This document shows, one piece after another, positions 1 through 64,000 of a stretch of 64,000 nt of DNA. The translations under genes and the position numbers were made by a program. Below the pieces are notes generated by a model. The model was not told the DNA's origin. It did no database searches and saw only the letters and a list, made by a program, of their open reading frames with translations. The DNA comes from an uncultured Thermoplasmatales archaeon (lineage in GTDB: Archaea > Thermoplasmatota > E2 > DHVEG-1). Position 1 is the stretch's first letter; the number at the start of each line of letters is the position of its first letter. The stretch lies in NCBI GenBank assembly GCA_964618505.1, contig CAZUBH010000008.1, positions 15,257 through 79,256 of the forward strand. Reading direction: 5' to 3'.

Positions 1-738
1 CAAGAAATTAAAAAAACTCCCTTTTCAACACAAAAAACGGGCAGCTATATCGAAAACATATTAAAAAATGCAATTTCCCACGTTCTTGTTTCAAGTACTT
101 TTGATTTTGATGAATTTGTAAAAAATAGCAAAAAGCCCGCTGTTATAATGTTTGTTGGGGTAAACGGAACCGGAAAAACTTTGTCTATTGCAAAGGTGAC
201 TCGCTATCTAAAAGATAAAGGAGTAACTTGTGTGATGGCTGCTGGGGATACATTTAGGGCTGGGGCAATTGAGCAGTTGACCATTCATGCAAACAATCTT
301 GGAGTAAAAATCGTAAAGCATGGGCCAAATTCAGATCCAGCAGCAGTTGCTTATGATGCAATTGAGCATGCAAAAGCAAAACACAAAGATATTGTCTTAC
401 TTGACACTGCTGGAAGAATGCAAACAAACTCAAATCTTATGGATGAGATGGCAAAGATAAAAAGAGTTGCCAAACCTGATTTAATAATATTTGTAGGTGA
501 TGCATTATCTGGAAATGATGCGGTTGAGCAGGCAAAACGATTCAACGAAGTTGTTGGAATTGATGGGGTCATTCTTACGAAGGTTGACACTGATGCAAAA
601 GGTGGTAGTTCACTTTCCATAGCTTATACAATTGGAAAACCATTATTATTTGTTGGTGTGGGCCAAGAATATGAAGATCAGATACCATTTGATCCTGATT
701 GGATGATTGAAAATTTATTTGGGAAAGAAGAGGCTTAA
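1..738 (+). CDS. ftsY: SRP receptor FtsY, GTPase (NG) domain; 5' end lies outside the window.
   Basis: Frame 1 is open from base 1. SRP-GTPase motifs are present: P-loop [15 protein letters not shown], and TKVD in [10 protein letters not shown]. The ORF ends just after the G domain with no Met-rich M domain, so it is FtsY rather than Ffh. Confidence 0.85.
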
Positions 739-1406
739 AATATTATTTCTGTCCCATCAAATTTTTTCTTTTTTAATGATTTTTCAAGTTGATCAAGTTT
801 TTTCCCATTGACTACATATGTTAAAATCTTTGATTTTTTAATAATGTTTAATGCAGGACCATCAATTGCTGTATTTTTACCAGCCGAATCCCAAACCGTT
901 CCAAATAAATCGATCACATCATCAATTTTTATTTGCTTTATTTGCTTCGCATCTTTAAATTTATTAGGATCTTTATCATAAATACCATCAACATTGGTTG
1001 CTATGACAAATAACTCTGCCCCAACTTTATTTGCTAACTCAGCTCCTACCATATCTGTACTGTGCCCCGGAGTTGTGCCCCCCATAAATACAATTGAATT
1101 TTTAAGATTCTTAGCTTCATCAGTTGTAATAGGGATTTCTTTGTTAGATTCATCGAATAAATTTGTTAAAATTTTTGCATTCACTCTTGTTATATCAATT
1201 CCTATAAGATCTAACACTTTTTCATCAAAGTCAAGCTCTCTGGCCATATTTATGTAACTTCTTGCTACTTTGCCCCCGCCTACAATAACATATAACTTGT
1301 AATTTTCATTAATTTTTTTTAAAAGTTCTTTGAATTTCATTAGATAATTTTTATCTTCAGAAAGAATTACAGAACCGCCAATAGATAAAACAATAGATTT
1401 CATCAA
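735..1406 (-). CDS. pyrH: UMP kinase (uridylate kinase), archaeal type.
   Basis: 223-aa amino-acid-kinase-fold protein with VIVGGG and [12 protein letters not shown] motifs typical of archaeal PyrH. It overlaps the ftsY stop by 4 nt. Confidence 0.8.
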
Positions 1407-1448
1407 ATATCGTATATCTAATTTATTTAAAATTGTTTTAGTTTAAAA

Positions 1449-1874
1449 TTAAGCGACTTCAGGCCCGGATTGGCTTTTCATAGGATTTGAACCTAATTTG
1501 ACTTGCGGCAAAGGTATTGGTGGAGGCAACCTAAGATTCTTTGCAATTCCAACAGCCTCAGGCACGCAAAAATGCATAACTGTTGTATGAATCTTACTTG
1601 CTATCTCATTTGGCAGCTTATGTGTATCGCTCCATTTATCTGTGATATCTTTGGCATCATTGTTTTCATAGACAAGTACTCCTTCAAGTTTTATAACACC
1701 AACAGCTCCATAACTTGCAGTATATTGAAAATCTATAATTGCATTATTTGCATCTTTATTTTGTACCTGAGTAATTTGACTGTTGTGGTCTATTCTGATT
1801 TGTCTTGGTTTTTCTTCCATTCCAGAATATCTTCTTGCTTCAATGGATTTTAGCCTAACATTTCTAATTTTCAT
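1449..1874 (-). CDS. Hypothetical protein of 141 aa with a proline-rich C-terminus.
   Basis: Clean ORF with a Pro-rich tail (LRLPPPIPLP). No family recognised by eye. Confidence 0.35.
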   Translation of the reverse strand: MKIRNVRLKSIEARRYSGMEEKPRQIRIDHNSQITQVQNKDANNAIIDFQYTASYGAVGVIKLEGVLVYENNDAKDITDKWSDTHKLPNEIASKIHTTVMHFCVPEAVGIAKNLRLPPPIPLPQVKLGSNPMKSQSGPEVA

Positions 1875-1964
1875 GCCGGCTCAATAACAAATAACTTATT
1901 TTTACATGTTTCGTTTACTATTGTAATGATAAGACTCATAGAAAAATAGATAAATAGATAAAAT

Positions 1965-2768
1965 ATGGTACAAAAGATTCATATGAGGTGGAAGTCTAGC
2001 ATTATTGCGATTGGTTTTTTACTAATACTCGCAATCTCAATAAACATATCTGCATCTGACGCAGGTATCGTTGAAAAAACTCGCAATATAAAGATTTTGA
2101 ATTCAGAAAATGATCTACTAGTTGAGGAAAATATCGTTTTAAATAATTCTGGAAATGAAAATGTTACAGAGCTAAGATTTTGGTTTCAACAAAATTCAGA
2201 TGATATAAAAATCATCGAAACAGATTCAGGAGAATATCTCACTCCAATAGTAAATGGTAATTTTAGAGAATGCAATCTAACTGATAGCGGCATACAGATT
2301 AACCCAGACAATTCAGTAAATATCAAAATAACTTATTCACTCCCAAAAATTGAATTTTTTGAAAAGACACTTGTTTATGATTCAAATTCAATTACTTTAA
2401 CTTATGAGGATGATGAAATTTATAAGATACAAAACATAGATGCAGAATCTTCATTTTCAGCACGTCTATATAGGCCTACGGATACGCCTTTAGGAATTGA
2501 ATATATAATAGTAATAATTGTTTTGGTTGTCATGCTCATAGTATTAGGTCTTTTTCTTATTAAAAAACAAAGAAACAAAGATAAAATTAAAACCGTAGAC
2601 ACAAAAGAAACCCTAGAGACAAAAAAGACTCTATTGTTGTCCTTACTAAAAGATATCGAAAAGCAACATAGGGCAAAGAAACTATCAGATGAAACTTATA
2701 CTAAGTTAAAAGGAGAATACAAACAACAAGCTGTTGAGGCGATGAGAAAACTAGAAGATATAAAATAG
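1965..2768 (+). CDS. Membrane protein with an N-terminal signal/TM segment, a central TM segment and a C-terminal coiled-coil.
   Basis: Hydrophobic N-terminus SSIIAIGFLLILAISINI, a TM stretch YIIVIIVLVVMLIVLGLFLI, and a K/E-rich heptad-like tail. There are several N-x-S/T sequons in the extracellular part. Confidence 0.45.
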   Translation: MVQKIHMRWKSSIIAIGFLLILAISINISASDAGIVEKTRNIKILNSENDLLVEENIVLNNSGNENVTELRFWFQQNSDDIKIIETDSGEYLTPIVNGNFRECNLTDSGIQINPDNSVNIKITYSLPKIEFFEKTLVYDSNSITLTYEDDEIYKIQNIDAESSFSARLYRPTDTPLGIEYIIVIIVLVVMLIVLGLFLIKKQRNKDKIKTVDTKETLETKKTLLLSLLKDIEKQHRAKKLSDETYTKLKGEYKQQAVEAMRKLEDIK

Positions 2769-4196
2769 CTAAAAATCAAAAATACTTGGCTGTTTTATCT
2801 CTTGTTTTTCCTGTTTTTCTTCTTTTATTTCCTTCTTTTCGACTTTAATTTCAGTTTGTTTTTCATCTGAAATTTCTGAACATTGCATAATTTCTTTCAT
2901 TTTATGAAATTTTTCTTCACCAAGAAGATACTTAATTTCTAGTTCTGTAAGCTCAATTTTGTTACTAATTTTGCATGCAAACCTTAAATTATTCGAAAAT
3001 AAATGCTTGAAAACAGGTAAAAACTCTCTACTTTTTTTCTCAGAATTGTGACATAAAATACCAATTTTTCTAATTATTGAATCTCTTGTAATTCTAGAGG
3101 ACTTACTATCTTTCATTATTCTTATCCAAGTAGGAGAAAAATAACGTATGTTCCCATAGTTGTGAGATTTTGCAGTTGAAACCCCCCCACTCATTATGTC
3201 ACATGCATAAGACCATAAACCATAATATTGTCGTTTAAAGACTCTGCCAAAAAACAAGTCGGCTTTTGATAATGCATCAAATCCTTTAATCATATCATTT
3301 GTATCTAGATATTCTCTTGGAAGATTTTCATTTAACCATAATAAAAAAGTTTCTGGTGGAACATCTATGTTTTGAATATTGTCTTTTATAATCTTTAAAT
3401 TTCGGCCTTTAAAAACGTCACCAACAGAGTCAAATATTATTTTCTCTCTATCTCTGTAACCTAATACATTAACTGCCTCCGGATCAAGTTGTTTTTTATT
3501 TATACACAATGATTGGAGATCGTTTACTGCTGATCTTACATCCCCTTTACATCTGTCCGCAATTATTTTTAAAGATTTAATATCTGCAAAAATTTCTTCT
3601 TCCTTACATATTCTTTTTAATAAATCTACTATTTGTGAAGAACTAACTTCATAAAATTGTATGACGCTACAAATTTGCTTTAAAGCTATCCCACTTCCTT
3701 TGACAAGGCTATAATAGTCGTTTACAACGAGTATAATTGGTTGACCTGAATGTTTTATTGTGTCAATTATGGCTTTTTTCCCCCCTCTATCGCCAAAATC
3801 TTTTTCATCTTTATTTTTTTCAGTTTTCTCATATAAGTTGTCCGCTTCGTCTAAAATTATAAGCTTTCTGCCACCTCTTTGTTTTGAAAGAAAATTACCA
3901 TTAATGTCGAAAGTTTCGTTTAATGCGCCTGAAGTTGCAATTCTTTTTATTGCAGAAGCATTTCTTGCATCTGATGCGTTTAATTCTATATGTGTCCAAT
4001 TAAAATCATTTGCAAGAGCAATAGCACTACTGGTTTTTCCGATACCTGCTTTTCCAGATAAAATTACTGCTCTTTTGCTAGGTATTTTTCCAGAATTCCA
4101 TTTGTTTGCCCAACTTTTTAATGCATAAATTGCTTTATCATTTGCAACTATCTCATCCAGGCTTTTGGGTCTATATTTCTCGGTCCAATCTTCCAT
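2769..4196 (-). CDS. rfcL: Replication factor C large subunit (clamp-loader AAA+ ATPase).
   Basis: N-terminus WTEKYRPKSLDEIVAN, Walker A GKAGIGKTS, Walker B ILDEAD. The C-terminal K/E-rich tail ends in the PIP-like motif QPSIFDF. Confidence 0.85.
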   Translation of the reverse strand: MEDWTEKYRPKSLDEIVANDKAIYALKSWANKWNSGKIPSKRAVILSGKAGIGKTSSAIALANDFNWTHIELNASDARNASAIKRIATSGALNETFDINGNFLSKQRGGRKLIILDEADNLYEKTEKNKDEKDFGDRGGKKAIIDTIKHSGQPIILVVNDYYSLVKGSGIALKQICSVIQFYEVSSSQIVDLLKRICKEEEIFADIKSLKIIADRCKGDVRSAVNDLQSLCINKKQLDPEAVNVLGYRDREKIIFDSVGDVFKGRNLKIIKDNIQNIDVPPETFLLWLNENLPREYLDTNDMIKGFDALSKADLFFGRVFKRQYYGLWSYACDIMSGGVSTAKSHNYGNIRYFSPTWIRIMKDSKSSRITRDSIIRKIGILCHNSEKKSREFLPVFKHLFSNNLRFACKISNKIELTELEIKYLLGEEKFHKMKEIMQCSEISDEKQTEIKVEKKEIKEEKQEKQEIKQPSIFDF

Positions 4197-4258
4197 TTTT
4201 TATAACATATGTACAGATATATATTAAAACTTGTCTTGACATAAACTTTTTATCAGTT

Positions 4259-4269
4259 TCTTTTATATC
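4259..4269 (+). promoter_or_regulatory. Candidate archaeal TATA box (TTTATATCT) about 15-20 nt upstream of tRNA-Ser.
   Basis: A TTTATATC element sits immediately upstream of the tRNA 5' end. The assignment rests on spacing only. Confidence 0.25.
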
Positions 4270-4280
4270 TGTCTTTTCAT

Positions 4281-4365
4281 GCGGAGATGGCCCAGCCTGG
4301 CCACGGCGAAGGATTGCTAATCCTTTGGTCTTACGACCACGGGAGTTCAAATCTCCCTCTCCGCG
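4281..4365 (+). tRNA. tRNA-Ser (anticodon GCU); CCA is not encoded.
   Basis: Cloverleaf: acceptor stem GCGGAGA/TCTCCGC, anticodon stem AAGGA/TCCTT with loop TTGCTAA. A long variable arm (TGGTCTTACGACCAC) is typical of class II Ser tRNA. T arm GGGAG-TTCAAAT-CTCCC, discriminator G. Confidence 0.85.
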
Positions 4366-4413
4366 TTTTTCGACTATTCGCTATATTTTTTACAAAAGAT
4401 ATATAAACAATAC

Positions 4414-6459
4414 ATGATTATTTTTTTATTAAGGGGGATAAAATTGGATAAATTAAGAAAAAAAGAATTAGGAGCTGTTATTTTAACCATAATAATAATT
4501 ATTCTTTTTGTTGCTGGATGCATAATGCCAACAACTTATATGGTGGAAATGAGAGACGGTATTAAGCTTGCAACCGATGTTTATGTGCCAAAAACACAAA
4601 GCCTGCCACACGGCAGTATCTTGATAAGAACCCCATATAATAAAAATCCACTCGGTTTAATTGGTATGAATTGGGCAAAGAATGGTTGGCCAACAGTCAT
4701 ACAGGACATGAGGGGAAAATATGCATCAGATGGAATTGATACAGTATTTAGAAATGCACATACTGATGGCCCTGATACTTTGGAATGGATTGCAGATCAG
4801 TCTTGGTCAAATGGCAAAGTAGCTACATATGGCGGATCTGCTTTAGGCATAAATCAATACTACATGGCAGGAGCAAACCCTCCAAATCTTGCTTGCCAAT
4901 TCATTCAAGTTGCAACACCTAATTTATACAAACATGTGGCATTTCAAGGAGGACAATTCAGACAATCTATGGTGGAAAGATGGCTCACAAGTCAAGGAAG
5001 CCTTCATGTTTTACCTGAACTTTTTGCCCATGAAAATTATACTTTAGACTACTGGACAAATGTTTCCCTTGAAGATAATTGGGAAGATGTTAATGTGCCA
5101 GCTATACATTTTGGTGGGTGGTTTGACTGCATGCTCCAAGGTACAATAGATGGCTTTATGGGATACCAATATCTAGGCGGAACAGGTGCTCAAGAAAACT
5201 CTAAACTTATTATTGGTCCATGGACACACGGGGGCGGAAGCGGAGAACTAACTTACCCTGAAAATTCCAAAGATACATTTTCAATGGATATGTTTTGGGA
5301 CATGGTAAATCAATTTACAATGAACAGTTCAAATAATTATGATGAATGGCCAACTGTTTCCTATTATGTGCTTGGGGATGTTACAGATCCTGAGGCGCCA
5401 GGAAATGAATGGAGATATGCAGATGTTTGGCCACTTCTAGATTATTCTGAGAAAGAATGGTATTTACATGAAAACGAACAATTAAGTTTGGATAGTCCTG
5501 GGGAATATGATTCCCTAACCTACACATATGACCCATCAAATCCTGTACCAACTGTTGGAGGTCAGAATTTAAATATTGCAGCAGGTCCTTATGATCAAAC
5601 ATCAATTGAAGGAAGAGAAGATGTTTTGATATTTACAAGTGGTGAGTTTGAGGAACCATATGAAGCAACTGGCCCAATTAAGGCAAGACTTTACGTTTCA
5701 TCAAATTGCCCAGATACAGATTTTACAGTAAAATTAACCGATGTTTATCCAGATGGAAGGTCCATGCTAATTGCAGATGGCATTTTAAGAATGAGAAACA
5801 GAAATGGATTTGATCATTGGGAGTTTATGGAGCCAGAAGAAATATATGAAATTGAAGTTGATCTTTGGAGCACATCTTATATATGGAATACTGGACATAA
5901 AATAAGAGTGGCGATTTCTTCTTCTAATTACCCAAGATTTCAAAATAATCCAAACACTGAAGATCCAATGAGACAAAACACAACATATAGTGTCGCAGAA
6001 AATACTTTGTATTTTGATTCTTCATATCCATCTTGTATAATTTTACCTGAGGTTGAACAAGTAAAAACTATAAGAAATCCACCGAATGTGCCGGACATAA
6101 TATCGGCTCCCATAATTGGTAAAGCAGGAAAAGAATATATTTTTGAAGTAAAAACAACCGATCAAGATAATGACAATGTGTATTATTTGTTTGATTGGGG
6201 AGACGGAAAATTTAGTGGATGGGTTGGCCCTTATCATTCAGAAGATGTTGCCGAAATAAGTCATAATTGGGAAAATACTGGTAAATACAAAATCAGAGTT
6301 AAATCAAAATATATAAATGGATATCAGAGCGACTGGTCAGAATACATAACTATTAACCTTCCAGTTAAAAGTGTTAACATCGACAAACTAAAAACAGGTA
6401 ATGAGAAGTTGTTGACATTTTATAAACTTCAAAACCTACCATTTTTTATTGGAAAGTAA
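4414..6459 (+). CDS. CocE/NonD-family (S15 X-Pro dipeptidyl-peptidase-like) alpha/beta hydrolase with a C-terminal PKD-like domain; putative lipoprotein.
   Basis: N-terminal TM plus lipobox FVAGC. The hydrolase region shows (YVPK)...GSILIRTPY, a nucleophile-elbow-like TYGGSALG and a CocE-like beta-sandwich. The C-terminus has DWGDGKFSGW and ENTGKYKIRV, which resemble a PKD domain. Confidence 0.65.
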   Translation: MIIFLLRGIKLDKLRKKELGAVILTIIIIILFVAGCIMPTTYMVEMRDGIKLATDVYVPKTQSLPHGSILIRTPYNKNPLGLIGMNWAKNGWPTVIQDMRGKYASDGIDTVFRNAHTDGPDTLEWIADQSWSNGKVATYGGSALGINQYYMAGANPPNLACQFIQVATPNLYKHVAFQGGQFRQSMVERWLTSQGSLHVLPELFAHENYTLDYWTNVSLEDNWEDVNVPAIHFGGWFDCMLQGTIDGFMGYQYLGGTGAQENSKLIIGPWTHGGGSGELTYPENSKDTFSMDMFWDMVNQFTMNSSNNYDEWPTVSYYVLGDVTDPEAPGNEWRYADVWPLLDYSEKEWYLHENEQLSLDSPGEYDSLTYTYDPSNPVPTVGGQNLNIAAGPYDQTSIEGREDVLIFTSGEFEEPYEATGPIKARLYVSSNCPDTDFTVKLTDVYPDGRSMLIADGILRMRNRNGFDHWEFMEPEEIYEIEVDLWSTSYIWNTGHKIRVAISSSNYPRFQNNPNTEDPMRQNTTYSVAENTLYFDSSYPSCIILPEVEQVKTIRNPPNVPDIISAPIIGKAGKEYIFEVKTTDQDNDNVYYLFDWGDGKFSGWVGPYHSEDVAEISHNWENTGKYKIRVKSKYINGYQSDWSEYITINLPVKSVNIDKLKTGNEKLLTFYKLQNLPFFIGK

Positions 6460-6552
6460 ATAATATATTATATATTAATTTAAAAACATAGAAAAGTTGA
6501 TATATTACTAAACAAATTTAATTTTTAAACTATTGTCGGGGATATCGTATAT

Positions 6553-9246
6553 ATGAATAGCATCAGATTAATCTATAAAAAAACATTTACGTTTTTAATA
6601 GCTGTAATTTTTTTATTCAATATATTAAGTGTTTTATCTGTTTCTTCAGAAGAAAATAGAGATTCACCAGATCTTACTATTGCAGATATGGATATTGGTG
6701 GAGAATTTATAGAAAGAGAGATAATTACTATACATGTTGAGATTGAAAACGAAGGAGAAGAAGATGTTCTACCTGGTGAAATTATTGATATTAAGTTATT
6801 GATTGATGACGATATTGTTGACGAGAACAGTACAGATGGAGGACTTTCTGAAGGGGCTTTTGAGACTTTTGAATTATTTTGGGAGGCCGAAATAGGGTTT
6901 CATGATGTTACTGTAATTGTTGAATGTTCTGAAGACATAAATGAAGACAATAATGAAATTTCTGAAGAAATTGAAATTTTAGAAAGCGATCCATTCATCA
7001 TAGTTGAGGATTATTTCATACCCGACGATATTTCAGTTGGAGATTATATAGAAATCGAAGCCACACTAAAAAATATTGGAAAGAACACGACAAAAAAAAT
7101 TGAATGCATTTTTGATGTTGATGAGGACGGGACCAATATTGTTAAAAACAAATCAGATGGTCTTAATAGAAGTGAAACTTTTGATTTTACTTTTAATTGG
7201 ACGCCAAGCATATTTGATAATAACACAATAGAAATACGTTCAAAATTTGAGGGCGATACACAAAATACAACAGAAGAGATAGTTTTTATTAACCCATATA
7301 GAATTGATTGGTGGAATGATGATTGGCATTATAGAAAAGTCGTTGGTATAAGAAGCAATGAAACTAATTATTCTATGCGATTAAACTTTACAGAATTGTT
7401 AGAAAATTTGAATTTAGATTCTAAAACATTTGAAAATGATACAATTAGAGTAATTGAATACGAAACTGACGGAGATATTGAAGATACAAGCATTGATTAT
7501 AATTTTTCAGAAGATATTGATTTTGACAATGTTACAAATGCATTTGGAACACTTTATTGGAAACTCGACGAAGATATTTCTGAAACTAAAAAATCTTATT
7601 TTGGCATATATTTTGATGTAAAAGAAAACAATAACTCTGAACGAAGCTCAAGAAACGAGGTAAATATTACAGACCAAAACTTTACTGTTATATACAATAG
7701 TTCTTCTGAAGGATGGTGGGTAGAACCAGTAATTGATAATTATATATTGCCACTTAACAAAACTTATTCTGTAAGCGCAGAAACTAAAGCAAAATCCACA
7801 AATGTTACTGCCAAAATATATTATGAAGAGGATTTAGAAGATACAATATATCTTGAATCAAGTAACAAGGTTGACTGGGGTGACACATATAATTTTACAA
7901 AAGAGGGAAATTGGAGTTTTAGAATTCACTCAGAAGACAAAGCAGGCTTTGAAACAGAACCAGAATTTTCTGAAAATATAACAGTTGTATCAATGCCTGA
8001 CTTATCCGTAATTAAGATTTTTGTTCCTTCTGAAAATATTACTGAAGGAACTAGCGCTGAAATATTTGCTTTAATTAATAATACAGGTCTATCTGATGCC
8101 AATGATTATGAAGTAGGCCTTTACTGCTCGCAAGGTGGTAGTTTATGGAGCGAAAATAAGTTAAGATATACAAAAGAAATTGATGCAGACATAAATCAAA
8201 GCTTAAATATATCTCTAAAATGGGACCCTGCACTTTACGGAGACCCTGATGATGGGGGAGAGTGGACGGTAGGTGTTTGGATTTTTACAAATGATACAAA
8301 ATATGACTCTGATGAATCTAACAATAAAAAAACAGCTTCTAATAAACTTAAAATTAAAGAAGGCATAAAAACACCGCCAAATGTTGAGATAGTGGATATC
8401 AATGATCCTCAGGAAAGAGGAAAAACTGTAGAAATAATTGTAGAAGCAACAGATGAATCTGGTATTAATAAGATAAATATTTCAATTAAAAATCCAGAGG
8501 ACGATATGATTGTTGAAGATATGACTCATGCGCAAAATGACCGTTATTCTTATGAGTTTGAAAACACCACCTTGCTTGGAATATATAATATCACAATAAT
8601 TGCAGTAGATGATTCTTTTTATGAAAATGAAACAGAGATAGAAGGTTCATTTGAAATTATAGAGGATTCAACACCTCCAGATGTTGATTATTTAAGTGCT
8701 ATTCCAAGTGTTGCTTTGGTTGGGGATAATGTAAAAATAAAATGTATTGTAAGTGATATTAACGGTGTTAATAAAACAACTACAACAATAACATATCCAG
8801 ATGGCACAGTTGATACATTTGAAATGGAGAACTATACCAATAATACTAAATTTGAATATAGTGATTTTTATCTTACGATAGGTAAATATGAATACTACGT
8901 AACGCCAGTTGATATTTATGGAAATTCTGATGATTCTGAAACAAAAACATTTTGGATAACAGAAAATCTAGATGATACTGATAACGATGGAATGCCTGAT
9001 TTGTGGGAGGAACAATACGATTTAGATCCTCTCAATCCTGATGATGCAGACGAAGATTCAGATAACGATGGCGAAACAAATCTTGAAGAATATTTAGATG
9101 AATCGGATCCGCTAAAAAAACCTGATTTTTCAGAAGTTATTTCTCAAAGACTTGAGGAAAATTGGCCTTATTTAATATTTTCAATTGTTGTATTTGTTTT
9201 AATTGTTTTACTTTCAATAATTGGTATAAGGAGGATTAAACAATGA
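6553..9246 (+). CDS. Large acidic cell-surface protein (897 aa) with a signal peptide, many N-glycosylation sequons, Tsp3-like DxDxDG calcium-binding repeats, and a C-terminal TM anchor.
   Basis: Hydrophobic N-terminus. The composition is very D/E rich with dozens of N-x-S/T sites. Near the C-terminus are DTDNDGMPD and DSDNDGETNLEEY repeats. A C-terminal TM segment (YLIFSIVVFVLIVLLSIIGI) is followed by the basic tail RRIKQ. Confidence 0.5.
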   Translation: MNSIRLIYKKTFTFLIAVIFLFNILSVLSVSSEENRDSPDLTIADMDIGGEFIEREIITIHVEIENEGEEDVLPGEIIDIKLLIDDDIVDENSTDGGLSEGAFETFELFWEAEIGFHDVTVIVECSEDINEDNNEISEEIEILESDPFIIVEDYFIPDDISVGDYIEIEATLKNIGKNTTKKIECIFDVDEDGTNIVKNKSDGLNRSETFDFTFNWTPSIFDNNTIEIRSKFEGDTQNTTEEIVFINPYRIDWWNDDWHYRKVVGIRSNETNYSMRLNFTELLENLNLDSKTFENDTIRVIEYETDGDIEDTSIDYNFSEDIDFDNVTNAFGTLYWKLDEDISETKKSYFGIYFDVKENNNSERSSRNEVNITDQNFTVIYNSSSEGWWVEPVIDNYILPLNKTYSVSAETKAKSTNVTAKIYYEEDLEDTIYLESSNKVDWGDTYNFTKEGNWSFRIHSEDKAGFETEPEFSENITVVSMPDLSVIKIFVPSENITEGTSAEIFALINNTGLSDANDYEVGLYCSQGGSLWSENKLRYTKEIDADINQSLNISLKWDPALYGDPDDGGEWTVGVWIFTNDTKYDSDESNNKKTASNKLKIKEGIKTPPNVEIVDINDPQERGKTVEIIVEATDESGINKINISIKNPEDDMIVEDMTHAQNDRYSYEFENTTLLGIYNITIIAVDDSFYENETEIEGSFEIIEDSTPPDVDYLSAIPSVALVGDNVKIKCIVSDINGVNKTTTTITYPDGTVDTFEMENYTNNTKFEYSDFYLTIGKYEYYVTPVDIYGNSDDSETKTFWITENLDDTDNDGMPDLWEEQYDLDPLNPDDADEDSDNDGETNLEEYLDESDPLKKPDFSEVISQRLEENWPYLIFSIVVFVLIVLLSIIGIRRIKQ

Positions 9247-9572
9247 TGCCAGATGCTAAAAAACTGAGCTTTATTGCAATTATCATTCTTGCAATAATAA
9301 CATTTTTATTTTCACTATATGATTTCTTTGGTGATTTTAGCTGGATGCAAAGAATACTTGCTATTTATTCGATCCTTATTATATTTACAATTGTACTTCT
9401 CGTAATTGATACTACAAAAATAAAAGAACAGAAAAAAACTATCCAAATACAACAGGTTCGTCATTTTAAATGTCCAAAATGTAGCACTGTCTTTGCTGTT
9501 ACAAAATCACAACAAGAAGGTCCAATAATAATTACCTGTCCAAATTGTAATGCAAAAGGCAGATGGGCATAA
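9243..9572 (+). CDS. Small membrane protein with two TM segments and a C-terminal CxxC...CxxC zinc ribbon.
   Basis: It overlaps the upstream stop by 4 nt (ATGA). TM helices FIAIIILAIITFLFSL and ILAIYSILIIFTIVLLVI are followed by CPKCS...CPNCN. Confidence 0.45.
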   Translation: MMPDAKKLSFIAIIILAIITFLFSLYDFFGDFSWMQRILAIYSILIIFTIVLLVIDTTKIKEQKKTIQIQQVRHFKCPKCSTVFAVTKSQQEGPIIITCPNCNAKGRWA

Positions 9573-9574
9573 AG

Positions 9575-11380
9575 TTAAACTTTATGTCTTGTGGAAACTG
9601 CTTCGCCATAGTTTAGTTGAACCATTTCCTCTCCACTCATTTTTGCAACCCCAACGCCACATAATTTTTTATTGCTTATAATAATTACCTCATCTCCGAT
9701 TCTTATTTTTGAATCTGCTAATTTAACGCCAGGTGCAAAAACAGAGCCTTTCAACTCAAAATCATCATCGATTTCAACAAAATATTCATTTGATTTTTGA
9801 ATTTTTTTTGCCCCATTCAAAGTTAGAGACAATAACCCCCTGTCTTTTGTCAACATCGCTAGTTGATTTTCTTTTTCAAAAATTTTAAAGAAAGGATATT
9901 TTCCTCTAATTTGTGTATTTTTTAATAAACTTTTTGCTGGTTTTTTGCCAAATTGATAGGCAGCAAGTGCAAGTATATTTTCATATTGTCTTTGTTTATT
10001 GGAAATTTTTTCATAAGGCTCTACTTCTTTTTGTAATGTTTTATATAATCTGTCTAAAGAAGTTTTTGAGATAGGACTTTCCTTGCAAGTTATAATATAA
10101 CTGTCCAACAAATCTAAGATAAATTCCTGTATATTTTTTGGAAGATGAACAATTATTTTATCATATTTGTTTTCAGCTAAATATTTTTCAAGCAATGTTC
10201 TTATCATCTTTTTTTCATTTTCATACCATATGCCCGTAAGTATTGTATCATAATTTGAGGCAGGATATGTTAGTTCAAGTTCTCTTGGAACGATTCCGAT
10301 TGGTGATGTTATTATCATTTCATGAACAACATTTGAATTTTGCAAATATTGCAGTTTTTCTTTGAAAAATTTATGAGTTTTTGAAAATGAATACGGTTTT
10401 TTTGCTGAACAAGGAAGTAAAAGTAAAATTTTTGCAGAATCTGGTTTTATGTATCTATCTATTGCCCTTTTTTGAAATCTTATTATTTCGGGTCTATTAA
10501 GCGAATCATTTGATGTTGATAGAAGCTGGATTTTTTTTGTAACAGGGGTTGTTTTTTCAAAAAAATTGTAGTAATTATTATCTAAATTTTTAAGAATTGA
10601 TGCAAGTAAAGGAGAAACTCTAACTCTTGTTTCAACAAGATGTCGTAATTTTCTCTCGTAAATTGCATTTCTTACTAGTTTTAACTCCGAGTTTATGGAA
10701 TAATAATTATGATTAAGAATTTCTTCAAAACTCATTTCAGATGGCTCTTTAGTATTTAGGCAAGAAGGACAATTGCAAAAGTTTTCTTTTAACTGACTTG
10801 TTTTAACTTTTCCAGTGGGAAATAACAAATATTCATTTCTAGCTGCGACTGCTGCTGTAAGAGAGTCAAATAGATCAATACCCATATATGTTAGTACAGA
10901 GAAATTTGAAGGTTCTCCTACCACTGGCAGGTAAATAAGTTTATCGTAGCCGATTTTTACTCTTAATTTTACAATAAAATCTGCAAATTTTGTTGGTTGG
11001 TTAAATAACTGAAACGCATTATATACAATAAAAATTTTTGATTTTATATTAGAGATATCATCGATTATGTCTTTATTTGCAGGAATTAAAGAAAAATTTT
11101 CATCTAATTTTTCTCTTTTTTTAAGTGTTTTTAAATGCAGTTCTTTAGGCACATCTTTTGGGTATACAAAGGGGTGTTTCTCATCCAAAGCAAGTATTTT
11201 TTCAAAATTAAAATTGGACTTTTTCTGCGTTTTTTCATTTGAACAGGTTAATTCAGAAAATTCTGGTAATTTTATCCTTGAAGATTTTAGATATGATATA
11301 TTTGGTGTTACTATTTCTTTATCCAAAAACAGTTTCCCAATTCTAGCAAAACCATCTCTGTCTATTATTTTAAATTTCAT
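9575..11380 (-). CDS. tgtA: Archaeosine tRNA-guanine transglycosylase (arcTGT) with a C-terminal PUA domain.
   Basis: N-terminus FKIIDRDGFARIGKL, catalytic DLFDS, zinc site CNCPSC...H. The C-terminus is PUA-like (GVGVAKMSGEEMVQ). Confidence 0.75.
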   Translation of the reverse strand: MKFKIIDRDGFARIGKLFLDKEIVTPNISYLKSSRIKLPEFSELTCSNEKTQKKSNFNFEKILALDEKHPFVYPKDVPKELHLKTLKKREKLDENFSLIPANKDIIDDISNIKSKIFIVYNAFQLFNQPTKFADFIVKLRVKIGYDKLIYLPVVGEPSNFSVLTYMGIDLFDSLTAAVAARNEYLLFPTGKVKTSQLKENFCNCPSCLNTKEPSEMSFEEILNHNYYSINSELKLVRNAIYERKLRHLVETRVRVSPLLASILKNLDNNYYNFFEKTTPVTKKIQLLSTSNDSLNRPEIIRFQKRAIDRYIKPDSAKILLLLPCSAKKPYSFSKTHKFFKEKLQYLQNSNVVHEMIITSPIGIVPRELELTYPASNYDTILTGIWYENEKKMIRTLLEKYLAENKYDKIIVHLPKNIQEFILDLLDSYIITCKESPISKTSLDRLYKTLQKEVEPYEKISNKQRQYENILALAAYQFGKKPAKSLLKNTQIRGKYPFFKIFEKENQLAMLTKDRGLLSLTLNGAKKIQKSNEYFVEIDDDFELKGSVFAPGVKLADSKIRIGDEVIIISNKKLCGVGVAKMSGEEMVQLNYGEAVSTRHKV

Positions 11381-11414
11381 TTTTGTAGGTATATGTCGTG
11401 TTTGTTAAAGAATA

Positions 11415-12962
11415 TTAGTGTCTAAAGTAACGTTGACCTGAAAATACCATTGAAATCCCATGTTCGTTTGCTGCTTGAACCACTTCATTATCTCTTATAG
11501 ATCCACCTGGTTGAATAATTGCTTTAACACCTGATTTTGCAGCAACATCTACTGCGTCTCTAAACGGGAAGAAAGCATCACTTGCCATTGTTGAACCTTT
11601 TATGTTTTCTTTTCCTTTATGTGTTGCAATCCACGCAGCATCTACCCTAGACGTTTGTCCACCTCCAATGGCTACAGTTTTTGTGTCTTTTGCAAAAAGC
11701 ACGGAGTTTGATTTTACATGTTTCACGCATCTAACTGCAAACTCCATTGTATCAAGTTCATATTTGGTTGGTTTTTTTTCAGATACAACTTTCCAGTTTC
11801 TCCTATCGTTAAACCAGACATCTCTATCTTGAGCAAGATATCCTCCAACGACACTTCTGTAGCTTATCCCTTTTCTATCGATTTTTTTACCCAGGCCTTC
11901 TAGCCTTAAAAGTCTTAAATTTTTCTTTTTGGAAAATTTATCCAGAGCTTTTGTATTAAAACTTGGTGCAATAATTACTTCCAAAAAAAAGTCTGAAAGA
12001 ATTTCTGCAACATTTTCTCCTACTTCTCTGTTAAAAGCTACAATTCCGCCAAATGGTGAATCTTTATCCGTTTCAAATGCATCCTTCCATGCCTCTAAAA
12101 GCGTTTTTGCACTTGCTATGCCACAAGGCGTTGCATGTTTTACAATCACACAAGTTGGATAAGAAAATTCTTTTATACATTCAATTGCGCAATCTGAATC
12201 TAAAATGTTGTTAAATGAAAGCTCTTTTCCTTGCAGCTGCTTGGCATTTGATATGCAAGGTTCGTTTATCTCTGGAATTGCCTGGTAAAATGCGCCTTTT
12301 AAATGAGGGTTTTCGCCATATCGCATATCCTGTATTTTCCTCATAGTAATTGTTAAATTTCTACAAAGAATTTCATCTGTCCAAGTGTTTATCAGATAAG
12401 AAGATATGATTGCATCATATTGGGCAGTATGTGTGTATGCTTCTACTGCTAATTTTTTCCTTGTTTTTAGATTAATTTTATTATTTGTTTTTAGTTCATC
12501 AATTATTTCAACATATTGGTTTGGATTTGTTATTACAACAACATCTTTGTAATTTTTTGCAGCTGCTCTAATTAAAGTCGGTCCGCCAATATCAATATTT
12601 TCTATCACTTCTTCAATTGTTACATTTTTTTTCTTTATTGTTTCTTCAAATGGATATAAATTACAAACAACAAAATCTATCGTTTTAATGTCATGTTTTT
12701 TTATCGTTTCAACATGAACTTTCACATCACGTCTCGCAAGTATTCCTGCGTGAATAATTGGATGAAGAGTTTTTACTCTTCCATCAAGCATTTCAGGAAA
12801 ACCTGTTATTTCAGATACTTCTCTGATTTTTATCCCCGAATCTTTTAAAATGCTTGCAGTTCCGCCTGTAGATATTATATTTATTCCTTGTTTTTTTAAT
12901 TCATTAGTAAAATTTACAATATCTTTTTTGTCAAAAACACTAATTAGAGCATTACCATTCAT
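11415..12962 (-). CDS. purH: Bifunctional AICAR transformylase / IMP cyclohydrolase PurH.
   Basis: MGS-like N-terminal domain (ALISVFDKKDI...STGGTA...GRVKTLHP) followed by an AICARFT domain. The 515-aa length is typical. Confidence 0.85.
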   Translation of the reverse strand: MNGNALISVFDKKDIVNFTNELKKQGINIISTGGTASILKDSGIKIREVSEITGFPEMLDGRVKTLHPIIHAGILARRDVKVHVETIKKHDIKTIDFVVCNLYPFEETIKKKNVTIEEVIENIDIGGPTLIRAAAKNYKDVVVITNPNQYVEIIDELKTNNKINLKTRKKLAVEAYTHTAQYDAIISSYLINTWTDEILCRNLTITMRKIQDMRYGENPHLKGAFYQAIPEINEPCISNAKQLQGKELSFNNILDSDCAIECIKEFSYPTCVIVKHATPCGIASAKTLLEAWKDAFETDKDSPFGGIVAFNREVGENVAEILSDFFLEVIIAPSFNTKALDKFSKKKNLRLLRLEGLGKKIDRKGISYRSVVGGYLAQDRDVWFNDRRNWKVVSEKKPTKYELDTMEFAVRCVKHVKSNSVLFAKDTKTVAIGGGQTSRVDAAWIATHKGKENIKGSTMASDAFFPFRDAVDVAAKSGVKAIIQPGGSIRDNEVVQAANEHGISMVFSGQRYFRH

Positions 12963-13069
12963 TACTCTTACCTAGTAGGCATAGGTAAACAGGTCATAAA
13001 CGTTTGGGTTTTTGTCTTTAAATTATTAATCAAAAAACACTTAAACACATCAATATTTAAAATCATCAT

Positions 13070-13840
13070 ATGAGTCTTATATTATTTGAAAAAAAAGGGA
13101 AAATAGGTTTTATTACTTTAAACAATCCAAAACAACGAAACGCTCTTTCTTTAGATTTGATGAATGAAATGAAAGAAAAGTTAGATACTATTTCAGAAAA
13201 TAAAGATATAAGTGTTGTGATAATAAGGGGAAATGGCCCTTCATTTTGTGCAGGCCATGATATTAATGAACTAATTGGAAAAGATTATGATCATTTTAAA
13301 AATATTTTTTCAACCTGCTCTAGTTTAATGCTAACAATCCGAGATATGTCTCAAGTTGTAATTGCACAGGTCCATGGTGCAGCACTTGCTGCAGGATGTC
13401 AGCTTGTTGCTGCATGCGATCTTGCCATAGCCGAAAGTAAATCTAAGTTTTCTACACCGGGATTAAAAATTGGTCTTTTCTGTTCTACACCAATGATCCC
13501 TTTATCAAGACTAATTGGGAGAAGAAACGCACTTGATATGCTTTTTACTGCTCGCTTTATTTCAGCGCAAGAAGCAGAAAAATTTGGACTTGTAAATAAA
13601 GTGATAGATTCTAAAAACCTTTCATATGAAACAGAAAAATTAGCAAACGACATATCAAAATTTAGCAGTTTTATTATAGGATACGGGAAAAAAGCCTTTT
13701 ATCGCCAGATAGAACTTGATGAAAGATCAGCCTATGAGTATGCAAAAGAAGTAATGGCCCAAAACTGTCTTTTCATAGATGCCCAAGAAGGAATGAATGC
13801 ATTTTTAGAAAAGTGCAAACCTGAGTGGAAAAATTGCTAA
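13070..13840 (+). CDS. Enoyl-CoA hydratase/isomerase (crotonase) family protein.
   Basis: Crotonase-fold motifs: ITLNNPKQRNAL, FCAGHDINEL, GAALAAGCQLVAACD. Confidence 0.75.
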   Translation: MSLILFEKKGKIGFITLNNPKQRNALSLDLMNEMKEKLDTISENKDISVVIIRGNGPSFCAGHDINELIGKDYDHFKNIFSTCSSLMLTIRDMSQVVIAQVHGAALAAGCQLVAACDLAIAESKSKFSTPGLKIGLFCSTPMIPLSRLIGRRNALDMLFTARFISAQEAEKFGLVNKVIDSKNLSYETEKLANDISKFSSFIIGYGKKAFYRQIELDERSAYEYAKEVMAQNCLFIDAQEGMNAFLEKCKPEWKNC

Positions 13841-13841
13841 A

Positions 13842-15008
13842 TCATTTTTTATAAATTAACAAATTCAATATTAAAATTAAAGCAGATAAAAACAATATCA
13901 TGGATATGCCTATAAAAGGGATTTTGAAATTATATCTGTCTGCAAGAAATCCAATTATAACTGATGATGGACTTGCAAGAAGAATTAAATTAGATCTGTA
14001 AAATCCCAGTTTTCCAGCTCTTCCCTTTTCCTCAAATTGATCCATAAGATATGAAGATATTACTGGAAATATTGCTGTTGCAAAAGAAGGAATAAAGCTT
14101 ATTAATAAAATAAGGGCTAATGACTCAATATTTACAATTATAAGAGTTCCAATTGCGGTTGTAATTGAAAGTAAAATGATTATTATTTTCTTGTTGTATT
14201 TATCAGAAAAAGATCCAATAATTGGCTTGAATAAAAATCCACCAACACCTAGAATTCCTAGAGCTATTGCTGCTTGTATCTCAGTAAATCCTTTTTCAAC
14301 AACTAAAAAAGCTGGATAAAATGACATGTAGCTTATCCAAGTTATTGCAATTAATAAATTTATAAAAAACATTAATTGAATATTTTTTAATTTGAATATT
14401 TTAACCCCATCAATTAATCTTTCTTTAACAGAAACTTTGTCGGGTAGTGTTGTAGATTCTGAAGTGAATCTATAAAAAAGATAAATACTAAACCCGCAAA
14501 TTCCGACCCATAAGAAAAAAAACACTCTCCAATTGAAAATGCTTGCAATAACTGCAGCAGATATAGGAACAAGATATGCAATTGAACCCGCACTATCTCT
14601 TATACCAAGTGCCTTTCCTCTTTTTTGTTTGAAAATATCTGTGATCATTGATATTCCGACGGATGGATAGCCCCCGGTTCCTAAACCAAGAAGTATTAAT
14701 GCTAAAAAAAACATTGCATAATCAATTGATAAACCTACAAAAAGATACGATATGGAAAAAATCATCATAAATGCAATTATTGTTACTTTCCGTCCTTTTA
14801 TATCTGAATATATGCCTGATGGAAACTGAGTTATTGCATATACTAACCACATTGCAGTTAATGCAAATCCTGCATCAGTCCAATTGACATTTAAATCGAC
14901 TACAATTTTAGGTAAAAGATTTGAAATACTGTATCTTCCTGCAAGAACCAAAAACCAGGCAAGTGAAATGCAAAATAACGCTTTTGATTCTTTTGTAAAT
15001 TTTTTCAT
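13842..15008 (-). CDS. MFS-type transporter with about 12 TM segments.
   Basis: Hydrophobic across its 388 aa. Contains MFS-like loop motifs (GIYSDIKGRKV, GRAGKLG). Confidence 0.65.
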   Translation of the reverse strand: MKKFTKESKALFCISLAWFLVLAGRYSISNLLPKIVVDLNVNWTDAGFALTAMWLVYAITQFPSGIYSDIKGRKVTIIAFMMIFSISYLFVGLSIDYAMFFLALILLGLGTGGYPSVGISMITDIFKQKRGKALGIRDSAGSIAYLVPISAAVIASIFNWRVFFFLWVGICGFSIYLFYRFTSESTTLPDKVSVKERLIDGVKIFKLKNIQLMFFINLLIAITWISYMSFYPAFLVVEKGFTEIQAAIALGILGVGGFLFKPIIGSFSDKYNKKIIIILLSITTAIGTLIIVNIESLALILLISFIPSFATAIFPVISSYLMDQFEEKGRAGKLGFYRSNLILLASPSSVIIGFLADRYNFKIPFIGISMILFLSALILILNLLIYKK

Positions 15009-15076
15009 GAATTGTTTGTGTCTGAATTGATCACATTATATAGATTTTTGGATTATTTTTTACTGTAATTTGCATA

Positions 15077-16060
15077 TTAACAATTATTTATTGTCCAAAT
15101 CCAATATTCTTCAGGTTTTTGCTTAAATAACCTCATGCACTTTTCAACTGATGTACAGTTGAAAGGTCCTGGGCTTTCAATAGTAGGTTCAAAACATAGG
15201 CCTGCCCAACCAGCTGTTTTACCAGAATATGTTCCTAGATCAAATATTAATCTAGACTCATTTTTACTTAGTGTTGATTTTTCAATTAATTCTAAAAATC
15301 CTTGAGTTTTCCAAACATTGTCATATTCTGATTCGTCAATCGTACCGTTGTTAGAAAAATGATCTTTTATAATTTGTTCTGCTTGTCTACCTAAAAATGT
15401 AAAACCTTTGTAATTGTTAAAAAAACTACCATCTATAAATGGATGCACATCATTCAAATATCTTTGTAAGATATCCCTTTGCTGCTCATCTGTAGAGTAA
15501 ATATTTCCTATAAAATATTGGTCTTCAATAAGTCCTGTTTCTGCCCAATTTCCTCCTGAAAAAGTATGTACATCGTTAAATATAATATACTTTATCGAGG
15601 AATAATTTTCTCTTGTCTTATTCGCAATATTTTTAAATGTGTTGATCACTCTGGCATTCCTTTCATTATCTGGTGTCATCAATGGAAAGAATGAAGATAC
15701 ACAATCAAATCCTGAATAATTTATCATTTCTGATTCAAAGCCAGATTGTGTTGGTTGAACACACAATATTCCATTGTATTTTTGTTTAAGATGTGGTAAA
15801 ACTTCTTGTAACCAAACAGACGTTTCAGAAATATTTTGTTGCATTCCATCTACTTCATTATAAACTGCATAAAACTTTGTATTTAATGATTCAGCCTCTT
15901 CTGCCCAGATATACAGTATATCTTTTAGCTTATATAGAGAAACATCGTTATTTCCCCAATGCATTGTATTTGGAACTAGATGTACATTAAATCCAGCATC
16001 TTCGAATAGTTTAATATAGAATTTAAAGAGATTACTGCCAATAACTGTAGGTTTGTCCAA
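15077..16060 (-). CDS. C-terminal (catalytic) part of a TIM-barrel glycoside-hydrolase-like protein. The reading frame stays open upstream to 16276 with no ATG/GTG start, so it probably continues from the lipoprotein ORF 16209..16535 through a frameshift.
   Basis: The upstream in-frame extension reads ...KLKEIGINTVSFGPD. Motifs FNVHLVP and VYNEVDG resemble clan GH-A strand motifs. The annotated start is TTG. Confidence 0.4.
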   Translation of the reverse strand: MDKPTVIGSNLFKFYIKLFEDAGFNVHLVPNTMHWGNNDVSLYKLKDILYIWAEEAESLNTKFYAVYNEVDGMQQNISETSVWLQEVLPHLKQKYNGILCVQPTQSGFESEMINYSGFDCVSSFFPLMTPDNERNARVINTFKNIANKTRENYSSIKYIIFNDVHTFSGGNWAETGLIEDQYFIGNIYSTDEQQRDILQRYLNDVHPFIDGSFFNNYKGFTFLGRQAEQIIKDHFSNNGTIDESEYDNVWKTQGFLELIEKSTLSKNESRLIFDLGTYSGKTAGWAGLCFEPTIESPGPFNCTSVEKCMRLFKQKPEEYWIWTINNC

Positions 16061-16208
16061 ATGTTTAGTGTCTATATCGGGCCCAAATGATACTGTGTTT
16101 ATACCAATTTCTTTTAATTTAGTAATATTTTTTACAGCTTCTCTTACTGCACATATAGTTGGAAGCCAAATCCCATTGACTTTTTCAACTTCTATCTGAT
16201 TTGAAGTA

Positions 16209-16535
16209 TTAAAGTGACAAATATATTGATTGGATCCAGTCCATACACTCGCAAGAAAGATTTTCAGAACAATATTCTATACACGATCTAAGAGTTGTAG
16301 TATTGCCTGGACCTCTTTTTTCCTCAGATATATTTAAAGGACTTTCAAATTTAAACGATATATTGTAATTATCCGATCCAGGCTTTTGAATTATGCAATC
16401 TACCACTTCAGTTTTACTAGGGATATTTTGATTAGCATCTTTTATTTTTTCTTCTGTACAACCACTTGATAAAATTAAAAGTCCTAATAAAATAATAATT
16501 AGAAACATTATCGGTTTATTTGCCTCACCCATCAC
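16209..16535 (-). CDS. Signal peptide plus lipobox N-terminal fragment; probably the 5' part of the frameshifted hydrolase gene above.
   Basis: MMGEANKPIMFLIIILLGLLILSSGC is a signal peptide ending in the lipobox LSSGC. The ORF ends in a different frame that overlaps the open frame of 15077..16276 by about 69 nt. Confidence 0.4.
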   Translation of the reverse strand: MMGEANKPIMFLIIILLGLLILSSGCTEEKIKDANQNIPSKTEVVDCIIQKPGSDNYNISFKFESPLNISEEKRGPGNTTTLRSCIEYCSENLSCECMDWIQSIYLSL

Positions 16536-16582
16536 AATTAGGTATTGTTTTTGTAATATTTAATTTTCATTATCTTTGAATA

Positions 16583-17143
16583 TTAAAAATTTACTTCAAC
16601 AAATCTTTTATCTTCTTGAGATGCCTTAAAAAGGTTAATTTTTTCAAGGTGCATTAATCTTGCAATAATTAAATCCGGAAATGATTGTATTCGTATGTTG
16701 AAGATATTTACACTATCATTATAAAATTCTCTTCTGTCTGAAAGTTCATTTTCAAGTCCAGTAATCCTGTTTTGAAGCTTTAGAAAATTATCTCTTGCTT
16801 TCAAATCAGGATAATCTTCAGCAACTGCAAAAACTGTTTTTAATAAATCTGTAATCAAACCATCAACAGCTGCTTTTCTTGATAAAGACTCAACTTGAGG
16901 AAGTGCACTTCTTGCTTTTGTTAAAGATTCTAAAGTCTTTTTCTCATGCTTCATATAACCTTTGACAGTGTTTACTAGATTTGGTATTTCATTGGACCTT
17001 TGTTTTAGGAGAACATCGATATTTGCCCATGATTTATCTATATTGTTTCTTAACCTAATCAATCCATTATATATGACTATTATAGAAACAAAAAATGCTA
17101 TCAATATAAGAATCAATCCTGCAGCTATAATTATTCCAATCAT
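16583..17143 (-). CDS. lemA: LemA family protein.
   Basis: N-terminal TM segment followed by the conserved LemA core (YNGLIRLRNNIDKSWANIDVLLKQR...). Confidence 0.8.
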   Translation of the reverse strand: MIGIIIAAGLILILIAFFVSIIVIYNGLIRLRNNIDKSWANIDVLLKQRSNEIPNLVNTVKGYMKHEKKTLESLTKARSALPQVESLSRKAAVDGLITDLLKTVFAVAEDYPDLKARDNFLKLQNRITGLENELSDRREFYNDSVNIFNIRIQSFPDLIIARLMHLEKINLFKASQEDKRFVEVNF

Positions 17144-17155
17144 TTCAAATTCTCC

Positions 17156-17899
17156 TCATAAAACTAAAAATATTAAACCAATTATTATGAAAATTGAACC
17201 AAGTATCAACCCAAAGAAAGCCTTGCCTGCAAATGATCTTAAAACACCACTTTCTTTTTTATCTGATATGTAATAAAATTTTTCATGATTGCCTTTTTTA
17301 ATCATAACATCCTCAACACCTTTTTTTACAGATGCCTCTTCAACATATGGATTATCTGTAGCATTTCCAATAATATAGATTTTGTCACCAGTTGCAATGT
17401 GCCATTCTGAGTATCTCATAGTTTTGTTTATCCCAAAAAATCCTTCATATTTAACCCCAACTGATTCTAAAAACGGCTTTGCCGATTCCAAAGGATCATT
17501 CCCAAGACTTGACCTAAAAAAACCATCTTTTGAAAGTTCAATTTTAGCATCTTTCGGATTAACAAGAACTTGCCCCGTTTCATCTTTTAAGTAAAACAAT
17601 TGACTTTCCTCGCCTTTTTTTATAGTGGCCCAGTGGCTGTTTTTACCCGAACTTCTATATTCTTCAATCTTATATTTGTAATAAACACAAGGTTTTTGAA
17701 AAAAAGGACTTTTTAAAACACAATCTTTTTTTGCTACGACTTCCCCATATATTTCTACAAGACCCATAGCAATAGAACGAATTTTTGATGTAGGAATGTT
17801 TTCAATTAATCTTTTCCTTCTGAAAGAAATAACTCCCCAAATAAATAATCCAATCCCAATTGAAAGAAAGATTATTGAGAATATAATAGTCCCTATCAT
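17156..17899 (-). CDS. GIDE-domain membrane protein (the usual LemA partner) with N- and C-terminal TM segments.
   Basis: TM segments at both ends and a central soluble domain (IYGEVVAKKD...CVYYKYKIEEY). It lies directly downstream of lemA, the usual arrangement for this pair. Confidence 0.55.
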   Translation of the reverse strand: MIGTIIFSIIFLSIGIGLFIWGVISFRRKRLIENIPTSKIRSIAMGLVEIYGEVVAKKDCVLKSPFFQKPCVYYKYKIEEYRSSGKNSHWATIKKGEESQLFYLKDETGQVLVNPKDAKIELSKDGFFRSSLGNDPLESAKPFLESVGVKYEGFFGINKTMRYSEWHIATGDKIYIIGNATDNPYVEEASVKKGVEDVMIKKGNHEKFYYISDKKESGVLRSFAGKAFFGLILGSIFIIIGLIFLVL

Positions 17900-17988
17900 A
17901 AAACTTGATTGTTTTAAGATTTTAAAATCTTTTTAAAAATTATTAAATATAGATTCATATTGCATTGAAAGTAAGGGGTAAAATTTGT

Positions 17989-18705
17989 ATGAAAAAAATT
18001 TTGCTATTAATCAGTAATTCAACTCTTCATGGTCAAGGCTATCTAGATCATTGTGAAAATGAAATTAAAAAAATTCTAAATGAAAAAATTAAGAAAGTTC
18101 TTTTTATACCATATGCAAGACCTAGCGGAATATCTCATGAAGATTACACAAATATTGCCAGGAAAAAATTCAAAGACATGGGATATAAATTAAACAGCAT
18201 TCATGAATTTAATGATCCAACAAAAGCTGTCAAAGAAGCCGAAGCATTGTTTATTGGCGGCGGTAATACATTTGTTTTATTAAAAAGCCTATATGATTCA
18301 AAAATTATAGATATTATTAGAAAACGAGTAATGGGAGGAATGCCATATATTGGTACAAGTGCTGGATCCAATGTTGCTTGTAAGACCATTAAGACCACAA
18401 ATGATATGCCTATAATTTATCCTCCTAGTTTTGATGCATTAAATCTTGTTAATTTTAATATCAATCCTCATTATATCGATCCAGATAAAAATAGCAAACA
18501 TATGGGTGAAACTAGAGAAACAAGAATTAAAGAGTTTCATTTTTACAACAGTGAATATGTTGTAGCCCTTCGTGAGGGATCGATGATTCATATAAAAAAT
18601 AATAAAATAATTTTAAAAGGTTCAACAGGAGCTAGGATTTTTCAAAAGGATGGAGAACCAAAGGAATACAATCCAGGAGACTTATTGAATCTCATTTCAA
18701 AATAA
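17989..18705 (+). CDS. pepE: Dipeptidase E (peptidase S51, alpha-aspartyl dipeptidase).
   Basis: MKKILLLISNSTL, GGGNTF and GTSAGS (catalytic Ser) motifs. An AAGGGG ribosome-binding site precedes the ATG at 17989; the ORF track began 8 codons earlier. Confidence 0.75.
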   Translation: MKKILLLISNSTLHGQGYLDHCENEIKKILNEKIKKVLFIPYARPSGISHEDYTNIARKKFKDMGYKLNSIHEFNDPTKAVKEAEALFIGGGNTFVLLKSLYDSKIIDIIRKRVMGGMPYIGTSAGSNVACKTIKTTNDMPIIYPPSFDALNLVNFNINPHYIDPDKNSKHMGETRETRIKEFHFYNSEYVVALREGSMIHIKNNKIILKGSTGARIFQKDGEPKEYNPGDLLNLISK

Positions 18706-18845
18706 AAATTGATATGGATATATCGGATGAAAATTTTTAAAAATTGGCTAATTAAGATATGTAATATATGCTAAAACTCAATGTTTCAAGGCCTATACAA
18801 TATATTAATATATAAAGACGTCTATGTAAAAAGGGGAAAAATAAA

Positions 18846-19856
18846 TTGAGAAAAATATTAGGTTTTTTAATTTTTATGATGCTATTGGTTACATTTTTGT
18901 CTACTACCAACGCTATTGAAAAAAACGAAGATAAAATGACTATCTCTCTTCAGCCAATGCCATTGTATTTTGGAGTAAAAATTGTTATTAAAAACACAGG
19001 AAATAACACGATTAGCGATATTGATTGGGGTTTAAAAACTGAAGGCGGAATTTTTCTTAGAGGAGGACTAGCAAATGGAAGTTGTGAGAGATTAAAACCA
19101 GACGAAGAATTAATTATTAGCTTTAATCCATTTTTTGGACAAAATAAGGGCCCTAGAGGCTTTGGGCAAATAGAAATGGAGGCAACTGCAAACTCCTCAG
19201 GAATTGAAGAAGTTAGGACAACAGCCGAAGCATTTCAACTTGCCTTTTTAACCATTTTTAACTCTGATGAGGGAGACACAGTTAAATATAAAGTTACTTT
19301 TGATTCAATATGGAGTAAAGAAAATCATCCTGATGACTTTCCTGGCAATCCACACTTTTCTGGATTAATTGGAGCCTCTCATAATGAAAATGTGACCTTT
19401 TGGGAAACTGGGGAATTAGCTTCAGAAGGGATTAAAAATATGGCAGAAACTGGAAGTAAACAACCACTTGATAGTGAGATTCAACAGGCGATCGATCAAG
19501 GAACTGCGTTTAAATTATTATCTGGAGATGGGCTTCCTATATCACCCGGTTCTGTTAATCTCACTTTTAAGGTGAAGCAAAGTCATCCTTTAGTAACTCT
19601 TGTAACTATGATTGCTCCAAGTCCTGATTGGTTTGTTGGTGTAAACAGCTTAAATCTCTATGAAAACGCTTCTTTTCTTGATGAAAAAATTGTAGTATTA
19701 TATGCTTATGATTCAGGAACTGATAGTGGAGAAAGTTATGAATCTCCTGACGATCCCACTAATCCACCAGTACCAATATTCAAAATTGAAGGATATCCGT
19801 TTTTCTATGAAGACGAACTAGTTTATTTAGGTACATTGACATTTACAAAGATTTAA
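18846..19856 (+). CDS. Secreted protein with an N-terminal about-110-aa domain (paralogous to that of 22186..22992) followed by a Spondin_N-like domain.
   Basis: Signal peptide. PRGFGQIEM matches PRGFGRVYM in 22992..22186. The spondin-like region reads HFSGLIGASHN...SPDWFVGV. TTG start preceded by AAGGGG. Confidence 0.5.
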   Translation: MRKILGFLIFMMLLVTFLSTTNAIEKNEDKMTISLQPMPLYFGVKIVIKNTGNNTISDIDWGLKTEGGIFLRGGLANGSCERLKPDEELIISFNPFFGQNKGPRGFGQIEMEATANSSGIEEVRTTAEAFQLAFLTIFNSDEGDTVKYKVTFDSIWSKENHPDDFPGNPHFSGLIGASHNENVTFWETGELASEGIKNMAETGSKQPLDSEIQQAIDQGTAFKLLSGDGLPISPGSVNLTFKVKQSHPLVTLVTMIAPSPDWFVGVNSLNLYENASFLDEKIVVLYAYDSGTDSGESYESPDDPTNPPVPIFKIEGYPFFYEDELVYLGTLTFTKI

Positions 19857-20041
19857 CTATCTTTCCATTATTTTTCAGTACTGCATGAACTACTGCTATT
19901 CTGCTAATAGATAATTTATGCTGGTAGCAACTTACATAATTATAATAAAAAGTAAAAATGTAATTGTTTTAAACAGTATTGATTGCCAACTAAAAAAGAA
20001 AGAAATTTAATCCCAATTTTAATTATGGATTTGAAAATATT

Positions 20042-21598
20042 ATGAAAATATATCGGTTCGTAACGGTATTTATAATCATTATTTTTTCAATTCTGAATTT
20101 TTTATTGATAATAAATGACACCCATTCTTTAAAAGCTATTGATTCTACTGATCTTATCGGTCACTGGACTTTTAATGAAGGATCTGGTTCTAAAATATTT
20201 GATACATCTGGAAAAGAATATCATGGTAATATTCATGGCGCAAGCTGGACTCGGGGGGTAAATGGTTCGGGACTTTCTTTTAATGGTGAAGATAATTACA
20301 TAGAGATACCTAATAATGATGACTTAAATGGCATTACTGAATTTACAATATCTATCTGGTTTAAAGTCGACTATTTTGATATTTGGGAACCTTTGGTAAA
20401 CAAAGGATATACAAACGAAGGATTTACAGATGTTTTTGAAATAAATATTGACCAAGGGGGTTATGTTTCATTTGTATTAAATTTTGATACGATGGGTAGA
20501 CAAACATATTCAACTTCTCCTGGAACGATTATTGCTGGAACGTGGCATCATCTAGTCGGAAGTTATGATGGAGATTTTCTAAGAATTTACATAGATTCTG
20601 AGTTAGTTTCTGAACATGATGTTTATAACGAACCTCTTAAAACAAGCGATGCTTCTTTGTATATTGGTGTTGAGTATGAGTACCCAGATGAAAGCTATTT
20701 TAATGGTGCAATAGACGAAATAACATTATTTGCCAGATATATTGAATCTGATGAAGTTTTTGAGTTGTATACACAAAAAGCAATCAAACCTCTAATTAAA
20801 AATAATCTTAAAATCAATCACGGCGCAGAAAGAAGCCCATTAATTGCTATATTACCAAAACAAGCAATACCTGTTGTAGCAACTATTACAAGTGTTATAT
20901 TTATTATCCTCTGGCAACTTTTTGGAAATTTGATTATGGAGTTTCTTAGTGATTACACAAGTGAAAAAATTATTGATATAAAAGCGACAAAAAAGAATTT
21001 TTCAGAAAAACTAGACAAAATTAAAATCCCCTATATTTCGATGAAAACGTCTGATATAGTAAATCTTGGAATTGCAGTTTTCGTTTTTTCAGCTGCAATG
21101 AGTTGGACTTGGTCAGATGGTTTAGAAGACATATTAGGATTATTTATTTTAAATTTTTTTGTAGTAGGTTTTATTTTTACATTACGGGAAGCTTATAGAA
21201 TTTATTATTCAAATAAAAACAAAATTGAAACTAAACATATAATTTGGCCATTTGGCTCAATTCTTACAATTTTAAGCACGTTTATTGGCAATACCTTTTC
21301 TCTTGCTTCTTATGTTACAGCAGATAATGAAGAGGATAATAGATATGCCCAAATGCTTTATCAGTCAACAATAATTTTTTATATGGTCTCTTTAGTAGCC
21401 TTTTCTTTGAATTTTATAAAACCCAATGTAGTATTACAAATGATTTTTGTTTTTTGTATTATGACTGTCATGATTGACATGACGCCAATAAAGCCAATGG
21501 ATGGAGATATAATTAGAAAATGGAATACAAAATATTGGTTGATTTTATATAGTATTATAGGAGTTTCTTATTTAATCATGATTTTCAATCTTTATTGA
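20042..21598 (+). CDS. Membrane protein with an extracellular LamG/concanavalin-like domain fused to an inactive site-2-protease (M50)-like polytopic domain.
   Basis: The LamG-like region reads HWTFNEGSGS...GLSFNGEDNYIEIPN...FTISIWFKVD. The C-terminal TM domain aligns with the neighbouring M50 protease, including PIKPMDGDIIRKWN against PIDPLDGAKVIRWN, but HExxH is replaced by LREAY. Confidence 0.5.
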   Translation: MKIYRFVTVFIIIIFSILNFLLIINDTHSLKAIDSTDLIGHWTFNEGSGSKIFDTSGKEYHGNIHGASWTRGVNGSGLSFNGEDNYIEIPNNDDLNGITEFTISIWFKVDYFDIWEPLVNKGYTNEGFTDVFEINIDQGGYVSFVLNFDTMGRQTYSTSPGTIIAGTWHHLVGSYDGDFLRIYIDSELVSEHDVYNEPLKTSDASLYIGVEYEYPDESYFNGAIDEITLFARYIESDEVFELYTQKAIKPLIKNNLKINHGAERSPLIAILPKQAIPVVATITSVIFIILWQLFGNLIMEFLSDYTSEKIIDIKATKKNFSEKLDKIKIPYISMKTSDIVNLGIAVFVFSAAMSWTWSDGLEDILGLFILNFFVVGFIFTLREAYRIYYSNKNKIETKHIIWPFGSILTILSTFIGNTFSLASYVTADNEEDNRYAQMLYQSTIIFYMVSLVAFSLNFIKPNVVLQMIFVFCIMTVMIDMTPIKPMDGDIIRKWNTKYWLILYSIIGVSYLIMIFNLY

Positions 21599-21612
21599 TT
21601 ATTTTTTAATTT

Positions 21613-22134
21613 TTAATCAACAGCAATTTCTACTGCCAATTCATTCCTTCTAATAAACCCTGGTGAAAATGGGCTATTATATCTCATTAAAAATGGCTTT
21701 CCGAATGTTTTTAAATTATTTAATTTAACCTTTTGCATTAGTATTTTAGTATTTTCTTCAATACTTCTTGAATTTGCTTTTCCACTAAATTTTACAACAG
21801 CAAATGTTTTTTTTGGTTGGACTTTAATATGTACTTTGGGATTTTTTGGCATCGGTACATCTTTTTCTTCAAATGATGAAGGAAGTATAAATGCCATCGA
21901 ATGCTCTTGTGAGGTGTTAGGAAGTTCTATTTGAATTTTTTCTTGAGTTATTACTGGAGCAGTCATTTCTATTTTTTTATGAGGGCTATTTTCCCCAGAT
22001 ATATAATTAAATAATAGACCAAAAGCTGCGTTATCATCTTGCTCCTCAACAGAGGCAAGAATCATTCTATCATATTGTCTTATTTCGATATCATCTAGTT
22101 TAGTTATTAATTCATAACTTGCTTTTTCAACCAT
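21613..22134 (-). CDS. SOUL/HBP heme-binding family protein.
   Basis: YELITKLDDIEIRQY...FGLLFNYISGEN...KIEMTAPV...FILP pattern characteristic of SOUL proteins. Confidence 0.65.
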   Translation of the reverse strand: MVEKASYELITKLDDIEIRQYDRMILASVEEQDDNAAFGLLFNYISGENSPHKKIEMTAPVITQEKIQIELPNTSQEHSMAFILPSSFEEKDVPMPKNPKVHIKVQPKKTFAVVKFSGKANSRSIEENTKILMQKVKLNNLKTFGKPFLMRYNSPFSPGFIRRNELAVEIAVD

Positions 22135-22185
22135 AATAATACATATGTTTGTATAATTATTAATGATTTTTGTAAAAAAATAAGA

Positions 22186-22992
22186 TTAGGTTTCAGTAGG
22201 AAATCCTGCTTCTACCCAGGCCCTGTAGTTACCTTCAAGTCTATATGTATTTTTAATACCTGCATCAACCAAGGTTTGTGCGCTATCTGTTGATGGGGGA
22301 TCCGTATGACAATAAACTAGATATGTTCCATTTATGTCAAGATTAGAAACTTCTTCTTCTAATGTTCCATCAGCCCATACATAATTAACTGCACCGGGCA
22401 AATGACCCAGACTATAAATATCAAGACCAACAACATCGATTACCAAATCAAACGTATCGTTCATTAATAAAGAATACGCTTTGTCTGGAGGGATGTCTAT
22501 GTAAGTATCTTTCATATCATATATAATGCACAATAAAAGAAAACATTGTTTTTGAGCACTTATCATTTCAGTCTCATTTGCTTTTGCCTGCAAGCTCATA
22601 TATACTCTTCCAAAACCTCTAGGACTTGGCATTGTGGGGCTTAGATAAGGTCTTAATACAATCGTTATTTCTTCACCAGCTTTAAGCTCATTAATTACCT
22701 GGCTACATACATCTCCTTTGCCAATAATAGCTGTAATAACGGCTTTTGTACTAAAACACCAATTTATGTTTGTTAAATCTTCAGAACCAGTATTTTTAAA
22801 AGTTAGTTCAACTCCCCTATATAAAAAACCTGGTTCAATAGCTAATTCTAGGCCATAGTTTTCAGTTCTTGTTAAAGATTCTTTTTTTGTAGTAATATTT
22901 TTTGGTAAATAAGTTATTGAACTACCTATTGTTGTAGAGATCAATATTAAAAAAATCAATCCAACAATCATTTTTATATAAATATTTTTCAT
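22186..22992 (-). CDS. Secreted two-domain protein: the paralogous N-terminal domain (shared with 18846..19856) plus a C-terminal rhodanese-like domain.
   Basis: Signal peptide. The rhodanese-like region reads LVIDV...GHLPGAVNYVW...YLVYCHTD...AWVEAGFP, but the CRxGxR active-site loop is non-canonical (CHTDPPS). Confidence 0.5.
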   Translation of the reverse strand: MKNIYIKMIVGLIFLILISTTIGSSITYLPKNITTKKESLTRTENYGLELAIEPGFLYRGVELTFKNTGSEDLTNINWCFSTKAVITAIIGKGDVCSQVINELKAGEEITIVLRPYLSPTMPSPRGFGRVYMSLQAKANETEMISAQKQCFLLLCIIYDMKDTYIDIPPDKAYSLLMNDTFDLVIDVVGLDIYSLGHLPGAVNYVWADGTLEEEVSNLDINGTYLVYCHTDPPSTDSAQTLVDAGIKNTYRLEGNYRAWVEAGFPTET

Positions 22993-23114
22993 TCTTCAAT
23001 ACCTCCCCGATTATCTTACCAATAGTAACAGAATACTTAAATATTTCCCTAATATAGAAAAAAAATAATTTTTATAATTAGATATGTAACTAAAATATTT
23101 TTATTTTTTTATGA

Positions 23115-23885
23115 TTATTGAAGACCTTTCATCTTCTTTTCTTTTTCTATAGCCTTAAAAATCGTGATATCGCCCTTTAAAACTTCTATGGCTGCTTTTT
23201 TTGATATAGAATACTTACCATCTGTAAGATTTCTACTTTTTCTTTGTAAGTTTTTTATTGCACCTCTAGTGGGCTCTAGTGGTAATGTGGATTGGACCCT
23301 ACCTCCAGAAATCATTGCAATTAACGCAGCAGAATCACTATCTTTTACATTTCTTCCTACATTTTTTGCAATTGTAGTGCTTGTTTCATTAACAATTTCA
23401 ATTGGTATATTGAGACCTATTAGAGAATTTATTATTCTATTTCTAATCAAAATTGAACCATGCCCGATTCTTATATAAACATCTTTAGATGGAAATAATT
23501 TCAGTAATCTTTTTACAGTTGACAATACTTTTTCAGGATTATCAACTTGTAGTTTTTTTAGAAGTAATTCATTACCAACTACTGCAATTCCAGGGTGATC
23601 TCCAGGATCAATTCCAATAAATACCTTTGAATAAAATTTCTTTCCGATTAATTTTCTTAAAGCCATGTCTATAGCATGATCTACAGTATCAAAAGTATCT
23701 GCTGATACTATCTTTTGTGATTGTATTTCTGTAACTTCTTTTTGAGACGTTAATACAACTCCAATTTTGTTTGGTATATTTTTTGGTGAAGAAAGTAAAA
23801 CATAGGCAAGATTCCTTTTCTTTAAAGCTTTTATTATGTCATGGTACAAAGAAAAATCCCTAGTAAAAACACCCAAAGTTTTCAT
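23115..23885 (-). CDS. Hypothetical protein with an RNase H-like / ASKHA-like fold signature (IGIDPGDHPGIAVV).
   Basis: VFIGIDPGDHPGIAVVG resembles the first beta-hairpin of RuvC/YqgF-like or ASKHA proteins. No firmer assignment is possible by eye. Confidence 0.3.
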   Translation of the reverse strand: MKTLGVFTRDFSLYHDIIKALKKRNLAYVLLSSPKNIPNKIGVVLTSQKEVTEIQSQKIVSADTFDTVDHAIDMALRKLIGKKFYSKVFIGIDPGDHPGIAVVGNELLLKKLQVDNPEKVLSTVKRLLKLFPSKDVYIRIGHGSILIRNRIINSLIGLNIPIEIVNETSTTIAKNVGRNVKDSDSAALIAMISGGRVQSTLPLEPTRGAIKNLQRKSRNLTDGKYSISKKAAIEVLKGDITIFKAIEKEKKMKGLQ

Positions 23886-23923
23886 TTATTTTACTATCGA
23901 GTTTTGAAATAATAAAGTTTTGC

Positions 23924-24643
23924 TTAAAATAATGGAACAACTCTAAAAATTAAAAATGAAATTGAAATAGCTAAAATAAAAAGTAAAGCCCAAGCAATTC
24001 CATTCCATCTAATTACTTTTGCACCGTCCAATGGATCAATAGGAACTAAATTAAAAGTTCCAAGAAGCGCGTTAACAAGACAAACAAAACCAAATATGTT
24101 TGCCAAAAATATCCACTCAAAAAAATATAGATATAAAACATACGAAATTATTGCTATAGAAATATTTGCAGCAGGTCCAGATGCCGCGATTTTACCTGTT
24201 TCAAAAGCTCTAGTGTCACCTCTAAACATGACTGCACCAGGTACTGCAACGACAAAACCAGTTAACATAGCAAGTAGAAGTGAAACCAGCAAGCCTTTTG
24301 GATACATTCTATATTCTGACCATAAGCCATGTCTTTGAGCCATAAATTTATGTGAAATTTCATGTACAAAAAAAGCCGTCAATATGCCCAAAAATGATCG
24401 TGGTATTGAATACAAAAAAATCGAAATATTAAAATTATATAAAGGCGAAGTTAGAAAAGAAAATGCAAGAGTTAAAACACCCATTGATATTAGTATTTGC
24501 TGGATTTCTATTTTACTAAAAGAACCAGGCTTACCTGATTCAAGGGTTCCTTTTGGTACATACATGTATTCCCTTGGAGAAAGATCGTGAAATGAAGTGT
24601 AAACTTTTCTTTTTCTCTCCATCATAACTCCCAATTTAACCAA
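23924..24643 (-). CDS. Site-2 protease family (M50) intramembrane metalloprotease.
   Basis: HExxH in FFVHEISHKF, an LDG motif in PIDPLDGAKVIRWN, and multiple TM segments. Confidence 0.75.
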   Translation of the reverse strand: MVKLGVMMERKRKVYTSFHDLSPREYMYVPKGTLESGKPGSFSKIEIQQILISMGVLTLAFSFLTSPLYNFNISIFLYSIPRSFLGILTAFFVHEISHKFMAQRHGLWSEYRMYPKGLLVSLLLAMLTGFVVAVPGAVMFRGDTRAFETGKIAASGPAANISIAIISYVLYLYFFEWIFLANIFGFVCLVNALLGTFNLVPIDPLDGAKVIRWNGIAWALLFILAISISFLIFRVVPLF

Positions 24644-25796
24644 AACCTAAACTGAAAAGATATGGTAAAGCCACAAATGTGCCAATCATACTGCCAAGAT
24701 TTGCAAGTGCTACCACCATTAAAAGTCTAACTACTCTATTATTGAAAAAATCTTTTGTACTATCAAGTTTACTTAAATTTTTAAAATCTTTTACTACTGG
24801 CTTTCTCAGTTTGAATTCTACGTAACCTGCTACCCATCCTGCAGCAACTGCGGGACTTAAAGATGTCAATGGAGCAGCTACAAAAGCTGTCAATATAGAC
24901 AACGGATGGCCTCTAGCAATTAGTGTACCTAGAGCTGAAAGACTGCCATTTATCAAAAACCACCAAAGCAAGGCATTGCCTGCCCTCTCCCAATTTCCAG
25001 TTAAAATTAAATATATAATTAGCGCTGCAAATAAAACAGGAACAGCATAACCAATGGCTTTCCATATGTTTATGCGCTTTTTAGGGACAAATTCCAAATC
25101 TTTCAAATTTACCTCTATTTTTGATTTTTTTAGATATTTCTTAATGCCACTCAAATGTCCAGCACCAACAACTGCTAAGACCTTACCTTTTTTACTTTCT
25201 TCAATTATTTTTTTTGCAATATATTGGTCTCTTTCATGGATTAAAACTGTTGATACGCTTGGGGCTATTTTTCCAAACTCTTCCATCATCGAGGAAATAA
25301 CGTCTTGGTCCATTATTTCTTGGAGATCGATTTCTTCTAAATCTTCATCGTCAAATCCAACGATTGCTTTTAAAAATTCCCAGGTAAGTCTGAATTTTTC
25401 AAAAAAACCCATTTTTCTCCAAGCTCTTTTCAGAGTTATGGAAATATCTCTATCAACAAGGGCAACTTCAATATCATTTTTTTTGGCAACATCCATTGCA
25501 GCAATCATTTCTGAGCCAGGCTCAACGCCATACTCTTTACCCATTTTTCTCTGAATAGATGATAAAAAAGTTTGTGCAAGCATTAAGTAAGCGTTATTTG
25601 ATTTTAAAAGGGTGGTAATTGGTGTGTTTTCCCACTTATCTTTTTTTGTGATTGCTTCATATCTTCTTTCACAGAGTTCAACCGCTACAATATCAGGTCT
25701 AAATTCTTCAATTGTCTTTTTTACTTCTTCTACACTTTCCTTTGAAATGTGTGCGGTTCCCACAAGAATTATTTTGTCACTTATTTTTTCTTGCAA
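24636..25796 (-). CDS. TraB/PrgY/GumN family protein with a C-terminal membrane domain.
   Basis: IILVGTAHISKESVEEV signature (GTAHVS motif) and TM segments at the C-terminus. It overlaps the downstream M50 gene by 8 nt. Confidence 0.7.
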   Translation of the reverse strand: MQEKISDKIILVGTAHISKESVEEVKKTIEEFRPDIVAVELCERRYEAITKKDKWENTPITTLLKSNNAYLMLAQTFLSSIQRKMGKEYGVEPGSEMIAAMDVAKKNDIEVALVDRDISITLKRAWRKMGFFEKFRLTWEFLKAIVGFDDEDLEEIDLQEIMDQDVISSMMEEFGKIAPSVSTVLIHERDQYIAKKIIEESKKGKVLAVVGAGHLSGIKKYLKKSKIEVNLKDLEFVPKKRINIWKAIGYAVPVLFAALIIYLILTGNWERAGNALLWWFLINGSLSALGTLIARGHPLSILTAFVAAPLTSLSPAVAAGWVAGYVEFKLRKPVVKDFKNLSKLDSTKDFFNNRVVRLLMVVALANLGSMIGTFVALPYLFSLGFG

Positions 25797-25842
25797 TTCA
25801 ATCTTCCTTATACCTTTATAGTAAAGGAATTAAAAAAATTAT

Positions 25843-26472
25843 TTAAATTTCAGCTTCAAAATCTTCGATTTCGGCTTTGAATTCATCTTCAGATTTGATT
25901 TTCTTTGTTTCGATTAGGATTTGTCTTGTAAGAAGCCAATAAATTAAAGCAAGAGCTCTTCTACCTTTATTATTCGTTGGAATTACATAATCAATATATC
26001 TAGTTTCATTATTTGTGTCACATAATGCTATAACAGGGATTCCAATGTTTTCTGCTTCATGAAGTGCCTGAATATCAGCCAATGGGTCTGTAAGAATAAT
26101 TGCATCAGGCTCAAAGAAATTTTTTGATTTTGGATTTGTCAAATTTCCAGGTCTGAATCTTCCACCAAGAGCACGAATTCCAGTATGTTCGCTTAGTTTT
26201 TGAATTGGTTTTTGACCGTATTGTCTTACAGATACTACCATTACTTTTGAAGGGTCAAATTTAGAAATAAACTTTGCTGCGTTTTTTATTCTTTCGTCAG
26301 TCTTTTTCACGTCTATTATATAAAGACCGTCATTTCTTACTTTGTAAATAAAATCTTTAATATCTGCGGTTTTTTGCCTTGTGCCAATATGTACGCCAGA
26401 AGTCATATATGTTTCTTCTGAGATCATCATTTTATTTTCGTCTTCCTCTTGTTTTTCTTTATCATCCGACAT
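25843..26472 (-). CDS. rps2: 30S ribosomal protein S2 (uS2) with a short acidic N-terminal extension.
   Basis: SGVHIGTRQKTADIKDFIYKVRNDGLYIIDV...DTNNETRYIDYVIPTNNKGRRALALIYWLL matches archaeal uS2. Confidence 0.85.
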   Translation of the reverse strand: MSDDKEKQEEDENKMMISEETYMTSGVHIGTRQKTADIKDFIYKVRNDGLYIIDVKKTDERIKNAAKFISKFDPSKVMVVSVRQYGQKPIQKLSEHTGIRALGGRFRPGNLTNPKSKNFFEPDAIILTDPLADIQALHEAENIGIPVIALCDTNNETRYIDYVIPTNNKGRRALALIYWLLTRQILIETKKIKSEDEFKAEIEDFEAEI

Positions 26473-26490
26473 AGGTTTACATCCTTAAGA

Positions 26491-26667
26491 CTATTCTATT
26501 CTTCTAACAGTAATTGGAATCGCACCTTCTTCAAATTCTAACATTGAAATTTTAACAGGATCTATTACATCCTTTGGAATTTTTGAAAGTGTAGTTGGTG
26601 CACCCATAGAAAGCTGTAAAGCTCTAGCACCTATTATCCTTGCTTTTTCAAATCTAGTATATTCCAA
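26491..26667 (-). CDS. rpoK: DNA-directed RNA polymerase subunit K (Rpo6); not present in the supplied ORF track.
   Basis: Manual minus-strand translation gives (TTG)EYTRFEKARIIGARALQLSMGAPTTLSKIPKDVIDPVKISMLEFEEGAIPITVRRIE. The TTG start is preceded by GGGAGG. Confidence 0.8.
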   Translation of the reverse strand: MEYTRFEKARIIGARALQLSMGAPTTLSKIPKDVIDPVKISMLEFEEGAIPITVRRIE

Positions 26668-26776
26668 TATATTCCTCCCGTTTTATAATAGACGGTAAGA
26701 CCTCCAAATGCCAGAAACATTTAAAAATATTACTCATAGTCTTACCTGTTAACTTTTTTCAATAAAAAAGAAAAAA

Positions 26777-26986
26777 TTATTTAATTTCCTCTATACCTTC
26801 TCCAAAGTCTGCTGTGCGATTTGAAAATTCATCAAGTGCTAGCTGCATATCAAATATTATATCCCTTAATAATCTATCAATTCTATCGTTATTAAATTCT
26901 TTTACTCCATCAATATCTGAATATATTTTCCCCATATAATTGCCGGTTCCTTTATGTATTTCAATATTATACAAGATTTCCTCCAT
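26777..26986 (-). CDS. Hypothetical 69-aa acidic protein.
   Basis: Clean ORF between L30 and rpoK. It has no cysteines, so it is not RpoN. No family recognised. Confidence 0.3.
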   Translation of the reverse strand: MEEILYNIEIHKGTGNYMGKIYSDIDGVKEFNNDRIDRLLRDIIFDMQLALDEFSNRTADFGEGIEEIK

Positions 26987-27055
26987 ACTAATACCCTCTC
27001 ATAGTTGTTTTACATACCTTAAAATGACACTCTATATAAAATTTTTGTATTATTA

Positions 27056-27520
27056 TTAAATCATTCTTTTTATAAGACTATTTATTTCTTTTCCTCTATA
27101 ACCAAGTGCTCCGCCATTCTTAAAAGATCTTTTTATGCCCTCGTAGCCTTTTTTTGGCGGATTTAGTCTAAATATTGGTTTGACATCTGGTATTTCTTTA
27201 TATTTAATCTTATTTTCAATAATTGCTTTGGATAATTTATCAAATTTGTCAAAAGATGTTGATGTTTTAAGGTATTCTTCAGATAAATCTTTATCTCCTG
27301 TAAGCAAACCTCTGTTATCAATGAGTTTTGACAATGTTTCTTTATCTATTTCTCCCCAAGTTGCATAGTCCTTTACAATTTGTAACATTCCTTTATAAAT
27401 ATCATTTTCTTCTAATAATACACAATGATTGGCCTTATTTAACCTAAGTAGATGAAGAGTTTTTTTGATATCTGGTTTAACATTTACAGATCCTCTGATT
27501 CTTATTGCTGCATAAACCAT
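27056..27520 (-). CDS. rpl30: 50S ribosomal protein L30 (uL30).
   Basis: MVYAAIRIRGSVNVKPDIKKTLHLLRLNKANHCV matches archaeal L30. The start is chosen at the internal Met, which avoids overlap with S5. Confidence 0.8.
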   Translation of the reverse strand: MVYAAIRIRGSVNVKPDIKKTLHLLRLNKANHCVLLEENDIYKGMLQIVKDYATWGEIDKETLSKLIDNRGLLTGDKDLSEEYLKTSTSFDKFDKLSKAIIENKIKYKEIPDVKPIFRLNPPKKGYEGIKRSFKNGGALGYRGKEINSLIKRMI

Positions 27521-27524
27521 TTCT

Positions 27525-28250
27525 CTATTCCTCCGAACTTTTTGCAATTTTAACTTGTTCATTTGAAGGCATTCCAATTGAACCTGATTTTATACTTATT
27601 TTATTAATCTCCTCTTGTGTAAGTCGGGTTATAGAATTTTGTCTTAAAGCTTCAAAAACTGCCTTCGCATAATTTACAACAGTTTGAGTTTGCCCTCTTG
27701 TAAAAGCCCAACAATCACTAATTCCTGCAAGCGATAGTATTTTTTTTGCCACATCTCCTGTTGCAAGACCAATACCTCTTGGTGCAGGTTTAAAAGTTAC
27801 TTGGACAGAACCACTCTTTCCTGTAACCGAAAATGGAACCGTGTGGGGCCCTCTACAACCACATTCCCATGAGCCGCATCCTCTTCTTATTTCAATAATA
27901 TTTAGTTTAGCATTTTCAATTGCTTTTCTAATACTTGATCCTACTTCTTTACCTTTTGCTTGTCCAAGTCCAACAAAACCGTCTTTATTTCCAACCGCAA
28001 CAGTAATTACGAATTTTATTCTTCTTCCAGAATCAGTCATACGTTGTACCATTTTTACATCGATAACTTCGTCTTCTATCTCTGGAAGTAGAATATCAAC
28101 TATTTCAGATTCTCTAACTGGTAGACCAGTTTTTAAGGCATCACTCATAGTTTTTATCTCATTTGATTTAACCATTTGTCCCAATCTTGTCTTGGGCTCC
28201 CAGTTAATTGCAATTGACTCCGGTTCTTTTGGTCTTGATTTTCGTCTCAT
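27525..28250 (-). CDS. rps5: 30S ribosomal protein S5 (uS5).
   Basis: WEPKTRLG...[24 protein letters not shown]...[17 protein letters not shown] typical of uS5. Confidence 0.85.
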
Positions 28251-28756
28251 TATTTGCCCCCAACAATTTTGTTTTTTATTTCCCCAACTTTTGGCTCTAT
28301 TTCTTTGTCAAGATGCTTTCCAAATATCCTATCTTCAGAAGGAAGTATATCTTTATCATGAGGACAATTTATTCCTGCATCAACAACTCCTTTTAATGCT
28401 GCAAAAAGTTTATTGCCTTTCGTTGGCCTATATCGACCAATGTCCAAAACGCAGTCTTTAATGCCATTTTCTTTTGCTTTTTGACCTGCTATAAGCCCAG
28501 TTAGATATGCAGCAGGTGTTGTAGCAACCGAATACTTCCATTTATACTTATTAACAAGTTCATTAGATATTGCGGACGCTAAGATTTTATCTCCTGATTG
28601 ATCGTATTCAACAAATTGTATACGTATGTTTTTTAGAGATTTTCTGACCACAAGTCTAGGTTTTTTAGATTTTAATAAGCCTAATCTCATTCTATAATCT
28701 GTTCTTGATTTTCTATGTCTTCTGGTTTTTACATGGTATCTAGGCCCTGCTTTCAT
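28250..28756 (-). CDS. rpl18: 50S ribosomal protein L18 (uL18).
   Basis: [24 protein letters not shown]...[12 protein letters not shown] matches archaeal uL18. Confidence 0.85.
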
Positions 28757-29214
28757 TGTTTATCCTCCTTTAAAATACCATCTGATATTAGATGTGTCTT
28801 GAGATGATGTTTATTTCGAAATTCGCCGCCTTTTGATTTCATGTAGTAATTTCTGTAAGTTGATTTATCAATTAGTTTATTGTTTCTCAACTGTTTTAAA
28901 TATTTTCTAATTGGTCTAATTGTAAGTATCCATCTTTCTTTTCTAGGTAACCTTGCATATTTCGCACCTTTTCTTGAACCATGGCCTTGCCTTCTACCTT
29001 TTTTCTTTTGATTTTTAATGTAATTTTTTCTACCGCTAGAAATACCTCTAATTTGTTTGCTTTTAATTGCACCGCCATTTATTAGAACAATGATATCCTT
29101 TCTTGTGACAGCTTTTGCAATTTCATCTGCACGATCAGCATCCATCCAAACTCTATTTTCACCACATTTTAGAAGCGTTGATGCAATTCTTCGTTGATTT
29201 CGTAAATCTGTCAT
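28753..29214 (-). CDS. rpl19e: 50S ribosomal protein L19e.
   Basis: LRNQRRIASTLLKCGENRVWMD...GRRQGHGSRKG matches L19e. Confidence 0.85.
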   Translation of the reverse strand: MTDLRNQRRIASTLLKCGENRVWMDADRADEIAKAVTRKDIIVLINGGAIKSKQIRGISSGRKNYIKNQKKKGRRQGHGSRKGAKYARLPRKERWILTIRPIRKYLKQLRNNKLIDKSTYRNYYMKSKGGEFRNKHHLKTHLISDGILKEDKQ

Positions 29215-29216
29215 TT

Positions 29217-29960
29217 TTACACCTTAATATTTAAAACTCTAATTTCCAGTTCTTTTGCTTTTTTTGCTATTTGTAAACGCTTTTTTGTTCCTACCGTGCC
29301 GCCAATTCTTGCTGCTTGCTTCTTTGGGTCAATTTTTTCGAGATCTGAAAGATTATGTACCATAATTTCTTCAAAACCAGAGGAATGCAAACCACGAACC
29401 TCTTTAGGCCCTCTGAAGCCAATTCTTACTTTGCTTGGCCTATATTTGAAGTTCCTCCTCATTTTTGAAGTAATACCGTCCGGTCTTCTCCAATTCTTTG
29501 GAACTCTTTTGTATCTAAACCATTCTTCCCTTAGAAATTCTGGAGTTCTTTTCTTTATTTTCTTTCTTGTTTCTAGTTTTTCCTTAATTTCTTCTGTTAA
29601 AGATGGTTTTATTTTAATTTTTACTTTATCTTCTTCTTTTTCATCAACAATTATTACTTCTTCCTTTGTTTTTTTCTCTTCGACTTTACTTTTTTCTTCT
29701 TTTTTTGTAACAGTTTTTGGTTTTTGTTGAGTTTTTGCTTCAGTGCCTTTCAACTTCGATTTTTCTTTTTCCGTTTTTAGTTGATTTATCATATCTTTTG
29801 CATTTTTTTCCGATATTCCACCGATCTTTGTTAAATCTGAAATTTTTGCATTTTTTAATTTATTAATTGAGTCAAATCCATTTTCATAGAGTAGTTTTGC
29901 TTTTGCTTCGCCAACTCCTTTTATTGAAGTAAAATCTTTAATAACATCTTTTTTAGACAT
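29217..29960 (-). CDS. rpl32e: 50S ribosomal protein L32e with an N-terminal HhH2 domain and a Lys/Glu-rich linker (fusion).
   Basis: The C-terminal about 130 aa form a canonical L32e (FLREEWFRYKRVPKNWRRPDGITSKMRRNF...). The N-terminal about 110 aa hold two helix-hairpin-helix motifs (IKGVGEAKAKLL, KIGGISEKNAKDM) and a KEEKSK low-complexity linker. Confidence 0.8.
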   Translation of the reverse strand: MSKKDVIKDFTSIKGVGEAKAKLLYENGFDSINKLKNAKISDLTKIGGISEKNAKDMINQLKTEKEKSKLKGTEAKTQQKPKTVTKKEEKSKVEEKKTKEEVIIVDEKEEDKVKIKIKPSLTEEIKEKLETRKKIKKRTPEFLREEWFRYKRVPKNWRRPDGITSKMRRNFKYRPSKVRIGFRGPKEVRGLHSSGFEEIMVHNLSDLEKIDPKKQAARIGGTVGTKKRLQIAKKAKELEIRVLNIKV

Positions 29961-29961
29961 T

Positions 29962-30504
29962 TTAACTCCTCTTTGAAATTACGTAGACGCCATCTTGAAA
30001 AACACGGATGTCTCTACGAGTTACTTTTCCAGCTCTTTCAATATTTGCTGCGGTTTGCCCCACTTTTTCAATGTCGACCCCAGATACAGTTACCTCATCC
30101 CCTTTTGTTTCAACTTTTACACCTTCCAATATTTTAGCTTTTCTGGGAGATCTCTCACCTAGGAAATTTTGGATGGTAAAAGCATCTCCTTCTACATTTG
30201 TTTTTATTGGAAAATGAGAAAACACTGTTTTCATTTTATATTCAAATCCTTCTGTCACTCCCTTAATCATGTTATTTATGTGTGCCTTGAAAGTCCCAAT
30301 AAGTGCTTTTTCTTTTCTTTTTGGGGATTTAATACACGAAATTTCGAATTTATTTCCATTCAACTTTAAATCAATTTTTGGGTGAGAAAGAGTTTTGGAA
30401 ATCGACCCTTTTTCCCCTTTTACTGTAATTGTCTTATTTTCAATTGATAGTTCAACTCCTTGAGGAATTTCGATTTCTTCTTTTAATTCTGTAATCTTTG
30501 TCAT
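29962..30504 (-). CDS. rpl6: 50S ribosomal protein L6 (uL6).
   Basis: Two-domain uL6 pattern (PQGVELSIENKTITVKGEKG...). Confidence 0.85.
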   Translation of the reverse strand: MTKITELKEEIEIPQGVELSIENKTITVKGEKGSISKTLSHPKIDLKLNGNKFEISCIKSPKRKEKALIGTFKAHINNMIKGVTEGFEYKMKTVFSHFPIKTNVEGDAFTIQNFLGERSPRKAKILEGVKVETKGDEVTVSGVDIEKVGQTAANIERAGKVTRRDIRVFQDGVYVISKRS

Positions 30505-30513
30505 TTTATCACT

Positions 30514-30903
30514 CTAATATATGTAGGCTAATAACTTTCCACCAATACCTTTGTCTCTTGCTTCATAATGAGATATTATACCTTCAGTTGTAGTCATAAC
30601 TAGCAATCCAAAATCTCTAGCGGGAAGGTATCTGGATTCCCATTTTTCAAGATCCATCCTTTTTATTGGATATCTTGGTTTAATAACTCCACAATTATTG
30701 ATATTGCCAATTAATTCAACTTGATATACTCCAGATTTACCGTCATCTATATATTCAAAATTACCAACATAGCCCTTGCTTTTTAATAGGCTTAAAATAC
30801 CACCTATTAACTTGGAGGATGGTCTGATTATACATTTACCAAGACCTCTTGATTCGGCATTTTTCATAGTTGATAACGCGTTTGCTAAAGGATCATTTAA
30901 CAT
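30514..30903 (-). CDS. rps8: 30S ribosomal protein S8 (uS8).
   Basis: DPLANALSTMKNAESRG...GGKLLAYIY matches uS8. Confidence 0.85.
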   Translation of the reverse strand: MLNDPLANALSTMKNAESRGLGKCIIRPSSKLIGGILSLLKSKGYVGNFEYIDDGKSGVYQVELIGNINNCGVIKPRYPIKRMDLEKWESRYLPARDFGLLVMTTTEGIISHYEARDKGIGGKLLAYIY

Positions 30904-30918
30904 AAGTTTAACACTCCA

Positions 30919-31074
30919 CTAATAATATTTTTTAAAACCAATCTCCTCTGCTTTTTCTCTAAAGCATTGTCTACATAAATGAAGTCCATATCTTCTTATT
31001 ATGCCTCGTCTTCTGCCACACTGCTCGCATCCTCTGTTTCTCCCGTAGATTTTCTTTCTTTCTTTTACTCTCAC
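30919..31074 (-). CDS. rps14: 30S ribosomal protein S14 type Z (uS14, zinc-binding); not present in the ORF track.
   Basis: Manual translation gives (GTG)[51 protein letters not shown] with CxxC...CxxC. The GTG start overlaps the L5 TGA stop (GTGA) and is preceded by GGAGGT. Confidence 0.8.
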
Positions 31075-31616
31075 TTTATGACCTCCAAGTTAAATTTTTC
31101 AACGATAAAATTTTCTGTTTCCTCTCTTGTAATTTTGTGTTTTTGAGGTATTTTTTTTCTGTCAATACGTCTGTTTTTTATTCGATATCCGCTCTTGTTC
31201 ATTGTGACAGAGATGTCCATCCCAAAAATTCCTATATCTGGATTATATTTTTGCCCTTCAAATAGCGTATGGTCCGGAATCCCAAAGGAAAAATTTCCTT
31301 GGTCATCTATTGAATAATCAGCAAGTTTATTTTCTCTAGTTTTAAATGCTTCAACTAAAAATTTGTCTGCAAGCCCCTTTCTTAAAGTCACCTTACAGCC
31401 TATGGGCATAAGTTTTCTTAATCCCCAATCCTTATTAGTTGTCTTAGATATTGTTCTAACAGGTTTTTGTTTTGTTAAACTTTCAAGAACAGATTCTGCT
31501 TTGCTTAGTTTCTCGCCAGCTTCTCCTACACCTATATTAACAGTAACTTTCCCGATTTTAGGTTTTACTGTGCTTTTTTGTTCCTTTTTAACTTTTTTTG
31601 ATGTTTTCGCACTCAT
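31071..31616 (-). CDS. rpl5: 50S ribosomal protein L5 (uL5).
   Basis: uL5 core ([22 protein letters not shown]...). Confidence 0.85.
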
Positions 31617-32329
31617 TTCATTTTCACCTCGGGAAGATTTATCACAGGTTTATTTTTCCCAATGGGGAAGATATAATCTACAATTGTAGAAAATTCGGTA
31701 TTGCCTTTCAACTTAGCAAGATTTGGTTTTGAAGAAGGCACAATCTGAATGTCTTCAATATTTGCGATTTCTCCTACGTGACTTCCTCCAGTTATCAACG
31801 AAACAGTTCCTTTTTCAAATTTAAAAGACTCATTAATCTTACCATCTTTAAAATTTATTTTTATGACATCACCAGATTTATACTCGTCTTTATCAACCAG
31901 TTTATTATTTCCATCGTGTAAGTTCAATTGTATCTTTTTACCTTTAACAATAGTTTTGTTTTCTATTCTGCATAGTTTCCACTCGGCATCTTTGCCCGAT
32001 ATAGAGACTAAGCTTAGTTTTCCTTTTTGATCATAGGCAATTCTATAATCTTTTTTTAACTTTGGAATGGAAATTACATCCATTAAACCGCAAGGAAATT
32101 TGTGATTTTTTCGTTTTTTCCCGTCTACTAAAATGTCTCCATTTCCAATTATGTTTTTTGCTTCTCTGTAAGTGTCACACAAACCAAGATAATCCCTTAC
32201 AACTAATCCTAAAGCAACGGATTTGTCTAATGGGTGTGGGCCTGGAGATTGTTTTATAGTCCATTTCTTTTCTTTTCTATGAATTTTTACAACTCTAGGG
32301 GCGGCAAGTCTTTTTAGATGTTTACTCAT
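31613..32329 (-). CDS. rps4e: 30S ribosomal protein S4e.
   Basis: MSKHLKRLAAPRVVKIHRKEKKWTIKQSPGPH is the typical eS4 N-terminus. Confidence 0.85.
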   Translation of the reverse strand: MSKHLKRLAAPRVVKIHRKEKKWTIKQSPGPHPLDKSVALGLVVRDYLGLCDTYREAKNIIGNGDILVDGKKRKNHKFPCGLMDVISIPKLKKDYRIAYDQKGKLSLVSISGKDAEWKLCRIENKTIVKGKKIQLNLHDGNNKLVDKDEYKSGDVIKINFKDGKINESFKFEKGTVSLITGGSHVGEIANIEDIQIVPSSKPNLAKLKGNTEFSTIVDYIFPIGKNKPVINLPEVKMK

Positions 32330-33012
32330 TTCTTACCCTCCTCTTTTTTTTGTTTTGTTTTAACAGTTTTTGTTGTTTTTTTCTCAGATATTTTGCCTTT
32401 GGGCGTTTCTTTTTTCTTAGTCGTATCTTTTATTTCTTCTTTCTTCTTTTTTGGTTCAGTCTTTGGTTTCTGTTCTGGTTTCTTAGTTTCATCTTTTCCT
32501 TCTTTTTCCTCTGATTTTTCTCTTGATGGTTCCTCTTGAATTTGCTCTTCTTCTTTTTCAAGTTTAGCAAGTTCTTCTGCTTTTTTCTTCTCTTCTTCTT
32601 TTATCTCTTTGAGTTGTTCTTGAGCCTCTTTTTCAATCTCTTTTTTAGTTGTTTCAGATAAACCTTTTTCTAAACCGCCTCTGCGCCATTTGTCTGTTAA
32701 ATTTAATTTTGTGATTAATAAATTACTTGCATGCATGGGTTTTGCGATTTTGGTCCCATCAGCTTTGATTGTTGTAATTCCTTCAACAACAACTGTTTGT
32801 TTTTTAACGTTAACACTAGAAACTTTGTCCTCATGCCCTTTAAAACTACCACGCATTACTTTTACAGTATCGCCTTTAACAACAGGTATGCTTCTTTTAT
32901 CATATTTTAATAACAAATTTTCTGATAAATGTGAAGCTAACCATTTTCTTTTTTTATGGATGGGGGCATTGTAAATCATTTTTCTTGACTTTCTTGGCTG
33001 TATAGATTTCAT
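32326..33012 (-). CDS. rpl24: 50S ribosomal protein L24 (uL24) with an about-110-aa Lys/Glu-rich C-terminal extension.
   Basis: KOW-containing uL24 core (VVKGDTVKVMRGSFKG). It is followed by a long KEEKK-type low-complexity tail. Confidence 0.8.
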   Translation of the reverse strand: MKSIQPRKSRKMIYNAPIHKKRKWLASHLSENLLLKYDKRSIPVVKGDTVKVMRGSFKGHEDKVSSVNVKKQTVVVEGITTIKADGTKIAKPMHASNLLITKLNLTDKWRRGGLEKGLSETTKKEIEKEAQEQLKEIKEEEKKKAEELAKLEKEEEQIQEEPSREKSEEKEGKDETKKPEQKPKTEPKKKKEEIKDTTKKKETPKGKISEKKTTKTVKTKQKKEEGKK

Positions 33013-33024
33013 TATATCACACTT

Positions 33025-33423
33025 TCAAACTATTATGGATGCTAAAGAAGCAATTTTTGGCCATCTTTCTGCCGCTTCAAGAGCAACTGGCCCTTTTATC
33101 ATAGTCCCTTTTGTTTCGCCACTGTCAGTGACAAGTACTGCTGCATTATCTTCAAATTGAACCATAGTCCCATCTGGTCTTCTGAAAGGCCTTCTCTGAC
33201 GAACTATAACTGCTTTTAGGACTTGCCTTTTCATATCAGCCTTTCCTTTTTTTACGCTAACAATGACAGTATCTCCTACACCCGCAACCGGATATCTTCT
33301 ATGAACGCCCTTTAGTTTAGGAGTCATCATAATTTGAACAATTTTTGCACCAGTGTTGTCGATACAATTTAGACGAGCACCGATTGGCAATCCTCTCATC
33401 ATCCTTCCAGATATTCCTTTCAT
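33025..33423 (-). CDS. rpl14: 50S ribosomal protein L14 (uL14).
   Basis: [27 protein letters not shown] matches uL14. The start is chosen at the internal Met (13th codon of the track ORF). Confidence 0.85.
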
Positions 33424-33430
33424 TTTAATA

Positions 33431-33778
33431 TCACCCTTGCATTTTCTGAACCGTAACAAATGAAACTGATTTACTTAGAGGCCTGCATTCTGCTATCTTT
33501 ACGTCGTCACCAGGCTGAACTTTAATACATGGGGGGCAATGTGCTAAATATTTCGAAGTTCTTCTTTCATATCTCTCATATTTTTTCACATAATGCATAA
33601 AATCTCTTTTTACTGAGATTGTATCTGGCATTTTATTTGAGACAACTTTCCCTGTTATTATTTGCCCTCTAACAGGCAAGTTTCCATGGAACGGACAATT
33701 TTTGTCGCTACAGTTTTCACTAGGTGGTTTTATACTTAACCCAATGTTTATTTCTTCTTTTTTTGCCAATTCTTTCAC
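33431..33778 (-). CDS. rps17: 30S ribosomal protein S17 (uS17).
   Basis: Archaeal uS17 pattern ([29 protein letters not shown]...[18 protein letters not shown]). Confidence 0.85.
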
Positions 33779-34038
33779 CTTGATTTTTTAATACGATCTT
33801 CTGGCCTATATGCCAACCGAGATCCTTCAATGATTGTTTTTTTCCCTTTATATTCAAATTCAAAGGATGCAGTTTTTTTTGCAATCCTCTTTTTTTTACC
33901 ATTTACTTCTATAAGGAAAGTGTTCTTTGTCTCGTCAATAGTTATTCCAGATACTCCATTCCAATTGGGATCTAAGGAATCTTTGATTTTCACTTTCCTT
34001 CCTATTAGTTCATCTTTAACGATGATATTTTTTATCAT
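33775..34038 (-). CDS. rnp1: RNase P protein component 1 (Rpp29/Pop4 homolog).
   Basis: ELIGRKVKI...[16 protein letters not shown]...RPEDR. It sits between SUI1 and S17, its position in the archaeal cluster. Confidence 0.7.
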
Positions 34039-34081
34039 ATGATAATGTTTATTTTAAGGATTGATATTTGAGCTAATTGGT

Positions 34082-34381
34082 TTAAATTATCTCAACCATG
34101 AATCCCATTTTTTCAAGTGCTTCTTTTACCTTATTTCTGTGATCTCCTTGAAGTTCTATTTTACCTTCTTTTATTGTGCCTCCACAGGCACATATTGATT
34201 TGAGGTTGCTTACAAGAGCACTTACATCCATACCGTGTGGATCCAACCCTTCCACGATAGTCATAACTTTGCCGTACCTTCGTCTGTCAACGGCAATAGT
34301 TATGTTTTGCTGTTCTCTTGCTATTTCTTCACAAGCACATATCTCCTTAGGAAGACCACATTTTGGGCAAATCTCGCTCAT
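34082..34381 (-). CDS. sui1: Translation initiation factor aSUI1 (eIF1 homolog) with an N-terminal zinc finger.
   Basis: MSEICPKCGLPKEICACEE...KSICACGGTIKEGKIELQGDHR is the typical archaeal SUI1. Confidence 0.8.
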   Translation of the reverse strand: MSEICPKCGLPKEICACEEIAREQQNITIAVDRRRYGKVMTIVEGLDPHGMDVSALVSNLKSICACGGTIKEGKIELQGDHRNKVKEALEKMGFMVEII

Positions 34382-34584
34382 TTATTTTCTCCTTCCTCCT
34401 GCATGACAGTGAGTATTTTTGCTATAGTCATTCGAATCTGCCTAATTTTTCCTGGTGACGGAGGAGATCCTCCCATAGCTGACACTCCTCTTTCATGCAT
34501 AAGTTCTTCTTTCAGCCCTTTGAGCTTTTCAGCCCTTTCTTCTGGACTAAAATCTCTGATTTGTTTAGCTTTTAGAACCATCAT
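34378..34584 (-). CDS. rpl29: 50S ribosomal protein L29 (uL29).
   Basis: LKAKQIRDFSPEERAEKLKGLKEELMHERG matches uL29. Confidence 0.8.
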   Translation of the reverse strand: MMVLKAKQIRDFSPEERAEKLKGLKEELMHERGVSAMGGSPPSPGKIRQIRMTIAKILTVMQEEGENK

Positions 34585-35450
34585 TTAGCCTCTTCAATTA
34601 ATTTCTTTAGATTTTTAACAATTATTTCGGCAGTTTTTTTGCCAATACCCTCTATAGACATTATACTATCAATATCCATCTCATATAGTTCTTCTAATGA
34701 TTCTACTTTTGCTTTTTCAAGTTTTTTTACAACTGAAGGCCCAACACCTTGAATTTCTGCTACTTTTTTGATATCAGTCTTTTTAGCTTCTTTTTGTTTA
34801 GTTTCTTCTTTTTCAACTTTCTCTTGTTTTTTATCTGTCTTTTTTTCTTTCTCAGGTATTCTTATGTTTATTTCGTCCGGTAATACAGATTCCGGCTTCA
34901 TTATTCTGACTTTAACTCCAAGCACCCCTGCTTTTAGCTTTGCAGTTGCATAACCAATATCCATTACTTCTTTTGCAACTTCGCCGCAGTATTTAACATG
35001 CCCTTCTGTGAATTTCTCTGTTCTGTGTCTTGCACCTGTTAATTTGCCTGCAATAACAATTTGACATCCTTTCGCACCAGAATTCATAATTCTTCTTACT
35101 GTTGAGTGCCCTGCTCTTCTAAAATGCCATCCTCTTTCCAATGCCTCTGCAAGCTTTTCCGCCATAATTTGAGCATTTGTAGATGCACTAGCTCCTGCCT
35201 CTTGGATTTCAATCTGTGGGTTATCTACATCAAACTTATCCTGAATGTTTTGAGTAAGTTCTTTTATTTTTACTCCGCCTTTTCCAATAACCATGCCTGG
35301 TCTTTCTACTAAAATGTTAACTCTTGTTCCAATAGGTGTTCTCTGGATATTCATGCCGCCAAAGCCAGCTCCTTCTATTTCTTTTATTAAAAACTTTCTT
35401 ATTAATGATCGATTTGCGTTCTCTCTGACAAATTTTCTCTCGCTTGCCAT
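34581..35450 (-). CDS. rps3: 30S ribosomal protein S3 (uS3) with a Lys-rich linker and a C-terminal HhH2 domain (fusion).
   Basis: The KH-domain uS3 core (GMVIGKGGVKIKEL...) is followed by KEKKTDKKQEK... and two HhH motifs (EIQGVGPSVVKKL, SIEGIGKKTAEII). Confidence 0.85.
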   Translation of the reverse strand: MASERKFVRENANRSLIRKFLIKEIEGAGFGGMNIQRTPIGTRVNILVERPGMVIGKGGVKIKELTQNIQDKFDVDNPQIEIQEAGASASTNAQIMAEKLAEALERGWHFRRAGHSTVRRIMNSGAKGCQIVIAGKLTGARHRTEKFTEGHVKYCGEVAKEVMDIGYATAKLKAGVLGVKVRIMKPESVLPDEINIRIPEKEKKTDKKQEKVEKEETKQKEAKKTDIKKVAEIQGVGPSVVKKLEKAKVESLEELYEMDIDSIMSIEGIGKKTAEIIVKNLKKLIEEAK

Positions 35451-35896
35451 TATTCCGCCTCTTCTAAAATAATCTCAATATTTGTAGTAGATGTATTTTT
35501 ATCGGTGGCTCTGCCATAAGCTCTTGGCATGATACCTCTGATTATTCTGCCCTTATAGGCAGAAATATGTATAATTTTCATGCTTTCAACATCAAATCCT
35601 TTGTATTCCGCATTATTTTCGGCATTTTCCAATATTTTTAACATATACTTTGCAGCTTTTTTTGGATAACTACCGGGGCCGATACCCTTTTTATGGGCTC
35701 TTTTCTTTTTGTGAAAAACTGTGGGCAAAGCTCTTTTCATTTCGATGATTTCATTAAGATATTTTTTGGCTTTTTCGGCATTCATACCTTTTATTGCATA
35801 GGCTAAATTCATAGAATCTTTTGGAGAGCAATGAAGCTCATAACCATATGCCTTTGCAGTTTTGTCTGGATCCGATTCTGTTGAATATTTCGACAT
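35450..35896 (-). CDS. rpl22: 50S ribosomal protein L22 (uL22).
   Basis: uL22 fold (AKAYGYELHCSPKDSMNLAYAIKGM...). Confidence 0.85.
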   Translation of the reverse strand: MSKYSTESDPDKTAKAYGYELHCSPKDSMNLAYAIKGMNAEKAKKYLNEIIEMKRALPTVFHKKKRAHKKGIGPGSYPKKAAKYMLKILENAENNAEYKGFDVESMKIIHISAYKGRIIRGIMPRAYGRATDKNTSTTNIEIILEEAE

Positions 35897-35902
35897 CTTT
35901 CA

Positions 35903-36361
35903 TCACTTTAGTGGCATAAACTTAGAGGATCTGGTTGCTCCAACACCAGGTCCAGTGTGTTTAACTTTCTTTCTTGTTTGTGCAAATTCACCTAAATAAT
36001 GTCCAACCATCTGTGGTTGTATAGACACTCTTTGAAAATCTTTACCATCATAAATATGAATATCATGCCCGATAAACTCAGGTAAAATAATCATGTTTCT
36101 GCAATGAGTTTTTATTATATCTCCTTTATTTGCAGATTTTACATCATTAAGTAGCTTGTATTGTCTTGGGGTAAGACCTCTTTTTAAGGTTCTTCTTGCC
36201 CTAGATGGAAGATAAGGCATTAATTCGTCCAATGATAATTTTTCTAATTCTTCAACAGAAAGCCCATGATATAGAAATTCTTTTTTTCTTATCTCTACTT
36301 TCTTCCTTTGCCTTTTTCTTCTACTTCTTGCAGATGATGTAAATCCGGTTTTTTTTGCCAT
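35903..36361 (-). CDS. rps19: 30S ribosomal protein S19 (uS19).
   Basis: HCRNMIILPEFIGHDIHIYDGKDF...VGHYLGEFAQTRK matches uS19. Confidence 0.85.
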   Translation of the reverse strand: MAKKTGFTSSARSRRKRQRKKVEIRKKEFLYHGLSVEELEKLSLDELMPYLPSRARRTLKRGLTPRQYKLLNDVKSANKGDIIKTHCRNMIILPEFIGHDIHIYDGKDFQRVSIQPQMVGHYLGEFAQTRKKVKHTGPGVGATRSSKFMPLK

Positions 36362-36366
36362 ATTAA

Positions 36367-37074
36367 TTACCTTTTACCAGTGCGTTTTGCAGCAATATTC
36401 CCAACTTTTCTTCCAGGTGGCGCCCCTCTTGGCACTGAACTGGGTTTGCCAACATGTTGATGATTACCTCCACCATGAGGATGACTTGCTGCATACATTG
36501 CAACCCCTCTAACCACAGGGAATTGCTTGCCTTTCTTTCTATATGCATAATGTTTCTTACCTGCTTTAAGGAAGGGTTTGTCCTTTCTTCCCCCTCCTGC
36601 AGGAATGCCAATTGTTGCTCTACAATTTGAATCTAAAGTTTTGAACTGTCCTGAAGGGAGTTTAATTACTGTTTTTTTAGAGTCATGAGATACCACTGTT
36701 GCTCCACTACCTCCAGCTCTTACTAATTTGCCCCCATCTCCCGGGGTAATTTCAACGTTATATATAGGATAACCTTCTGGAATATTTCCAACTGATACTA
36801 CATTACCGATTTTGCAATCAGATTTGTTTTCGCTAAAAACTATTTCTTTACCGATATGAATCCCTTCAGTAGCTAGCATCAATTCTTTTTTGTTATCTTG
36901 CATTTTTACCATTGCAAGAGGAACAGATCTTCCCGGATCGTGAATTATATCTTCAACAATGCCTTTGGAATTTCTCATATTTTTGTATTTAACTCTTCCA
37001 CGGGATTTGTGAGAAGGAACTTTGTATCTGCCTCTTCTCCTTCCGCGTCGTTGCTGGATTAGATTTTTTCCCAT
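36367..37074 (-). CDS. rpl2: 50S ribosomal protein L2 (uL2).
   Basis: MGKNLIQQRRGRRRGRYKVPSHK is the usual archaeal uL2 N-terminus. The start is chosen at Met-9 of the track ORF. Confidence 0.85.
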   Translation of the reverse strand: MGKNLIQQRRGRRRGRYKVPSHKSRGRVKYKNMRNSKGIVEDIIHDPGRSVPLAMVKMQDNKKELMLATEGIHIGKEIVFSENKSDCKIGNVVSVGNIPEGYPIYNVEITPGDGGKLVRAGGSGATVVSHDSKKTVIKLPSGQFKTLDSNCRATIGIPAGGGRKDKPFLKAGKKHYAYRKKGKQFPVVRGVAMYAASHPHGGGNHQHVGKPSSVPRGAPPGRKVGNIAAKRTGKR

Positions 37075-37084
37075 TGTTATACCT

Positions 37085-37342
37085 CTAGAATACTCCAATT
37101 CTCATTCCAATATCTTCTGCTTTGAAATCAGGCGTAAATGCCACAATTGCATGCTTTCCATCTTTTGCAATTCTTGTTGTGACATTTCTTACTTTAACAT
37201 CAAATAGCTCTTCAACAGCTTTTTTTATTTGACTCTTATTTGAAGTTCTTTTGACGATAAATTCTAATGCATTGATTTTTTCCATTTGGTTCATGGATTT
37301 TTCTGTGACATATGGATGTAATATTATGTTAAATGGGTCCAT
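37085..37342 (-). CDS. rpl23: 50S ribosomal protein L23 (uL23).
   Basis: ILHPYVTEKSMNQMEKINALEFIV matches uL23. Confidence 0.8.
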   Translation of the reverse strand: MDPFNIILHPYVTEKSMNQMEKINALEFIVKRTSNKSQIKKAVEELFDVKVRNVTTRIAKDGKHAIVAFTPDFKAEDIGMRIGVF

Positions 37343-38103
37343 TATTTGCTGCCTCCTAATTTTGTCAATGCCGATTTTGTAAAAATTGCTAATCTCCCTG
37401 CATCTCCTCCAGGGGCTAGATGTTCAATATTAAGTTTTTCTGGGCTCGTTATGTCAACACCAGATAAATTTTTTGAACTTTTTTCTAAATCGTTTTTGGT
37501 AGTGACTATTAGAAGTGATTTCGGAGTCTTATATCTTCTACCTCTCATTTTGCCTTTTCCGGCGCGAATATGCTTACCATTTGTTGATCTGATAATATCA
37601 TTATATATTCCTATTTTTTCAAGGGTTTTTATTACATCTTTTGTTTTTTTAATTTTTTCAAAATCATCGTCAATTATTATTGGTAGTGTAAGTTTTTCAT
37701 CGAATTTGTGTCCTCTATTGGTTACTATATCTTTATTAGCAGTTGCAGCTATTGCTGATTTTTTTGCAAGAATTTTTTCTTTTTTATTCATTTTTTCTTT
37801 CCAAACTCTTTCAGATCTTGGAGGATGTGCCCTTCTACCACCTACTACACAAGGTGCAAGAGCCGCAGTTCTTCCTTGAGTAAGCCTTGGTACTCTGGAC
37901 ATACCTCTACCCTTTCCAACTGATGCAGTTGCATGTCTGGTTCCAGCCAAAGGAGAAGCTCCGTAAGGCTGTCTTTTATTTGAATGAAGAACATTAAACG
38001 ATTTTCTTATAACATCTGGGCGATATGGGGTATCAAATACAATTGGGAGATCAATTTTTTCTTTTAGTGCACCATTTGCTCCATATAGATTTACCTTTGC
38101 CAT
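37342..38103 (-). CDS. rpl4: 50S ribosomal protein L4 (uL4).
   Basis: Archaeal uL4 pattern (RQPYGASPLAGTRHATASVGKGRGMSRVPR). Confidence 0.85.
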   Translation of the reverse strand: MAKVNLYGANGALKEKIDLPIVFDTPYRPDVIRKSFNVLHSNKRQPYGASPLAGTRHATASVGKGRGMSRVPRLTQGRTAALAPCVVGGRRAHPPRSERVWKEKMNKKEKILAKKSAIAATANKDIVTNRGHKFDEKLTLPIIIDDDFEKIKKTKDVIKTLEKIGIYNDIIRSTNGKHIRAGKGKMRGRRYKTPKSLLIVTTKNDLEKSSKNLSGVDITSPEKLNIEHLAPGGDAGRLAIFTKSALTKLGGSK

Positions 38104-38105
38104 TT

Positions 38106-39098
38106 TTAAACACCTTGTTTACTAGTTGTTGAAATATAGGTTATCTCTGGTTTTTCCACCTTGACGCCTCTCTGGTACCTAACAGCATCTCTCATGCCTA
38201 TTAATCTTTTAGTTGGTCCAGGTATTGAACCATGGATTAAAACATAATTGTTTCTTATAATTCCATAATGCGGAAAACCACCTGATGGCGTAATCTCATC
38301 GCCGTTTTCCCCGATTTTTAAAACACGTTTGTTATATTCCGTTCTTTGATGATAACCTGTTTGACCTGCTTGCGGAACTGTAGCTTGTATCCAATTTGGA
38401 TGCCAAGATCCAGCAGTACCTATCATCCTTCTGTGCTTTGAATTTTTATGCGATAATAGTTTTACTCCCCATCTTTTAACATGACCTTGGAACCCTTTTC
38501 CCTTAGTAACAGCTACAATATCAAGCATGTCACCTTCTTTTATTACATCATTTACTTTCAATGCTTTTCCAAGAATTTCTTTAACATATTTTGTTTGTTC
38601 CTCTATAGTCCCTCCGCCAATTCTTAGTTCACTTAATTCTGGTGATTTTTTAGGGGTTCCAGATACAAGTTTCGGTTGGGTATAAATAACTATTCTAATT
38701 TCATCCGAATTTTTAAGAAAATCCCAATCCTTTTTAGTCTTCTTTTTAGGCAAACTAATTCTTTTGGATAACTCAGGATCTAATTTATCTGCCCAAATTT
38801 CATCAATTGCCTGCAGGCCATAGGAATTCTTCTGGTATGCTCTGACTGCTGCAACTTTTATAGGAGGCGTCTCCAATATCGTAACAGGCATCATAACTTC
38901 TCTACCTGAAGTTGTAGAAGTTGGCCTGTAATCAACAAAAAATACATGAGTCATTCCAGCTTTATATCCAAAAAATCCTTGGATTTTTGGTTTATCGCCG
39001 TCTTTTGCCCATGTTTTTATATGTGGAACTTCAGACTTTGCTCTCTTACGTGGAGAATAACCACGGGAACCTCTTTTAGGATGGTGTCTTTCAGGCAT
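38106..39098 (-). CDS. rpl3: 50S ribosomal protein L3 (uL3); first gene of the cluster.
   Basis: PKRGSRGYSPRKRA...FGYKAGMTHV...VTKGKGFQG matches uL3. GAGG lies 8 nt upstream. Confidence 0.85.
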   Translation of the reverse strand: MPERHHPKRGSRGYSPRKRAKSEVPHIKTWAKDGDKPKIQGFFGYKAGMTHVFFVDYRPTSTTSGREVMMPVTILETPPIKVAAVRAYQKNSYGLQAIDEIWADKLDPELSKRISLPKKKTKKDWDFLKNSDEIRIVIYTQPKLVSGTPKKSPELSELRIGGGTIEEQTKYVKEILGKALKVNDVIKEGDMLDIVAVTKGKGFQGHVKRWGVKLLSHKNSKHRRMIGTAGSWHPNWIQATVPQAGQTGYHQRTEYNKRVLKIGENGDEITPSGGFPHYGIIRNNYVLIHGSIPGPTKRLIGMRDAVRYQRGVKVEKPEITYISTTSKQGV

Positions 39099-39290
39099 AT
39101 AACATTTCCTCTGTAACTCTTTTTATTAAATTTGCATGCAAACATCTATACCGTGACACCAGATAGACGTCCGAAAATATTAAGCGGCATCTATTTACGG
39201 GATTCTTTTAGAATTGCCCGACATATGTCTGGTATAGATAAGGAAAGCAGACATAAAAAATAAGGTATATAAACTTTGTTATCGAATTAT
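39099..39290 (-). promoter_or_regulatory. Leader/promoter region of the ribosomal-protein supercluster. It holds AT-rich TATA-like elements and a 16-bp near-perfect palindrome (cccGACATATGTCtgg, 39217..39232).
   Basis: A 190-nt non-coding gap upstream of rpl3. On the minus strand TTTAATAAAAA lies about 35 nt upstream of the ATG and AAAGTTTATATACC lies further upstream. GACATATGTC is a perfect 10-bp palindrome. Confidence 0.3.
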
Positions 39291-40355
39291 TTATAAATCC
39301 CAGAAGGGAACAATGTCGCAACACCCACAGTTATGACACATTGTATTAAAACTTTTTGTCGTTAAATCATTTTTTTCTAAAATTTTTTTATGATTTCTAG
39401 ATAGATAAATCATTCTATCAACATCTACATTGGGCAATTCACAAGAAAGTGATTTTTTCAAATCATCTTTATTTTCACCATTTATTCTAATCTTTCTTAA
39501 TGTAGGAACAACTCCCATGCCTGATAACTTTTTGATGGTTTTTATTATGCTTTCATTTGTTTCTCCAAGTCCAAAGATTATATTGGAACAGACCTTCCCT
39601 CTTCCAAAAACTTTTACCGCCTCTTTAAGCATATTAAATGTCTTGTTATAATCTAAATTTGGACATACCTTCTCAAATAATTCTTTACTGGACGCTTGAA
39701 CATTTATCTTTATTTCATCAAAACCAGATTTTTTAAGATTTGTTAATTCACTCATTTTAAAAATGCAAGATTCAACACCAAATTTAGAACCTGGAATTTT
39801 GTTTCTGACGCCTTCTACTATATAGCACATGTCTTCTACAATTTTTTCATTATTAGGATATACACCGCTTGTGATGGCTATGTTTTTTATGCCACTTTTT
39901 TTTGAGGATTTTAAAATATAATCCACATAATTTTTCTTATCATAATTTTTTGTTTTTTCTTTTTTATCAAAAAAGCAAAATGCACAATTAAAGATACACT
40001 TGTCAGCTAAATTTATAAAAATCTGATTTGGAGCATGATATAATACCGGCAGGATTCTGACATTATTTATAAAAATTTTATTATGCTTTAAAACAGAATA
40101 AATACCATTATTTTCTACTAAAGAAAATCTAGCTTTTTTATTTTTAATAACTCGAAGTTTTATATTGCTTTTATTGAAACAAAATCCTACATTTTTATAA
40201 GAAGAGCTTGGTCCTGCAGAAGATTTATCGTAAGGATAGGGAATTGGTATGCCTCTTTCTATAAATATCTCATCGTCTTCTAATAATTCTGCTTTTATTC
40301 TTAAATTTGCACAATTTTCCACGGATTTCAATAACATAATTGATACTAAAAACAT
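39291..40355 (-). CDS. Radical SAM domain protein.
   Basis: CIFNCAFC (Cx3Cx2C) cluster-binding motif and a C-terminal Cys-rich patch HNCGCCD. No subfamily could be assigned. Confidence 0.65.
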   Translation of the reverse strand: MFLVSIMLLKSVENCANLRIKAELLEDDEIFIERGIPIPYPYDKSSAGPSSSYKNVGFCFNKSNIKLRVIKNKKARFSLVENNGIYSVLKHNKIFINNVRILPVLYHAPNQIFINLADKCIFNCAFCFFDKKEKTKNYDKKNYVDYILKSSKKSGIKNIAITSGVYPNNEKIVEDMCYIVEGVRNKIPGSKFGVESCIFKMSELTNLKKSGFDEIKINVQASSKELFEKVCPNLDYNKTFNMLKEAVKVFGRGKVCSNIIFGLGETNESIIKTIKKLSGMGVVPTLRKIRINGENKDDLKKSLSCELPNVDVDRMIYLSRNHKKILEKNDLTTKSFNTMCHNCGCCDIVPFWDL

Positions 40356-40418
40356 TTCTTAAAAATAATACATACAAAATATTTTAAAATGAGGATAATA
40401 TTATGGTCCAAGATTTAA

Positions 40419-40850
40419 ATGAGGATGTTTATAATGGATATTCACAGTAAGAATTCTTATAAGTTATTTATTTTCGCATTTTTAATATTGCTAATTGTTA
40501 CTTTCTCTTGTGAGGCTAAGTTTGAAGATATTGGTGGCCAAGATTTTCAAAGTAAATCAAATCTATATTTTATTTATGCTAGCGGAAAAAGTGATTTAAT
40601 GGGTAGCTCAATAGATTTTCACATAACGCCATTTTGGTTTCAAACTTCTGAGAGTTGGCTTTCTTATGGATTTAATGGAGGCTCAGTAATTCTTATAAAT
40701 GGAGAACCTACATTTCATGATGAACCTGTAAGAGTATACTTAGAAGGTTTTAAGGGATTTTCACCAGGATCAATTCATTGGAAAACTAAAAGTATTATTG
40801 GTTCAAGAATCAGACTTCTAGGGATATGTAGTTATATTGAAATCAATTAA
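40419..40850 (+). CDS. Hypothetical secreted or membrane-anchored protein of 143 aa.
   Basis: N-terminal hydrophobic segment LFIFAFLILLIVTFSC. No recognisable domain. Confidence 0.3.
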   Translation: MRMFIMDIHSKNSYKLFIFAFLILLIVTFSCEAKFEDIGGQDFQSKSNLYFIYASGKSDLMGSSIDFHITPFWFQTSESWLSYGFNGGSVILINGEPTFHDEPVRVYLEGFKGFSPGSIHWKTKSIIGSRIRLLGICSYIEIN

Positions 40851-40867
40851 TTAGATGGATGGTTTGA

Positions 40868-41797
40868 ATGAATATTTCTAAAGTTAAAATTATATCATTT
40901 TTCATTCTTTTTCCTCTAATATTTGTAGGATGTTTAGAGCAAAAATCAACTGTTGAAAAAGAAGATGCAATTGAAAAAAATGAAAACATTCTTCCAGAAA
41001 CTTCAATTATTTCAAATACAACAAATGGCATAGCTCCGTTAAGTATTTTTTTTACATGCGATTGCAAAGATTCAGATGGAGAAATTGTAGGTTACTTTTG
41101 GTCTTTTAATGATGGTAACTTTTCCAATCAAAAAAATGTTACTCATACTTTTGAAAAAGCAGGGATTTATGAAGTTTTTTTGTTAGTTACAGATAACAGT
41201 GGAGCTATATCCAATGATACAGTTCTAATCGAGGTTAAACCAAAAATTGCTGAGTGGACTTTATCTCTTATAGGTGCTAAAACAGAAATTATTAATCGAA
41301 GTACTTTTGAGGGTTTTGTATCCGCATATGGAGAATCTTCTTGGGAGGATGAAGGAAATCTTTGGACAGGAATTCCTTTGTGGATTTTAGTATCAATTGT
41401 AGACGATGTCGAAGACAAAGATTATACTTTTAACGAAGATTTAGCAAATCTAGGTTATGAAATCAAAATTACAGCAGGTGATGGATGGATAACAAATCTT
41501 TCAAGTAAAGACATAATAGAAAACCAAGGATATTTGGTTGTAAATAAATTAAATGGAGAGCCTCTCCCAAAATATACACCTAAAGGAAAGCCAAGTTGGC
41601 CTCTTCACTTAAGAGGCGATGAGGTTGTTTGTCCCAACAATGTTGGTAATATTACTGCTATTGAATTAATAGACCTACCAGACGTCAATGAAACTAAAAG
41701 ACCATTCTTTTCAAATATTAAATATTTTTTTAAAAATCTTTTAGAAAATTGGATACAATTTTTTTCTGATATTTTCTCATTTATAAAAAACAATTAA
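40868..41797 (+). CDS. Putative lipoprotein with a PKD domain.
   Basis: Signal peptide plus lipobox FVGC. The PKD-like region reads ISNTTNGIAPLSIFFTCD...WSFNDGNFSNQKNVTHTFEKAGIYEVFLLVTDNSG. Confidence 0.5.
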   Translation: MNISKVKIISFFILFPLIFVGCLEQKSTVEKEDAIEKNENILPETSIISNTTNGIAPLSIFFTCDCKDSDGEIVGYFWSFNDGNFSNQKNVTHTFEKAGIYEVFLLVTDNSGAISNDTVLIEVKPKIAEWTLSLIGAKTEIINRSTFEGFVSAYGESSWEDEGNLWTGIPLWILVSIVDDVEDKDYTFNEDLANLGYEIKITAGDGWITNLSSKDIIENQGYLVVNKLNGEPLPKYTPKGKPSWPLHLRGDEVVCPNNVGNITAIELIDLPDVNETKRPFFSNIKYFFKNLLENWIQFFSDIFSFIKNN

Positions 41798-42264
41798 AAA
41801 ATTCTAGGTATTATTCTATAAGGTACTTTTTCCATATATTTTTCATAATCCTTTCCATATTGTCTAATTAAAAGTTTTTCTTCATCAATTATACTCCAAA
41901 TAATTAGAGGAATTTCAATAATTGCTATTATCAAGGCAAATAGTGAATAAAAAAATAAAGCAAGACCAAATCCAATTATAACTAAGGAGGTATAGTGAGG
42001 ATGTCGTATTGTTTTAAAAATTCCTTCTGTTACAAGCTGGCCTTTATAGGCCTTATGCCAAAAAATTTCCCATTTGAAATAAACAAATGTTCCTATTAAA
42101 AATACTACAATGCCACTTAATATTGTAAAAATCATGTTGAATGGTATTTTCCAAACACCAAAAATTGCGGTTAAAGGACCAGTTAGGATTATTAATAGAA
42201 TAGGCGAATAATGTGCTATAAAAAGTGCTCTTAGAGTTTTTGGTGGCCTGTAGTCTAAAAACAT
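41794..42264 (-). CDS. Isoprenylcysteine carboxyl methyltransferase (ICMT) / phospholipid methyltransferase family membrane protein.
   Basis: A 156-aa protein with 4-5 TM segments carrying the EGIFKTIRHPHY and RHPxY signature of the ICMT/PEMT family. Confidence 0.6.
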   Translation of the reverse strand: MFLDYRPPKTLRALFIAHYSPILLIILTGPLTAIFGVWKIPFNMIFTILSGIVVFLIGTFVYFKWEIFWHKAYKGQLVTEGIFKTIRHPHYTSLVIIGFGLALFFYSLFALIIAIIEIPLIIWSIIDEEKLLIRQYGKDYEKYMEKVPYRIIPRIF

Positions 42265-42269
42265 GTGTT

Positions 42270-43034
42270 TTACACTAGTTTAATTCCACCAGATCCTATT
42301 TCAAAATCTTGTGGTTTTAATGTGTGTTTTGTACTGCGCATTTTTAAAACCGCAAGTTTTCTTCTATCCATTGTTGGATCAACACTCAAAACAATTACTG
42401 CATCTGCTAAAAATTCAGAAAGACCATCTCTTGACATACTTTTTGAGTTTGAAGGCAGTTCCGATGTAACAATAGATGTGCATCTTGCGGTTTCTAAAGC
42501 GTTCATAATGTAATGAAGATGAAGCCTTCTTATTGGAAAGTTGCCATCTGAAGAAAACTCTTCAGGGTTTATTATGTTAATATCGTTTGATTTGGCAATG
42601 TCCATATTATTAATGTAAATTGGCATTTCAGATAAAGGAGTAATTGAATCTAAAACTACACGATCCCAATCTCCAGATAAAATTTCATTTGTCATTGTTT
42701 CATAAATCAATTTCTTGTTGATATTTAGAAATAAAAATTTAACTTGCCCACTGTCTATTGCAGGTTGAAAATCAATATCTAATTCTTTTGATTGAGTTAA
42801 AAGCCCTTCTACTTTTTTGTCAAGTGTTAAAAATAAACATCTGTCTCCTTCTTCAACTCCTTGACGTAGAAACTGAGAACATAATATTGTTTTACCCCCT
42901 CCAGGAGGTCCTGAAACTAGCGTTATTGTTCCTTTGGGTATCCCTCCAGATATTACTTCGTCAAGACCAGGTACACCTGTTTTTACTCTTTCTACCTTAC
43001 TTGTCGTTGCTTTTTCAGTATGAACTAATGACAT
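42270..43034 (-). CDS. KaiC-like single-domain RecA-superfamily ATPase (KaiC-A).
   Basis: GVPGLDEVISGGIPKG; Walker A GPPGGGKT; Walker B RVVLDSIT; catalytic IVTSE. Confidence 0.75.
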   Translation of the reverse strand: MSLVHTEKATTSKVERVKTGVPGLDEVISGGIPKGTITLVSGPPGGGKTILCSQFLRQGVEEGDRCLFLTLDKKVEGLLTQSKELDIDFQPAIDSGQVKFLFLNINKKLIYETMTNEILSGDWDRVVLDSITPLSEMPIYINNMDIAKSNDINIINPEEFSSDGNFPIRRLHLHYIMNALETARCTSIVTSELPSNSKSMSRDGLSEFLADAVIVLSVDPTMDRRKLAVLKMRSTKHTLKPQDFEIGSGGIKLV

Positions 43035-43171
43035 AAAAAAAGGTATATAGTAGCGTGTATAACTATTTTACTTTTTAGGGCTAATTTTATTCTAATATAT
43101 TAATTTTTATGCAAATATTTATATATTTACTAAAATAAATATAATATGGGAAAAGCTCGACGTGTGAAAAA

Positions 43172-43396
43172 ATGTCTAGAAATTTAAAGATATGGATGTG
43201 GATTCAAAACAATCATTTGATTAAGGCCATATCAAATATGGATACTGGAACACTTACAATTTATGACGAAAACGATAATGTACTTGTTAAAAGAACAGGC
43301 CTTTCTAGACAGCAAATTAAAAAAATTGAAATAGTTTTCTCTCATTTTAGTGCAAAAAAATTAGACAAAAATCAGGAACCCTGCACATACCTATAA
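43172..43396 (+). CDS. Small conserved protein S1 of 74 aa; paralog of 47152..47397.
   Basis: KIWMWIQNN...GTLTIYDENDNVLVKRTGLSRQQIKKIE aligns with KTWTWLKSK...GTIEVLNEKGEILIRKTNLSRRQVENVE of the second copy. Confidence 0.45.
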   Translation: MSRNLKIWMWIQNNHLIKAISNMDTGTLTIYDENDNVLVKRTGLSRQQIKKIEIVFSHFSAKKLDKNQEPCTYL

Positions 43397-44158
43397 TATT
43401 GAAACTTGTCTATCGGGATAAACTTCTATGCCATTATTTGTAATTTCCATTCCAAAAATCTTTTTTTGATGATTTGAGTATCTCATTTTTAAAATTTCTA
43501 TAGCGTTTTCTCTTCTATCTCCTCTCTGGATATTGTATAAAACTACAATTCCATCTGCAAGAAACTCCTCGATTCCAGAATCGCTAAATTTTTTTGGAAT
43601 TTGCTCTGTTTCTGTAACTAAGAATGAAGTAGCACCCGTATCTTGAAAAAAACTGAAAAGTTGTTGCAGGTAAACTCTATAATTTTTTTCTTTTGAAATT
43701 GATGCCGATATTACAGCAGTAAGAGAATCAACCACAATTAATTCTGGATTGAAATCCTTGGGTATTATTAAAGGTTTGATTTTATACGAAACTTCAGTTG
43801 CAGATCCAGAGCCTCCAAGAGAACCAAATTTCATTCTAAGAATATCTAAAGGATTAATTTTTTGAACAAGAAATCTACCTTCATCGATATGGCTTTGAAC
43901 ATCCCAACCAAATACATTCATGCTTCTTTTAATTCTATCAATAGATTCTTCAAAACTTACATACATACAATTTTTTCCTTTAGAAATCAGATTATAACAC
44001 ACTTGTCTACAAAAGGTACTTTTTCCCGTCCCTGTTCCGCCAGCAATTAAAACTGAATTTTTTTTAGGTATGCCTTGATTTGAAAATAGACCATCGAATC
44101 CTTTGATATCTGTTTTTAGTGCATCTTCGTTATTTGTCTGATAACTGCCTTCATCCAT
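43391..44158 (-). CDS. KaiC-like single-domain RecA-superfamily ATPase (KaiC-B); FlaH/ArlH-like.
   Basis: IKGFDGLFSNQGIPK; Walker A AGGTGTGKST; Walker B LIVVDSLT; catalytic LVTETE. Confidence 0.75.
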   Translation of the reverse strand: MDEGSYQTNNEDALKTDIKGFDGLFSNQGIPKKNSVLIAGGTGTGKSTFCRQVCYNLISKGKNCMYVSFEESIDRIKRSMNVFGWDVQSHIDEGRFLVQKINPLDILRMKFGSLGGSGSATEVSYKIKPLIIPKDFNPELIVVDSLTAVISASISKEKNYRVYLQQLFSFFQDTGATSFLVTETEQIPKKFSDSGIEEFLADGIVVLYNIQRGDRRENAIEILKMRYSNHQKKIFGMEITNNGIEVYPDRQVSIL

Positions 44159-44176
44159 ATAATAATCTCACAAATT

Positions 44177-45064
44177 TTATTTAATCCATCCTGGCCCTAT
44201 TTGGACATAATATTTTAATACTTTCAAATATACATTTAATTTTCCGCCAGGATTTATATTTTCTATTACCACTCTTGAAGGTTGATGTTCATCTTCACTG
44301 TTTATTACCGTAATTTTTAATAAATCTGAGGATTTTTTAAGATCCTGAAAAGATTCATTCCAAGCATTTGGAAAGTATGTGTTTATTGTAATATTGTCCA
44401 TGTTGTTCCAAAGGGTCTGTGGATTTCCAGTTTCTCTTGAATAGTTAACTCTAATCATACATTTCCCCCATCCTGAGGTCATATTCTTTTGGTCACTAAT
44501 GCCTATGTGAACAGGCAAAGTAAAAGAAACCTTTGGAGGATTGCCTTCGTCCAATGAAACTGAAGCACTTGCACGCGATACCGATTTTCCTGTTGGTTGT
44601 TTAACAAATACTCCTCCGCCTTCTAAAGCATAAGTCTGATCAACAAAATAATAATTATGTGACTCAAATTTTACTGATGTAAGATCAAATTCGGTAGGGT
44701 TGAATATACTCCATAATGTAATCTTACAATTCTCATCCTGAACAATACTTAAATCACCAGTTGCTCTTGCCGTCACAAAATATGGTAGTTCCCTACTTCC
44801 AAGTGTAATCATAGAAGTTAACGGGTCTGAGGAATTTGTCATCTGTTGGATATTCATCATTGATTTTAAATATGTAAATTGATTTGAAATAACATCCATA
44901 TGCTCGGCTTCTTTTTGCTCCATAATCTCTGGTATGTATACAAGTTGTATTGTTGAAAGAATAATAGCTACTAGTGCTACTAATAAAAGAGCCTCAATTA
45001 CACCTGCAACAGCATTATTTTTTGAAATTAAATCTATTTTTTTCATCTCTCCAGTCTTTTCCAT
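44177..45064 (-). CDS. Membrane-anchored protein with a type IV pilin-like hydrophobic N-terminus and a beta-rich extracellular domain.
   Basis: The N-terminus KKIDLISKNNAVAGVIEALLLVALVAIILSTIQLV resembles archaeal pilin/ArlF-G class III signal regions. No canonical cleavage motif was confirmed. Confidence 0.35.
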   Translation of the reverse strand: MEKTGEMKKIDLISKNNAVAGVIEALLLVALVAIILSTIQLVYIPEIMEQKEAEHMDVISNQFTYLKSMMNIQQMTNSSDPLTSMITLGSRELPYFVTARATGDLSIVQDENCKITLWSIFNPTEFDLTSVKFESHNYYFVDQTYALEGGGVFVKQPTGKSVSRASASVSLDEGNPPKVSFTLPVHIGISDQKNMTSGWGKCMIRVNYSRETGNPQTLWNNMDNITINTYFPNAWNESFQDLKKSSDLLKITVINSEDEHQPSRVVIENINPGGKLNVYLKVLKYYVQIGPGWIK

Positions 45065-45106
45065 ATTGTTTGACTATAACTTATATTTTTTCTAAATAAA
45101 TTTCAT

Positions 45107-46993
45107 TTATTTTTTCTTTAACCACAATAGAAATAACCCAATTGCACTAATAATTATTAAAACTTCAAAAACCACAATAAAATGAAATGGAATTTGTAAA
45201 GAAATCCCTTTAACAGATTGACCCGCGTCATCATTTTTTGAACCAGTTTCTGATATTATTACATAGGTTTGTGTAGTTGAAGTTGATTGGTTGTCATCTT
45301 TTATTGTCAATGAGACAGTAAAATTACCATAGCTTTGATATTTGTGGCTAGTTGTCGACCCTTCACCATTTGCCCCATCACCAAAATTCCATAAATATTG
45401 AATTATCTCTCCATCTTCATCAATACTAAGCGTTCCATCAAAATTAATATCTTCATCTATTTTTGCATAATAGGGGCCATTAATAATTGCTGTTGGTTTG
45501 ATATTTTCTGATATTTCTTCCTTGCTAATAGCTAAATTTTGGGTTACTTGTGTAGACCATTTTTCATCATTATCTTTAACCTGAAAATATATTGCATGAT
45601 TACCAATAGATAAATCAGATGTGTTAAAAGATTTGTTTGTACTTATTATACCATCAATACTTGAGGTCCATTTCCATCCTATGATTTCGCCATCGTCTGT
45701 ACCATATCCATTAAAAGATATTGTTTCACCTATTAATGCAGGATTGGGGTTAATTGATTCAATAAATGCTATTGGTTTTTCATTTTGTTTAGGATTAATT
45801 GTTAATGATTTTGATGTTTCTGAAGACCATTCTCCATAATCATCTTTAACTTTAAAGTAAATAGTATGCTCTCCAACAGATAAACTTGATTTTGTAAACG
45901 AACTTGAACTGCTTAAAAAACCATCGATGTTTGAACGCCAATTATAATCGGTTATTATACCATCTGAGTCTGCCCCACTACCACTAAAAGAAATCTCATC
46001 TCCATAATAAGCTACATTAGGCGATATGCTAGGTTGATGAGCTGTGGGGGCTTGATTTTGAGGATCTACCGGATCATCTTCTTGTAAAAAATAACCTAAA
46101 GGGTAGTTATCGGTGTTGCTTCCACCAGGTATTTGGTAAGCAGAGTCTCCAATGCCATCTTCATTAGAATCATAATCGTTGTAGTCGTCCCAATAATTTC
46201 CCTGATTTGCACCATTGTCCCATGAATTTGAAAATGGATCGTATGCATTTTCGCTATTGTCTGTAAAATCATTATTGTAAAAGGTATTGCTTGAAGAGGA
46301 TTGGGATAAATATACTCCAAACCCAGTATTTTGGCTTAGTGTATTTCCGATGATATTATTGTCTATTGAAAATGAAGAAAGCTTAATTCCATTCCCATTT
46401 TCATTTATTACGTTATCTTCAACAGTATTTCCTGTTGAAAACTCTATATGAATGCCACTAACTGCATTGTTTGAAATAATATTATTGCTAATGGTAAGAG
46501 AGTTGCAATCAAATAAAGAAAATCCTTCTCCCTGATCACTATTAATTATTCTGTTATTTTCAATAACTGAATTTTCAACTTTAGACATTGTAAGACAATC
46601 AAATCCGGATCCGCCCGCATTTCTAATTGTAAGGCCAGAAATTGATACCTCGATGTGATCACTACCCACAACTTCTATAACATGACCATTGCTTCCGCCA
46701 TCAATAAAAGTATTATCCCTACTTTGTCCGGTTAGTGTAAGGTCTTTTGTTATTTCGATTTTTTCATTGTATGTTCCTGAATAGATATATATTGTATCTC
46801 CTTCATCTGCTTCAGAAATTGCTGAATTTATGTCCATGAAAGGATTTTGTTGAGTTCCATCCCAAGGCCCACTGTCATTATCATCATCAACATATAAAGT
46901 GTTTCCAGATGCTTTTGATAAGTTCGTTGATGTGCTTAAAATAAATAATAGAAGAATAATCGAAAATAAATTAATAAGACTAAGTTTGTGCAT
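45107..46993 (-). CDS. Surface protein with a signal peptide, a NosD-like right-handed beta-helix, three PKD-like domains and a C-terminal TM anchor.
   Basis: Beta-helix repeats (GLTIRNAGGSGFD, NNIISNNAVSGIHIE, NVINENGNGIKL) with the GNYWDDYN...DGIGD motif. PKD-like repeats (YFKVKDDYGEW, YFQVKDNDEKW, SLTIKDD). C-terminal TM segment FIVVFEVLIIISAIGLFLLWLKKK. Confidence 0.65.
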   Translation of the reverse strand: MHKLSLINLFSIILLLFILSTSTNLSKASGNTLYVDDDNDSGPWDGTQQNPFMDINSAISEADEGDTIYIYSGTYNEKIEITKDLTLTGQSRDNTFIDGGSNGHVIEVVGSDHIEVSISGLTIRNAGGSGFDCLTMSKVENSVIENNRIINSDQGEGFSLFDCNSLTISNNIISNNAVSGIHIEFSTGNTVEDNVINENGNGIKLSSFSIDNNIIGNTLSQNTGFGVYLSQSSSSNTFYNNDFTDNSENAYDPFSNSWDNGANQGNYWDDYNDYDSNEDGIGDSAYQIPGGSNTDNYPLGYFLQEDDPVDPQNQAPTAHQPSISPNVAYYGDEISFSGSGADSDGIITDYNWRSNIDGFLSSSSSFTKSSLSVGEHTIYFKVKDDYGEWSSETSKSLTINPKQNEKPIAFIESINPNPALIGETISFNGYGTDDGEIIGWKWTSSIDGIISTNKSFNTSDLSIGNHAIYFQVKDNDEKWSTQVTQNLAISKEEISENIKPTAIINGPYYAKIDEDINFDGTLSIDEDGEIIQYLWNFGDGANGEGSTTSHKYQSYGNFTVSLTIKDDNQSTSTTQTYVIISETGSKNDDAGQSVKGISLQIPFHFIVVFEVLIIISAIGLFLLWLKKK

Positions 46994-47151
46994 TCAAATC
47001 CCTTCCATCTCTCATTTGTAAGATTAGATAGTTACTATATATAAATATGATGGTGAAAAACGTCAAAACGTAATAATATTTTAACTAGCTATAAGGGGAA
47101 TGTTTATAAAGGTACAAATTAACATCAATTTGTAAGTGAAAAGTGACCCTG

Positions 47152-47397
47152 ATGAAAAGCGAAAAAACCTGGACATGGCTTAAATCAAAAGGAAAAATCT
47201 TTAAGATCATTTCAAACCCGGCGAAAGGAACAATTGAAGTCTTGAATGAAAAAGGTGAGATTTTAATTAGAAAAACAAACCTTTCTAGAAGACAAGTTGA
47301 AAATGTTGAAAAAAATTTTTTAAATATGATTTCTAAAAAATCAAATGAAAACTGTGAATTAAAATCAAATCAAAATTTTGACCCCATGATAGCTTAA
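47152..47397 (+). CDS. Small conserved protein S2 of about 81 aa; paralog of 43172..43396.
   Basis: See S1. The start is chosen at the ATG that aligns with the S1 start; the ORF track used the GTG at 47143. Confidence 0.45.
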   Translation: MKSEKTWTWLKSKGKIFKIISNPAKGTIEVLNEKGEILIRKTNLSRRQVENVEKNFLNMISKKSNENCELKSNQNFDPMIA

Positions 47398-47426
47398 CAT
47401 TGAATTCTTTAGGTTATAAATAGAGC

Positions 47427-49442
47427 CTAATTTCTATTTTTTTTTATTTTTTTCACTAAAGCAATAGTTATCAGTAAGAAAAATAATGGTAAAATTTCAA
47501 ATCCAGGAGTTGGTTTTGATATAGTTGGCTCTGGCACTTTCAACGGCTCTGAGGATTCCAGCTTTTCATAGATAATTGCATATGTAGATTCAATCACAAA
47601 AGTATCGTTTTTATCTGACACTATTAAATTAATTGAATAATTTCCAGATTTTGTATATCTATGGATTGGGTCTTTTATATTACTTGATGAATTATCTCCA
47701 AAATCCCAGTAATAAGTGTAATTTATATTTTTATTATCTGATAAATTGCCACCGTTTGTTTTTATATTGTCTTTTCCTGTCAAAATTAATATAATTTCAG
47801 TAATGTTGCAATGAAATTGAATGCTTTCATTTTCATATCCAGAATATGGCCCTCCTAAATCAACAAAAAATGATATGCTTGAAAGGGACATGTTTGATTC
47901 ATTTTCGTCATTTAATTCAACAATAACATATGTTGTATCAATATCCGTTTCTCCTGAATCATCTTTTACCTCAAGGCTAATAGTATGGTTTCCTGGTGTA
48001 AATGATTTTGTTGCTGTAGAAAAACCTAGATACATTTGATATTCCCCAAAACCATCATTTTCAAAATCCCATCTATATAACAAATTCTCTCCATCAGGAT
48101 CATAACTTCCCGAAGCATCAAAAACAACAGTTTCGGATTCACTAAAATATGGCCCTCCTGCATCAGCGATAGGAGGAATGTTGTCTTCGTTGTCGGTGAT
48201 AGTAACAGCGGCCGTATCTGTATCAGTTGCTCCTTCATCATCTTTTACTTCGATTTTTACAGTATAGATGCCACTTTCTGAATAGCTGTGGGAAAATGTA
48301 TTAGGCGGAAACCATCCTGTGTCATAAACACCATCATTTGTCCAATCCCATCTATAATATTCAATAATACCATCAGTATCTATACTATTTCTACCATCAA
48401 AATATATTAGTTCTTCAATTTCTGCACTATATGGCCCCCCTGCATCAGCTATTGGCGGTTGGTTTATTTCATTAAATATACCCAACGGATACCTATCTTC
48501 TCCATTACCCCAATAGATTTCATATGCAGTGTCTCCAATGCCATCTTCATCTGCATCAACTCCTTCATAATCATCCCAATAATTACCACCTAAGGGATAT
48601 CCATTGTCCCATATATTGTTTATACCATAATTTTTAACATTATTGTTAGGATAATTATTATCATTGAAATGATTGTAATAAATCTTATTATTTGAAGAAT
48701 ACGTACTAGCGAGTAGTCCTCCATCAATATTATTTTCGATATAATTTCCAATAATATCTGAATCATCACCATCTAATATTATACCAAATCCATTATTATT
48801 TATAACATTATTATTGGATATTTCAACATCGGAGCAAGATTGCCAAATCTTTATGCCATGATCGTTTTGAGAAATTGTGTTGTAACTGATTGTATTTTCA
48901 GAACCAGAGGAGATACCAATTCCAGGATATCCATTATTCTCAATAGTATTAGAATTAATTGAATTATAACTTCCAGATATCCAAATTCCCCCAAAACCAT
49001 TACCGGGATACTCAAGACCATTTCCTGAAATAATATTGTTCTGAATACTATTAGAATCCGAAGATACTTTGATACCGCAAGCAGAACTACTGCTCCCTCC
49101 GTTAACAATTGAAAAACCGCTGAGCGAAATCCCATCTTCATTTAATTGAACGGGCCAGTAATAATCTTCTGAATCTATAATCGTTGTTTGTTTGTTTTCT
49201 CCAGTTATTGAAATTGATATGTCAACAGCGATGTGTTCATAATAAGTACCGCTATAGACATAAATCGTATCGCCATTACTAGCTGCATCAATAGCATCTT
49301 GAATACTTGTATAATCTAGTCCACCATCATCATCAACATAAATTGTATCAGAAGCTTTAATAATATTATTTGAAAATCCAGAATAAATAGTTACGCCCAT
49401 AAGAAAAAAAACTATAAGAATTATTATTTGTTTTTTCATCAC
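47427..49442 (-). CDS. Surface protein with a signal peptide, a NosD-like beta-helix, PKD-like domains and a PGF-CTERM archaeosortase sorting signal.
   Basis: Beta-helix repeats with GGNYWDDYEGVDADEDGIGD. The C-terminus KPTPGFEILPLFFLLITIALVKKIKKNRN is the PGF-TM-basic tripartite signal. Confidence 0.7.
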   Translation of the reverse strand: MMKKQIIILIVFFLMGVTIYSGFSNNIIKASDTIYVDDDGGLDYTSIQDAIDAASNGDTIYVYSGTYYEHIAVDISISITGENKQTTIIDSEDYYWPVQLNEDGISLSGFSIVNGGSSSSACGIKVSSDSNSIQNNIISGNGLEYPGNGFGGIWISGSYNSINSNTIENNGYPGIGISSGSENTISYNTISQNDHGIKIWQSCSDVEISNNNVINNNGFGIILDGDDSDIIGNYIENNIDGGLLASTYSSNNKIYYNHFNDNNYPNNNVKNYGINNIWDNGYPLGGNYWDDYEGVDADEDGIGDTAYEIYWGNGEDRYPLGIFNEINQPPIADAGGPYSAEIEELIYFDGRNSIDTDGIIEYYRWDWTNDGVYDTGWFPPNTFSHSYSESGIYTVKIEVKDDEGATDTDTAAVTITDNEDNIPPIADAGGPYFSESETVVFDASGSYDPDGENLLYRWDFENDGFGEYQMYLGFSTATKSFTPGNHTISLEVKDDSGETDIDTTYVIVELNDENESNMSLSSISFFVDLGGPYSGYENESIQFHCNITEIILILTGKDNIKTNGGNLSDNKNINYTYYWDFGDNSSSNIKDPIHRYTKSGNYSINLIVSDKNDTFVIESTYAIIYEKLESSEPLKVPEPTISKPTPGFEILPLFFLLITIALVKKIKKNRN

Positions 49443-49475
49443 ATCTCTCCAAATTATTAATAATTTTATGCTTAA

Positions 49476-50699
49476 TTAATACATGCGGTTTTTTTCAATT
49501 TTAAAAAAGAAGGGGGAAGAATTACTCCAAGGTTTGATTAAAGGATAATTATCTTGATTATCCCCACCAGATATGTTGTAAGGCGTATCTCCAATGCCAT
49601 CACCATCTTCATCTGATCCAGTATAATCAATCCAGTAATTTCCTGACTCTCCGTCATCCCAAGTATTTGAACCAGTATCGTAAGCAGTTTCCCAACCAGC
49701 TCCTAAAAAGTTATTATTTACAATAGTATTGAAATCCGAGTTTAAATGAAGATATATATTTCTAAGACTACAAAATCCAATAGTATTACTTCTAATAATA
49801 TTGTTCGGCGAATGTTCAAGTAGTATTCCAATTTGTGAAATATCTGAAAGTAAGTTATAATCAATTAAACAATTTGTAGATAATTCTAAAGCAACTGCAT
49901 AAGTACATTGTTTAATTTCGTTATTAATAATTGAAACATTAGATGAATCTTGTACTAAAATACCTGCTTTATAAGCTCCACTATTTTGAATTGTAAATCC
50001 ACCAATAACAACAGAATCTGCTAGAATATCAACTACATGGTCTTGGTTATTACCATCAATGAAAACAAGACTTTTATCATGGCCTATCAACATTATCTCT
50101 TTATCTATTACAATATTTTCAAAATATAATCCATCATCAACATGAACTGTACCTTGTTCAGCTACAACATCTATACCATCTTGAATTGTATCAAAATGAT
50201 CAAAACCCCAACCAGTAGTATTTTCATTAAAATCATCATCAATATAAACATAATCTGGAGCTGAAGATTGTATAAACACCTGAAATTCATAAGAATCGTA
50301 TATAATTTGTTCTAAATAGTCTCCACAAAAAATTATATATTTATATTCGCCAGCTGAAAAATCTTCAGGTATTGATTGGGTTATTTCCATGCTTATTCCG
50401 CCATAAGGTCTAAGTCTAATATCCATAAAAGATTTAATCGGACCTAAAAAATGACCATTCGGCTCATGTTGGTACATAATCCACGCATCAACAGTTATAA
50501 ATTCAGCTTCAAAATTTCTTAACATGCCTGTATATTTGAATGATTCTCCCTGATAAACTTCTATAGGTAAATCAATCAAAATACAAATTCCTACATCATT
50601 AGTACTTGATATAGCGATTGGGATTATTGGTAGAAATAAAAGTGTTACCGTAAGTCCCAAAATGCATATTTTTCTAAATTTGTTTTTCATCTTTTTCAT
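49476..50699 (-). CDS. Secreted protein with an N-terminal about-120-aa domain (paralogous to 50848..51276) followed by a NosD-like beta-helix.
   Basis: Signal peptide. The beta-helix region reads GGFTIQNSGAYKAGILVQDSSNVSIINN and GNYWIDYTGSDEDGDGIGD. Confidence 0.55.
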   Translation of the reverse strand: MKKMKNKFRKICILGLTVTLLFLPIIPIAISSTNDVGICILIDLPIEVYQGESFKYTGMLRNFEAEFITVDAWIMYQHEPNGHFLGPIKSFMDIRLRPYGGISMEITQSIPEDFSAGEYKYIIFCGDYLEQIIYDSYEFQVFIQSSAPDYVYIDDDFNENTTGWGFDHFDTIQDGIDVVAEQGTVHVDDGLYFENIVIDKEIMLIGHDKSLVFIDGNNQDHVVDILADSVVIGGFTIQNSGAYKAGILVQDSSNVSIINNEIKQCTYAVALELSTNCLIDYNLLSDISQIGILLEHSPNNIIRSNTIGFCSLRNIYLHLNSDFNTIVNNNFLGAGWETAYDTGSNTWDDGESGNYWIDYTGSDEDGDGIGDTPYNISGGDNQDNYPLIKPWSNSSPFFFKIEKNRMY

Positions 50700-50847
50700 C
50701 TCCTTCTCATTTATCTAATCTGGCACCGCCAAAATTTCTTTGATTAAATTTTGGATTTCAGCATATAAAAGCTTTATTTGATGAATATCGAAAGGATAAG
50801 AAATGTAAAGAAAGATTCTCCATTTTTGAATTAAAAATTTTAATTAT

Positions 50848-51276
50848 CTATATTACATTAACAAGAATCTCATCGGTATCATATACAGTGTCTGGATATA
50901 CGCCAATATGAGTCCTATATTTGTAATAAGGCTCACTTGGAGGAAAATCTTCAGGCACATCCTGAATTAAATTACTGAATCTAAAACCATCAAAAATTCT
51001 AACATTTTTAAATAATTTTACAGGACAAATATACTCGCCATTAGGACCTTCAACTGTAATCCAAACATCATGAAATACATATGTTCCATATCCTTCATAA
51101 TCCCAAATAACTAATATATAATCAAACGACCCTCCAGGATGTACACTAATTTCTTCAATTCCATTAAATCTTACAAATACTTTATCTGTGCCAGCTTGGC
51201 ACGTGATGCTGCATGAGATGGTCAACATAATTGTAATCAGACCTAACAAATTTAAAGTCCTATATCTTTTCATCAT
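50848..51276 (-). CDS. Small secreted protein of 142 aa; stand-alone paralog of the N-terminal domain of 49476..50699.
   Basis: Signal peptide. GGSFDYILVIWDY...EGPNGEYICPVKLFKNVRI...DVPEDFPPSEPYYKY aligns with GESFKYTGMLRNF...HEPNGHFLGPIKSFMDIRL...SIPEDFSAGEYKY. Confidence 0.45.
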   Translation of the reverse strand: MMKRYRTLNLLGLITIMLTISCSITCQAGTDKVFVRFNGIEEISVHPGGSFDYILVIWDYEGYGTYVFHDVWITVEGPNGEYICPVKLFKNVRIFDGFRFSNLIQDVPEDFPPSEPYYKYRTHIGVYPDTVYDTDEILVNVI

Positions 51277-51380
51277 TTCTACTGTCCTTTTAATCTAGAA
51301 TTATATTTTTTTTTGATATAAAAATATTATTTGATATTAATCGAAATATTCTATAAAACAAAATCTACAATAAAAATCAG

Positions 51381-51454
51381 TGGGCCCGGCAGGATTTGAA
51401 CCTGCGGCCATCTGGTTATGAGCCAGACGCTCCGCCAGACTAAGCTACGAGCCC
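51381..51454 (-). tRNA. tRNA with anticodon CAU: elongator tRNA-Met, or tRNA-Ile2 if C34 is agmatidinylated.
   Basis: Minus-strand sequence GGGCTCGTAGCTTAGTCTGGCGGAGCGTCTGGCTCATAACCAGATGGCCGCAGGTTCAAATCCTGCCGGGCCCA. Anticodon stem TCTGG/CCAGA with loop CTCATAA, T loop TTCAAAT. CCA is not encoded. Confidence 0.8.
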
Positions 51455-51499
51455 TATTATAACAGCCCTAATACAAATTCTAATACTTAAAATTTAGAG

Positions 51500-52579
51500 G
51501 TGAAATTAAGGGCAAATTCTTTAATTGATTTTTTTATAATTGATTTTACAATGCCGCGACTAAGAACACTTGCTTTATATCCTTTCCTAAATGATGCGAA
51601 AACTTACATAAAAAATGATGGCCCGTCTGTAGAAGAACTATTGAATGATTTGGTGTATCAAAGAGCTAGATCAATTGGAATTGAAAGATTAGACAACGCC
51701 CTTAAAAATAGAGATGTAAAACAAAGAAGTTTAGCATCAGACACAGACTGCATAATGGAAATATTATCATATCCACTAGCAAGAATGGTAACGGTTTGTG
51801 TGGGAGATAACTTTTTAAAAAGAAGATATGCCCTTGGTGAAGCCTATCATGTTTATAAAAATCTTTTAGAAGAAGACATATCTTTTATGCTTGAAGTCGC
51901 AGAAGAGTTGCAAATAAAAGTAAAATATAATGATGAAAATAATGAAATTAAAATTTTTTTCAAGGATTATTTAAGGGCTGCACCAACAAGATACAAAGAA
52001 TGGAAAATGGTAAATAGAGATATGGAAAATGGCTTAATTGTCATTTCAAAAAAAGGGCTTGCAAGAATAATAATGGAGAAATTAAGATTAAAAATTAATG
52101 AGGAACTAGATTTACTAAAATGTAATAAATTAATATCCAAAACTTTTTCTAAAGACATATCTAAATTTCAAAATTATGTTAACGCATATAGAAAAAAAAT
52201 TGAAGTTGCTCCTATTGGTAAACTAAGCATAGAAAAACTCCCGCCATGCTTAAAAAATATTTTAAAATCAATTCAAGCAGGAGAAAACGTTGCTCATATG
52301 GGAAGATTTGCACTTGTTGCTTTTCTTAGCTCTTTAAAATTAAGTACAAATGAAATCTTGAAATTATTTAGTACCGCACCTGATTTTGAAGAAGATAAAA
52401 CAAGATATCAGGTTGAGCATATTACTGGAAAATCTTCTTCTACTTCTTACAAGTCTCCTGCTTGTGATAAGATGAGAACCTATGGAATTTGCCCGGCAGA
52501 TCAGATGGATGAGATATGTAAAAGAATAAATCATCCTTTAAGCTACTATAATAAAAGATGGAGAGAGGAGAAAAAATGA
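51500..52579 (+). CDS. priL: DNA primase large subunit PriL with a C-terminal Fe-S domain.
   Basis: Archaeal PriL size and layout. The C-terminal cysteines in PACDKMRTYGICPADQMDEICKRINHP, together with an upstream Cys in LPPCLKNI, would supply four 4Fe-4S ligands. Confidence 0.7.
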   Translation: MKLRANSLIDFFIIDFTMPRLRTLALYPFLNDAKTYIKNDGPSVEELLNDLVYQRARSIGIERLDNALKNRDVKQRSLASDTDCIMEILSYPLARMVTVCVGDNFLKRRYALGEAYHVYKNLLEEDISFMLEVAEELQIKVKYNDENNEIKIFFKDYLRAAPTRYKEWKMVNRDMENGLIVISKKGLARIIMEKLRLKINEELDLLKCNKLISKTFSKDISKFQNYVNAYRKKIEVAPIGKLSIEKLPPCLKNILKSIQAGENVAHMGRFALVAFLSSLKLSTNEILKLFSTAPDFEEDKTRYQVEHITGKSSSTSYKSPACDKMRTYGICPADQMDEICKRINHPLSYYNKRWREEKK

Positions 52580-53178
52580 ATCATTTTGTTACATTTGAGG
52601 GAATCGACGGGTCTGGCAAATCTACTGTTTCAAAGTTAGTCTATAAAAAACTAAAATCCATGGGATATGAAGTTGTTTTGACTTTTGAGCCTACAAATTC
52701 AGATATCGGTAAATTCGTTCAAAAATGCATTAAAACACAAAATGATCCTTTTGTCACTTCTTTTGCATTTATACTTGATAGAATTCAACACTCTCTTGAA
52801 ATAAAAAAATGGATTGAAAAAGGAAAAATTGTATTGTGCGATAGATATTCAGATTCAACTTATGCATATCAAGCAGTGCAACTCGAAAAATTTGTAAAAA
52901 ATCCTATTAAATTATTAAAAGATTTATCAGAAAATAAAATCCAAAAACCAGATTTAATCTTTTTATTTGTTATAGACCCTAAAAAATCATTAAAACGAAT
53001 TGAAGATAGAGATGAACTGATTCCTTTTGAGAAAATATCATTCCTTGAAAAAGTACATGATAATTATTTGAAACTGTCCAAAGATAAAAATTATGAAAAA
53101 CTCGATGCAACAAAAGATATTGACTTTTTAGTTGAAAAATGCGTTTCAAAAATTTTAGGTGGAAAAATTGAAAAATAA
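52558..53178 (+). CDS. tmk: Thymidylate (dTMP) kinase.
   Basis: P-loop FVTFEGIDGSGKST and DRY motif CDRYSDS. Confidence 0.8.
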   Translation: MERGEKMNHFVTFEGIDGSGKSTVSKLVYKKLKSMGYEVVLTFEPTNSDIGKFVQKCIKTQNDPFVTSFAFILDRIQHSLEIKKWIEKGKIVLCDRYSDSTYAYQAVQLEKFVKNPIKLLKDLSENKIQKPDLIFLFVIDPKKSLKRIEDRDELIPFEKISFLEKVHDNYLKLSKDKNYEKLDATKDIDFLVEKCVSKILGGKIEK

Positions 53179-53812
53179 TTTTAAACTAGTCATTTTTGAT
53201 ATAGATGGAACTCTACTTGAGCAAAGATCAATTTTTGTTTTTGCAGAAAAATTCGGATTTTCTAAGAAACTAATGGGATGTATTAAATCTGAAAAAAACC
53301 CATGTGAAAAAAGTATTGAAATTGCCAGTTATTTAAAAGGGGTAAACATTTTGAAAATGCTTGAAATTTTCAGAAGCATTCCATTGCAAAAAAATGCTGA
53401 AAAAACAATAGAGAAGTTAAGAGAAAAAAACATTGTAACTGCTCTTGCTACAGATGGATACACCTATTTTGCAAATGATTTAAAAAATCGATTAAAAATT
53501 AATTACGCTTTTGCCAATAATCTTATATTGGACAAAAACATTGTAATTGGCAAGGTTAAACCACATAATACTGAGATGAGGAGATGTTCTTGCGGAAAGA
53601 TATATTCTATCTGTAAGGAAAAAGTATTAGAAGATCTTTGTAAAAAACTCTCTATAGATGAGAGTGAAGTAATTGCAATCGGAGATGGTTTAGTAGATAT
53701 TGGTATGATTAAAAAAGCAGGTCTTGGAATAGCATATAAAGCTCCCAAAGAAGTTCAAAAAAATGCTGATTTAATAACAGATGATCTTATCGATATATTA
53801 GATTATATTTGA
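53159..53812 (+). CDS. HAD-superfamily hydrolase, subfamily IB (phosphoserine-phosphatase-like).
   Basis: Motif I VIFDIDGTL, a helical cap domain, motif IV GDGLVDIGMIKKAGLGIAY. It overlaps tmk by 20 nt. Confidence 0.65.
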   Translation: MEKLKNNFKLVIFDIDGTLLEQRSIFVFAEKFGFSKKLMGCIKSEKNPCEKSIEIASYLKGVNILKMLEIFRSIPLQKNAEKTIEKLREKNIVTALATDGYTYFANDLKNRLKINYAFANNLILDKNIVIGKVKPHNTEMRRCSCGKIYSICKEKVLEDLCKKLSIDESEVIAIGDGLVDIGMIKKAGLGIAYKAPKEVQKNADLITDDLIDILDYI

Positions 53813-53828
53813 TATTTGAGGTGAAAAA

Positions 53829-55031
53829 ATGGATATGAAACAGGAGGAAATTACTACACTTCATGATTTAAATTTAAATGAAAAGAGATTAATGAAATAT
53901 GTAGAAGATGTATCCGTTGAAAGACCAGTTTCTGTAATTCTTCCAATGCTTTATGGTGAAATCAAAAATAACTCACTTGAAAATATTATAAAAGAGCTAA
54001 ACAAATGCAAGTATCTAAAAGAAGTTGTAATTCCATTAGCTGCTCAAACTGAAGAAGAATTTAACCACGTTAAAAAATTTTTTGGAAAACTTGAGATTCC
54101 AAAACTTATTATGTGGTGTAATAGCCCACAAATACAAAATCTTTTAACGTCTCTAAAATCAGAAGGATTAAATCTGTTAAAATATCGTGGTAAAGGAAGA
54201 GACGTTTGGCTTGCACTAGGAATAACAAATATTAGAGCATATGCAGTAGCTCTGCATGATGCAGATATTCAAGGTTATACAAAAATGATACCAACAAAAC
54301 TTTTATTTCCTATACTGGAGCCGGAACTTGATTTCAAATTTAACAAAGGATATTATGCTAGGGTTGATTTGGATAGAACGATTATGTATGGGAGGGTTTT
54401 CAGATTATTTTTACACCCTCTCTTAAAGTCTCTTGTTGATCTGTTAGGTATCGAGCCAGATTTTGTTAGATTTATGAGATCTTTTAGATATCCAATTTCA
54501 GGTGAGTTTGCTCTGACTAGCGATCTTGCAAGAGATTTGGATATTCCAGGCGGATGGGGAATTGAAGTTGGAGTCATGGCAGAAATTTACAGAAATGTCG
54601 CTAAAAAAAGAATTTGTCAAACAGATTTAGGATTTTATGAGCATAAACATCAAGATGTTGGTGATTCATCTTCAGGACTTGTAAAAATGTCTGGAGAGAT
54701 ATTTAAGACGCTCTTAAGGGTTATAATAGAAGAAGATAAAATCCAAATTTCAAGGCCGTTTTTATTGTCACTTCGTGTTTTATATCAAAGAAATGCTCAA
54801 GATGCAATTAGGAAATATCATGCTGATGCCCATATAAATGGTATAAGTTATGATAGACATTTAGAAGAAACAATGGTTGAAAAATTCAGCAAAGAAATGA
54901 TGATGGCAGGAAGTAAATATATGTTAAAACCTGTAGGAACTAGAATGCCTGACTGGTTTAGAACTATTTCTGCGCATAAAAAAATAAGAGAGGAGATTCT
55001 TGATATTGTATTGGAACAAAATGGGGTTTAA
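53829..55031 (+). CDS. GT-A fold retaining glycosyltransferase resembling glucosyl- or mannosyl-3-phosphoglycerate synthases (GT81/GT55-like).
   Basis: RGKGRDVWLALG (compare GKGEALW of GpgS) and HDADIQ (DxD) motifs. A 400-aa protein with a helical C-terminal extension. Confidence 0.45.
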   Translation: MDMKQEEITTLHDLNLNEKRLMKYVEDVSVERPVSVILPMLYGEIKNNSLENIIKELNKCKYLKEVVIPLAAQTEEEFNHVKKFFGKLEIPKLIMWCNSPQIQNLLTSLKSEGLNLLKYRGKGRDVWLALGITNIRAYAVALHDADIQGYTKMIPTKLLFPILEPELDFKFNKGYYARVDLDRTIMYGRVFRLFLHPLLKSLVDLLGIEPDFVRFMRSFRYPISGEFALTSDLARDLDIPGGWGIEVGVMAEIYRNVAKKRICQTDLGFYEHKHQDVGDSSSGLVKMSGEIFKTLLRVIIEEDKIQISRPFLLSLRVLYQRNAQDAIRKYHADAHINGISYDRHLEETMVEKFSKEMMMAGSKYMLKPVGTRMPDWFRTISAHKKIREEILDIVLEQNGV

Positions 55032-55034
55032 ATA

Positions 55035-56276
55035 ATGAACCAAGAATGGAATAGAGGACTAAGTTTAGATAAAGAAGTTTTAGAAAAATGCAAAAAAATG
55101 AAACCTGTTGATATAATGGTGGGGGTTTTATGCAAGGATGTTGAGCCAACCATTTTAAATGTATTAAAAACAATTAATGAAGGCTTATACAGATATTTCC
55201 CCGACTATAAGAAAGCAATAGTGGTAAGCGAAGGCGGATCTACTGATAAAACAATGGATGCAATAGGCCTTTTTCAACCATACAATAGTGTAAAATTCAT
55301 GGTCACAAAGGATATAACAGATGGCGGTAAAGGAGCTGGAGTAATGACGATTCTTGAAATTGCACATGAAGCAGAAGCCAAATGTGTAGTTCTGATGGAT
55401 GGGGATCTTTTAAGTATAAAACATGGATGGGTGCATTCTATTGCAAATCCCATAAAATATGGTAGAGCAGATTTAACTGTCCCGTATTATGTTAGAGATA
55501 AAAATGATGGAGTTATTACAAACAATTTAGTATATCCATTTACTAGAGCTTTATATGGTATTGACATAAGACAGCCAATAGCTGGCGAATATGCTCTTTC
55601 AAGAAATCTTTATGAATTGCTAAGAAATCATCCTTTATTCCCTCCAGATTTTGGTGTTGATATCTTTATTCTCACAGTTGCAGCAGCAGAAGGAATGTAT
55701 GTTAAAGAAAGCTTATTTTCATTAAAAATACATGAATCTACAACACGTTATCTAGAACCAGAAAAATTTCTAATACCTATGTTTAGAAAGGTCATAAGCG
55801 CAATGTTTAAACTAGCTAATTATTATGAAGATTATTGGAAAAATAGAAGCTGTGAGCAATTTAGAAGCAAACACTATAGGGAATGCTTTAGCCAAAAACC
55901 CATTCCTGTAAAAATTGACATTGAAAATATGAAAAAGTCGTTCATTCAGGAATTTGAGACTTCAAATGAAATTATGAGTCACTATTTACCAGAAAGCATT
56001 ATGAAAGACTTACTTCCAATTATTAATAATGGTAATGGTATCGACTCAGAACTTTGGGCCGAGATAGTTTATAATTATGCAGCAGCCTTTAAAGATACTG
56101 AAAGAGACCCAGATAAATATCTTCTTTTAGATTCACTTAAAACCCTGTGGATAGGGCGCTTTGTTAGTTATGCTAAGGAAACTAAAGATATGGATATAAA
56201 CGAAGCTGAAAAAGTTTTGCAAAAGCAAGCAGAAATATTCGAAGAAAAATTCAACTATTTGAGATCAGTTTACTAA
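55035..56276 (+). CDS. Second GT-A glycosyltransferase of the GpgS/MpgS-like (GT81-like) family.
   Basis: VVSEGGSTDKT (the DxGSTDxT motif), GGKGAGV and MDGDL (DxD). Confidence 0.45.
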   Translation: MNQEWNRGLSLDKEVLEKCKKMKPVDIMVGVLCKDVEPTILNVLKTINEGLYRYFPDYKKAIVVSEGGSTDKTMDAIGLFQPYNSVKFMVTKDITDGGKGAGVMTILEIAHEAEAKCVVLMDGDLLSIKHGWVHSIANPIKYGRADLTVPYYVRDKNDGVITNNLVYPFTRALYGIDIRQPIAGEYALSRNLYELLRNHPLFPPDFGVDIFILTVAAAEGMYVKESLFSLKIHESTTRYLEPEKFLIPMFRKVISAMFKLANYYEDYWKNRSCEQFRSKHYRECFSQKPIPVKIDIENMKKSFIQEFETSNEIMSHYLPESIMKDLLPIINNGNGIDSELWAEIVYNYAAAFKDTERDPDKYLLLDSLKTLWIGRFVSYAKETKDMDINEAEKVLQKQAEIFEEKFNYLRSVY

Positions 56277-56624
56277 TAAAAAGCTATTGTATGGAAAACT
56301 TTAAGTAACAAATTCTTATATGACTATTGCTATCAAGATTCATATTAACATTTGATGGGGTGTAAATATGAAAGAAAATAAAGAATTTGTACCAGATGAT
56401 ATTCCAATAGTTTGGGTAAATATAATTTAATCTTTTTGTTGGGCTAAAAATCTTGCGCGTTGTCCTACAACAAAAAGTTTTGCAATAAAAGTTATTTCAT
56501 TTGCCTCTTCTTTGCTAGATACTTGACCTACAATTAACATTGTTATCGATAATTGCTTTGAATTTTTGTTTATTAATCATTTGTTGTACAAGCGTTACCC
56601 AGATTCTTTACAAAAGATGCCTTT

Positions 56625-59600
56625 TTACATCCATGCGTCAAGACCAGTTTGTTGGGTAGGCATTTCAACGGATAATCCAAATGCTCCTTGTATGTAATTT
56701 TCAATCATTTTTTTATACCAATCAAGATCAATTTCGTTTGTAGATTTTAGATAGTCAATTGGACACATGTAATCAATGGGTTTTACACCACTTTTAGATG
56801 GGTTTGTTATACCTGGAAGAGGTCTTTTTGTGACAACAAATTTAAGTTTAGCTCTCGATTTTATCTGTCTTCCAATTACTTTTTCTAGGGCCATTGCTCT
56901 TTTAGCAAAAGTAGAAGGGCTTCCGTCTTGATTTAATTTATATCTTCTTGCCGGCTGAACAGACTGAATTAATGTTAAATCCTCTATATCAACTGTTGAT
57001 AAGTCAAGTTTTTCTAAAACTTCTTTTGTTTTTTCCATTATAGCATTTTTTACAGATTTTCTTGCTTCTTCTTCATCATCCCAAGATGTATTCTCCTTTA
57101 TTACTTTAATCATGATTTCTTTTAGAACTTTCCTTGCAATGTTTGCTTTATCAGAACCTTTAAAATTGTTTCCTTTTGTATTCATTTCTAGTTTGCCATT
57201 TTTACTATCAAAAATTAAATAATTCTTATGTTTTACAAAAATCATTGAATCGTGTTTTTCAGGTTCTAGTTCAAAATCAGGATAATTTAAATCTTTTTGC
57301 CATTTTTTATTACAATCTTCAATCGCATTTAGGGCTATCTCTGGCTTTGTTATCCATTTATCTTCATTAATTTCAATATTCAAACTTAAAGATTTAGAAA
57401 TTTCAGTTACATTTCCAGCTGATTTAGAACATCCAAGATAAATTCCATCCGTATCTCCATATACAACTCTTATACTTTTTTTCTTTAAGTAATCTAAAGC
57501 ATCTGCAAGAATAATTTGTCCTTTTGTTGTAATTGCGGCTGCACCCCACAAATTAAATTGCCTACCTGTAACAGTTGGTGCAGAAAGTATTCCATGTGTA
57601 TTGTGTAAAATAATCCCTCCGTTTGCATCTATAAAATTTTCATTTCCTTCTATACTTAGGTCATATACATATTCAGAACTGGGATCAACATATTCTATAT
57701 GTTTTGGCGGGATAGCATAACAATCGTTACATGATTGTTTGTTACCTTTGTAATAACCAATCATCCTTGTGTTATACGTCTGATCATATTGCCTAAAATA
57801 TGTGTTGGTTTTTACACCCCATTGTTTTTGAAGTGTTATTAAATCCGCATTTAGACTTTGGCTATTTGTTGTGAATCTTCCATGTGGTACAGAAGATGGC
57901 ATTGAAAACTTAATATTACCATCACCTTTCATATATGCATCAAAAAATGCTCTTCTTACCGGTTCTTTAGAAGATAGTATTTGCCAAGGAATTTGTTTAC
58001 ATCTACTTGAGCTACCACATGATAAAATGCTATCAAAAAGATAATCAACAATTTTAGCATGAAGTGTTGACACATAAGTATGTGCATCTTCAAGCCTATT
58101 TATTGTATAAACTGGGGCGCCAAGAATCTCATTAGAAAGTTTTCTAATTCTTTCATGCATTTCTTTTTGTGAATTTGAAAAAGTTATATAATAGCTAGAA
58201 TGGCCATTTACCACCTTTCTTGAAGTGTGGCCTTCAGATATATAATATCCAATAAGTTCTGCTAATCTTTCATCAATAGAAATTTTTGATTTTATTCTGC
58301 TTGATTTTCTTCCATTTGATCCAACGGTAATATAATCATATAAATCATCTTTAAATTGAATATTTTTAAGTTTATCGAGAGGTACTTTAATATACGGCAA
58401 AAGAACGCTATCTTTTAACTTTATATTCATCAATTTATTTTTTAGCCTGCTATTAAAATGAATAAGATCATTTTTTTCGATAAAAGCAAAGAAATCAGTA
58501 CTATTTGCTTCCTTGCATAAATTGATATCGTGTTTTTTTTCAATGGAGGGAATCTTTTCTACATGAGCTAAAAGTGTTTTTTCATTAATTTCTGCTACGT
58601 TAATTTCTTGCATTCCTCCATCTTTTATAGTAAAAACACTATGATTTGGAGTAACTACGGTAAAACCACTTTTGGTAGTAATTTTAATAAGTTTTTTTGA
58701 CCATTTATGCCGAACGACTTGCTTTATTTTTTTTATTTCAGCTTTTCCATTTTTATTTACAGATATTGCTTGCCAATTCTCATCAATTTCTGAAATTTCA
58801 AACTGTGTTCCGTTAATATTTTCAATTCTACAACCTTTCTGTATAAAGGAATCAACGAATTCTCCAATAGGTTTATTGATCAAGTATCCGTCTGGTGAAA
58901 CTAATATCACTTGTTGGCCATAGTCAACACTTCCGGCATTACGAGCACCTTTCATGCTTTGATACATCATTTTGAGCCTGTTAATTTCAGATTTATCATT
59001 TTTATTTTTAGACTCTTTTAATTCTTGTTTTATTTTTGAAATCATATTCATAATGCCAGTCATTGAAAGATTAACGACACCTGGTTTTCTGTCTATTTTA
59101 ACACCTATCATATATCCTTTATCTGCATAAGAGTCGGCGCTTTCTACTTCTCGCCAGTTGACATCGATCTCATTAAAAAACTGTTTAGGCATCTTTTTAA
59201 GCCATATCCATTCATCAGGTTTTTCGTTTTTACAAGCAAGTTTTACAGTATCTGCGCCAATGTTCAAAGCTTTCAATATAGTGGGATACATTGCACCAAC
59301 ATCGGCAACTAAAACGTAATACCAAGGTACAAAATGAGAATTAGCATCTTTATCTGGTTTTATTGTCATTCCGCCAGGCATATGATAACTTATTGTATCG
59401 TCTGAATCTTTTGGATTTTCGTTAAATACAACATATGGGCATTCCACCCAATTAGGCATCTCATTACCATATTTAATAACTCTTAAAACATCCTTTGCAA
59501 GCATATCCTTTTGTTTTTTTGCTTTACTTACAATTTCGGATTTTGTGTTACAATCTCTAAAATACTTAGTTAGATTTTGTGTGATTGATTTAACTCTACA

Positions 59601-60815
59601 TATGGGCGGCATAATTTTTTTATGTTTACTACTTCTTATCATCGACATGTGGTCCCACATATTTACCGCGCCAGATGGAAGAAGCATATCAAATGGCATA
59701 CATGTTGTAAATGCAAGGGGCAAAGCTTGTTGTATTAGATTTATTGTTACTCCGGTTTGTTCCTGTATATCTTGCTTATTGTATTTCATTGTTCTTTTAT
59801 CTAGTTTTATTTCTGATGGACTAAGATAAACCCTGTCTTTTATGTCAATTCCAAGAAAAGGTGCCAAAAATTTAAGTCCATACTCGTTCAAGAAAGGATA
59901 AAATTTTCTTGCTGCAAGAAATGTATCAAAATTTGAAGGATACATTTGTACAACATCCGTACCAGTTCCAAAATGAAAACTTTTGTCTGATTTACAATAA
60001 TTATTTACGAAATAATGCAGTTCTTTTTTTTCTTCATTTGATATTTTGCTATGATGTTCTTTTAATAACAACTTTATTCTATTATATAATTGGATATTGT
60101 CAAAGCCTGTTATATTGTGTCCTGATATAATGTCGTATTTTTTTGCCACCCTGCAAAATTCTGTGATATTCTTTATTTCTTCATCAATGTTTGGAGAGAC
60201 AAGTTGCTTTATTTCTATGTTCTCAAAATCAGAAGGACAATCAATTATTTCAAAACTAAATTCTTCCGTTTCCAAGTCCTTTTTTGATTCAAATTTTATT
60301 TTAAAATCAGAGTAACCTATTATATCTATGGGTATGTCGCTTTTCCCTTCAGAAAATTGAGTTGTTTCAATATCATAAATTAATACTTTTAAATCCTTTT
60401 TTTGTCCTTTGGAATCAAAAATCCACCCCATATCTTGAGCAGCTATATCTGTTAAAGATCGTTGCTGATAGGGTATATCATGTTCTGCAGTAAAAACCCC
60501 ATGTTCAAAAAATAAATAGTCACTCACTTCAGGAACAAAATATGACTCTTTTGTAAAAACTTTGAATACATTTCTTTTCTGTTCAAAATCACAAAAACTT
60601 CTATATTCTTCAATTTCTCCAAAATCAATTATTTTTGAAAGTTTTTCATGATTATTTTTATTTAAATTCCAACGTTCAATTAATTCTTTTCTTTTTTTTT
60701 CAGCACTTTTTTCTTGAGGAACGATAGCTAAAAAATACGGATTGTGAACATCTGAAATTTTCTTTGGTTTTTCATTTTGAAAATAAAGCGAATCTTGAGA
60801 TATTCCTAGTAACAT
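56625..60815 (-). CDS. polB: Family B DNA polymerase (PolB) interrupted in-frame by one 444-aa LAGLIDADG intein.
   Basis: Exonuclease motifs YDIETT and SGHNITGFD. Motif A is YYVLVADVGAMYPTIL, motif C is VVYGDTDGIYL. The extein is 952 aa in total. The intein lies in the motif B region (see the separate intein feature). Confidence 0.9.
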   Translation of the reverse strand: MLLGISQDSLYFQNEKPKKISDVHNPYFLAIVPQEKSAEKKRKELIERWNLNKNNHEKLSKIIDFGEIEEYRSFCDFEQKRNVFKVFTKESYFVPEVSDYLFFEHGVFTAEHDIPYQQRSLTDIAAQDMGWIFDSKGQKKDLKVLIYDIETTQFSEGKSDIPIDIIGYSDFKIKFESKKDLETEEFSFEIIDCPSDFENIEIKQLVSPNIDEEIKNITEFCRVAKKYDIISGHNITGFDNIQLYNRIKLLLKEHHSKISNEEKKELHYFVNNYCKSDKSFHFGTGTDVVQMYPSNFDTFLAARKFYPFLNEYGLKFLAPFLGIDIKDRVYLSPSEIKLDKRTMKYNKQDIQEQTGVTINLIQQALPLAFTTCMPFDMLLPSGAVNMWDHMSMIRSSKHKKIMPPICRVKSITQNLTKYFRDCNTKSEIVSKAKKQKDMLAKDVLRVIKYGNEMPNWVECPYVVFNENPKDSDDTISYHMPGGMTIKPDKDANSHFVPWYYVLVADVGAMYPTILKALNIGADTVKLACKNEKPDEWIWLKKMPKQFFNEIDVNWREVESADSYADKGYMIGVKIDRKPGVVNLSMTGIMNMISKIKQELKESKNKNDKSEINRLKMMYQSMKGARNAGSVDYGQQVILVSPDGYLINKPIGEFVDSFIQKGCRIENINGTQFEISEIDENWQAISVNKNGKAEIKKIKQVVRHKWSKKLIKITTKSGFTVVTPNHSVFTIKDGGMQEINVAEINEKTLLAHVEKIPSIEKKHDINLCKEANSTDFFAFIEKNDLIHFNSRLKNKLMNIKLKDSVLLPYIKVPLDKLKNIQFKDDLYDYITVGSNGRKSSRIKSKISIDERLAELIGYYISEGHTSRKVVNGHSSYYITFSNSQKEMHERIRKLSNEILGAPVYTINRLEDAHTYVSTLHAKIVDYLFDSILSCGSSSRCKQIPWQILSSKEPVRRAFFDAYMKGDGNIKFSMPSSVPHGRFTTNSQSLNADLITLQKQWGVKTNTYFRQYDQTYNTRMIGYYKGNKQSCNDCYAIPPKHIEYVDPSSEYVYDLSIEGNENFIDANGGIILHNTHGILSAPTVTGRQFNLWGAAAITTKGQIILADALDYLKKKSIRVVYGDTDGIYLGCSKSAGNVTEISKSLSLNIEINEDKWITKPEIALNAIEDCNKKWQKDLNYPDFELEPEKHDSMIFVKHKNYLIFDSKNGKLEMNTKGNNFKGSDKANIARKVLKEIMIKVIKENTSWDDEEEARKSVKNAIMEKTKEVLEKLDLSTVDIEDLTLIQSVQPARRYKLNQDGSPSTFAKRAMALEKVIGRQIKSRAKLKFVVTKRPLPGITNPSKSGVKPIDYMCPIDYLKSTNEIDLDWYKKMIENYIQGAFGLSVEMPTQQTGLDAWM
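57600..58931 (-). mobile_element. Intein (444 aa) in polB motif B (region III) with a LAGLIDADG homing-endonuclease domain.
   Basis: The intein begins with Ser: NAG|SVDYGQQVILV. Block B is TPNH. Two LAGLIDADG-type motifs are present (LAELIGYYISEGH and FFDAYMKGDGN). The C-terminus is ILHN|THG with the +1 residue Thr. Both junctions keep the frame (N-extein 628 aa, C-extein 324 aa). Confidence 0.8.
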
Positions 60816-60911
60816 TTGTTAAATAATGCCCCCTTGCAAAAACCAAAATACATTATTCATACTTAAAGTTTAGAATTAAACTTAAATCATATTATTTTAT
60901 CACGCTTTTTA

Positions 60912-61919
60912 ATGGTAACACAAATAGTCTACTCAAAAGAATTTCATAATCATGATAATTCAGGCCATCCGGAAAATGCCAAAAGATTAAACGTAATGCT
61001 AGAATCACTTAAAAATTCTGAAATTTATGATAAAATAAAGTTAGTAAAGCCTCAAATTCTGCCAGAAAAAATCTTATACGATGTTCATTCAGAAAGCATG
61101 ATAGATCAGATTAAAAGGATAAGTGCAACTGAAGATTCTTGGATTGATTTAGATACCTATGTTTGTATAAATGATTTTCAAACAGCAAGACTTGCTGCTG
61201 GCGGATTATTAGACGCATGTAAAGATATTTTAAATGATAAAATTGACAATGCTTTTTCACTCGCAAGACCTCCTGGTCATCATGCAACCAAAAAAAGATC
61301 AATGGGCTTTTGTCTTTTTAACAATGGAGCAATTGCTGCAAATGAACTTACAAAACTTGGAAAAAAAGTACTAATTTTTGATCCAGATGTCCATCACGGA
61401 AACGGAACACAGGATATTTTTTATGATAGAAATGATGTGATGTATCAATCATTTCATTTATCTCCTCATTTTCCAGGAACTGGCGATATTTCAGAAATTG
61501 GAGAAAAAAGAGGTAAAGGTTTCAACATAAATGCTCCTTTATCTCATGGAACGGGAGATTATTGCGCTGATAAAATCCTTGATGAAATATTTCTTCCAAT
61601 AGCAAATCAATTTAAACCAGATTTAATAATAGTCTCCTCTGGATTTGATTCCCATCACTCAGATCCTTTGGGCGGATTAAAACTTACGTCAAATATGTTT
61701 GGAAAAATGATTTCAAAATACATGAAAATTCAACCAAAAATTGCATGTACTCTAGAAGGCGGTTATAATCTAAATTGGATAGGTAAATGTCTCATTTCAC
61801 AATTAAGTGTAATGGCTAAACGACCAATATTTTTTGAGGATAAAACTCAAGAAGAAAAAAATATAATGCCTGTTTTAAAAGAAATTAGGAAAAAATTGTG
61901 TAATTATTGGGATATTTAA
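60912..61919 (+). CDS. Histone deacetylase / acetoin-utilisation (AcuC)-type amidohydrolase of the arginase-deacetylase fold.
   Basis: RPPGHHA, FCLFNNGAIAA, DPDVHHGNGTQ and GGY motifs of class I/II HDAC-like enzymes. Confidence 0.75.
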   Translation: MVTQIVYSKEFHNHDNSGHPENAKRLNVMLESLKNSEIYDKIKLVKPQILPEKILYDVHSESMIDQIKRISATEDSWIDLDTYVCINDFQTARLAAGGLLDACKDILNDKIDNAFSLARPPGHHATKKRSMGFCLFNNGAIAANELTKLGKKVLIFDPDVHHGNGTQDIFYDRNDVMYQSFHLSPHFPGTGDISEIGEKRGKGFNINAPLSHGTGDYCADKILDEIFLPIANQFKPDLIIVSSGFDSHHSDPLGGLKLTSNMFGKMISKYMKIQPKIACTLEGGYNLNWIGKCLISQLSVMAKRPIFFEDKTQEEKNIMPVLKEIRKKLCNYWDI

Positions 61920-62215
61920 TCAAAAATCATTCCCATACCTTCGGCAGCAGAATCCTCTTGTTCTTTTATTTTATCATCAACTTCCTTTGCCTTTTTTTCA
62001 TCAAGTTTTTTAAAATTCATTTCTTTTGCAAGTTCTTCTGCTCTTTTAAGTCCTTCTTCAGATCCTTCAATTTTAAGATAAGATACATCTTCTTTAATGT
62101 CAAGTGAACTTGCATCTCTTGTCAGAATGCTTTGTCTACTTACAAGATCATCTTTAATTAAGTTGTTAATTTTTCCAATATCGTCAGACTTTACTTCAAA
62201 GATAACATAGGCCAA
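61916..62215 (-). CDS. Probable ribosomal stalk protein aP1 (L12e/P-protein homolog).
   Basis: A 99-aa acidic protein starting MAYVIFEV... The C-terminus EDSAAEGMGMIFD resembles the conserved P-protein tail (compare DDMGFGLFD). The hinge region is atypical. Confidence 0.4.
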   Translation of the reverse strand: MAYVIFEVKSDDIGKINNLIKDDLVSRQSILTRDASSLDIKEDVSYLKIEGSEEGLKRAEELAKEMNFKKLDEKKAKEVDDKIKEQEDSAAEGMGMIFD

Positions 62216-62256
62216 CTAAATCACCTGAGAAGCGCATGTAATTATCCTATATAAAA

Positions 62257-62736
62257 TTAATCTACTGTTAAAATCTTTCCAGATTCGTCAATTTCTTTTT
62301 TTCTTATTCTTGTTGAACTAATTGGTTTTTTATCTTTTGCAAGCAAAAAAGGAATTGTAATTATTTCTAGAGGTTTTTTACCAATTTTTTCTCTTACTTT
62401 GTTGATTTCTATTGCAGTTTTTTTTGTTTCAGGTGACACTACAATAGCATCAAAATCCTTCTCAATGGAGGGTCCAAATTTATCATAGATTGGTTTTATC
62501 TCAATTTCTAAATTATTATTAATTTTTTTTACTAATTTTTCAATTTCTTTTTTTCTTTGTTCAAAAGGCATTACATCTATCCTGTTTTTGATCAAAATTC
62601 CTTCAGAAATTCCTATAAATAAATATCCATTTTTACCTGCAACTTCTATAGATTTTTTAATTAAAGTTTTGTGACCGTCGTGTAGTGGGCTAAAAGTTCC
62701 GCCAATACAAACTTTCATTGTTATAATAGAATACAA
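62257..62736 (-). CDS. Archaeal-type phosphopantetheine adenylyltransferase (cytidylyltransferase-fold nucleotidyltransferase).
   Basis: (T/H)xGH-like motif GGTFSPLHDGHKTLI, length about 160 aa, and C-terminal ISSTRIRK. Confidence 0.65.
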   Translation of the reverse strand: MYSIITMKVCIGGTFSPLHDGHKTLIKKSIEVAGKNGYLFIGISEGILIKNRIDVMPFEQRKKEIEKLVKKINNNLEIEIKPIYDKFGPSIEKDFDAIVVSPETKKTAIEINKVREKIGKKPLEIITIPFLLAKDKKPISSTRIRKKEIDESGKILTVD

Positions 62737-62826
62737 CTCTATTTTTAAATATAATTGACAACCTGGTTTTTAAAGAGAAAAATATAAATTCTATTACAAG
62801 CTTTCAAATTTGAAGGAGTCGTGAGG

Positions 62827-64000
62827 ATGGGAAAAATTCAATTCTTGAGAATGTTAGTAGTTTGTATCTTACTTTTAAGTTGTATAATGCCATTCTTATT
62901 TGTAGAAAATTCAAAAGCAGTTGGTAACAAAATCTATGTAAATGTAGCTTCTCAATATTCTGAAAGTGATGGATCTGCTGACAGACCTTATCAAACAATA
63001 CAAGAAGCAATAGATATATCTGAAGATGGCGATGAATTATACATTTTTCCAGGTACATATAATGAAACCCTAACAATAGATAAAAAAATATCAATTATTG
63101 GATTAGAAAGAGACAATACTATAATAGACCATGATGGCGAAAATCACAGATATCTTGTTAAAATTACATCTGATTTAGTAATTCTTGAAAATCTTACTTT
63201 TTCTGATAAAAATAACTTCAACTCTCAAGCGCTAGTATACGTAGAGTCTGATCAGGTTTCAATTCAAAGTAATAATTTTACAAATAGCACAACTTGGGGC
63301 CTATACTTAAGTTATTGCGATGGTACGACTGTTGGCAACAATATTTTTTATGATGTTAAAGGATCTTATCTGATGGGATCAAATAATAATGTTTTTTCTA
63401 ACAATAATTTTACATTATGCTCAAATGCAGGTGTTTTTTCAATTTCGTCTTCAGGTGAAGGAATAATTTATAACAATACTTTTGAAAAATGTAAATACGG
63501 AATTTATTTCCAAAACCCCAGCAGTAATAACAATATCAGCTATAACAGGATAAATGGAAGCACGATTAGTGGAATTAAATTTAGCGGGGGCACAAACAAT
63601 TCCATAACATACAATTATATAAATGATAGTGGCGTAGACGGTATTAATCTTAATGCGATCAATAGTAATGTTATCGAAAATAAATTTAGAGATAATCAAA
63701 TTTCTGTGAATATAATAAAATCTTCCTGTGTGGTTAGAAATAATATCATAAATGACTCCAAGTCATTTGGAATATTTGCATCTTCTTCTAGTTCAAATAA
63801 TAAAATATTTATTAATCATTTTAATAGAAATGTTGTTAATGCAAAAGATTTAGGTGAAAATAATTGGGATCATAATAACAAAGGTAATTTTTGGGATGAT
63901 TATAATGAAGTTGATGAAAATCTAGACAAGATAGGCGATGAACCTTATAAAGTTTCGACCGGATCTTATGATAATTATCCATTAGGCATTTTTTTAAAAC
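62827..64000 (+). CDS. Secreted NosD-like beta-helix surface protein (fourth paralog in the window); 3' end lies outside the window, and the gene is absent from the ORF track.
   Basis: GGAG lies 9 nt upstream of the ATG. Signal peptide MGKIQFLRMLVVCILLLSCIM, then ...DGSADRPYQTIQEAIDISEDGDELYIFPGTYNE..., beta-helix repeats (NNISYNRINGSTISGIKF) and GNFWDDYNEVDENLDKIGD. The frame is open to base 64000. Confidence 0.6.
   Translation, partial: MGKIQFLRMLVVCILLLSCIMPFLFVENSKAVGNKIYVNVASQYSESDGSADRPYQTIQEAIDISEDGDELYIFPGTYNETLTIDKKISIIGLERDNTIIDHDGENHRYLVKITSDLVILENLTFSDKNNFNSQALVYVESDQVSIQSNNFTNSTTWGLYLSYCDGTTVGNNIFYDVKGSYLMGSNNNVFSNNNFTLCSNAGVFSISSSGEGIIYNNTFEKCKYGIYFQNPSSNNNISYNRINGSTISGIKFSGGTNNSITYNYINDSGVDGINLNAINSNVIENKFRDNQISVNIIKSSCVVRNNIINDSKSFGIFASSSSSNNKIFINHFNRNVVNAKDLGENNWDHNNKGNFWDDYNEVDENLDKIGDEPYKVSTGSYDNYPLGIFLK

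Follow-up and report, generated by a model that had tools for sequence, protein, structure and literature searches.

The 64,000-nucleotide stretch of archaeal DNA analysed here (the window) encodes a 518-aa protein that raises two questions: is its membrane-embedded C-terminal half really related to the site-2 proteases (S2Ps, MEROPS family M50) and, if so, what would it do once their zinc-binding motif, HExxH, has gone? The original prediction saw in it an inactive paralog of an adjacent active S2P, fused to an extracellular LamG domain and acting as a receptor or regulator of that enzyme. The gene is a 518-aa ORF with an ATG start, as earlier described, and is also called in locus L001; fragment P0001 is 100% identical to its product, which has 26 full-length orthologues.

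Domain organization and membrane topology

The protein is laid out as follows.

20042..21598, plus strand: whole coding sequence, 518 aa plus stop, with a LamG domain, tether, transmembrane (TM) helix, linker and degenerate M50 core (ORF list)
20057..20113, plus strand: N-terminal hydrophobic helix, aa 6-24, FVTVFIIIIFSILNFLLII, a signal peptide or N-in signal anchor (hydropathy, AF2)
20153..20779, plus strand: extracellular LamG/concanavalin-like jelly-roll, aa 38-246 (Pfam, AF2, Foldseek)
20816..20842, plus strand: conserved juxtamembrane motif N-H-G-A-E-R-S-P-L, aa 259-267 (conservation)
20858..20938, plus strand: TM helix A, aa 273-299, running from outside to inside (hydropathy peak at 276-294, AF2 helix at 273-305)
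20939..21046, plus strand: basic cytoplasmic linker, aa 300-335, with an SDYTSEK motif and 8 K/R (charge count, positive-inside rule)
21047..21595, plus strand: degenerate M50/S2P core, aa 336-518

Three methods agree that the N-terminal half is LamG/concanavalin-like, as had been predicted. Residues 81-239 match the Pfam family Laminin_G_3 (PF13385; E=8.4e-27, 94.6 bits for a cutoff of 27.6), with weaker matches to Laminin_G_2 and Toxin_R_bind_N in the same half. The AF2 model of the full-length protein folds residues 38-230 into a beta-sandwich with a pLDDT of about 90, for which the closest solved folds found by Foldseek are the lectin-like HcN domains of the tetanus and botulinum (clostridial) neurotoxins (E=1e-11). 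A jelly-roll beta-sandwich matching Laminin_G_3 places this segment in the LamG/concanavalin A-like lectin-glucanase superfamily. The segment is acidic (39 D/E for 16 K/R), which fits a location outside the cell.

Hydropathy and the positive-inside rule likewise support the earlier proposal that the LamG half lies outside the membrane. The N-terminal helix reaches a Kyte-Doolittle peak of 3.03, with K2 and R5 on its N-terminal side, and AF2 models a helix at residues 2-26. Between the LamG domain and TM helix A, N259 and S265 of the juxtamembrane motif are invariant among close relatives. In the cytoplasmic linker, AF2 proposes a helix at 309-324 with low pLDDT. From the N terminus, the protein starts with a signal or anchor helix and an extracellular LamG domain, which a flexible tether connects to a single TM helix; a basic linker in the cytoplasm then leads to the M50 core. 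In this predicted topology, an RExxR motif of the core lies where a TM helix meets the cytoplasm, as HExxH does in S2Ps.

A very divergent M50 homologue

The protease with which the C-terminal half had been compared is also encoded in the window.

23924..24622, minus strand: canonical M50 of the small archaeal type, called at 232 aa, with HEISH at 24350-24364 and PLDG at 24023-24034 (Pfam)

Its identity is clear (Pfam Peptidase_M50, E=3.6e-10; 525 homologues, many named 'Zn-dependent protease'). By BLASTP, the C-terminal domain aligns with it over one segment only, around the LDG-type motif (residues 463-512 with residues 178-232 of the protease, 33% identity, pairwise E=9e-6). The Pfam M50 family (PF02163, gathering threshold 27.2 bits) matches neither the protein nor any of the 21 members of its alignment, even at E<=1; among PDB sequences, the profile built from the family alignment picked up only chance antibody matches at E>1. 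Pairwise similarity alone is thus insufficient to claim homology. A weak, partial match of the C-terminal half to NF041501 ('cola_mem'; 26 bits for a cutoff of 150) is uninformative, as the true M50 was matched too.

Profile-profile comparison indicates that the similarity is not spurious. With hhalign, the family alignment of the protein (A1) matches that of the nearby M50 (A2) with a probability of 97.3% (E=1.9e-11, 176 columns), placing R382, E383 and R386 over the H, E and H of HExxH and PMDG over PLDG. An independent MAFFT alignment reproduces this register and reveals a motif gradient, from HEISH through HELSH, RSSIR/RHLTR and RELAR to REAYR. The correspondence of the LDG-type motif, also part of the original prediction, is hence recovered by BLASTP, hhalign and MAFFT alike. 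An exhaustive profile search further yielded bridging relatives with the same architecture and intact HExxH and LDG motifs. Scored against the canonical M50 profile, these intact members reach a median of 38 bits (maximum 80), and the Arg-substituted members a median of 20 bits. Together with the strands modelled by AF2 at 397-401 and 423-427 (model pLDDT 84.1, pTM 0.79), these results identify the M50 core fold, composed of a catalytic core of three helices and a membrane-reentrant beta element, and we consider the C-terminal domain a genuine, albeit very divergent, M50/S2P homologue, with only about 20% core identity to canonical M50.

Both zinc-binding histidines are arginines

Three elements of the core correspond to functional parts of active S2Ps.

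21185..21199, plus strand: R382-E-A-Y-R386, where active S2Ps carry the zinc-binding and catalytic H-E-x-x-H (hhalign, MAFFT)
21230..21322, plus strand: predicted membrane-reentrant beta-hairpin, aa 397-427, with motifs W-P-F-G and G-N-T-F-S-L, the most conserved region (AF2, conservation)
21494..21505, plus strand: P-M-D-G, aa 485-488, the LDG equivalent, in which D487, at the position of the third zinc ligand, is retained (BLASTP, hhalign, MAFFT)

The loss of HExxH, first described as a replacement by LREAY, is real, but the motif is better read as R-E-A-Y-R: both zinc-binding histidines have become arginine (R382 and R386) and the catalytic glutamate (E383) is kept. The protein has no HExxH, nor has any of its 35 close relatives or of the members inspected in genomes and metagenomes, so the loss is conserved in orthologues. 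Across the degenerate clade, R382 has a frequency of 0.82, E383 of 0.50 and R386 of 1.00, to be compared with 1.00, 0.92 and 1.00 for H, E and H in intact members. The LDG aspartate, present here as D487, is kept in 0.38 of the degenerate clade (lost in 62%) versus 0.83 of intact members. The E383 and D487 equivalents are usually lost together, as 46 Arg members keep both and 58 keep neither. Finally, the Asn of NxxPxxxLDG, described as an 'Asn clamp' in RseP (PMC11864173), is D479 here. At this position the family has E (65), D (63), Q (22) and rarely N (4), and intact members likewise do not have Asn; given this replacement, substrate handling may differ from that of RseP.

An alternative metal-binding motif elsewhere in the sequence would speak against inactivity. 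We found no set of His or Cys residues that the degenerate clade as a whole retains. Outside the close LamG subclade, H399 is replaced by Tyr; inside it, E383, D487 and H399 each have a conservation of 0.93-0.96, and a non-canonical metal or catalytic site there is therefore possible on sequence grounds. As the Glu, the Asp and H399 are variably kept in the Arg clade, there is no catalytic set common to the family.

The scaffold around the former site is far more constant. In the hairpin, AF2 places a helix at 403-415 between the two strands, and MAFFT aligns the region with YPxG...GFVFAAPG of canonical M50. W402, G405 and G416 are conserved at >=0.96 in degenerate and intact members alike, N417 at 0.75-0.86 and F419 at 0.74-1.00. 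The scaffold residues common to both groups also include Q466, P482, G488, W494 and W499.

A deep subfamily with intact members at its base

These proteins form a separate, deep M50 subfamily with at least 546 representatives at 50% identity, distributed among Thermoplasmatota, Woesearchaeota, Nanoarchaeota, Micrarchaeia and Altiarchaeota. A census of the motif gave RExxR (58), RSxxR (20), RHxxR (13), RNxxR (8) and KExxR (5), versus HExxH (25). In a neighbour-joining tree, which provides a rough grouping only, 125 of the 132 Arg-substituted representatives fall into one clade without HExxH, and the intact members branch at the base of the subfamily, beside canonical M50. The second arginine (R386) is invariant throughout this clade, as [R/K]-x-x-x-R, even though some of its members share no more than 20% core identity with the close orthologue P0002. 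The ectodomain varies among relatives, being a LamG domain, a LamG domain with an insert, a NosD/PKD/beta-helix region or a small domain of about 150 aa of unknown type. Judging from the sequences, the change from His to Arg is not decay: one ancient clade has swapped both zinc histidines for arginines and kept them since, while its ectodomains were shuffled.

The intact members (e.g. P0263 from Micrarchaeia, P0294 from Altiarchaeota, and P0245) resemble the protein in several respects. They match most or nearly all of the 261 positions of the A1 membrane-domain profile, which covers the S-P-L of the juxtamembrane motif (retained by these members), TM helix A, the linker and the M50 core; they carry an N-terminal region of about 150-270 aa ahead of that part, share the scaffold residues and are annotated only as 'hypothetical protein'. 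Unlike the protein, they keep HExxH (1.00) and would presumably be active; the LDG Asp is present in 0.83 of them. They are also shorter (median 424 aa) and without LamG. They too score under the Pfam M50 threshold (23.4 bits for P0263 versus 27.2). Descent by recent duplication of the nearby M50 can be rejected, given the core identity of about 20%, the depth and spread of the family and its basal intact members. The protein is accordingly not a paralog of that protease in the sense first suggested.

A protease fold probably without its metal: possible roles

Arginine side chains are not normally Zn2+ ligands, so neither zinc binding nor peptide-bond hydrolysis is expected; from residue chemistry only, we infer that both should be absent. 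The protein probably is a type-I-like surface display of a catalytically dead S2P fold. An S2P homologue without HExxH, in which the loss is conserved among orthologues, is an S2P pseudoprotease as that class is defined in the cited part of PMC10978774.

We lean towards a stand-alone role, in which the protein would serve as a non-catalytic, S2P-fold surface receptor, scaffold or sequestering factor. Two guanidinium groups would sit, on the cytoplasmic side, in the pocket that once held the metal; we conjecture that in this protein R382 and R386 are salt-bridged to E383 and D487, and in relatives with neither acid the Arg pair would probably be free for an anionic partner. S2Ps dock their substrates via strand addition to a membrane-reentrant sheet (PMC11864173). 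The corresponding scaffold, i.e. the reentrant hairpin with the TM-cavity helices, appears to be the most conserved part of the family, hence the membrane-embedded cleft most likely still binds something without cleaving it: a TM segment, a lipid or an anionic head group would be candidates. The exchangeable ectodomain would bind an external glycan or protein, and the whole would act in a manner analogous to iRhoms and Derlins and to plant EGY3.

As a secondary aspect, the protein may also be linked in function to the active small M50 of the cell. In its strongest form, which is the role originally proposed and a sub-case of the one above, the dead core would act like an iRhom, binding substrates of the active small M50 (here 23924..24622) or heterodimerising with it, and ligand binding by the extracellular LamG domain would gate regulated intramembrane proteolysis. 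We consider this doubtful. The degenerate core is closest to the small archaeal M50 type, as it is matched by the A2 profile but missed by the generic Pfam M50; this core and the nearby M50 also have in common an R/K-W-N motif after the LDG. However, the nearby M50 is not adjacent, as first stated: three unrelated genes (SOUL, rhodanese and a 256-aa ORF) intervene, the two genes are convergent, and the protease is a housekeeping gene that ends a ribosomal S2-TraB cluster. We treat it as a comparison partner, and the case for its belonging to the same system is weak.

Other loci were surveyed for M50 genes around the family gene. Such a gene lies near it in 4 of about 70 loci, from three lineages: in the window an A2-type M50 is found within three genes, in L011 and L034 it is the immediate, divergent neighbour, and in L014 a single gene separates the two, with different flanking genes in all four. 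Assuming a single M50 in each genome of 1-1.5 Mb, we estimate that the roughly 500 kb of flanking sequence would contain some 0.3-0.5 such loci by chance. This mild excess keeps the idea of a regulator alive but does not establish it, as about 94% of loci are without M50 in the available flank (up to 8-10 kb, many contigs being shorter) and adjacency may equally be a relic of local duplication. In addition, no candidate substrate (anti-sigma-like or membrane-tethered regulator) recurs near family loci. Unbiased clustering of flanking ORFs detected no neighbour in more than 4 of the 39 non-redundant locus groups. What lies upstream also changes from clade to clade (a Spondin_N gene in the window, one for an unrelated 390-aa protein in L002 and L004, one for a 250-aa membrane protein in L006), so that a conserved operon partner was rejected as well. 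With M50 genes at so few loci and no conserved neighbour, regulation of an active S2P is the weak part of the 'receptor or regulator' proposal.

Somewhat less probable still is a passive anchor, a degenerate M50 bundle that only displays adhesin or lectin ectodomains and whose former active site has no ligand role. The membrane module stays constant while its ectodomains are freely swapped, no partner gene is conserved, and many neighbouring genes encode secreted or surface proteins of very large size, with PKD, beta-helix, Ricin, S8 or C25 domains, all of which would suit such an anchor. Yet mere display would give no reason for the Arg at the zinc site to be invariant in over 125 representatives with core identities as low as 20%, for the W-P-F-G and G-N-T-F-S-L motifs to be near-invariant, or for the cytoplasmic linker to be conserved; archaeal surface proteins generally have a single-pass anchor. 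That the protein is still an enzyme, a non-canonical hydrolase or other catalyst using E383 and D487 (and H399) with the arginines in substrate or transition-state binding, is very improbable: the conservation of these residues in the close LamG subclade and the strong selection on the arginines would fit, but the Arg clade at large often lacks the Glu, the Asp or both, has Tyr for H399, and to our knowledge there is no precedent for a metal-free M50.

Comparison with known systems

The non-catalytic receptor or scaffold that we favour can be set beside several kinds of known proteins. The first are the small archaeal M50 proteases (A2 type, e.g. 23924..24622) and the Methanocaldococcus jannaschii S2P (PDB 3B4R), with which the protein shares the TM helix bearing xExxx, the reentrant hairpin (YPxG/WPFG), the P-x-D-G helix and the post-LDG R/K-W-N; the active-site helix would also have the same orientation in the membrane. 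It differs from them by two His-to-Arg replacements, by Asp in place of the NxxP Asn, and by three additions: a further TM helix on the N-terminal side, a linker in the cytoplasm and a large LamG domain outside the cell. S2Ps of the RseP type similarly combine an S2P core with an extracytoplasmic part, the PDZ domains of RseP lying above the TM cavity. RseP is catalytically active, however, and its ectodomain has another fold, a PDZ tandem inserted between core helices and not N-terminal.

iRhoms carry an added extramembrane domain. Like the protein, iRhoms and Derlins have lost the catalytic residues of an intramembrane-protease fold, an analogy and not homology. They are rhomboid folds that kept client binding and became regulators or scaffolds, as the cited passages of PMC3149277 describe. 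Unlike the protein, they occur in eukaryotes, have an unrelated fold (of serine-protease lineage) and perform functions that experiments have established.

The nearest pseudoenzyme within the S2P fold is EGY3 of Arabidopsis, a chloroplast homologue without HExxH, regarded as non-proteolytic and protein-stabilising in the cited parts of PMC10978774 and PMC9355673; the latter calls it the only pseudoenzyme of its family, 'identified only in plant cells'. Compared by these descriptions only, EGY3 is plant-specific and thylakoid-located whereas the present protein is archaeal, and the cited parts report for EGY3 neither a LamG-type ectodomain nor the His-to-Arg signature. The distribution in archaea versus plants, together with the basal intact archaeal relatives, suggests an independent origin.

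Significance

S2P pseudoproteases are already known as a kind, and the archaeal ones add to plant EGY3, the only M50/S2P pseudoenzyme named in the literature that we searched; M50 is absent from a 2024 review of pseudo-metallopeptidases (PMC11266112). What is new is a large, unannotated archaeal M50 subfamily, none of whose members reaches the Pfam M50 threshold. It can be annotated by the signature S-P-L ... [R/K]-x-x-x-R ... W-P-x-G ... G-N-T-F-S ... P-x-x-P-x-x-G ... W. Arg-substituted and intact members of the same architecture moreover constitute a natural experiment on an S2P scaffold without catalysis. We regard the finding as solid as a bioinformatic observation, as distinct from a demonstrated mechanism.

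The family supplies candidate surface receptors for uncultured Thermoplasmatota and DPANN archaea, in which signalling is almost unknown. A bolder extension, which we put forward tentatively and think unlikely to hold in full, is that the Arg pair is a neofunctionalised ligand pocket and the clade a new class of archaeal S2P-fold transmembrane receptors. Sensing of a glycan or protein by the ectodomain would then control the capture, at the cytoplasmic face, of an anionic lipid or of a client TM or juxtamembrane segment, and in some lineages this client might be one that the active small M50 cleaves. Intramembrane pseudoproteases such as iRhoms and Derlins are key regulators in eukaryotes; if this reading is true, archaea would have evolved, on their own, a counterpart of the relationship between iRhoms and rhomboids.

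The locus and its neighbours

The gene under study lies in an AT-rich window (GC ~31%) from an uncultured Thermoplasmatota-type archaeon. Its locus was found again in a Logan assembly (L001), and the genomes in which its family has the nearest matches are MAGs of Thermoplasmatota and 'uncultured Thermoplasmatales'. As originally predicted, it encodes a protein with an N-terminal LamG domain (Laminin_G_3 at aa 81-239, E=8.4e-27 in Pfam).

Genes at the locus (window positions)
16583..17143, - strand: LemA gene (Pfam E=1.3e-48)
17156..17899, - strand: GIDE-like membrane protein gene (E=8.5e-15), adjoining the LemA gene
18846..19856, + strand: Spondin_N-domain protein (Pfam E=2.7e-51), 186 bp upstream of the target on the same strand
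20042..21598, + strand: target, ATG start, 518 aa
Downstream of the target, convergent: SOUL haem-binding gene, ending 15 bp from it
22186..22992, - strand: rhodanese protein
23115..23885, - strand: 256-aa ORF directly downstream of the M50 gene, same strand, after the S2-TraB-M50 run
23924..24622, - strand: M50 site-2 protease (S2P)

A Spondin_N domain is unusual in an archaeon. After their signal sequences, the Spondin_N and rhodanese proteins carry a homologous N-terminal domain of ~130 aa (BLASTP E=8e-14, with 25% identity in a 148-aa alignment). This domain has no match in Pfam and looks like a building block that can be reused in secreted or cell-surface proteins. The LemA/GIDE-like gene pair is also present in L001, and the 256-aa ORF, which has no Pfam match, includes a 'GIDPG...GIAVV' segment.

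Homology of the C-terminal half to M50 proteases

When the target is compared directly with the nearby M50, BLASTP aligns a single stretch around LDG, aa 463-512 with aa 178-232, at 33% identity (pairwise E=9e-6). Pfam M50 matches neither the target nor any of 21 relatives, and both a profile search of PDB sequences with the family alignment and a Foldseek search of the PDB returned noise. By hhalign, the profile of the target family's membrane domain (21 sequences) aligns with that of the nearby M50's family (22 sequences) at 97.3% probability (E=1.9e-11, 176 columns), and column counting places R382/E383/R386 on H/E/H and P-M-D-G on P-L-D-G. An exhaustive hmmsearch with the former profile over 1.84 billion representatives yielded 546 proteins at E<=1e-3, of which 208 reach E<=1e-10 and 89 reach E<=1e-30. 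About 25 of ~170 inspected family proteins carry an intact HExxH exactly at the aligned position, plus LDG, and most of them cover the 261-position profile largely or completely. Against the canonical M50 profile, the median score is 38 bits for these intact members, the best of which reaches 80, and 20 bits for Arg-substituted members. In an independent MAFFT alignment the motif grades from HEISH (canonical) through HELSH/HEISH (intact family members), RSSIR/RHLTR and RELAR to REAYR (target), with YPxG/WPxG, GFVFAAPG/GNAFG/GNTFSL and PLDG/PMPG/PMDG in register. As the deeper tests agree, the predicted similarity to M50, LDG motif included, is not spurious and the fold is established.

Homology thus places the target in the M50 fold family. 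Because it lacks the defining catalytic features, HExxH and the Asn of NxxP, and misses the Pfam threshold, listing it among the M50 peptidases would be wrong. NF041501 ('FGLLP motif-containing membrane protein', cola_mem; NCBIfam) weakly matches the LDG-helix region of the target (aa 463-510) and of the nearby M50 (aa 190-228), scoring 26-27 bits where the cutoff is 150, which suggests that the cola_mem family is itself M50-related.

Genomic context

Called at 232 aa, the nearby M50 has intact HEISH and PLDG motifs. Its family, archaeal 'Zn-dependent proteases' of very wide distribution, gave 525 homologues at E<=1e-5. The M50 gene sits at the tail of a ribosomal-protein supercluster (...S5-L30-Rpb6-S2-TraB-M50). 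It had been described as adjacent to the target, but three unrelated genes (256-aa ORF, rhodanese, SOUL) separate the two, which are convergent. No M50 was found inside the available flank of orthologous loci L002-L007 and L019-L021, and a scan of 69 family loci (~484 kb of flank) with the M50 profile detected one in three only:

L011: M50 5870-6556 (-), family gene 6786-8789 (+), directly divergent
L034: M50 5830-6522 (-), family gene 6777-8786 (+), directly divergent
L014: M50 6083-6703 (-), family gene 7503-8777 (+), RNase_H_2 gene in between

L011 and L034 represent one arrangement, the M50 gene lying directly upstream of a 667-aa LamG-insert-pseudoM50 gene. All three are Thermoplasmatales or unclassified-archaeon loci whose flanking genes are unrelated to those of the window. 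With the window, an M50 thus lies near a family gene at four loci in three lineages. By our rough estimate, chance would give ~0.3-0.5 M50-bearing loci if a genome has one such M50 every 1-1.5 Mb. The enrichment is mild and falls far short of what a conserved operon would show; it fits either a functional link at some loci or a trace left by local duplication as the mode of origin. In an unbiased clustering of flanking ORFs, no neighbour recurs in more than four of 39 non-redundant locus groups, and upstream genes are unrelated from clade to clade; the family gene behaves as a stand-alone unit lacking a conserved partner gene. That the target is a specific regulator of the active M50, as the mild enrichment could suggest, is therefore unlikely: the tie to the neighbouring S2P is the weak part of the original prediction, whose pseudoprotease with an extracellular LamG domain holds.

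Family genes are often surrounded by genes for secreted proteins of very large size (PKD, beta-helix, Ricin, S8 or C25). The neighbours at L002, L004, L006/L007 and L011 include Ricin-lectin/PKD proteins (1219-2288 aa), a NosD/beta-helix/PKD protein (1117 aa), an S8-beta-helix-PKD protein (1317 aa) and C25 peptidases, so that the gene neighbourhood may be one concerned with the cell surface or with extracellular degradation.

Topology and ectodomains

Hydropathy and the positive-inside rule predict the following topology, with LamG outside the membrane as anticipated.

Predicted topology of the target
aa 6-24: hydrophobic helix, N-in, signal peptide or anchor
LamG segment: outside, acidic
aa ~277-299: TM-A, out to in
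aa 300-337: cytoplasmic linker, K/R-rich
aa 338-356: TM helix, then a six-residue loop outside
aa 363-381: TM helix, cytoplasmic end bearing R382-E-A-Y-R386, basic loop after

In this model R382-E-A-Y-R386 matches HExxH of S2Ps in position and orientation. A juxtamembrane motif, N-x-A-x-E-R-S-P-L (aa 259-267, window 20816..20842), lies just outside TM-A and may serve as a processing site, a hinge or a contact with the core. Its N259 and S265 are invariant among close relatives; intact HExxH members share the S-P-L part.

The full-length AF2 model (pLDDT 83.4) comprises a helix (2-26), a beta-sandwich (38-230, pLDDT ~90) and a low-confidence tether (247-265); its pTM of 0.54 is expected for two flexibly linked domains. 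The top solved structural matches of the LamG half are the lectin-like HcN domains of tetanus/botulinum toxins (E ~1e-11), consistent with a weak Pfam Toxin_R_bind_N match.

Across the family, juxtamembrane motif, TM-A, linker and core form a constant membrane module, and the ectodomains are modular.

Ectodomain architectures
LamG alone: ~505-525 aa proteins
LamG plus ~140-aa insert: ~640-667 aa proteins
~140-aa insert alone: ~415-425 aa proteins
NosD/beta-helix plus PKD: 876-1202 aa proteins
Uncharacterised ~150-aa domain: most DPANN members

The insert, which has no Pfam match, lies between LamG and the membrane module (P0013, P0028-P0030 and the L011 667-aa protein); in P0032 it is present in the N-terminal part without LamG. 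Intact members (~320-470 aa) lack LamG, and two of them (P0271 and P0294) show weak S_layer_C matches in their N-terminal regions. One MAG, CAYPIF01 (isolate SRP067234_co1_304), carries two diverged paralogues (L009 and L011; 55% and 44% identity to the target core) with differing ectodomain architectures.

Catalytic positions and conserved scaffold

The predicted loss of HExxH is conserved: the motif occurs nowhere in the sequences of 35 close relatives, and all further genome and metagenome members inspected are [R/K]-[E/D]-x-x-R.

Residues at catalytic positions
HExxH position, wider family: RExxR 58, HExxH 25, RSxxR 20, RHxxR 13, RNxxR 8, KExxR 5; remaining variants minor
LDG Asp position, wider family: D 74, P 35, S 16, A 14, G 9
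382: degenerate clade R 0.82; intact H 1.00
383: degenerate clade E 0.50; intact E 0.92
386: degenerate clade R 1.00; intact H 1.00
487: degenerate clade D 0.38; intact D 0.83

In a rough NJ tree of the core rooted on canonical M50, HExxH members are basal and 125 of the 132 Arg-type members form a single clade without HExxH, so the His-to-Arg switch occurred once, at most twice. Core identity to P0002, a close orthologue of the target, ranges from 20% to 65% inside this clade. The Glu/Asp pair tends toward joint retention or joint loss (both 46, neither 58, Glu only 26, Asp only 5; phylogenetically confounded). Selection thus maintains the arginines rather than the acids, which favours a pocket with a new role over neutral decay.

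The scaffold too is conserved over the long term, both degenerate and intact members keeping S265-P-L, P277 and A280 (TM-A), E338, W402-x-x-G405, G416-N-x-F419, Q466, P482, G488, W494, W499 and F515. The W-P-F-G and G-N-T-F-S-L motifs flank AF2-predicted strands (397-401 and 423-427), and this region is the counterpart of the membrane-reentrant beta-sheet, which in RseP docks unwound substrate by strand addition beside the zinc (PMC11864173). Since this hairpin and the TM-cavity helices are retained, the cleft presumably still binds something. A passive anchor, with which the exchange of ectodomains on a constant module would be compatible, is distinctly unlikely given such conservation.

Arginine side chains normally do not ligate zinc, and the target is therefore presumably devoid of zinc and of proteolysis. 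Column frequencies reveal no alternative His/Cys motif family-wide, H399 being conserved (0.96) in the close LamG subclade only, with Tyr elsewhere; E383/H399/D487 may form a candidate site in the target, and a cryptic enzyme is very improbable.

Proposed function and significance

We consider the target probably to be an S2P-fold protein that works without catalysis, as a receptor, scaffold or sequestering factor. The arginines would fill what was once the metal pocket, on the cytoplasmic side, where E383 and D487 probably form salt bridges with them; in relatives without these acids they would probably be free for anion binding. The cleft would bind a TM segment or an anionic lipid, and the ectodomain an external glycan or protein.

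By analogy, such a protein may work like pseudoproteases of the iRhom/Derlin or EGY3 type. MEROPS gives unnamed 'non-peptidase homologues' for many families. EGY3 is described as plant-specific and as the sole S2P-family pseudoenzyme (PMC9355673; PMC10978774), and a 2024 review of inactive metallopeptidase homologues leaves M50 unmentioned (PMC11266112). Our incomplete literature survey came upon no account of S2P pseudoproteases from archaea or prokaryotes, nor of an S2P clade with the His-to-Arg change. Pseudoenzymes are common in general, and the function proposed here is a prediction; what makes the finding valuable is that the Arg-substituted clade is large, old and cleanly marked by its signature, and that intact sister proteins exist.

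Follow-up and report, generated by a model that had tools for sequence, protein, structure and literature searches.

NCBIfam describes ribosomal protein eL32 by two separate L32e models, NF006332 with 132 positions for a short form and NF009401 / PRK12766 with 238 positions for a long form. The short form is found in Pyrococcus, Thermococcus, Sulfolobus, yeast and human, with the solved archaeal chains having 123-161 aa and no N-terminal domain. The long form is that of Halobacteria (1JJ2/1S72/4V9F) and consists of a helix-hairpin-helix domain (Pfam HHH_5, PF14520), a low-complexity linker and the eL32 core; this HhH2-eL32 architecture has been present in sequence databases and in crystal structures of Halobacteria since 2000. 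The ribosome of Haloarcula marismortui, which has been a structural reference for 25 years, contains an L32e with HHH_5 at residues 15-65 (Pfam, E=5e-15). The H. marismortui query is 98% identical to a RefSeq Haloarcula L32e and consistent with the PDB alignment. The 120 best haloarchaeal L32e matches, which come from Haloarcula, Halorientalis, Natronomonas, Halorhabdus, Salinarchaeum and Halococcus, are all annotated as 50S ribosomal protein L32e and all carry PF14520. Many haloarchaeal L32e proteins reach 310-380 aa, and in all three that were scanned (P0257 from Halorhabdus utahensis, P0250 from Halorientalis marina, and P0259) two tandem HHH_5 domains are located ahead of the eL32 core.

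In the 50S structures of H. marismortui (1jj2, 1s72, 4v9f) 142-144 of the 240 L32e residues are modelled. The structural alignments to H. marismortui L32e span the eL32 core only, from which we infer that the unmodelled part is the HhH2 domain together with the linker, although its absence from the crystal models is also compatible with partial or conditional docking. Outside the ribosome, canonical (HhH)2 domains are represented by the Hef/XPF C-terminus, the RadA/Rad51 N-terminus, NusA AR1/AR2, UvrC, LigA and RuvA domain II, whose hosts are proteins of DNA repair, recombination and transcription.

The window analysed here, a stretch of 64,000 nucleotides from an uncultured Thermoplasmatales archaeon, is AT-rich (G+C content 31.6%) and contains the rpl32e gene (29217..29960, minus strand) coding for a protein of 247 aa followed by a stop codon. 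According to the open reading frame and the Pfam matches, an N-terminal HhH2 domain, a linker and an eL32 core are located in a single frame. In contrast to the canonical (HhH)2 proteins the host is a ribosomal protein and there is no attached catalytic partner domain. The length had been contrasted with the ~130-140 aa typical of archaea in an earlier reading of this DNA, made from its letters alone (hereafter the sequence-only reading), and this agrees with the solved short forms mentioned above. The strings quoted in that reading are all found in the translation, with IKGVGEAKAKLL at residues 13-24, KIGGISEKNAKDM at residues 45-57 and KEEKSK at residues 87-92; the region it had delimited, 29780..29960, corresponds to residues 1-60.

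The (HhH)2 domain itself occupies residues 1-65 (29766..29960, minus strand), with the hairpins GVG (residues 15-17) and GIS (residues 48-50). It has two helix-hairpin-helix motifs with Gly-hydrophobic-Gly hairpins and a connecting helix, five helices in all, as is characteristic of this fold, and the motifs noticed in the sequence-only reading are supported by a profile match much stronger than chance would give, HHH_5 (PF14520) covering residues 8-62 with E=9.7e-16 and 58.4 bits against the gathering cut-off of 27. Within the Thermoplasmatota-type relatives neither the glycines of the hairpins nor several residues flanking them vary, and the domain is under clear purifying selection. It is followed by a K/E-rich, mixed-charge linker at residues 66-118 (29607..29765, minus strand), which is predicted to be disordered, with pLDDT values below 50 at residues 66-113 of the predicted structure, and which differs freely in length and sequence among relatives; 19 K+R and 14 D+E are counted in residues 63-118. 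The remaining part, residues 119-247 (29220..29606, minus strand), is the canonical eL32 core, clearly orthologous to the short-form proteins. It is matched by Pfam Ribosomal_L32e (PF01655) at residues 139-244 (E=7.6e-39, 132.8 bits against the cut-off of 25), by NF006332 with 160.9 bits against the cut-off of 120, and by the eL32 chains of solved ribosomes, including that of P. furiosus, with E values of about 1e-37. Judging from this orthology to the solved chains, the window eL32 is probably incorporated into the large ribosomal subunit.

An annotation or assembly artefact, i.e. a sequencing error that merged two genes, or a wrongly chosen start codon in front of a short eL32 that is the one actually made, was considered and rejected as having practically no chance of being true. 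The frame is uninterrupted and starts with an ATG located 1 nt past the stop codon of uL6 (29962..29964), and a Shine-Dalgarno sequence GAGGAG (29966..29971, minus strand) can be read within the 3′ end of rpl6, 6 nt upstream of this ATG. The only in-frame starts at codons 2-166 are ATG57, which is inside the HhH2 domain, and TTG70, and no Shine-Dalgarno sequence was read at either of them, which makes a short eL32 produced from an internal start unlikely and leaves no usable internal start before codon 167. The exact protein is present on 7 assembled contigs, all of the best 120 homologues share its architecture, and the same architecture is found in two closed chromosomes among the surveyed loci described below as well as in cultured Halobacteria. 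Together with the purifying selection on the domain, this confirms that the long rpl32e encodes a genuine single fused gene product.

The similarity to the haloarchaeal protein is not limited to the core. Residues 7-244 of the window eL32 align with residues 13-230 of the H. marismortui L32e chain (240-241 aa; 1jj2, 1s72, 3cma), and the N-terminal part taken alone matches the H. marismortui chains across the HhH region, the two HhH regions being 41% identical. The window protein also aligns with the 234-aa long-form eL32 of the PDB series 9l94. The long model NF009401 aligns residues 4-244 to its positions 6-227 of 238 (E=1.5e-45), but the score of 155.7 bits is below the equivalog cut-off of 239, which places the window eL32 outside the haloarchaeal equivalog as calibrated; it is thus a divergent member of the long-form L32e from another phylum. 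The order of the parts is shared with the Halobacteria, and so is the place in the operon, with the eL32 gene located between uL6 and eL19 both in the window and in the Haloarcula locus. The linker, of mixed K/E charge in the window, is strongly acidic in Haloarcula L32e, and many Halobacteria possess two HHH_5 copies instead of one. The fusion may go back to a common origin in the two phyla or have arisen in each of them. RadA N-terminal domains score equal to or slightly above haloarchaeal L32e against the HhH region of the window eL32, and the lineages lying between the two groups do not have the domain. The named close homologues are all from metagenome-assembled genomes labelled Thermoplasmatota or Thermoplasmatales.

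A second ribosomal protein of the same operon carries a module of the same type, as had been claimed in the sequence-only reading. The rps3 gene (34581..35450, minus strand), located between uL22 and uL29, codes for a uS3 of 289 aa which, by open reading frame and Pfam, consists of a KH_2 and Ribosomal_S3_C core, a linker and a C-terminal HhH2 domain. The core scores 289.6 bits against the cut-off of 147 (NCBIfam NF003219, TIGR01008), with the model spanning residues 1-225 only, and is followed by a K/E-rich linker at residues 199-226 (34773..34856, minus strand; 11 K+R, 9 D+E; pLDDT about 30). The (HhH)2 domain occupies residues 227-289 (34584..34772, minus strand), with the hairpins GVG (residues 235-237) and GIG (residues 268-270), and is matched by HHH_5 at residues 229-283 (E=4.7e-12, 46.6 bits against the cut-off of 27). 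Across 16 relatives the glycines G235, G237, G268 and G270 do not change, while the linker varies in length. The predicted uS3 model is poor overall (mean pLDDT 52.9), probably owing to the high similarity (about 80% identity) of the 16 sequences in the alignment, and nothing but the helix pattern of the C-terminal module can be used from it, namely five helices at residues 227-288 with pLDDT about 70-75. The net charge is modest in both modules, +5 in eL32 and 0 in uS3.

The modules of eL32 and uS3 are 33% identical to each other, and they are attached at opposite termini and differ in phyletic distribution, which indicates two separate fusions and bears out the earlier view that these events were independent. 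A profile built from both modules matched only eL32 and uS3 among the 493 stop-to-stop ORFs of the window, and a wider family of HhH2 fusions in the window was accordingly rejected. The uS3 fusion is the less documented of the two, since its HhH2 tail finds no match among the uS3 chains of the PDB, lies outside all NCBIfam uS3 models and is absent in Haloarcula; in metagenomes uS3-HhH2 is common. C-terminal extensions past the KH_2 and S3_C core are frequent in uS3 of other organisms (Haloarcula, Methanosarcina acetivorans, eukaryotes), as in the window protein. The tail of the 304-aa Haloarcula uS3 consists of about 100 acidic residues without HhH, and the 318-aa uS3 of M. acetivorans gave no match to the HhH2 tail query. 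In two more distant Thermoplasmatota-type loci (L059, L060) the uS3 frames have 338-468 codons from stop to stop, with long A/E/K-rich or acidic low-complexity C-terminal tails without HhH. In general, the C-terminus of uS3 seems to be a place of expansion.

The length and domain composition of L32e and S3 across archaeal genomes, a check proposed along with the sequence-only reading, were surveyed in 66 species-representative loci from GTDB genomes. All but one are titled as Thermoplasmatota-type archaea (65/66), the exception being L067, titled Rickettsiales bacterium. The survey includes SG8-52-3, Guaymas and cold-seep bins, genomes which we take to be of the sediment 'MBG-D / E2' type of Thermoplasmatota. 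HhH2-eL32 was found in 46 of the 66 loci. Ten others (L043, L044, L046, L047, L049-L052, L054 and L056) carry in its place about 105-150 residues, counted from the protein start to the core motif FLREEW, of K/T/E-rich sequence resembling histone H1, with no recognisable domain and, in the two of the ten that were scanned, no Pfam domain. Five loci forming one clade belong to Poseidoniales; a SAP domain with an acidic linker is visible in four of them (L063, L064, L066, L067) and is masked by a run of N in the fifth, with the Pfam match to SAP in the one scanned (L063) having E=4.2e-12. In three loci the extension is short or absent, and in two the eL32 locus is cut by contig ends. The Poseidoniales and lysine-rich forms are similar to the window eL32 in having an appendage of about 100-150 residues before the same core, but the module is different, HhH2 being replaced by SAP plus an acidic linker in the former and by a K/T-rich tail without a recognisable domain in the latter.

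An approximate neighbour-joining tree built from the eL32 core, without support values and used only to see how the lysine-rich forms are scattered, places them in at least four positions among the HhH2 forms. One of them, L054, starts with MVKDDVVKDSTSVKG, a sequence similar to the beginning of the HhH2 domain and perhaps a remnant of it. The scatter of these forms and the HhH2-like start of L054 suggest repeated decay or replacement of the eL32 HhH2 domain. In another locus, L041, the first half of HhH2 is missing and the open frame starts within the second hairpin, which might be explained by a frameshift, by an error of assembly or by pseudogenisation of the arm. The uS3-HhH2 fusion was found in 43 of the 47 loci in which uS3 is visible, including six genomes with a lysine-rich eL32 tail, but not in the remaining four, which are the most distant loci and include two from Poseidoniales; the uS3 visible in these two Poseidoniales loci has 234 aa (stop-to-stop ORF) and no tail domain. 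Obligate pairing of the two modules is excluded, as each is found without the other: Haloarcula possesses the eL32 module only, and the six genomes just mentioned combine uS3-HhH2 with the lysine-rich eL32. The earlier description of these fusions as lineage-specific therefore holds for uS3, within the reach of the survey, and not for eL32, for which the domain is standard in Halobacteria, is described by NF009401 and is present in the 46 loci.

The reading we favour, with a probability of roughly 0.55, is that the HhH2 domains of eL32 and uS3 are flexibly tethered arms binding nucleic acids without sequence specificity. Since the N-terminal part is unmodelled in the 50S structures of Halobacteria, the eL32 domain may be regarded as a mobile arm on a leash rather than as an immobile part of the ribosomal surface. 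The invariant hairpin glycines, the freely variable linker and the predicted disorder likewise point to a folded and selected domain on a flexible leash and not to a docked element. Each arm would grip the sugar-phosphate backbone via its two conserved Gly-hydrophobic-Gly hairpins, thus raising the local concentration of a polyanionic partner; non-sequence-specific binding of the backbone is favoured because both hairpins are retained and because SAP or lysine-rich tails can stand in for the module at the eL32 site. The modest net charge of both modules, the strongly acidic linker of the haloarchaeal form and the capacity of HhH2 domains for protein-protein contacts speak against this reading.

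Yeast eL32 binds domain II of the 25S rRNA in a region depicted from the solvent-exposed side, bridges to domain I (PMC4671574), and is required for the earliest steps of large-subunit maturation (PMC4671574; assembly table in PMC9932298). By homology with the yeast protein, the core of the window eL32 is expected to be on the solvent side of the large subunit, and its arm should accordingly project from the back of this subunit. An analogous arm would be located at the C-terminus of uS3, a protein which lines the mRNA entrance of the small subunit, where the 28-residue linker should keep it near the incoming mRNA. Nascent rRNA in early assembly would be a candidate partner of the eL32 arm, while structured mRNA entering the ribosome, or the template DNA where transcription and translation are coupled, would be candidates for that of uS3.

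Several other explanations were weighed against the tethered arms. The modules might be directed specifically at DNA, binding the chromosome so as to tether ribosomes to the nucleoid or to the transcribing polymerase for coupled transcription-translation, or giving the free proteins an extraribosomal function of the DNA-repair type. The best sequence matches of both modules are indeed DNA enzymes (RadA, LigA, UvrC, Hel308-type helicases, RuvA, Topo V), with haloarchaeal L32e, RadA, LigA and Topo V being inseparable by sequence score as the nearest relatives; SAP, which takes the eL32 site in Poseidoniales, is classically a DNA-binding motif, and the position of uS3 at the mRNA entrance would also suit such a role. 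All this evidence fits double-stranded RNA equally well, however, and eL32, being situated at the rear of the large subunit, is distant from the path of the mRNA (PMC4671574), which makes a DNA-directed function doubtful; it is, moreover, a special case of the tethered-arm explanation and not a separate mechanism. An adaptor role is about as unlikely, the HhH2 modules in that case recruiting a partner protein or pairing with each other to connect the subunits or adjacent ribosomes, such as those of polysomes or hibernating dimers. HhH2 domains can mediate protein-protein contacts, as in NusA, whose AR2 binds the CTD of the RNA polymerase alpha subunit, and in ERCC1-XPF, where HhH2 domains pair, and this role keeps some weight because the best structural matches of the eL32 HhH2 domain include NusA AR1/AR2 and ERCC1-XPF; the presence of modules of the same type on both subunits of one ribosome would also agree with it. 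The two modules occur independently of each other, though, both Gly-x-Gly hairpins are kept and invariant, and the replacement by lysine-rich tails and SAP indicates a polyanion as the target.

Least probable among the functional explanations is structural compensation, the idea put forward in the sequence-only reading. In this case the HhH2 domains would dock permanently on the ribosome, and their contacts with rRNA would replace lost ribosomal proteins or rRNA segments. Thermoplasmatota and Halobacteria have reduced sets of archaeal/eukaryotic ribosomal proteins, and the domain is well conserved, both of which are in line with such a role. It is hard to reconcile, however, with the N-terminal ~95 residues of L32e not being among the 142-144 modelled in the listed H. 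marismortui structures, with a linker that is variable in length and predicted to be disordered, or with M. acetivorans, whose eL32 of 161 aa has no N-terminal domain and whose uS3 is not matched by the HhH2 tail query. The domain is, besides, exchanged for a low-complexity lysine-rich tail in ten genomes and for SAP in Poseidoniales, a replacement which a generic tethered binder fits better than a shaped structural plug. The claim of compensation was consequently not upheld.

A more general possibility can be put forward tentatively, the odds being rather against it: the eL32 N-terminus, and in one clade also the uS3 C-terminus, may act as a hot spot for exchangeable nucleic-acid-binding modules, which archaea from two phyla would have attached there again and again on flexible leashes, these being one or two HhH2 domains, SAP, or a histone-H1-like lysine-rich tail. 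If true, this would suggest that a ribosome-borne arm catching polyanions has a selectable function so far overlooked, examples being the holding of ribosomes on the complex of DNA and nascent transcript for coupled transcription-translation, or the chaperoning of nascent rRNA in assembly.

A full-text search of the open literature found no paper on the HhH domain of eL32 or uS3 or on SAP in eL32, nor any treatment of such a hot spot, and the reviews examined do not mention an HhH domain on either protein, so the eL32 fusion is known to sequence, family and structure databases and is apparently undiscussed in the searchable literature. Taken alone it adds little, in that it carries a haloarchaeal architecture over to a large set of uncultured Thermoplasmatota of marine and sediment origin; the pattern around it tells more. 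Across related archaea a single position of the ribosome surface bears at least four types of putative nucleic-acid-binding appendage, and in one clade a second ribosomal protein, uS3 at the mRNA entrance, bears the same module. More interesting than the eL32 fusion itself are the fusion in uS3 and the exchange of modules in front of the eL32 core, whose functions are conjectural. Since Haloferax volcanii is genetically tractable and its relatives among the Halobacteria examined here bear the eL32 arm, the function of the arm is directly testable.

The eL32 gene belongs to the ribosomal-protein cluster usual in archaea, whose genes are arranged in the order uL3-uL4-(uL23)-uL2-uS19-uL22-uS3-uL29-SUI1-Rpp29-uS17-uL14-uL24-eS4-uL5-uS14-uS8-uL6-eL32-eL19-uL18-uS5-uL30, with uL23 presumed from its position. 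The run from uS8 to uL30 has an identical order in the Haloarcula locus. A third ribosomal protein of the operon bearing a long charged appendage is uL24 (32326..33012, minus strand; 228 aa, compared to 120 aa in Haloarcula), in which a Ribosomal_L26/KOW core extending to about residue 116 is followed by a K/E-rich low-complexity tail of ~110 residues without a domain. A SUI1/aIF1 gene (34082..34381, minus strand; Pfam E=7.7e-24) is located between uL29 and the gene for the RNase P p29 subunit and is absent from this place in the Haloarcula locus. The cluster ends after uL30 in the window, whereas the Haloarcula locus goes on with uL15 and SecY. The region past uL30 (26491..27056, minus strand) contains a 69-aa ORF without a Pfam match (26777..26986) and a gene coding for a 58-aa RpoK/Rpb6 (26491..26667, E=5.1e-10), followed by uS2, which was assigned by eye.

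Follow-up and report, generated by a model that had tools for sequence, protein, structure and literature searches.

A conserved KaiC-family gene module and its facultative pilin-like and adhesin neighbours in a lineage of Thermoplasmatota

The analysed stretch of DNA (the window) comprised 64,000 nt from an uncultured Thermoplasmatales archaeon (GCA_964618505.1, contig CAZUBH010000008.1, positions 15,257-79,256). A first-pass annotation of this DNA had correctly placed the genes of an ICMT-type methyltransferase, two KaiC-family proteins (KaiC-A and KaiC-B), a pilin-like protein (PIL) and two beta-helix/PKD proteins. Two small plus-strand genes, s74 and s84, had been missed, and both are real. 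The features of the region are:

41794-42264, minus strand: PEMT/ICMT-family membrane methyltransferase, 156 aa (PF04191, 38.9 bits; PF04140, 26.9 bits)
42270-43034, minus strand: KaiC-A, single-domain KaiC-family P-loop protein (PF06745, 150 bits)
43035-43171: divergent intergenic region between s74 and KaiC-A, with motifs conserved in an alignment of 62 species loci
43172-43396, plus strand: s74, 74 aa, unannotated family, between the KaiC genes
43391-44158, minus strand: KaiC-B, single-domain KaiC-family ATPase (PF06745, 183 bits)
44177-45064, minus strand: PIL, type IV pilin-like membrane protein of 295 aa with a pilin-like N-terminus
45107-46993, minus strand: BH628, secreted beta-helix (NosD-like) and PKD adhesin-like protein (Pfam NosD, Beta_helix, PKD)
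46994-47151: divergent intergenic region between s84 and BH628, carrying the 11-mer TATATAAATAT at 47038-47048 (plus strand)
47152-47397, plus strand: s84, paralogous to s74 (34% identity), upstream of BH628
47427-49442, minus strand: BH671, surface protein with beta-helix, three PKD domains (Pfam) and a PGF-like C-terminal anchor
49476-50699, minus strand: BH407, beta-helix surface protein, outside the conserved module
50848-51276, minus strand: p142, secreted 142-aa protein, outside the conserved module

KaiC-A and KaiC-B are old paralogs that share 26% identity. Both had been credited with Walker A, Walker B and catalytic Glu motifs; the two Walker motifs are intact in both proteins, but the Glu pair is missing in KaiC-A, which carries Asp-Lys (conserved TLDKK) where KaiC-B has Glu-Glu (SFEES). 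In the alignment D72/K73 of KaiC-A corresponded to E70/E71 of KaiC-B, and alignment to RecA placed D72 opposite the catalytic Glu of that protein. KaiC-B contains a complete Walker A motif, the catalytic EE (FEES), Walker B and an LKMR motif, as well as a segment peculiar to its subfamily and almost invariant, NPLDILRMKFGS.GGSGSATE. With the NCBIfam archaeal KaiC subfamily models, every score of the two proteins was under its cut-off. The earlier description of the ATPases as ArlH-like was not borne out: the two proteins scored 50 and 64 bits with the ArlH model (cut-off 215), and FlaH in the PDB was matched at E about 1e-5, compared with 1e-36 to 1e-48 for KaiC, the best PDB match of KaiC-B being KaiC CI (E 2e-48). 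Judged by sequence, KaiC-A and KaiC-B are KaiC-like rather than ArlH-like. The gene order, in which a KaiC-like single RecA domain gene directly follows the gene of a membrane-anchored, beta-rich pilin-superfamily protein, superficially resembles arlF/G-arlH. It might suggest an archaellum operon fragment that was displaced, with genes for ArlH and a stator protein like ArlF/ArlG, but the analogy fails these family tests, KaiC-B has lost none of its catalytic motifs and lies much nearer to KaiC CI, and no ArlI, ArlJ or archaellin genes lie nearby.

The N-terminus of PIL consists of an MK-rich n-region and a hydrophobic helix (A↓VAGVIEALLLV) with an invariant Glu, GVIEA being invariant in the alignment of homologs. 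The body is all-beta and carries conserved N-glycosylation sequons, and the AF2 model (pLDDT 84) showed a long helix at residues 8-76, followed by beta strands. Translation likely starts at Met7 (position 45046). The suggestion of a class III signal was supported, since its layout (MK..., ~10 residues, A↓V, hydrophobic helix) matches that of the genuine pilins of this lineage and recurs in Pilin_N proteins from a bona fide type IV pilus locus. PIL itself reached neither Pilin_N nor DUF7289 at the Pfam thresholds, and none of the solved pilin folds matched it strongly. A total of 631 homologs were found, all of them from Thermoplasmatota MAGs where a source was named. Some of these relatives reach DUF7289 (PF23960), a family of archaeal pilin-like proteins, matching profile positions 1-238 at 25-30 bits (full length), and an N-terminal hydrophobic helix with an all-beta body is common to both families; the window PIL, in contrast, remains under the model, and the PIL family has invariant motifs of its own (AVAGVIEALLLV and EQ(R/K)EAEHMD). 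PIL also resembles the all-beta "signature minor pilin" of 250-550 aa described for clade 2 pilus loci (PMC4858521), and it is probably a minor pilin.

BH628, which has a TM anchor at its C-terminal end, is a facultative partner of PIL. Among the 33 loci with a same-strand gene ahead of PIL, that gene coded for a beta-helix protein in 29, while 43 loci were without any such gene. The beta-helix/PKD genes had been regarded as part of the unit, but a beta-helix gene was found upstream in only 22 of 66 loci; aconitase-family LeuC/D-like genes occupied the upstream flank in 40 of the 66. BH671 is missing from most related loci and represents a lineage-specific neighbour outside the conserved module. 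Its proposed PGF-CTERM anchor was confirmed by no model, Heimdall-CTERM remaining sub-threshold (19 bits, threshold 24), although PGF, a TM segment and a basic tail are visible by eye. The N-terminal 140 aa of BH407 and p142 are paralogs. Downstream of the module, the flanking genes differed between species loci. The region around it is generally syntenic across the lineage, and the ribosomal L3 operon is kept downstream in 29 of 48 loci.

Each KaiC operon is accompanied by one divergent small paralog, s74 for KaiC-A and the methyltransferase and s84 for the KaiC-B operon. s74 is divergent from KaiC-A and convergent with KaiC-B; its product has four strands and a helix, followed by a conserved disordered C-terminal tail (EPFxFL). 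s84 is divergent from the BH628-PIL-KaiC-B operon and, in loci without BH and PIL, directly divergent from KaiC-B. The conserved motifs between s74 and KaiC-A, TATATAAATATTT..ATA and ATAAAATAAT-TATACACGC, probably represent two archaeal promoters and may possibly include a candidate operator. The 11-mer of the s84/BH628 region recurs here at 43115-43125 (minus strand); it has only three copies in the window, where 0.43 would be expected.

Conservation was followed in 80 species genomes and 80 metagenome loci, and in a reciprocal set of loci found through KaiC-B. The block of two KaiC proteins, two small proteins and the methyltransferase is a conserved module specific to a Thermoplasmatota lineage, with the invariant core (s84)<->KaiC-B, s74<->KaiC-A-ICMT in both species genomes and metagenome loci. 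KaiC-A was present in 54/60 and s74 in 50/60 species loci, and the ICMT gene in 55/60 species loci and 47/47 metagenome loci. KaiC-A, ICMT and s74 followed KaiC-B in all 47 of 47 reciprocal loci. The methyltransferase, which scored 52 bits with NF040696 (cut-off 160), is translationally coupled to KaiC-A; the genes had been reported to overlap and are instead separated by a 5-nt spacer, the median gap being 11 nt (62 loci). The neighbourhood of KaiC and pilin-like genes is kept far beyond the source genome, KaiC-B following PIL in 65 of 72 species loci. A type IV pilin-like gene is usually, and an adhesin gene often, in the same operon as the KaiC block: PIL stands ahead of KaiC-B on the same strand in ~75-90% of loci, and the rarer beta-helix/PKD adhesin gene ahead of PIL in about one-third. 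PIL preceded KaiC-B in just 47 of 63 reciprocal loci and is therefore facultative. Since the KaiC/s74/ICMT block occurred without PIL in the other 16, and PIL paralogs without KaiC were found at L019, L036 and L078-83, the coupling is not obligatory. The spacer between PIL and KaiC-B was often 120-210 nt, so that co-transcription is not assured.

With evenly balanced confidence, we regard the locus as a KaiC-based putative regulatory module that is genetically coupled to a minor-pilin/adhesin cassette. The same data might reflect adjacency without shared function, KaiC-B, s74, KaiC-A and ICMT forming a module for housekeeping signalling or maintenance that has nothing to do with pili, e.g. a global KaiC-type regulator or a RecA-superfamily and WGR-like nucleic-acid module, with the pilin/adhesin cassette as a passenger lodged between KaiC-B and a promoter. 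The loci without PIL and BH, where beta-helix remnants suggest deletion, fit this explanation, as do the PIL paralogs without KaiC and the genuine pilus locus seen in L084, in which there was no KaiC gene. Identities between loci were 54-81% for KaiC-B, KaiC-A and ICMT, compared with 34-51% for PIL. KaiC-A alone ranged from 54 to 77%, and KaiC-B, at 56-81%, came near to ribosomal protein L3 (72-83%), a degree of conservation more in keeping with a central role in the cell than with controlling an accessory pilin. Because the whole region is syntenic and the L3 operon retained beside it, part of the adjacency reflects inheritance only. On the other hand, in 65 of the 72 species loci PIL and KaiC-B remain neighbours on the same strand, even where PIL identity falls to 34% and in two different upstream contexts, and L036 and L041 hold extra PIL copies together with a module copy on the same contig. 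Moreover, other archaea show associations of KaiC with pili that arose independently (PMC4858521), and the WGR similarity is weak and without sequence support. We consider mere adjacency a serious possibility, albeit not a probable one.

As the first-pass annotation had stated, ArlI and ArlJ are absent from the window, and neither was found within 10 kb in 80 species loci. In the complete genome of a relative (CP070798.1), a type IV pilus locus with an ATPase, two TadC-like proteins, an A24 prepilin peptidase and pilins lies at 820-841 kb, ~200 kb away from the KaiC module at 1.03 Mb. The ATPase of this distal locus scored under the FlaI cut-off, the locus carries Pilin_N pilins and no archaellin family was among its Pfam domain hits, which further argues against the archaellum fragment, now highly improbable. 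The arrangement is like that of the Thermoplasmatales CdiP system, in which the platform is divided between two T2SSF proteins and pilin genes are remote from the machinery operon (PMC12448462); the sole mention of KaiC in that report is a reference title on ArlH, so no KaiC pair is described there with the pilins, nor are small partner proteins or a methyltransferase. In the first-pass annotation, a KaiC-A/KaiC-B hetero-hexamer was proposed to power a novel non-archaellum structure of PIL and adhesins without an ArlI/PilB-type ATPase. This proposal agrees with the pilin-like gene being closely tied to two KaiC paralogs in a conserved arrangement, and with the absence of T2SSE/T2SSF from the window and from the 10 kb around the 80 species loci. 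Yet full pilus machinery with its peptidase is encoded elsewhere in the complete relative genome, which indicates that the KaiC pair need not be the assembly motor; at L019, BH and PIL paralogs lie inside a pilus locus, downstream of two T2SSF (tadC-like) genes and a Pilin_N/Laminin-G protein; KaiC-A is without the catalytic Glu pair; and most loci have no adhesin, while a quarter of those found through KaiC-B have no PIL. The KaiC-family proteins KaiC, ArlH and GvpD act as switches, and to our knowledge none is known to drive pilin extraction. We therefore consider the hetero-hexamer motor very unlikely.

The KaiC block looks like a switch controlling surface pili, and not a new pilus-building machine. 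According to this regulatory reading, PIL would be processed by the A24 prepilin peptidase of the lineage and enter a pilus, where it would probably be a minor subunit or one at the tip and present the adhesin; construction of this pilus would fall to a FlaI-superfamily ATPase and two TadC-like platform proteins, all encoded at a separate site. The KaiC pair would be a switch dependent on nucleotide or phosphorylation, for which ArlH acting on ArlI, Haloferax CirA and the KaiC genes of euryarchaeal pilus loci offer parallels. s74 and s84 might be adaptors or DNA-binding regulators at the conserved divergent promoters; together with the switch and the membrane methyltransferase, they would set expression or display of the pilin/adhesin cassette. 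ArlH modulates the motor ATPase in a manner that depends on nucleotides and phosphorylation, and the KaiC pair is proposed to act likewise.

Links between KaiC and type IV pili are known already, and the present module varies on them. Where archaellum and clade 2 pilus loci contain or adjoin KaiC ATPase genes, the encoded proteins have been predicted to be regulators (Makarova, Koonin & Albers 2016, PMC4858521), the KaiC families of the pilus loci being arCOG01171, arCOG01174 and arCOG01175. The view that this combination is no described system was correct only in part. Both cases show single-domain KaiC-type genes linked to pilin genes with class III signals in a euryarchaeal lineage. Here, however, the KaiC genes adjoin a lone pilin gene rather than ATPase/TadC genes, two old KaiC paralogs are present, one with Asp-Lys for Glu-Glu, each KaiC has a small partner of an unannotated family, a PEMT/ICMT methyltransferase is added, and the block also occurs without a pilin. 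Experimental work on Haloferax volcanii places the KaiC-like CirA and type IV pilins in one regulatory circuit for a surface structure, in the pilin-mediated regulation of motility (PMC10983859). The likeness to CirA is at the level of the KaiC family; as summarised in the abstract of that study, the CirA-pilin link is genetic (suppressor mutations) and not by gene position, and organism and output (archaellum transcription) are different (PMC10983859).

The window derives from a low-GC archaeon (about 31% GC). The related genomes are MAGs of uncultured Thermoplasmatota, among them SG8-52-3 and three closed chromosomes. The minus-strand genes listed in the first-pass annotation were all recovered in the window with their coordinates and domains; two small plus-strand genes, s74 and s84, had been overlooked. 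The KaiC-A and methyltransferase genes, described as overlapping, are 5 nt apart. The locus comprises the following features:

41794-42264, minus strand: PEMT/ICMT-type methyltransferase (PF04191, PF04140)
42270-43034, minus strand: KaiC-A, a KaiC-type ATPase (PF06745, 150 bits)
43172-43396, plus strand: s74, a small gene between both KaiC genes
43391-44158, minus strand: KaiC-B, a KaiC-type ATPase (PF06745, 183 bits)
44177-45064, minus strand: PIL, a pilin-like membrane protein of 295 aa with a pilin-like N-terminus
47152-47397, plus strand: s84, a small gene upstream of the 628-aa adhesin
45107-46993, 47427-49442 and 49476-50699, minus strand: beta-helix/PKD proteins BH628, BH671 and BH407 (NosD, Beta_helix, PKD)

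Conservation was followed in two sets of loci. The PIL-based set came from a pattern scan in which each GTDB species was represented by one genome; it comprised 80 loci, all from Thermoplasmatota MAGs, which were analysed by tblastn and unbiased ORF clustering; denominators are the loci with enough flank. KaiC-B directly followed PIL in 65 of 72 loci, bearing out the suspected co-occurrence of the KaiC pair with a pilin-like gene, and KaiC-A (54/60), the methyltransferase (55/60) and antisense s74 (50/60) were mostly present as well. Upstream of PIL, divergent aconitase-family LeuC/D-like genes were found in 40/66 loci and a beta-helix adhesin in 22/66. Where a same-strand gene preceded PIL, it encoded a beta-helix protein in 29/33, so the adhesin recurs beside PIL but is optional. 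Downstream genes varied, with the ribosomal L3 operon often near (29/48 loci). Median spacers were 11 nt from KaiC-A to the methyltransferase and about 130 nt from PIL to KaiC-B. Identity to the window proteins was 56-81% for KaiC-B, 54-77% for KaiC-A and 59-76% for the methyltransferase, but only 34-51% for PIL, compared with 72-83% for ribosomal protein L3.

For the second set, metagenome contigs were scanned with KaiC-B-specific peptide patterns and 80 loci, with a KaiC-B 73-82% identical to that of the window, were kept. KaiC-A, the methyltransferase and antisense s74 followed KaiC-B in 47/47 of these loci, while PIL lay ahead of KaiC-B in 47/63. The proposed co-localisation of the gene set with surface-protein genes held for PIL but only in a minority of loci for the adhesin. 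In the remaining 16 loci (L096, L101, L110-112, L115, L120, L123-124, L128-130, L138, L148, L150 and L154) s84 was directly divergent from KaiC-B, and some kept a beta-helix remnant of 170-525 nt between the two genes. The remnant of 470-525 nt in L111, L112, L129 and L130 suggests that an adhesin and pilin cassette has been deleted there. The invariant core therefore consists of KaiC-B, with s84 divergent from it where the two adjoin, and of s74 divergent from the KaiC-A and methyltransferase genes; the KaiC-B transcription unit carries the adhesin and pilin cassette as facultative cargo. The main alternative to a functional tie is that the genes are adjacent without sharing a function, which we regard as a real though doubtful possibility; in its favour, the KaiC block is also retained where PIL is missing, the conservation of KaiC-B comes close to that of a ribosomal protein, and the pilus locus of a relative itself has no KaiC gene.

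Both ATPases are proteins of about 255 aa with a single RecA-like domain, scoring above the PF06745 cut-off of 26.6 bits by which the KaiC family was tested. Their best PDB matches were KaiC proteins (E 1e-36 to 1e-48), FlaH matched at E 1e-5 to 3.5e-5, and scores against the ArlH equivalog NF052589 were 50 and 64 bits (cut-off 215), so that the two are KaiC-like and not, as first described, ArlH-like. Scores against circadian KaiC with its tandem CI+CII domains (TIGR02655/PRK09302) were 64-129 bits, below the cut-offs of 408-546. The ORFs scanned in the window included no T2SSE or T2SSF gene, in agreement with the reported lack of ArlI and ArlJ there, and no T2SSE motif was seen at a distance of up to 10 kb in the 80 species loci. 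The reading of the locus as a displaced archaellum fragment fails the family tests. KaiC-B showed the motifs GGTGTGKST, FEES and VVDS, all conserved. Walker A and B were likewise kept in KaiC-A, but the catalytic Glu attributed to both ATPases is confined to KaiC-B; in KaiC-A SFEES is replaced by TLDKK, conserved across 62 orthologs, and D72 aligns with the catalytic Glu of RecA. KaiC-A and KaiC-B are two old paralogs with 26% identity. A division of KaiC-B and KaiC-A into CI-like and CII-like proteins was tried and dropped because domain-level matches were inconsistent. Residues 101-133 of KaiC-B, which separate the strand behind the catalytic Glu pair from Walker B, form a nearly invariant, subfamily-specific segment rich in Ser, Thr and Gly (NPLDILRMKFGS.GGSGSATE.SYKIKPL.IP); this may serve as a loop at the pore or at an interface, or as a site of autophosphorylation.

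The concern that PIL might be a generic membrane protein lacking a class III signal was not borne out. The N-terminus of the PIL family is invariant (MKxRKF, about 5 residues, [AG]/[VIL]AGVIEALLLVALV, with a buried invariant Glu) and shows the class III layout of a short charged n-region, a small residue at -1 and a hydrophobic helix; a highly conserved polar helix, EQ(R/K)EAEHMD...NQ, follows. Family alignment and hhalign placed the likely true start at Met7 (45046). Pilin_N proteins in two pilus loci of relatives, L084 and L019, carry MKANRIFIEGEEEA/VSAVIGVILMV, NNSA/VSEIIGG and NPYA/VSEVIGG, and hhalign aligned PIL with them in register (E 0.003-0.013). The pilins of L084, the type IV pilus locus of CP070798.1, begin with MKANRIFIEGEEEA/VSAVIGVILMV and MKNYVFYANNSA/VSEIIGG, the same layout as in PIL. 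A K/R at -2, canonical elsewhere, is absent from PIL and from these Pilin_N proteins alike. On PIL itself Pilin_N (PF07790) stayed below threshold (14.3 bits against 25.2, E 0.077). The window protein gave no match to DUF7289 (PF23960, gathering threshold 27 bits), against which four relatives scored 29.4 (P0010), 30.0 (P0028), 24.7 (P0006) and 18.1 bits (P0029), and several relatives reached it across the entire model. There were 631 PIL homologs at E <= 0.001, and the few named in a source were Thermoplasmata or Thermoplasmatales MAG proteins. An AF2 model (pLDDT 84) showed a helix at residues 8-76 followed by an all-beta domain. Foldseek of this model against the PDB returned nothing at E <= 0.001, and structural similarity to solved ArlF/ArlG or archaellin beta-sandwich domains was not found. 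Conserved N-x-S/T sequons in the beta-rich body (N194-x-T196, N207-x-S209 and N236-x-S238) suggest an extracellular N-glycoprotein.

In the closed genome CP070798.1 the KaiC module lies at 1.03 Mb and a complete type IV pilus locus at 820-841 kb. The latter encodes an A24/FlaK-like peptidase, a 149-aa Pilin_N pilin, two T2SSF proteins, a Pilin_N+Laminin-G protein and an ATPase of the FlaI superfamily that scored under the FlaI cut-off. In L019, paralogs of the adhesin and of PIL lie downstream of two T2SSF (TadC-like) genes and of genes for Pilin_N+Laminin-G and DUF11-like proteins. That the two T2SSF ORFs of L019 are one frameshifted tadC was rejected, since relatives are single-domain proteins of 260-300 aa and L084 has two separate genes. 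Positions 1-1540 of L019 encode a GC-rich protein, whereas the remainder is AT-rich, and abut a T2SSF gene whose beginning falls within its domain. Chimeric assembly or insertion of foreign DNA is the probable origin of this stretch, which would hide the upstream ATPase gene. Given the shared signal and the pilus loci of relatives, PIL is best read as a type IV pilin-family protein, and probably as a minor pilin. Peptidase and machinery are encoded away from the pilins also for the CdiP pili of Thermoplasmatales (PMC12448462) and the PilA pilins of Haloferax (PMC4858521), and PIL would be served from elsewhere in the same way. The original proposal, a hetero-hexamer of the KaiC pair powering assembly of a surface structure, is very improbable, as a dedicated ATPase, platform and peptidase are encoded elsewhere and KaiC-A is catalytically altered. 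PIL was tandemly duplicated in L030, L060 and L066, with two copies ahead of KaiC-B. In a divergent PIL subfamily (L078-L081 and L083) the match falls into two segments with about 450 nt (roughly 150 aa) between them; fragments of Ig/PKD-rich proteins come before it, and no KaiC gene is nearby. In L078-L080 the next gene, on the other strand, encodes a 633-aa P-loop protein that by eye resembles archaeal Lon, and in L079 and L080 SMC/ScpA/ScpB-like genes came next (by eye).

The small proteins s74 (74 aa) and s84 (about 81-84 aa) are paralogs (34% identity, E 4e-13) with a conserved core of W-x-W, GT and (K/R)RTGL, and each gene is divergently transcribed from one KaiC operon. Their coding signature was clear (codon-position entropies 0.97/0.72/1.48). 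The s74 model (pLDDT 85) showed four strands and a helix, then a conserved disordered tail, EPFxFL, in which the orthologs terminate. Pfam and NCBIfam scans of both proteins gave no match, a weak similarity to the WGR domain had no backing from sequence, and a profile search with s74 in 1.84 billion representative proteins yielded only 123 relatives, nearly all stand-alone proteins of 55-100 aa, among which no informative fusions were seen and for which cluster look-ups returned no names. In the s74/KaiC-A intergenic region the motifs TATATAAATATTT..ATA and ATAAAATAAT-TATACACGC were conserved in 62 species loci; the conserved TATATAAATATTT and ATAAAATAATTATACACGC boxes are candidate divergent promoters. 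The 11-mer TATATAAATAT occurred three times in the 64-kb window (0.43 expected), two copies lying in the two divergent intergenic regions (43115-43125, minus strand; 47038-47048, plus strand). The minus-strand ORF 22186-22992 holds the third copy (22975-22985, plus strand) in its 5' end. A scan for sigma-70 promoters and terminators, inapplicable to archaea, gave counts equal to the shuffled expectation and was discarded.

The methyltransferase matched PF04191 (38.9 against 25 bits) and PF04140 (26.9 against 24 bits), which identifies the C-terminal cofactor-binding domain, and the motifs RHPxY and EE..L...YG..Y..Y were visible. Against the protein-S-isoprenylcysteine O-methyltransferase equivalog NF040696 it scored 52 bits (cut-off 160), the alignment covering the C-terminal 82 residues only. 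s74 was rejected as a CaaX substrate: 'CTYL' is peculiar to the window copy, EPFxFL being the consensus of the family. A radical SAM protein (39291-40355, minus strand), weakly LipS2/variant-rSAM-like, is encoded immediately after the methyltransferase in some 10 related loci, among them L082, the most divergent one; in the window the plus-strand genes PKD309 and p143 lie between the two. The radical SAM gene may have belonged to the KaiC block from earlier on.

We see an even chance that the KaiC pair, s74/s84 and the methyltransferase are a switch module coupled to the pilin/adhesin cassette. The KaiC pair would act as a nucleotide- or phosphorylation-dependent switch and not as a motor, with s74 and s84 as adaptors or transcriptional outputs and the methyltransferase as membrane effector or anchor; the cassette in the KaiC-B operon, a minor pilin with or without adhesin, would be what the switch controls or reports on. 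Such a switch would resemble ArlH in its mode of action and would fit the regulatory function that has been predicted for the KaiC-family genes of archaellum and clade 2 pilus loci (PMC4858521); its tie to a pilin would resemble the genetic link of Haloferax CirA to pilins (PMC10983859).

A bolder reading, which we consider improbable, takes the invariant block as a previously unrecognised, order-wide KaiC signalling device with a split KaiC ring, s74/s84 as partners and the methyltransferase as effector. The active and the degenerate single-domain paralog may form a split two-ring or mixed hexamer, and the 74-84 aa proteins may be analogues of KaiB, the partner and output protein of cyanobacterial KaiC, docking via the EPFxFL tail and/or binding palindrome-containing promoters. 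A lipid head group is one possible substrate of the methyltransferase, and the pilin N-terminus, once newly exposed, another. The latter activity, if true, would be a functional analogue of the bacterial PilD methyltransferase, which archaea are not known to have.

A link between KaiC and type IV pilus genes in general is already published. The literature searched yielded no module of this composition, and nothing relevant on DUF7289, on Thermoprofundales pili or on KaiC with ICMT. Its distinguishing features are two old KaiC paralogs, one with Asp-Lys for Glu-Glu, a new small-protein family with a member for each KaiC operon, a translationally coupled PEMT/ICMT methyltransferase and a facultative pilin/adhesin cassette. 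KaiC-like ATPases have been proposed as archaeal signalling hubs controlling pili; archaea have many KaiC paralogs, and hardly any of their partners and outputs are known. The module is compact and very strongly conserved, and its candidate partners are defined (two paralogous KaiC proteins, one of them catalytically altered, the small-protein family, a membrane methyltransferase and facultative, clearly surface-directed cargo), so that the proposal can be put to a concrete test. No new machine for secretion or assembly comes to light here. The hosts are uncultured sediment and freshwater Thermoplasmatota, for which particle attachment is ecologically relevant.

The PGF-CTERM assigned to BH671 was not confirmed. 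A C-terminal motif, PGFEILPLFFLLITIALVKKIKK, is visible by eye, but no NCBIfam PGF-CTERM family matched at E <= 0.01, and the sole match among C-terminal sorting models was Heimdall-CTERM (19 bits against 24). A 142-aa secreted protein (50848-51276, minus strand) is paralogous to BH407 over the first 140 residues of the latter (29% identity, E 3e-12). Further exported proteins in the window are an S15 X-Pro dipeptidyl-peptidase with a C-terminal PKD domain (4414-6459, plus strand) and an 897-aa CARDB/Big-domain protein (6553-9246, plus strand). PKD-tagged exoproteins are common in the genome, and PKD proteins near the module are therefore not significant alone. A family B DNA polymerase gene (56625-60815, minus strand; 1396 aa) contains an intein with a LAGLIDADG endonuclease domain.

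Follow-up and report, generated by a model that had tools for sequence, protein, structure and literature searches.

Persephonella marina reportedly carries clustered ggs, gpgS and gpgP genes that provide two routes to the compatible solute glucosylglycerate (GG), and Methanococcoides burtonii is said to use a two-step GpgS/GpgP pathway. Mannosylglycerate synthase (MGS) of Rhodothermus marinus (GT78; PDB 2bo4, 2y4j) is a one-step enzyme that transfers mannose; we know of no linkage of it to gpgS. The phosphatase used by M. burtonii is an MpgP-like HAD-IIB enzyme (PMC3240985, Table 3). Petrotoga mobilis and Rhodopirellula baltica have a mannosylglucosylglycerate (MGG) pathway in which GpgS acts first, then the GT4 enzyme MggA (530 aa in R. 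baltica) and finally a HAD-type phosphatase, MggB; its genes are sometimes consecutive (PMC3736172). We present here three adjacent genes of an uncultured Thermoplasmatales archaeon that probably form a cytoplasmic cassette making GG; gene sets of this sort are already known, but the phosphatase in this one is drawn from a family that one would not have expected.

The genes lie in a 64-kb window, the whole stretch of DNA that was analysed (64,000 nucleotides), and were assigned as follows:

53159..53812, + strand: HAD, 217 aa, GTG start; HAD-IB, phosphoserine-phosphatase-like hydrolase, candidate GpgP analogue.
53829..55031, + strand: GT1, 400 aa; GpgS, Methanococcoides burtonii type.
55035..56276, + strand: GT2, 413 aa; Ggs-like/MGS-like GT-A glycosyltransferase with a C-terminal helical domain, probable glucosylglycerate synthase.

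The initial annotation had placed a HAD phosphatase and two tandem glycosyltransferases at 53159 to 56276, and three co-directional ORFs are indeed found there. The 5′ end of HAD overlaps the upstream tmk by 20 nt, and gaps of 16 nt (HAD to GT1) and 3 nt (GT1 to GT2) separate the genes. The same three were called on independent assemblies, with amino acid identities across relatives of 71 to 85% for the glycosyltransferases and 53 to 61% for HAD. Each occurs in well over 100 sequence clusters and in many Thermoplasmatota MAGs, and this degree of conservation marks them as genes rather than chance ORFs. No membrane segments are predicted in any of the three products.

The cassette abuts priL and tmk in the same direction. 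The order HAD-gpgS-GT2 is kept after priL-tmk in CP070724.1, where a GT4 gene is placed between gpgS and the GT2 homologue. On a Thermoplasmatota contig from JGI, the same order follows a PKD protein gene beside an MscS channel gene, without priL or tmk, so the linkage to these two genes is probably incidental. In CP070798.1, HAD is intact next to priL-tmk, gpgS is truncated to residues 1 to 158, and GT2 is lost; HAD may therefore have a role independent of the glycosyltransferases. Searches of the 64-kb window by tblastn with representatives of glycerate kinase, GlgA, GT4 and MPGP returned no match. A scan for sigma-70 promoters and terminators, which carries no information for an archaeon, gave fewer promoter-like sites in the sequence than in its shuffles. 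Such biosynthetic capacity had been called unexpected for a small-genome archaeon, which it is not: the complete genomes of relatives measure 1.9 to 2.3 Mb, and a GGS gene has already been reported as acquired at the base of the thermoplasmatotal order Thermoprofundales (PMC9585477).

Judged by its sequence, GT1 is a full-length homologue of the M. burtonii-type GpgS. It aligns end to end with the NCBIfam model NF040724 (GpgS_Meth), residues 1 to 396 of 400 on profile positions 1 to 397 of 402, at 558.9 bits (E = 5.8e-168). This score lies below the curated equivalog cut-off of 700 bits, which is genus-narrow, since a homologue from Methanolobus vulcani also falls short of it (689.5 bits); homologues from Bathyarchaeota and Planctomycetota score 543 and 386 bits. 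Identity to Methanolobus homologues is 47 to 48%, the PDB sequence matches are GT81 GpgS/MpgS structures only, and NCBI and JGI both give close relatives the name glucosyl-3-phosphoglycerate synthase. The motifs RGKG (residues 119 to 122; loop segment RGKGRDVWLALG), DAD (144 to 146, in HDADI) and PISGE (222 to 226), together with a His, align with GKG, DSD, PLGGE and AHRNR of M. hassiacum GpgS. A GKG-type loop and a DxD motif are thus present in both glycosyltransferases, as initially annotated (GGKGAGV and MDGDL in GT2). The DxGSTDxT-like segment ascribed to both is found in GT2 (EGGSTDKT, residues 66 to 73) but not in GT1, where the equivalent site reads VVIPLAAQTEEE. The two proteins are distant kin, with 25% identity over 136 residues (E = 0.004).

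HAD has Pfam Hydrolase/HAD matches and exceeds the cut-off of TIGR01488 (HAD-SF-IB; 69.3 bits against 45). Its best profile is TIGR00338 (serB), its best PDB match is the Methanocaldococcus jannaschii phosphoserine phosphatase (PSP) 1f5s (HAD-IB; E = 5e-19, 33% identity), and JGI names its relatives SerB. It resembles PSP in fold class and length and has the complete set of four catalytic HAD motifs, namely FDIDGT (D14xD16), T98-D99, K153 and GDGLVD (D176/D180). Unlike PSP, it carries an insertion of 11 residues, Cys among them (RCxxGxIYSIC), ahead of the motif III Lys, and its gene is linked to gpgS instead of to serine biosynthesis genes. In PSP, Glu20 and Arg56 hold the serine moiety (PMC6321591). 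HAD has R23 and I55 at these positions, both near-invariant in the gpgS-linked family, with the Arg56 column less certain than the Glu20 column in the gapped alignment of the cap region. The initial annotation had named a phosphoserine-only prediction as evidence against the pathway, and here the outcome is mixed: serB is the best profile, but the score of 114.6 bits is under its cut-off of 144.15, and two phosphoserine-specific residues are replaced.

Among MPGP profiles, the sole match of HAD is partial, at 20.4 bits to PRK00192.1-5 (cut-off 362). HAD-IB homologues with 31 to 43% identity lie directly upstream of GpgS-like genes in Methanocellales (locus L007) and Bathyarchaeia (loci L023 and L030), and no MPGP-type gene was found in these clusters or in the 64-kb window. 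In all, HAD directly precedes gpgS in four archaeal lineages whose clusters lack a classical MpgP/GpgP-type gene. This linkage, together with replacement of the serine-holding residues, makes HAD a candidate glucosyl-3-phosphoglycerate (GPG) phosphatase from a HAD subfamily other than MpgP/GpgP.

We consider it rather unlikely that HAD is instead a housekeeping phosphatase, SerB or another enzyme acting on small molecules, that happens to be cotranscribed with priL, tmk and the glycosyltransferase genes; GPG would in that case either lose its phosphate to an enzyme encoded elsewhere or not mark the end of the pathway. The serB profile, the PSP structure and the SerB names of its relatives point that way, as does its retention beside priL-tmk in CP070798.1 after loss of the glycosyltransferases. 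Against this stand the sub-threshold serB score, the family-wide change of Glu20/Arg56 to Arg/Ile and the lack of an MPGP-type gene in the clusters or the window. The HAD-then-GpgS arrangement, moreover, is also present, with GpgS of different subtypes, in Methanocellales and Bathyarchaeia, and adjacency to gpgS is also seen in a Thermoplasmatota context without priL or tmk.

GT2 belongs to a family of proteins of about 400 aa whose closest solved full-length relative is the one-step MGS. Its own Pfam matches are weak, at 26.5 bits to glycosyltransferase family 2 and 24.8 bits to PF21969 (MGS_GT), the latter below the gathering cut-off of 27; PF21969 is matched at E ≤ 1e-3 by 35 of 50 members of the GT2 family. 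An AF2 model (pLDDT 93.2) has R. marinus MGS as its top fold match, over the full length (TM 0.70/0.76, about 417 aligned columns). MGS is likewise the best PDB match of a family profile (E = 5.8e-22), in an alignment that reaches MGS residue 367, and both the fold and the profile match take in the C-terminal domain of GT2. The two enzymes share a GT-A domain followed by a C-terminal helical domain, a DxD motif, a metal-binding His and an acceptor motif. D122xD124 (the DGD in MDGDL), H233 and R154/D158/I161-T162 of GT2 align with D100xD102, H217 and R131/D135/I138-T139 of MGS. All of the 50 family members have D122/D124, R154, D158 and T162, and nearly all have H233 and I161. In MGS, T139 binds the glycerate carboxylate, a role in which I138 shares (PMC2581804); R131 and D135 are also counted among the carboxylate-binding residues.

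GT2 and MGS differ in sequence, with 16 to 17% identity, and in the sugar, since MGS transfers mannose and the GT2 family is annotated as glucose-transferring. JGI names GT2 homologues glucosylglycerate synthase, and NCBI names them only glycosyltransferase (10 family members checked). The name glucosylglycerate synthase (Ggs) is also used for the family in the study of Thermoprofundales (PMC9585477). A homologue named Ggs by Prokka has been placed in GT81 (PMC8790579). With glucose transfer taken from the family annotation, GT2 is a probable glucosylglycerate synthase. The initial annotation had described two GT81/GT55-type 3-phosphoglycerate synthases, a description that suits GT1, with its full-length NF040724 match, and does not extend to GT2. 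Two other identities for GT2 were rejected: MggA is a GT4 enzyme, while GT2 has no GT4/Glycos_transf_1 match and is modelled as GT-A; and a published text on MggS gives no family assignment linking that enzyme to GT2. Arg261/Asn260 of GpgS was considered as a discriminator between 3-phosphoglycerate and glycerate acceptors and dropped, because Arg261 is assigned to contacts with the nucleotide phosphates and the 3-phosphoglycerate phosphate is disordered (PMC2581804).

The neighborhood of the GT2 family was surveyed in the best 80 of 597 tblastn matches. The contig scan used the pattern [IV]RQPIGG[DE][FYM], which the IRQPIAGEY of the window does not fit, so the window's own clade is absent from these 80 loci; Persephonella is likewise outside them. 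Many flanks end at contig ends, and ORF calling was crude, being poor in some GC-rich loci, for which reason the GpgS-neighbor counts rest on tblastn. Among the best 80 loci, a GpgS gene flanks the GT2-family gene in 35 (23 M. burtonii-type, 9 GT81-type and 3 divergent). Other neighbors in the same 80 are an MPGP-family phosphatase (21 loci; TIGR01486, 227 bits against a cut-off of 164.75), GT4 (16), a glycerate 2-kinase-type DUF4147+MOFRL protein (13) and GlgA (7). The GT2 family is also fused to GT81 GpgS in three architectures (P0257, P0265 and P0304), and a triad of GpgS, MPGP-type phosphatase and Ggs-like protein is found in many bacterial loci (for example, L014, L037 and L060).

A synthase-plus-phosphatase pathway for a compatible solute, as initially annotated, is the best reading of the cassette. 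By homology, GT1 would move glucose from NDP-glucose to the 2-OH of D-3-phosphoglycerate, giving GPG. Gene linkage and the active-site changes suggest that HAD would then strip the 3-phosphate to give GG, standing in for the classical HAD-IIB MpgP/GpgP. GPG and phosphoserine are both built on a 3-phospho-propanoate skeleton, and C2 is their only point of difference (O-glucosyl in the former, amino in the latter). This would fit a PSP scaffold in which the amino-binding Glu has become Arg and the carboxylate-binding Arg has become Ile. Ggs/MGS-like one-step synthases would act on acids of the glycerate type, gripping them by the carboxylate and adding the sugar at the 2-OH, and GT2 would most likely make GG directly from NDP-glucose and D-glycerate, a second route such as that reported for P. 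marina.

The cassette and the P. marina cluster would share three roles, those of a GpgS of the M. burtonii type, a phosphatase and an additional GT-A enzyme annotated Ggs, to which GT2 is likened by annotation. They differ in that the phosphatase here is HAD-IB (PSP-like), not HAD-IIB MpgP/GpgP, and that its gene comes first. The M. burtonii pathway is matched end to end in its GpgS, and differs in the GT1 score (559 bits against the cut-off of 700) and in its MpgP-like HAD-IIB phosphatase. The MGG pathway likewise opens with GpgS and closes with a phosphatase of the HAD type, but its second transferase, MggA, is unrelated to the GT-A enzyme GT2.

From the presence of two synthases, an MGG-type product had originally been suggested. 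Since GT2 is an MGS-like GT-A enzyme and MggA is GT4, MGG does not follow from there being two glycosyltransferases, and GG is the likelier product. We give little credence to the corresponding reading in which GPG or GG receives a second hexose from GT2, yielding a diglycosyl-glycerate (mannosylglucosylglycerate or glucosylglucosylglycerate). Tight linkage and fusion of the GT2 family with GpgS are what consecutive pathway steps would lead one to expect, and GT4 genes in 16 of the best 80 of 597 loci suggest that some lineages may make diglycosides. P. marina, for its part, reportedly accumulates glucosylglucosylglycerate. However, the known MGG enzyme is of another family, and no GT4 was found in the 64-kb window. 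Furthermore, the invariant R/D/I-T residues of GT2 are those that, in MGS and GpgS alike, place the carboxylate of the glycerate so that the 2-OH of the same molecule can attack, and their retention points to a glycerate-type acceptor rather than to a sugar hydroxyl of GG. The product of the cassette is thus most likely GG, not MGG.

It is highly improbable that GT1 and GT2 attach sugars to proteins or lipid carriers (for example, in S-layer glycosylation or dolichyl-phosphate hexose synthesis), the alternative offered in the initial annotation: the weak Pfam family 2 matches and a match of GT2 to AglJ (17.8 bits, cut-off 325) are outweighed by the end-to-end GpgS match of GT1, by the lack of any hydrophobic segment in either protein (maximum Kyte-Doolittle values over 19 residues, 1.43 and 1.36) and by the poorer agreement of GT2 with dolichyl-phosphate mannose synthase 5mlz than with MGS (E = 1.8e-6 versus 5.8e-22; TM 0.42 versus 0.70). 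Both enzymes are soluble and of the GT-A type, and among characterised proteins they come closest to the glycosyl-(3-phospho)glycerate synthases rather than to family 2 enzymes directed at lipids.

A bolder form of the GG proposal, which we regard as doubtful, has two linked parts. GPG phosphatases of the HAD-IIB MpgP/GpgP type and of the mycobacterial histidine-phosphatase type are known, and HAD-IB would be a third, independently recruited class, with the phosphoserine pocket re-lined (Glu to Arg, Arg to Ile) and the Cys-containing insertion added. The Ggs-family enzyme, instead of duplicating GG synthesis, would act as a reversible valve of the pathway in the manner of sucrose synthase, converting GG and ADP to ADP-glucose and D-glycerate. 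Such a valve would account for the frequent fusion or adjacency to GpgS and for the neighboring glycerate 2-kinase-type (13) and glycogen synthase (7) genes in the best 80 of 597 loci.

The GG assignment provides a concrete osmolyte or stress-solute pathway for uncultured sediment Thermoplasmatota and corrects the earlier MGG proposal. A gene routinely annotated SerB is probably no phosphoserine phosphatase, which bears on calls of both serine biosynthesis and osmoadaptation in metabolic reconstructions from MAGs. Across the family, the strong linkage and fusion of Ggs-like proteins with GpgS prompt one to ask why a cell would retain, side by side, two ways of making one solute.

In the window, priL, tmk, a HAD hydrolase gene (HAD) and two glycosyltransferase genes (GT1 and GT2) form a close-packed block of five ORFs running in one direction on the + strand, followed by a convergent polymerase gene:

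51500-52579, + strand, priL (ORF call)
52558-53178, + strand, tmk (ORF call)
53159-53812, + strand, HAD hydrolase, overlapping tmk by 20 nt
53829-55031, + strand, GT1, after a 16-nt gap from HAD
55035-56276, + strand, GT2, after a 3-nt gap from GT1
56625-60815, - strand, family-B DNA polymerase with intein, convergent, downstream of GT2

Independent assemblies carry identical gene calls for the block, and HAD, GT1 and GT2 each have more than 100 close relatives in Thermoplasmatota metagenome bins (53-61%, 74-85% and 71-84% identity, respectively). All three are genuine conserved genes, and the initial annotation was correct in observing a cluster of a HAD protein with two glycosyltransferases. 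GT1 and GT2 are remote kin, aligning at 25% identity across 136 residues (E 0.004). Because PriL of relatives can be aligned only from residue 17-18 of the window ORF, the real priL start is probably an internal ATG near 51551. One of the two tRNA genes in the window (51381-51454, - strand) lies directly upstream of priL, at the beginning of the block; the other is at 4281-4365 (+). The 1,396-aa polymerase ORF matches Intein_splicing, LAGLIDADG_3 and, faintly, DNA_pol_B in Pfam, and its intein carries a LAGLIDADG homing-endonuclease domain. The - strand at 47427-50699 and L001 from 15793 onward encode several large proteins that appear secreted, with domains of the right-handed beta-helix (NosD/Beta_helix) and PKD types; each has an N-terminal hydrophobic segment, and a single one has an additional C-terminal segment. 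At approximately 25800-35500 (-), some 15 short ORFs (99-289 aa) abut one another in a stretch where GC and AT skew are both strongly negative; they may represent an operon of the ribosomal-protein type.

[quoted passage not shown] This score is under the curated cut-off of 700 bits, which calibration with homologues from Methanolobus vulcani (689.5 bits), Bathyarchaeota (543) and Planctomycetota (386) shows to be genus-narrow. Characterized enzymes of R. baltica and Persephonella marina have been described as relatives of this type (PMC3736172). When solved structures were searched with the GT1 sequence, GT81 GpgS and MpgS were the sole matches, and the alignment to GT81 spans the GKG loop, the DxD motif, a PLSGE-like loop (PISGE) and the metal-binding His. 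Close relatives are labeled glucosyl-3-phosphoglycerate synthase in NCBI and JGI. GT1 very likely functions as GpgS and would convert NDP-glucose and 3-phosphoglycerate to glucosyl-3-phosphoglycerate (GPG). The motifs initially quoted for the glycosyltransferases are present, except that the DxGSTDxT-like segment occurs in GT2 only (EGGSTDKT), with none in GT1.

Its sequence places HAD clearly in class HAD-IB. The best profile is serB (114.6 bits, under the 144.15 cut-off), the set of catalytic motifs is complete, and the best structure match is M. jannaschii phosphoserine phosphatase (PSP; E 5e-19). In PSP, Glu20 binds the amino group of the serine moiety and Arg56 its carboxylate (PMC6321591), whereas the aligned HAD positions hold Arg23 and Ile55, a state common to nearly all HAD relatives; HAD and its relatives also share an 11-residue Cys-containing insertion. 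GPG and phosphoserine have a common 3-phospho-propanoate skeleton and differ at C2 only, so it is chemically plausible that a PSP scaffold was recruited to act on GPG. Two kinds of GPG phosphatase (GpgP) are known, the MpgP-like HAD-IIB enzymes and the mycobacterial histidine phosphatases (PMC3240985); no report of a HAD-IB-type GpgP was found in the literature searched.

The complete 2.32-Mb genome CP070724.1 has the order PriL-Tmk-HAD-GpgS-GT2 homologue, with a GT4 gene inserted on the opposite strand between gpgS and the GT2 homologue (8882-10069 of the extracted locus, L083). On JGI contig Ga0645781_00151, HAD-GpgS-GT2 follows a PKD protein, and PriL and Tmk are absent from its surroundings. 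An MscS-type mechanosensitive channel gene (10095-10922 of locus L086) adjoins this cassette, as does a CNNM/CBS protein, and the channel neighborhood fits an osmotic role of the cassette. In Methanocellales (L007) and two Bathyarchaeia (L023 and L030), a HAD homologue immediately precedes a GpgS-like gene, and a Nitrososphaeria contig (L068) has one close to its GT2 homologue (31-43% identity to HAD); no MPGP-type gene was found in these clusters. In the 1.92-Mb relative CP070798.1, PriL, Tmk and HAD are intact, gpgS is reduced to residues 1-158 (first 158 codons, 75% identical; L085 7661-8135) and GT2 is absent, which looks like a recent loss of the pathway with the phosphatase retained. A housekeeping phosphatase unrelated to the pathway is an unlikely but serious alternative for HAD. 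The probable reading is a non-orthologous GPG phosphatase, labeled SerB by pipelines, that would remove phosphate from GPG to give glucosylglycerate (GG).

Pfam matches of GT2 are weak (GT2 26.5 bits; MGS_GT 24.8 bits versus a cut-off of 27). An exhaustive search yielded a family of ~1,330 clusters at 50% identity, most of them ~400 aa long and 27-45% identical to GT2 across the full length, and G98, G100, D122, D124, Y152, R154, D158, T162, Q180, P181, G207 and W341 are invariant in a 50-member alignment. AlphaFold models GT2 with high confidence (pLDDT 93.2). The top PDB fold matches of this model are without exception entries of mannosylglycerate synthase from Rhodothermus marinus (MGS, GT78; E 3e-14, TM 0.70/0.76), superposed over the whole chain, C-terminal helical domain included, whereas the match to GT81 GpgS structures is confined to the GT-A half (TM about 0.46). 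The family profile likewise finds MGS first in the PDB (E 5.8e-22) and GpgS second (1.7e-16), aligning D122xD124, R154, D158, I161-T162 and H233 of GT2 with D100xD102, R131, D135, I138-T139 and H217 of MGS. The acceptors of MGS and GpgS, D-glycerate and 3-phosphoglycerate respectively, are held at their carboxylate by the I138/V186 main-chain N and the T139/T187 side chain (PMC2581804). Since these MGS residues align with GT2 residues, GT2 retains the apparatus to glycosylate a glycerate-type acid. Several close relatives bear the JGI product name "glucosylglycerate synthase" (Ggs), a GGS gene was gained at the root of Thermoprofundales, a Thermoplasmatota order (PMC9585477), and a Prokka-named glucosylglycerate synthase of Thermococcus was placed in GT81 (PMC8790579), consistent with a GT-A enzyme. 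On indirect evidence, GT2 probably belongs to the Ggs family and would offer a one-step route from NDP-glucose and D-glycerate to GG. MggA was ruled out as its identity, being a GT4 enzyme (530 aa in R. baltica; PMC3736172), and transfer of a further sugar onto GPG or GG by GT2 is improbable. Dolichyl-phosphate mannose synthase matches the GT2 model more weakly than GT81 GpgS does, and a lipid- or protein-directed role of GT1 and GT2 is a very remote alternative.

Species-representative genomes were scanned with the GT2-family alignment, and the best 80 of 597 tblastn matches were taken as loci, in which recurrent neighbors were defined by clustering flanking ORFs. The hosts span many bacterial phyla plus Methanolobus, Methanocellales, Bathyarchaeia, Nitrososphaeria and Thermoplasmatota. 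A GpgS gene, often abutting the GT2 homologue, lies in the available flank of 35 of the 80 loci by tblastn (23 burtonii-type, 9 GT81 actinobacterial-type and 3 divergent). Fusions with bona fide GT81 GpgS (397-437 bits on PRK13915; cut-off, 262) have three architectures: GpgS + GT2 family (P0265), GT2 family + GpgS (P0304) and GT2 family + universal stress protein domain (Usp) + GpgS (P0257). The set P0257, P0265, P0304, P0291 and P0247 also includes a natural fusion to a TrkA_N domain and a 1,179-aa protein with three glycosyltransferase stretches. An MPGP-family HAD-IIB phosphatase (TIGR01486, 227 bits versus 164.75) is near the GT2 family at 21/80 loci, and same-strand triads of MPGP phosphatase, burtonii-type GpgS and GT2-family gene occur, for example, in L014, L037 and L060. 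Such a triad corresponds to the one reported for P. marina, where ggs, gpgS and gpgP are reportedly clustered and Ggs reportedly couples ADP-glucose to D-glycerate, yielding GG in a single step. A DUF4147+MOFRL gene, of the glycerate 2-kinase family, is found at 13/80 loci, mostly abutting the GT2 homologue (at L007 9248-10591, L012 2332-3687, L015 9215-10546, L025 1578-2981, L038 9308-10642 and others), and GlgA at 7/80; a search of the whole 64-kb window returned a homologue of neither. GT4 is a neighbor at 16/80 loci, and lineages with this gene, such as that of CP070724.1, could make diglycosides.

Because no membrane segment is predicted in HAD, GT1 or GT2, the pathway would be cytoplasmic. 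Its product is more likely glucosylglycerate than the mannosylglucosylglycerate-type compound first proposed. The capacity had also been called unexpected; the pathway is ordinary, and the lineage already carries its annotation (GGS gain; PMC9585477), leaving the probable non-orthologous GPG phosphatase as the only, modestly novel element. Speculatively, the Ggs-family enzyme may be reversible, converting GG to ADP-glucose and glycerate, which, if true, would account for the fusion and linkage to GpgS, the glycerate-kinase-type genes and GlgA.
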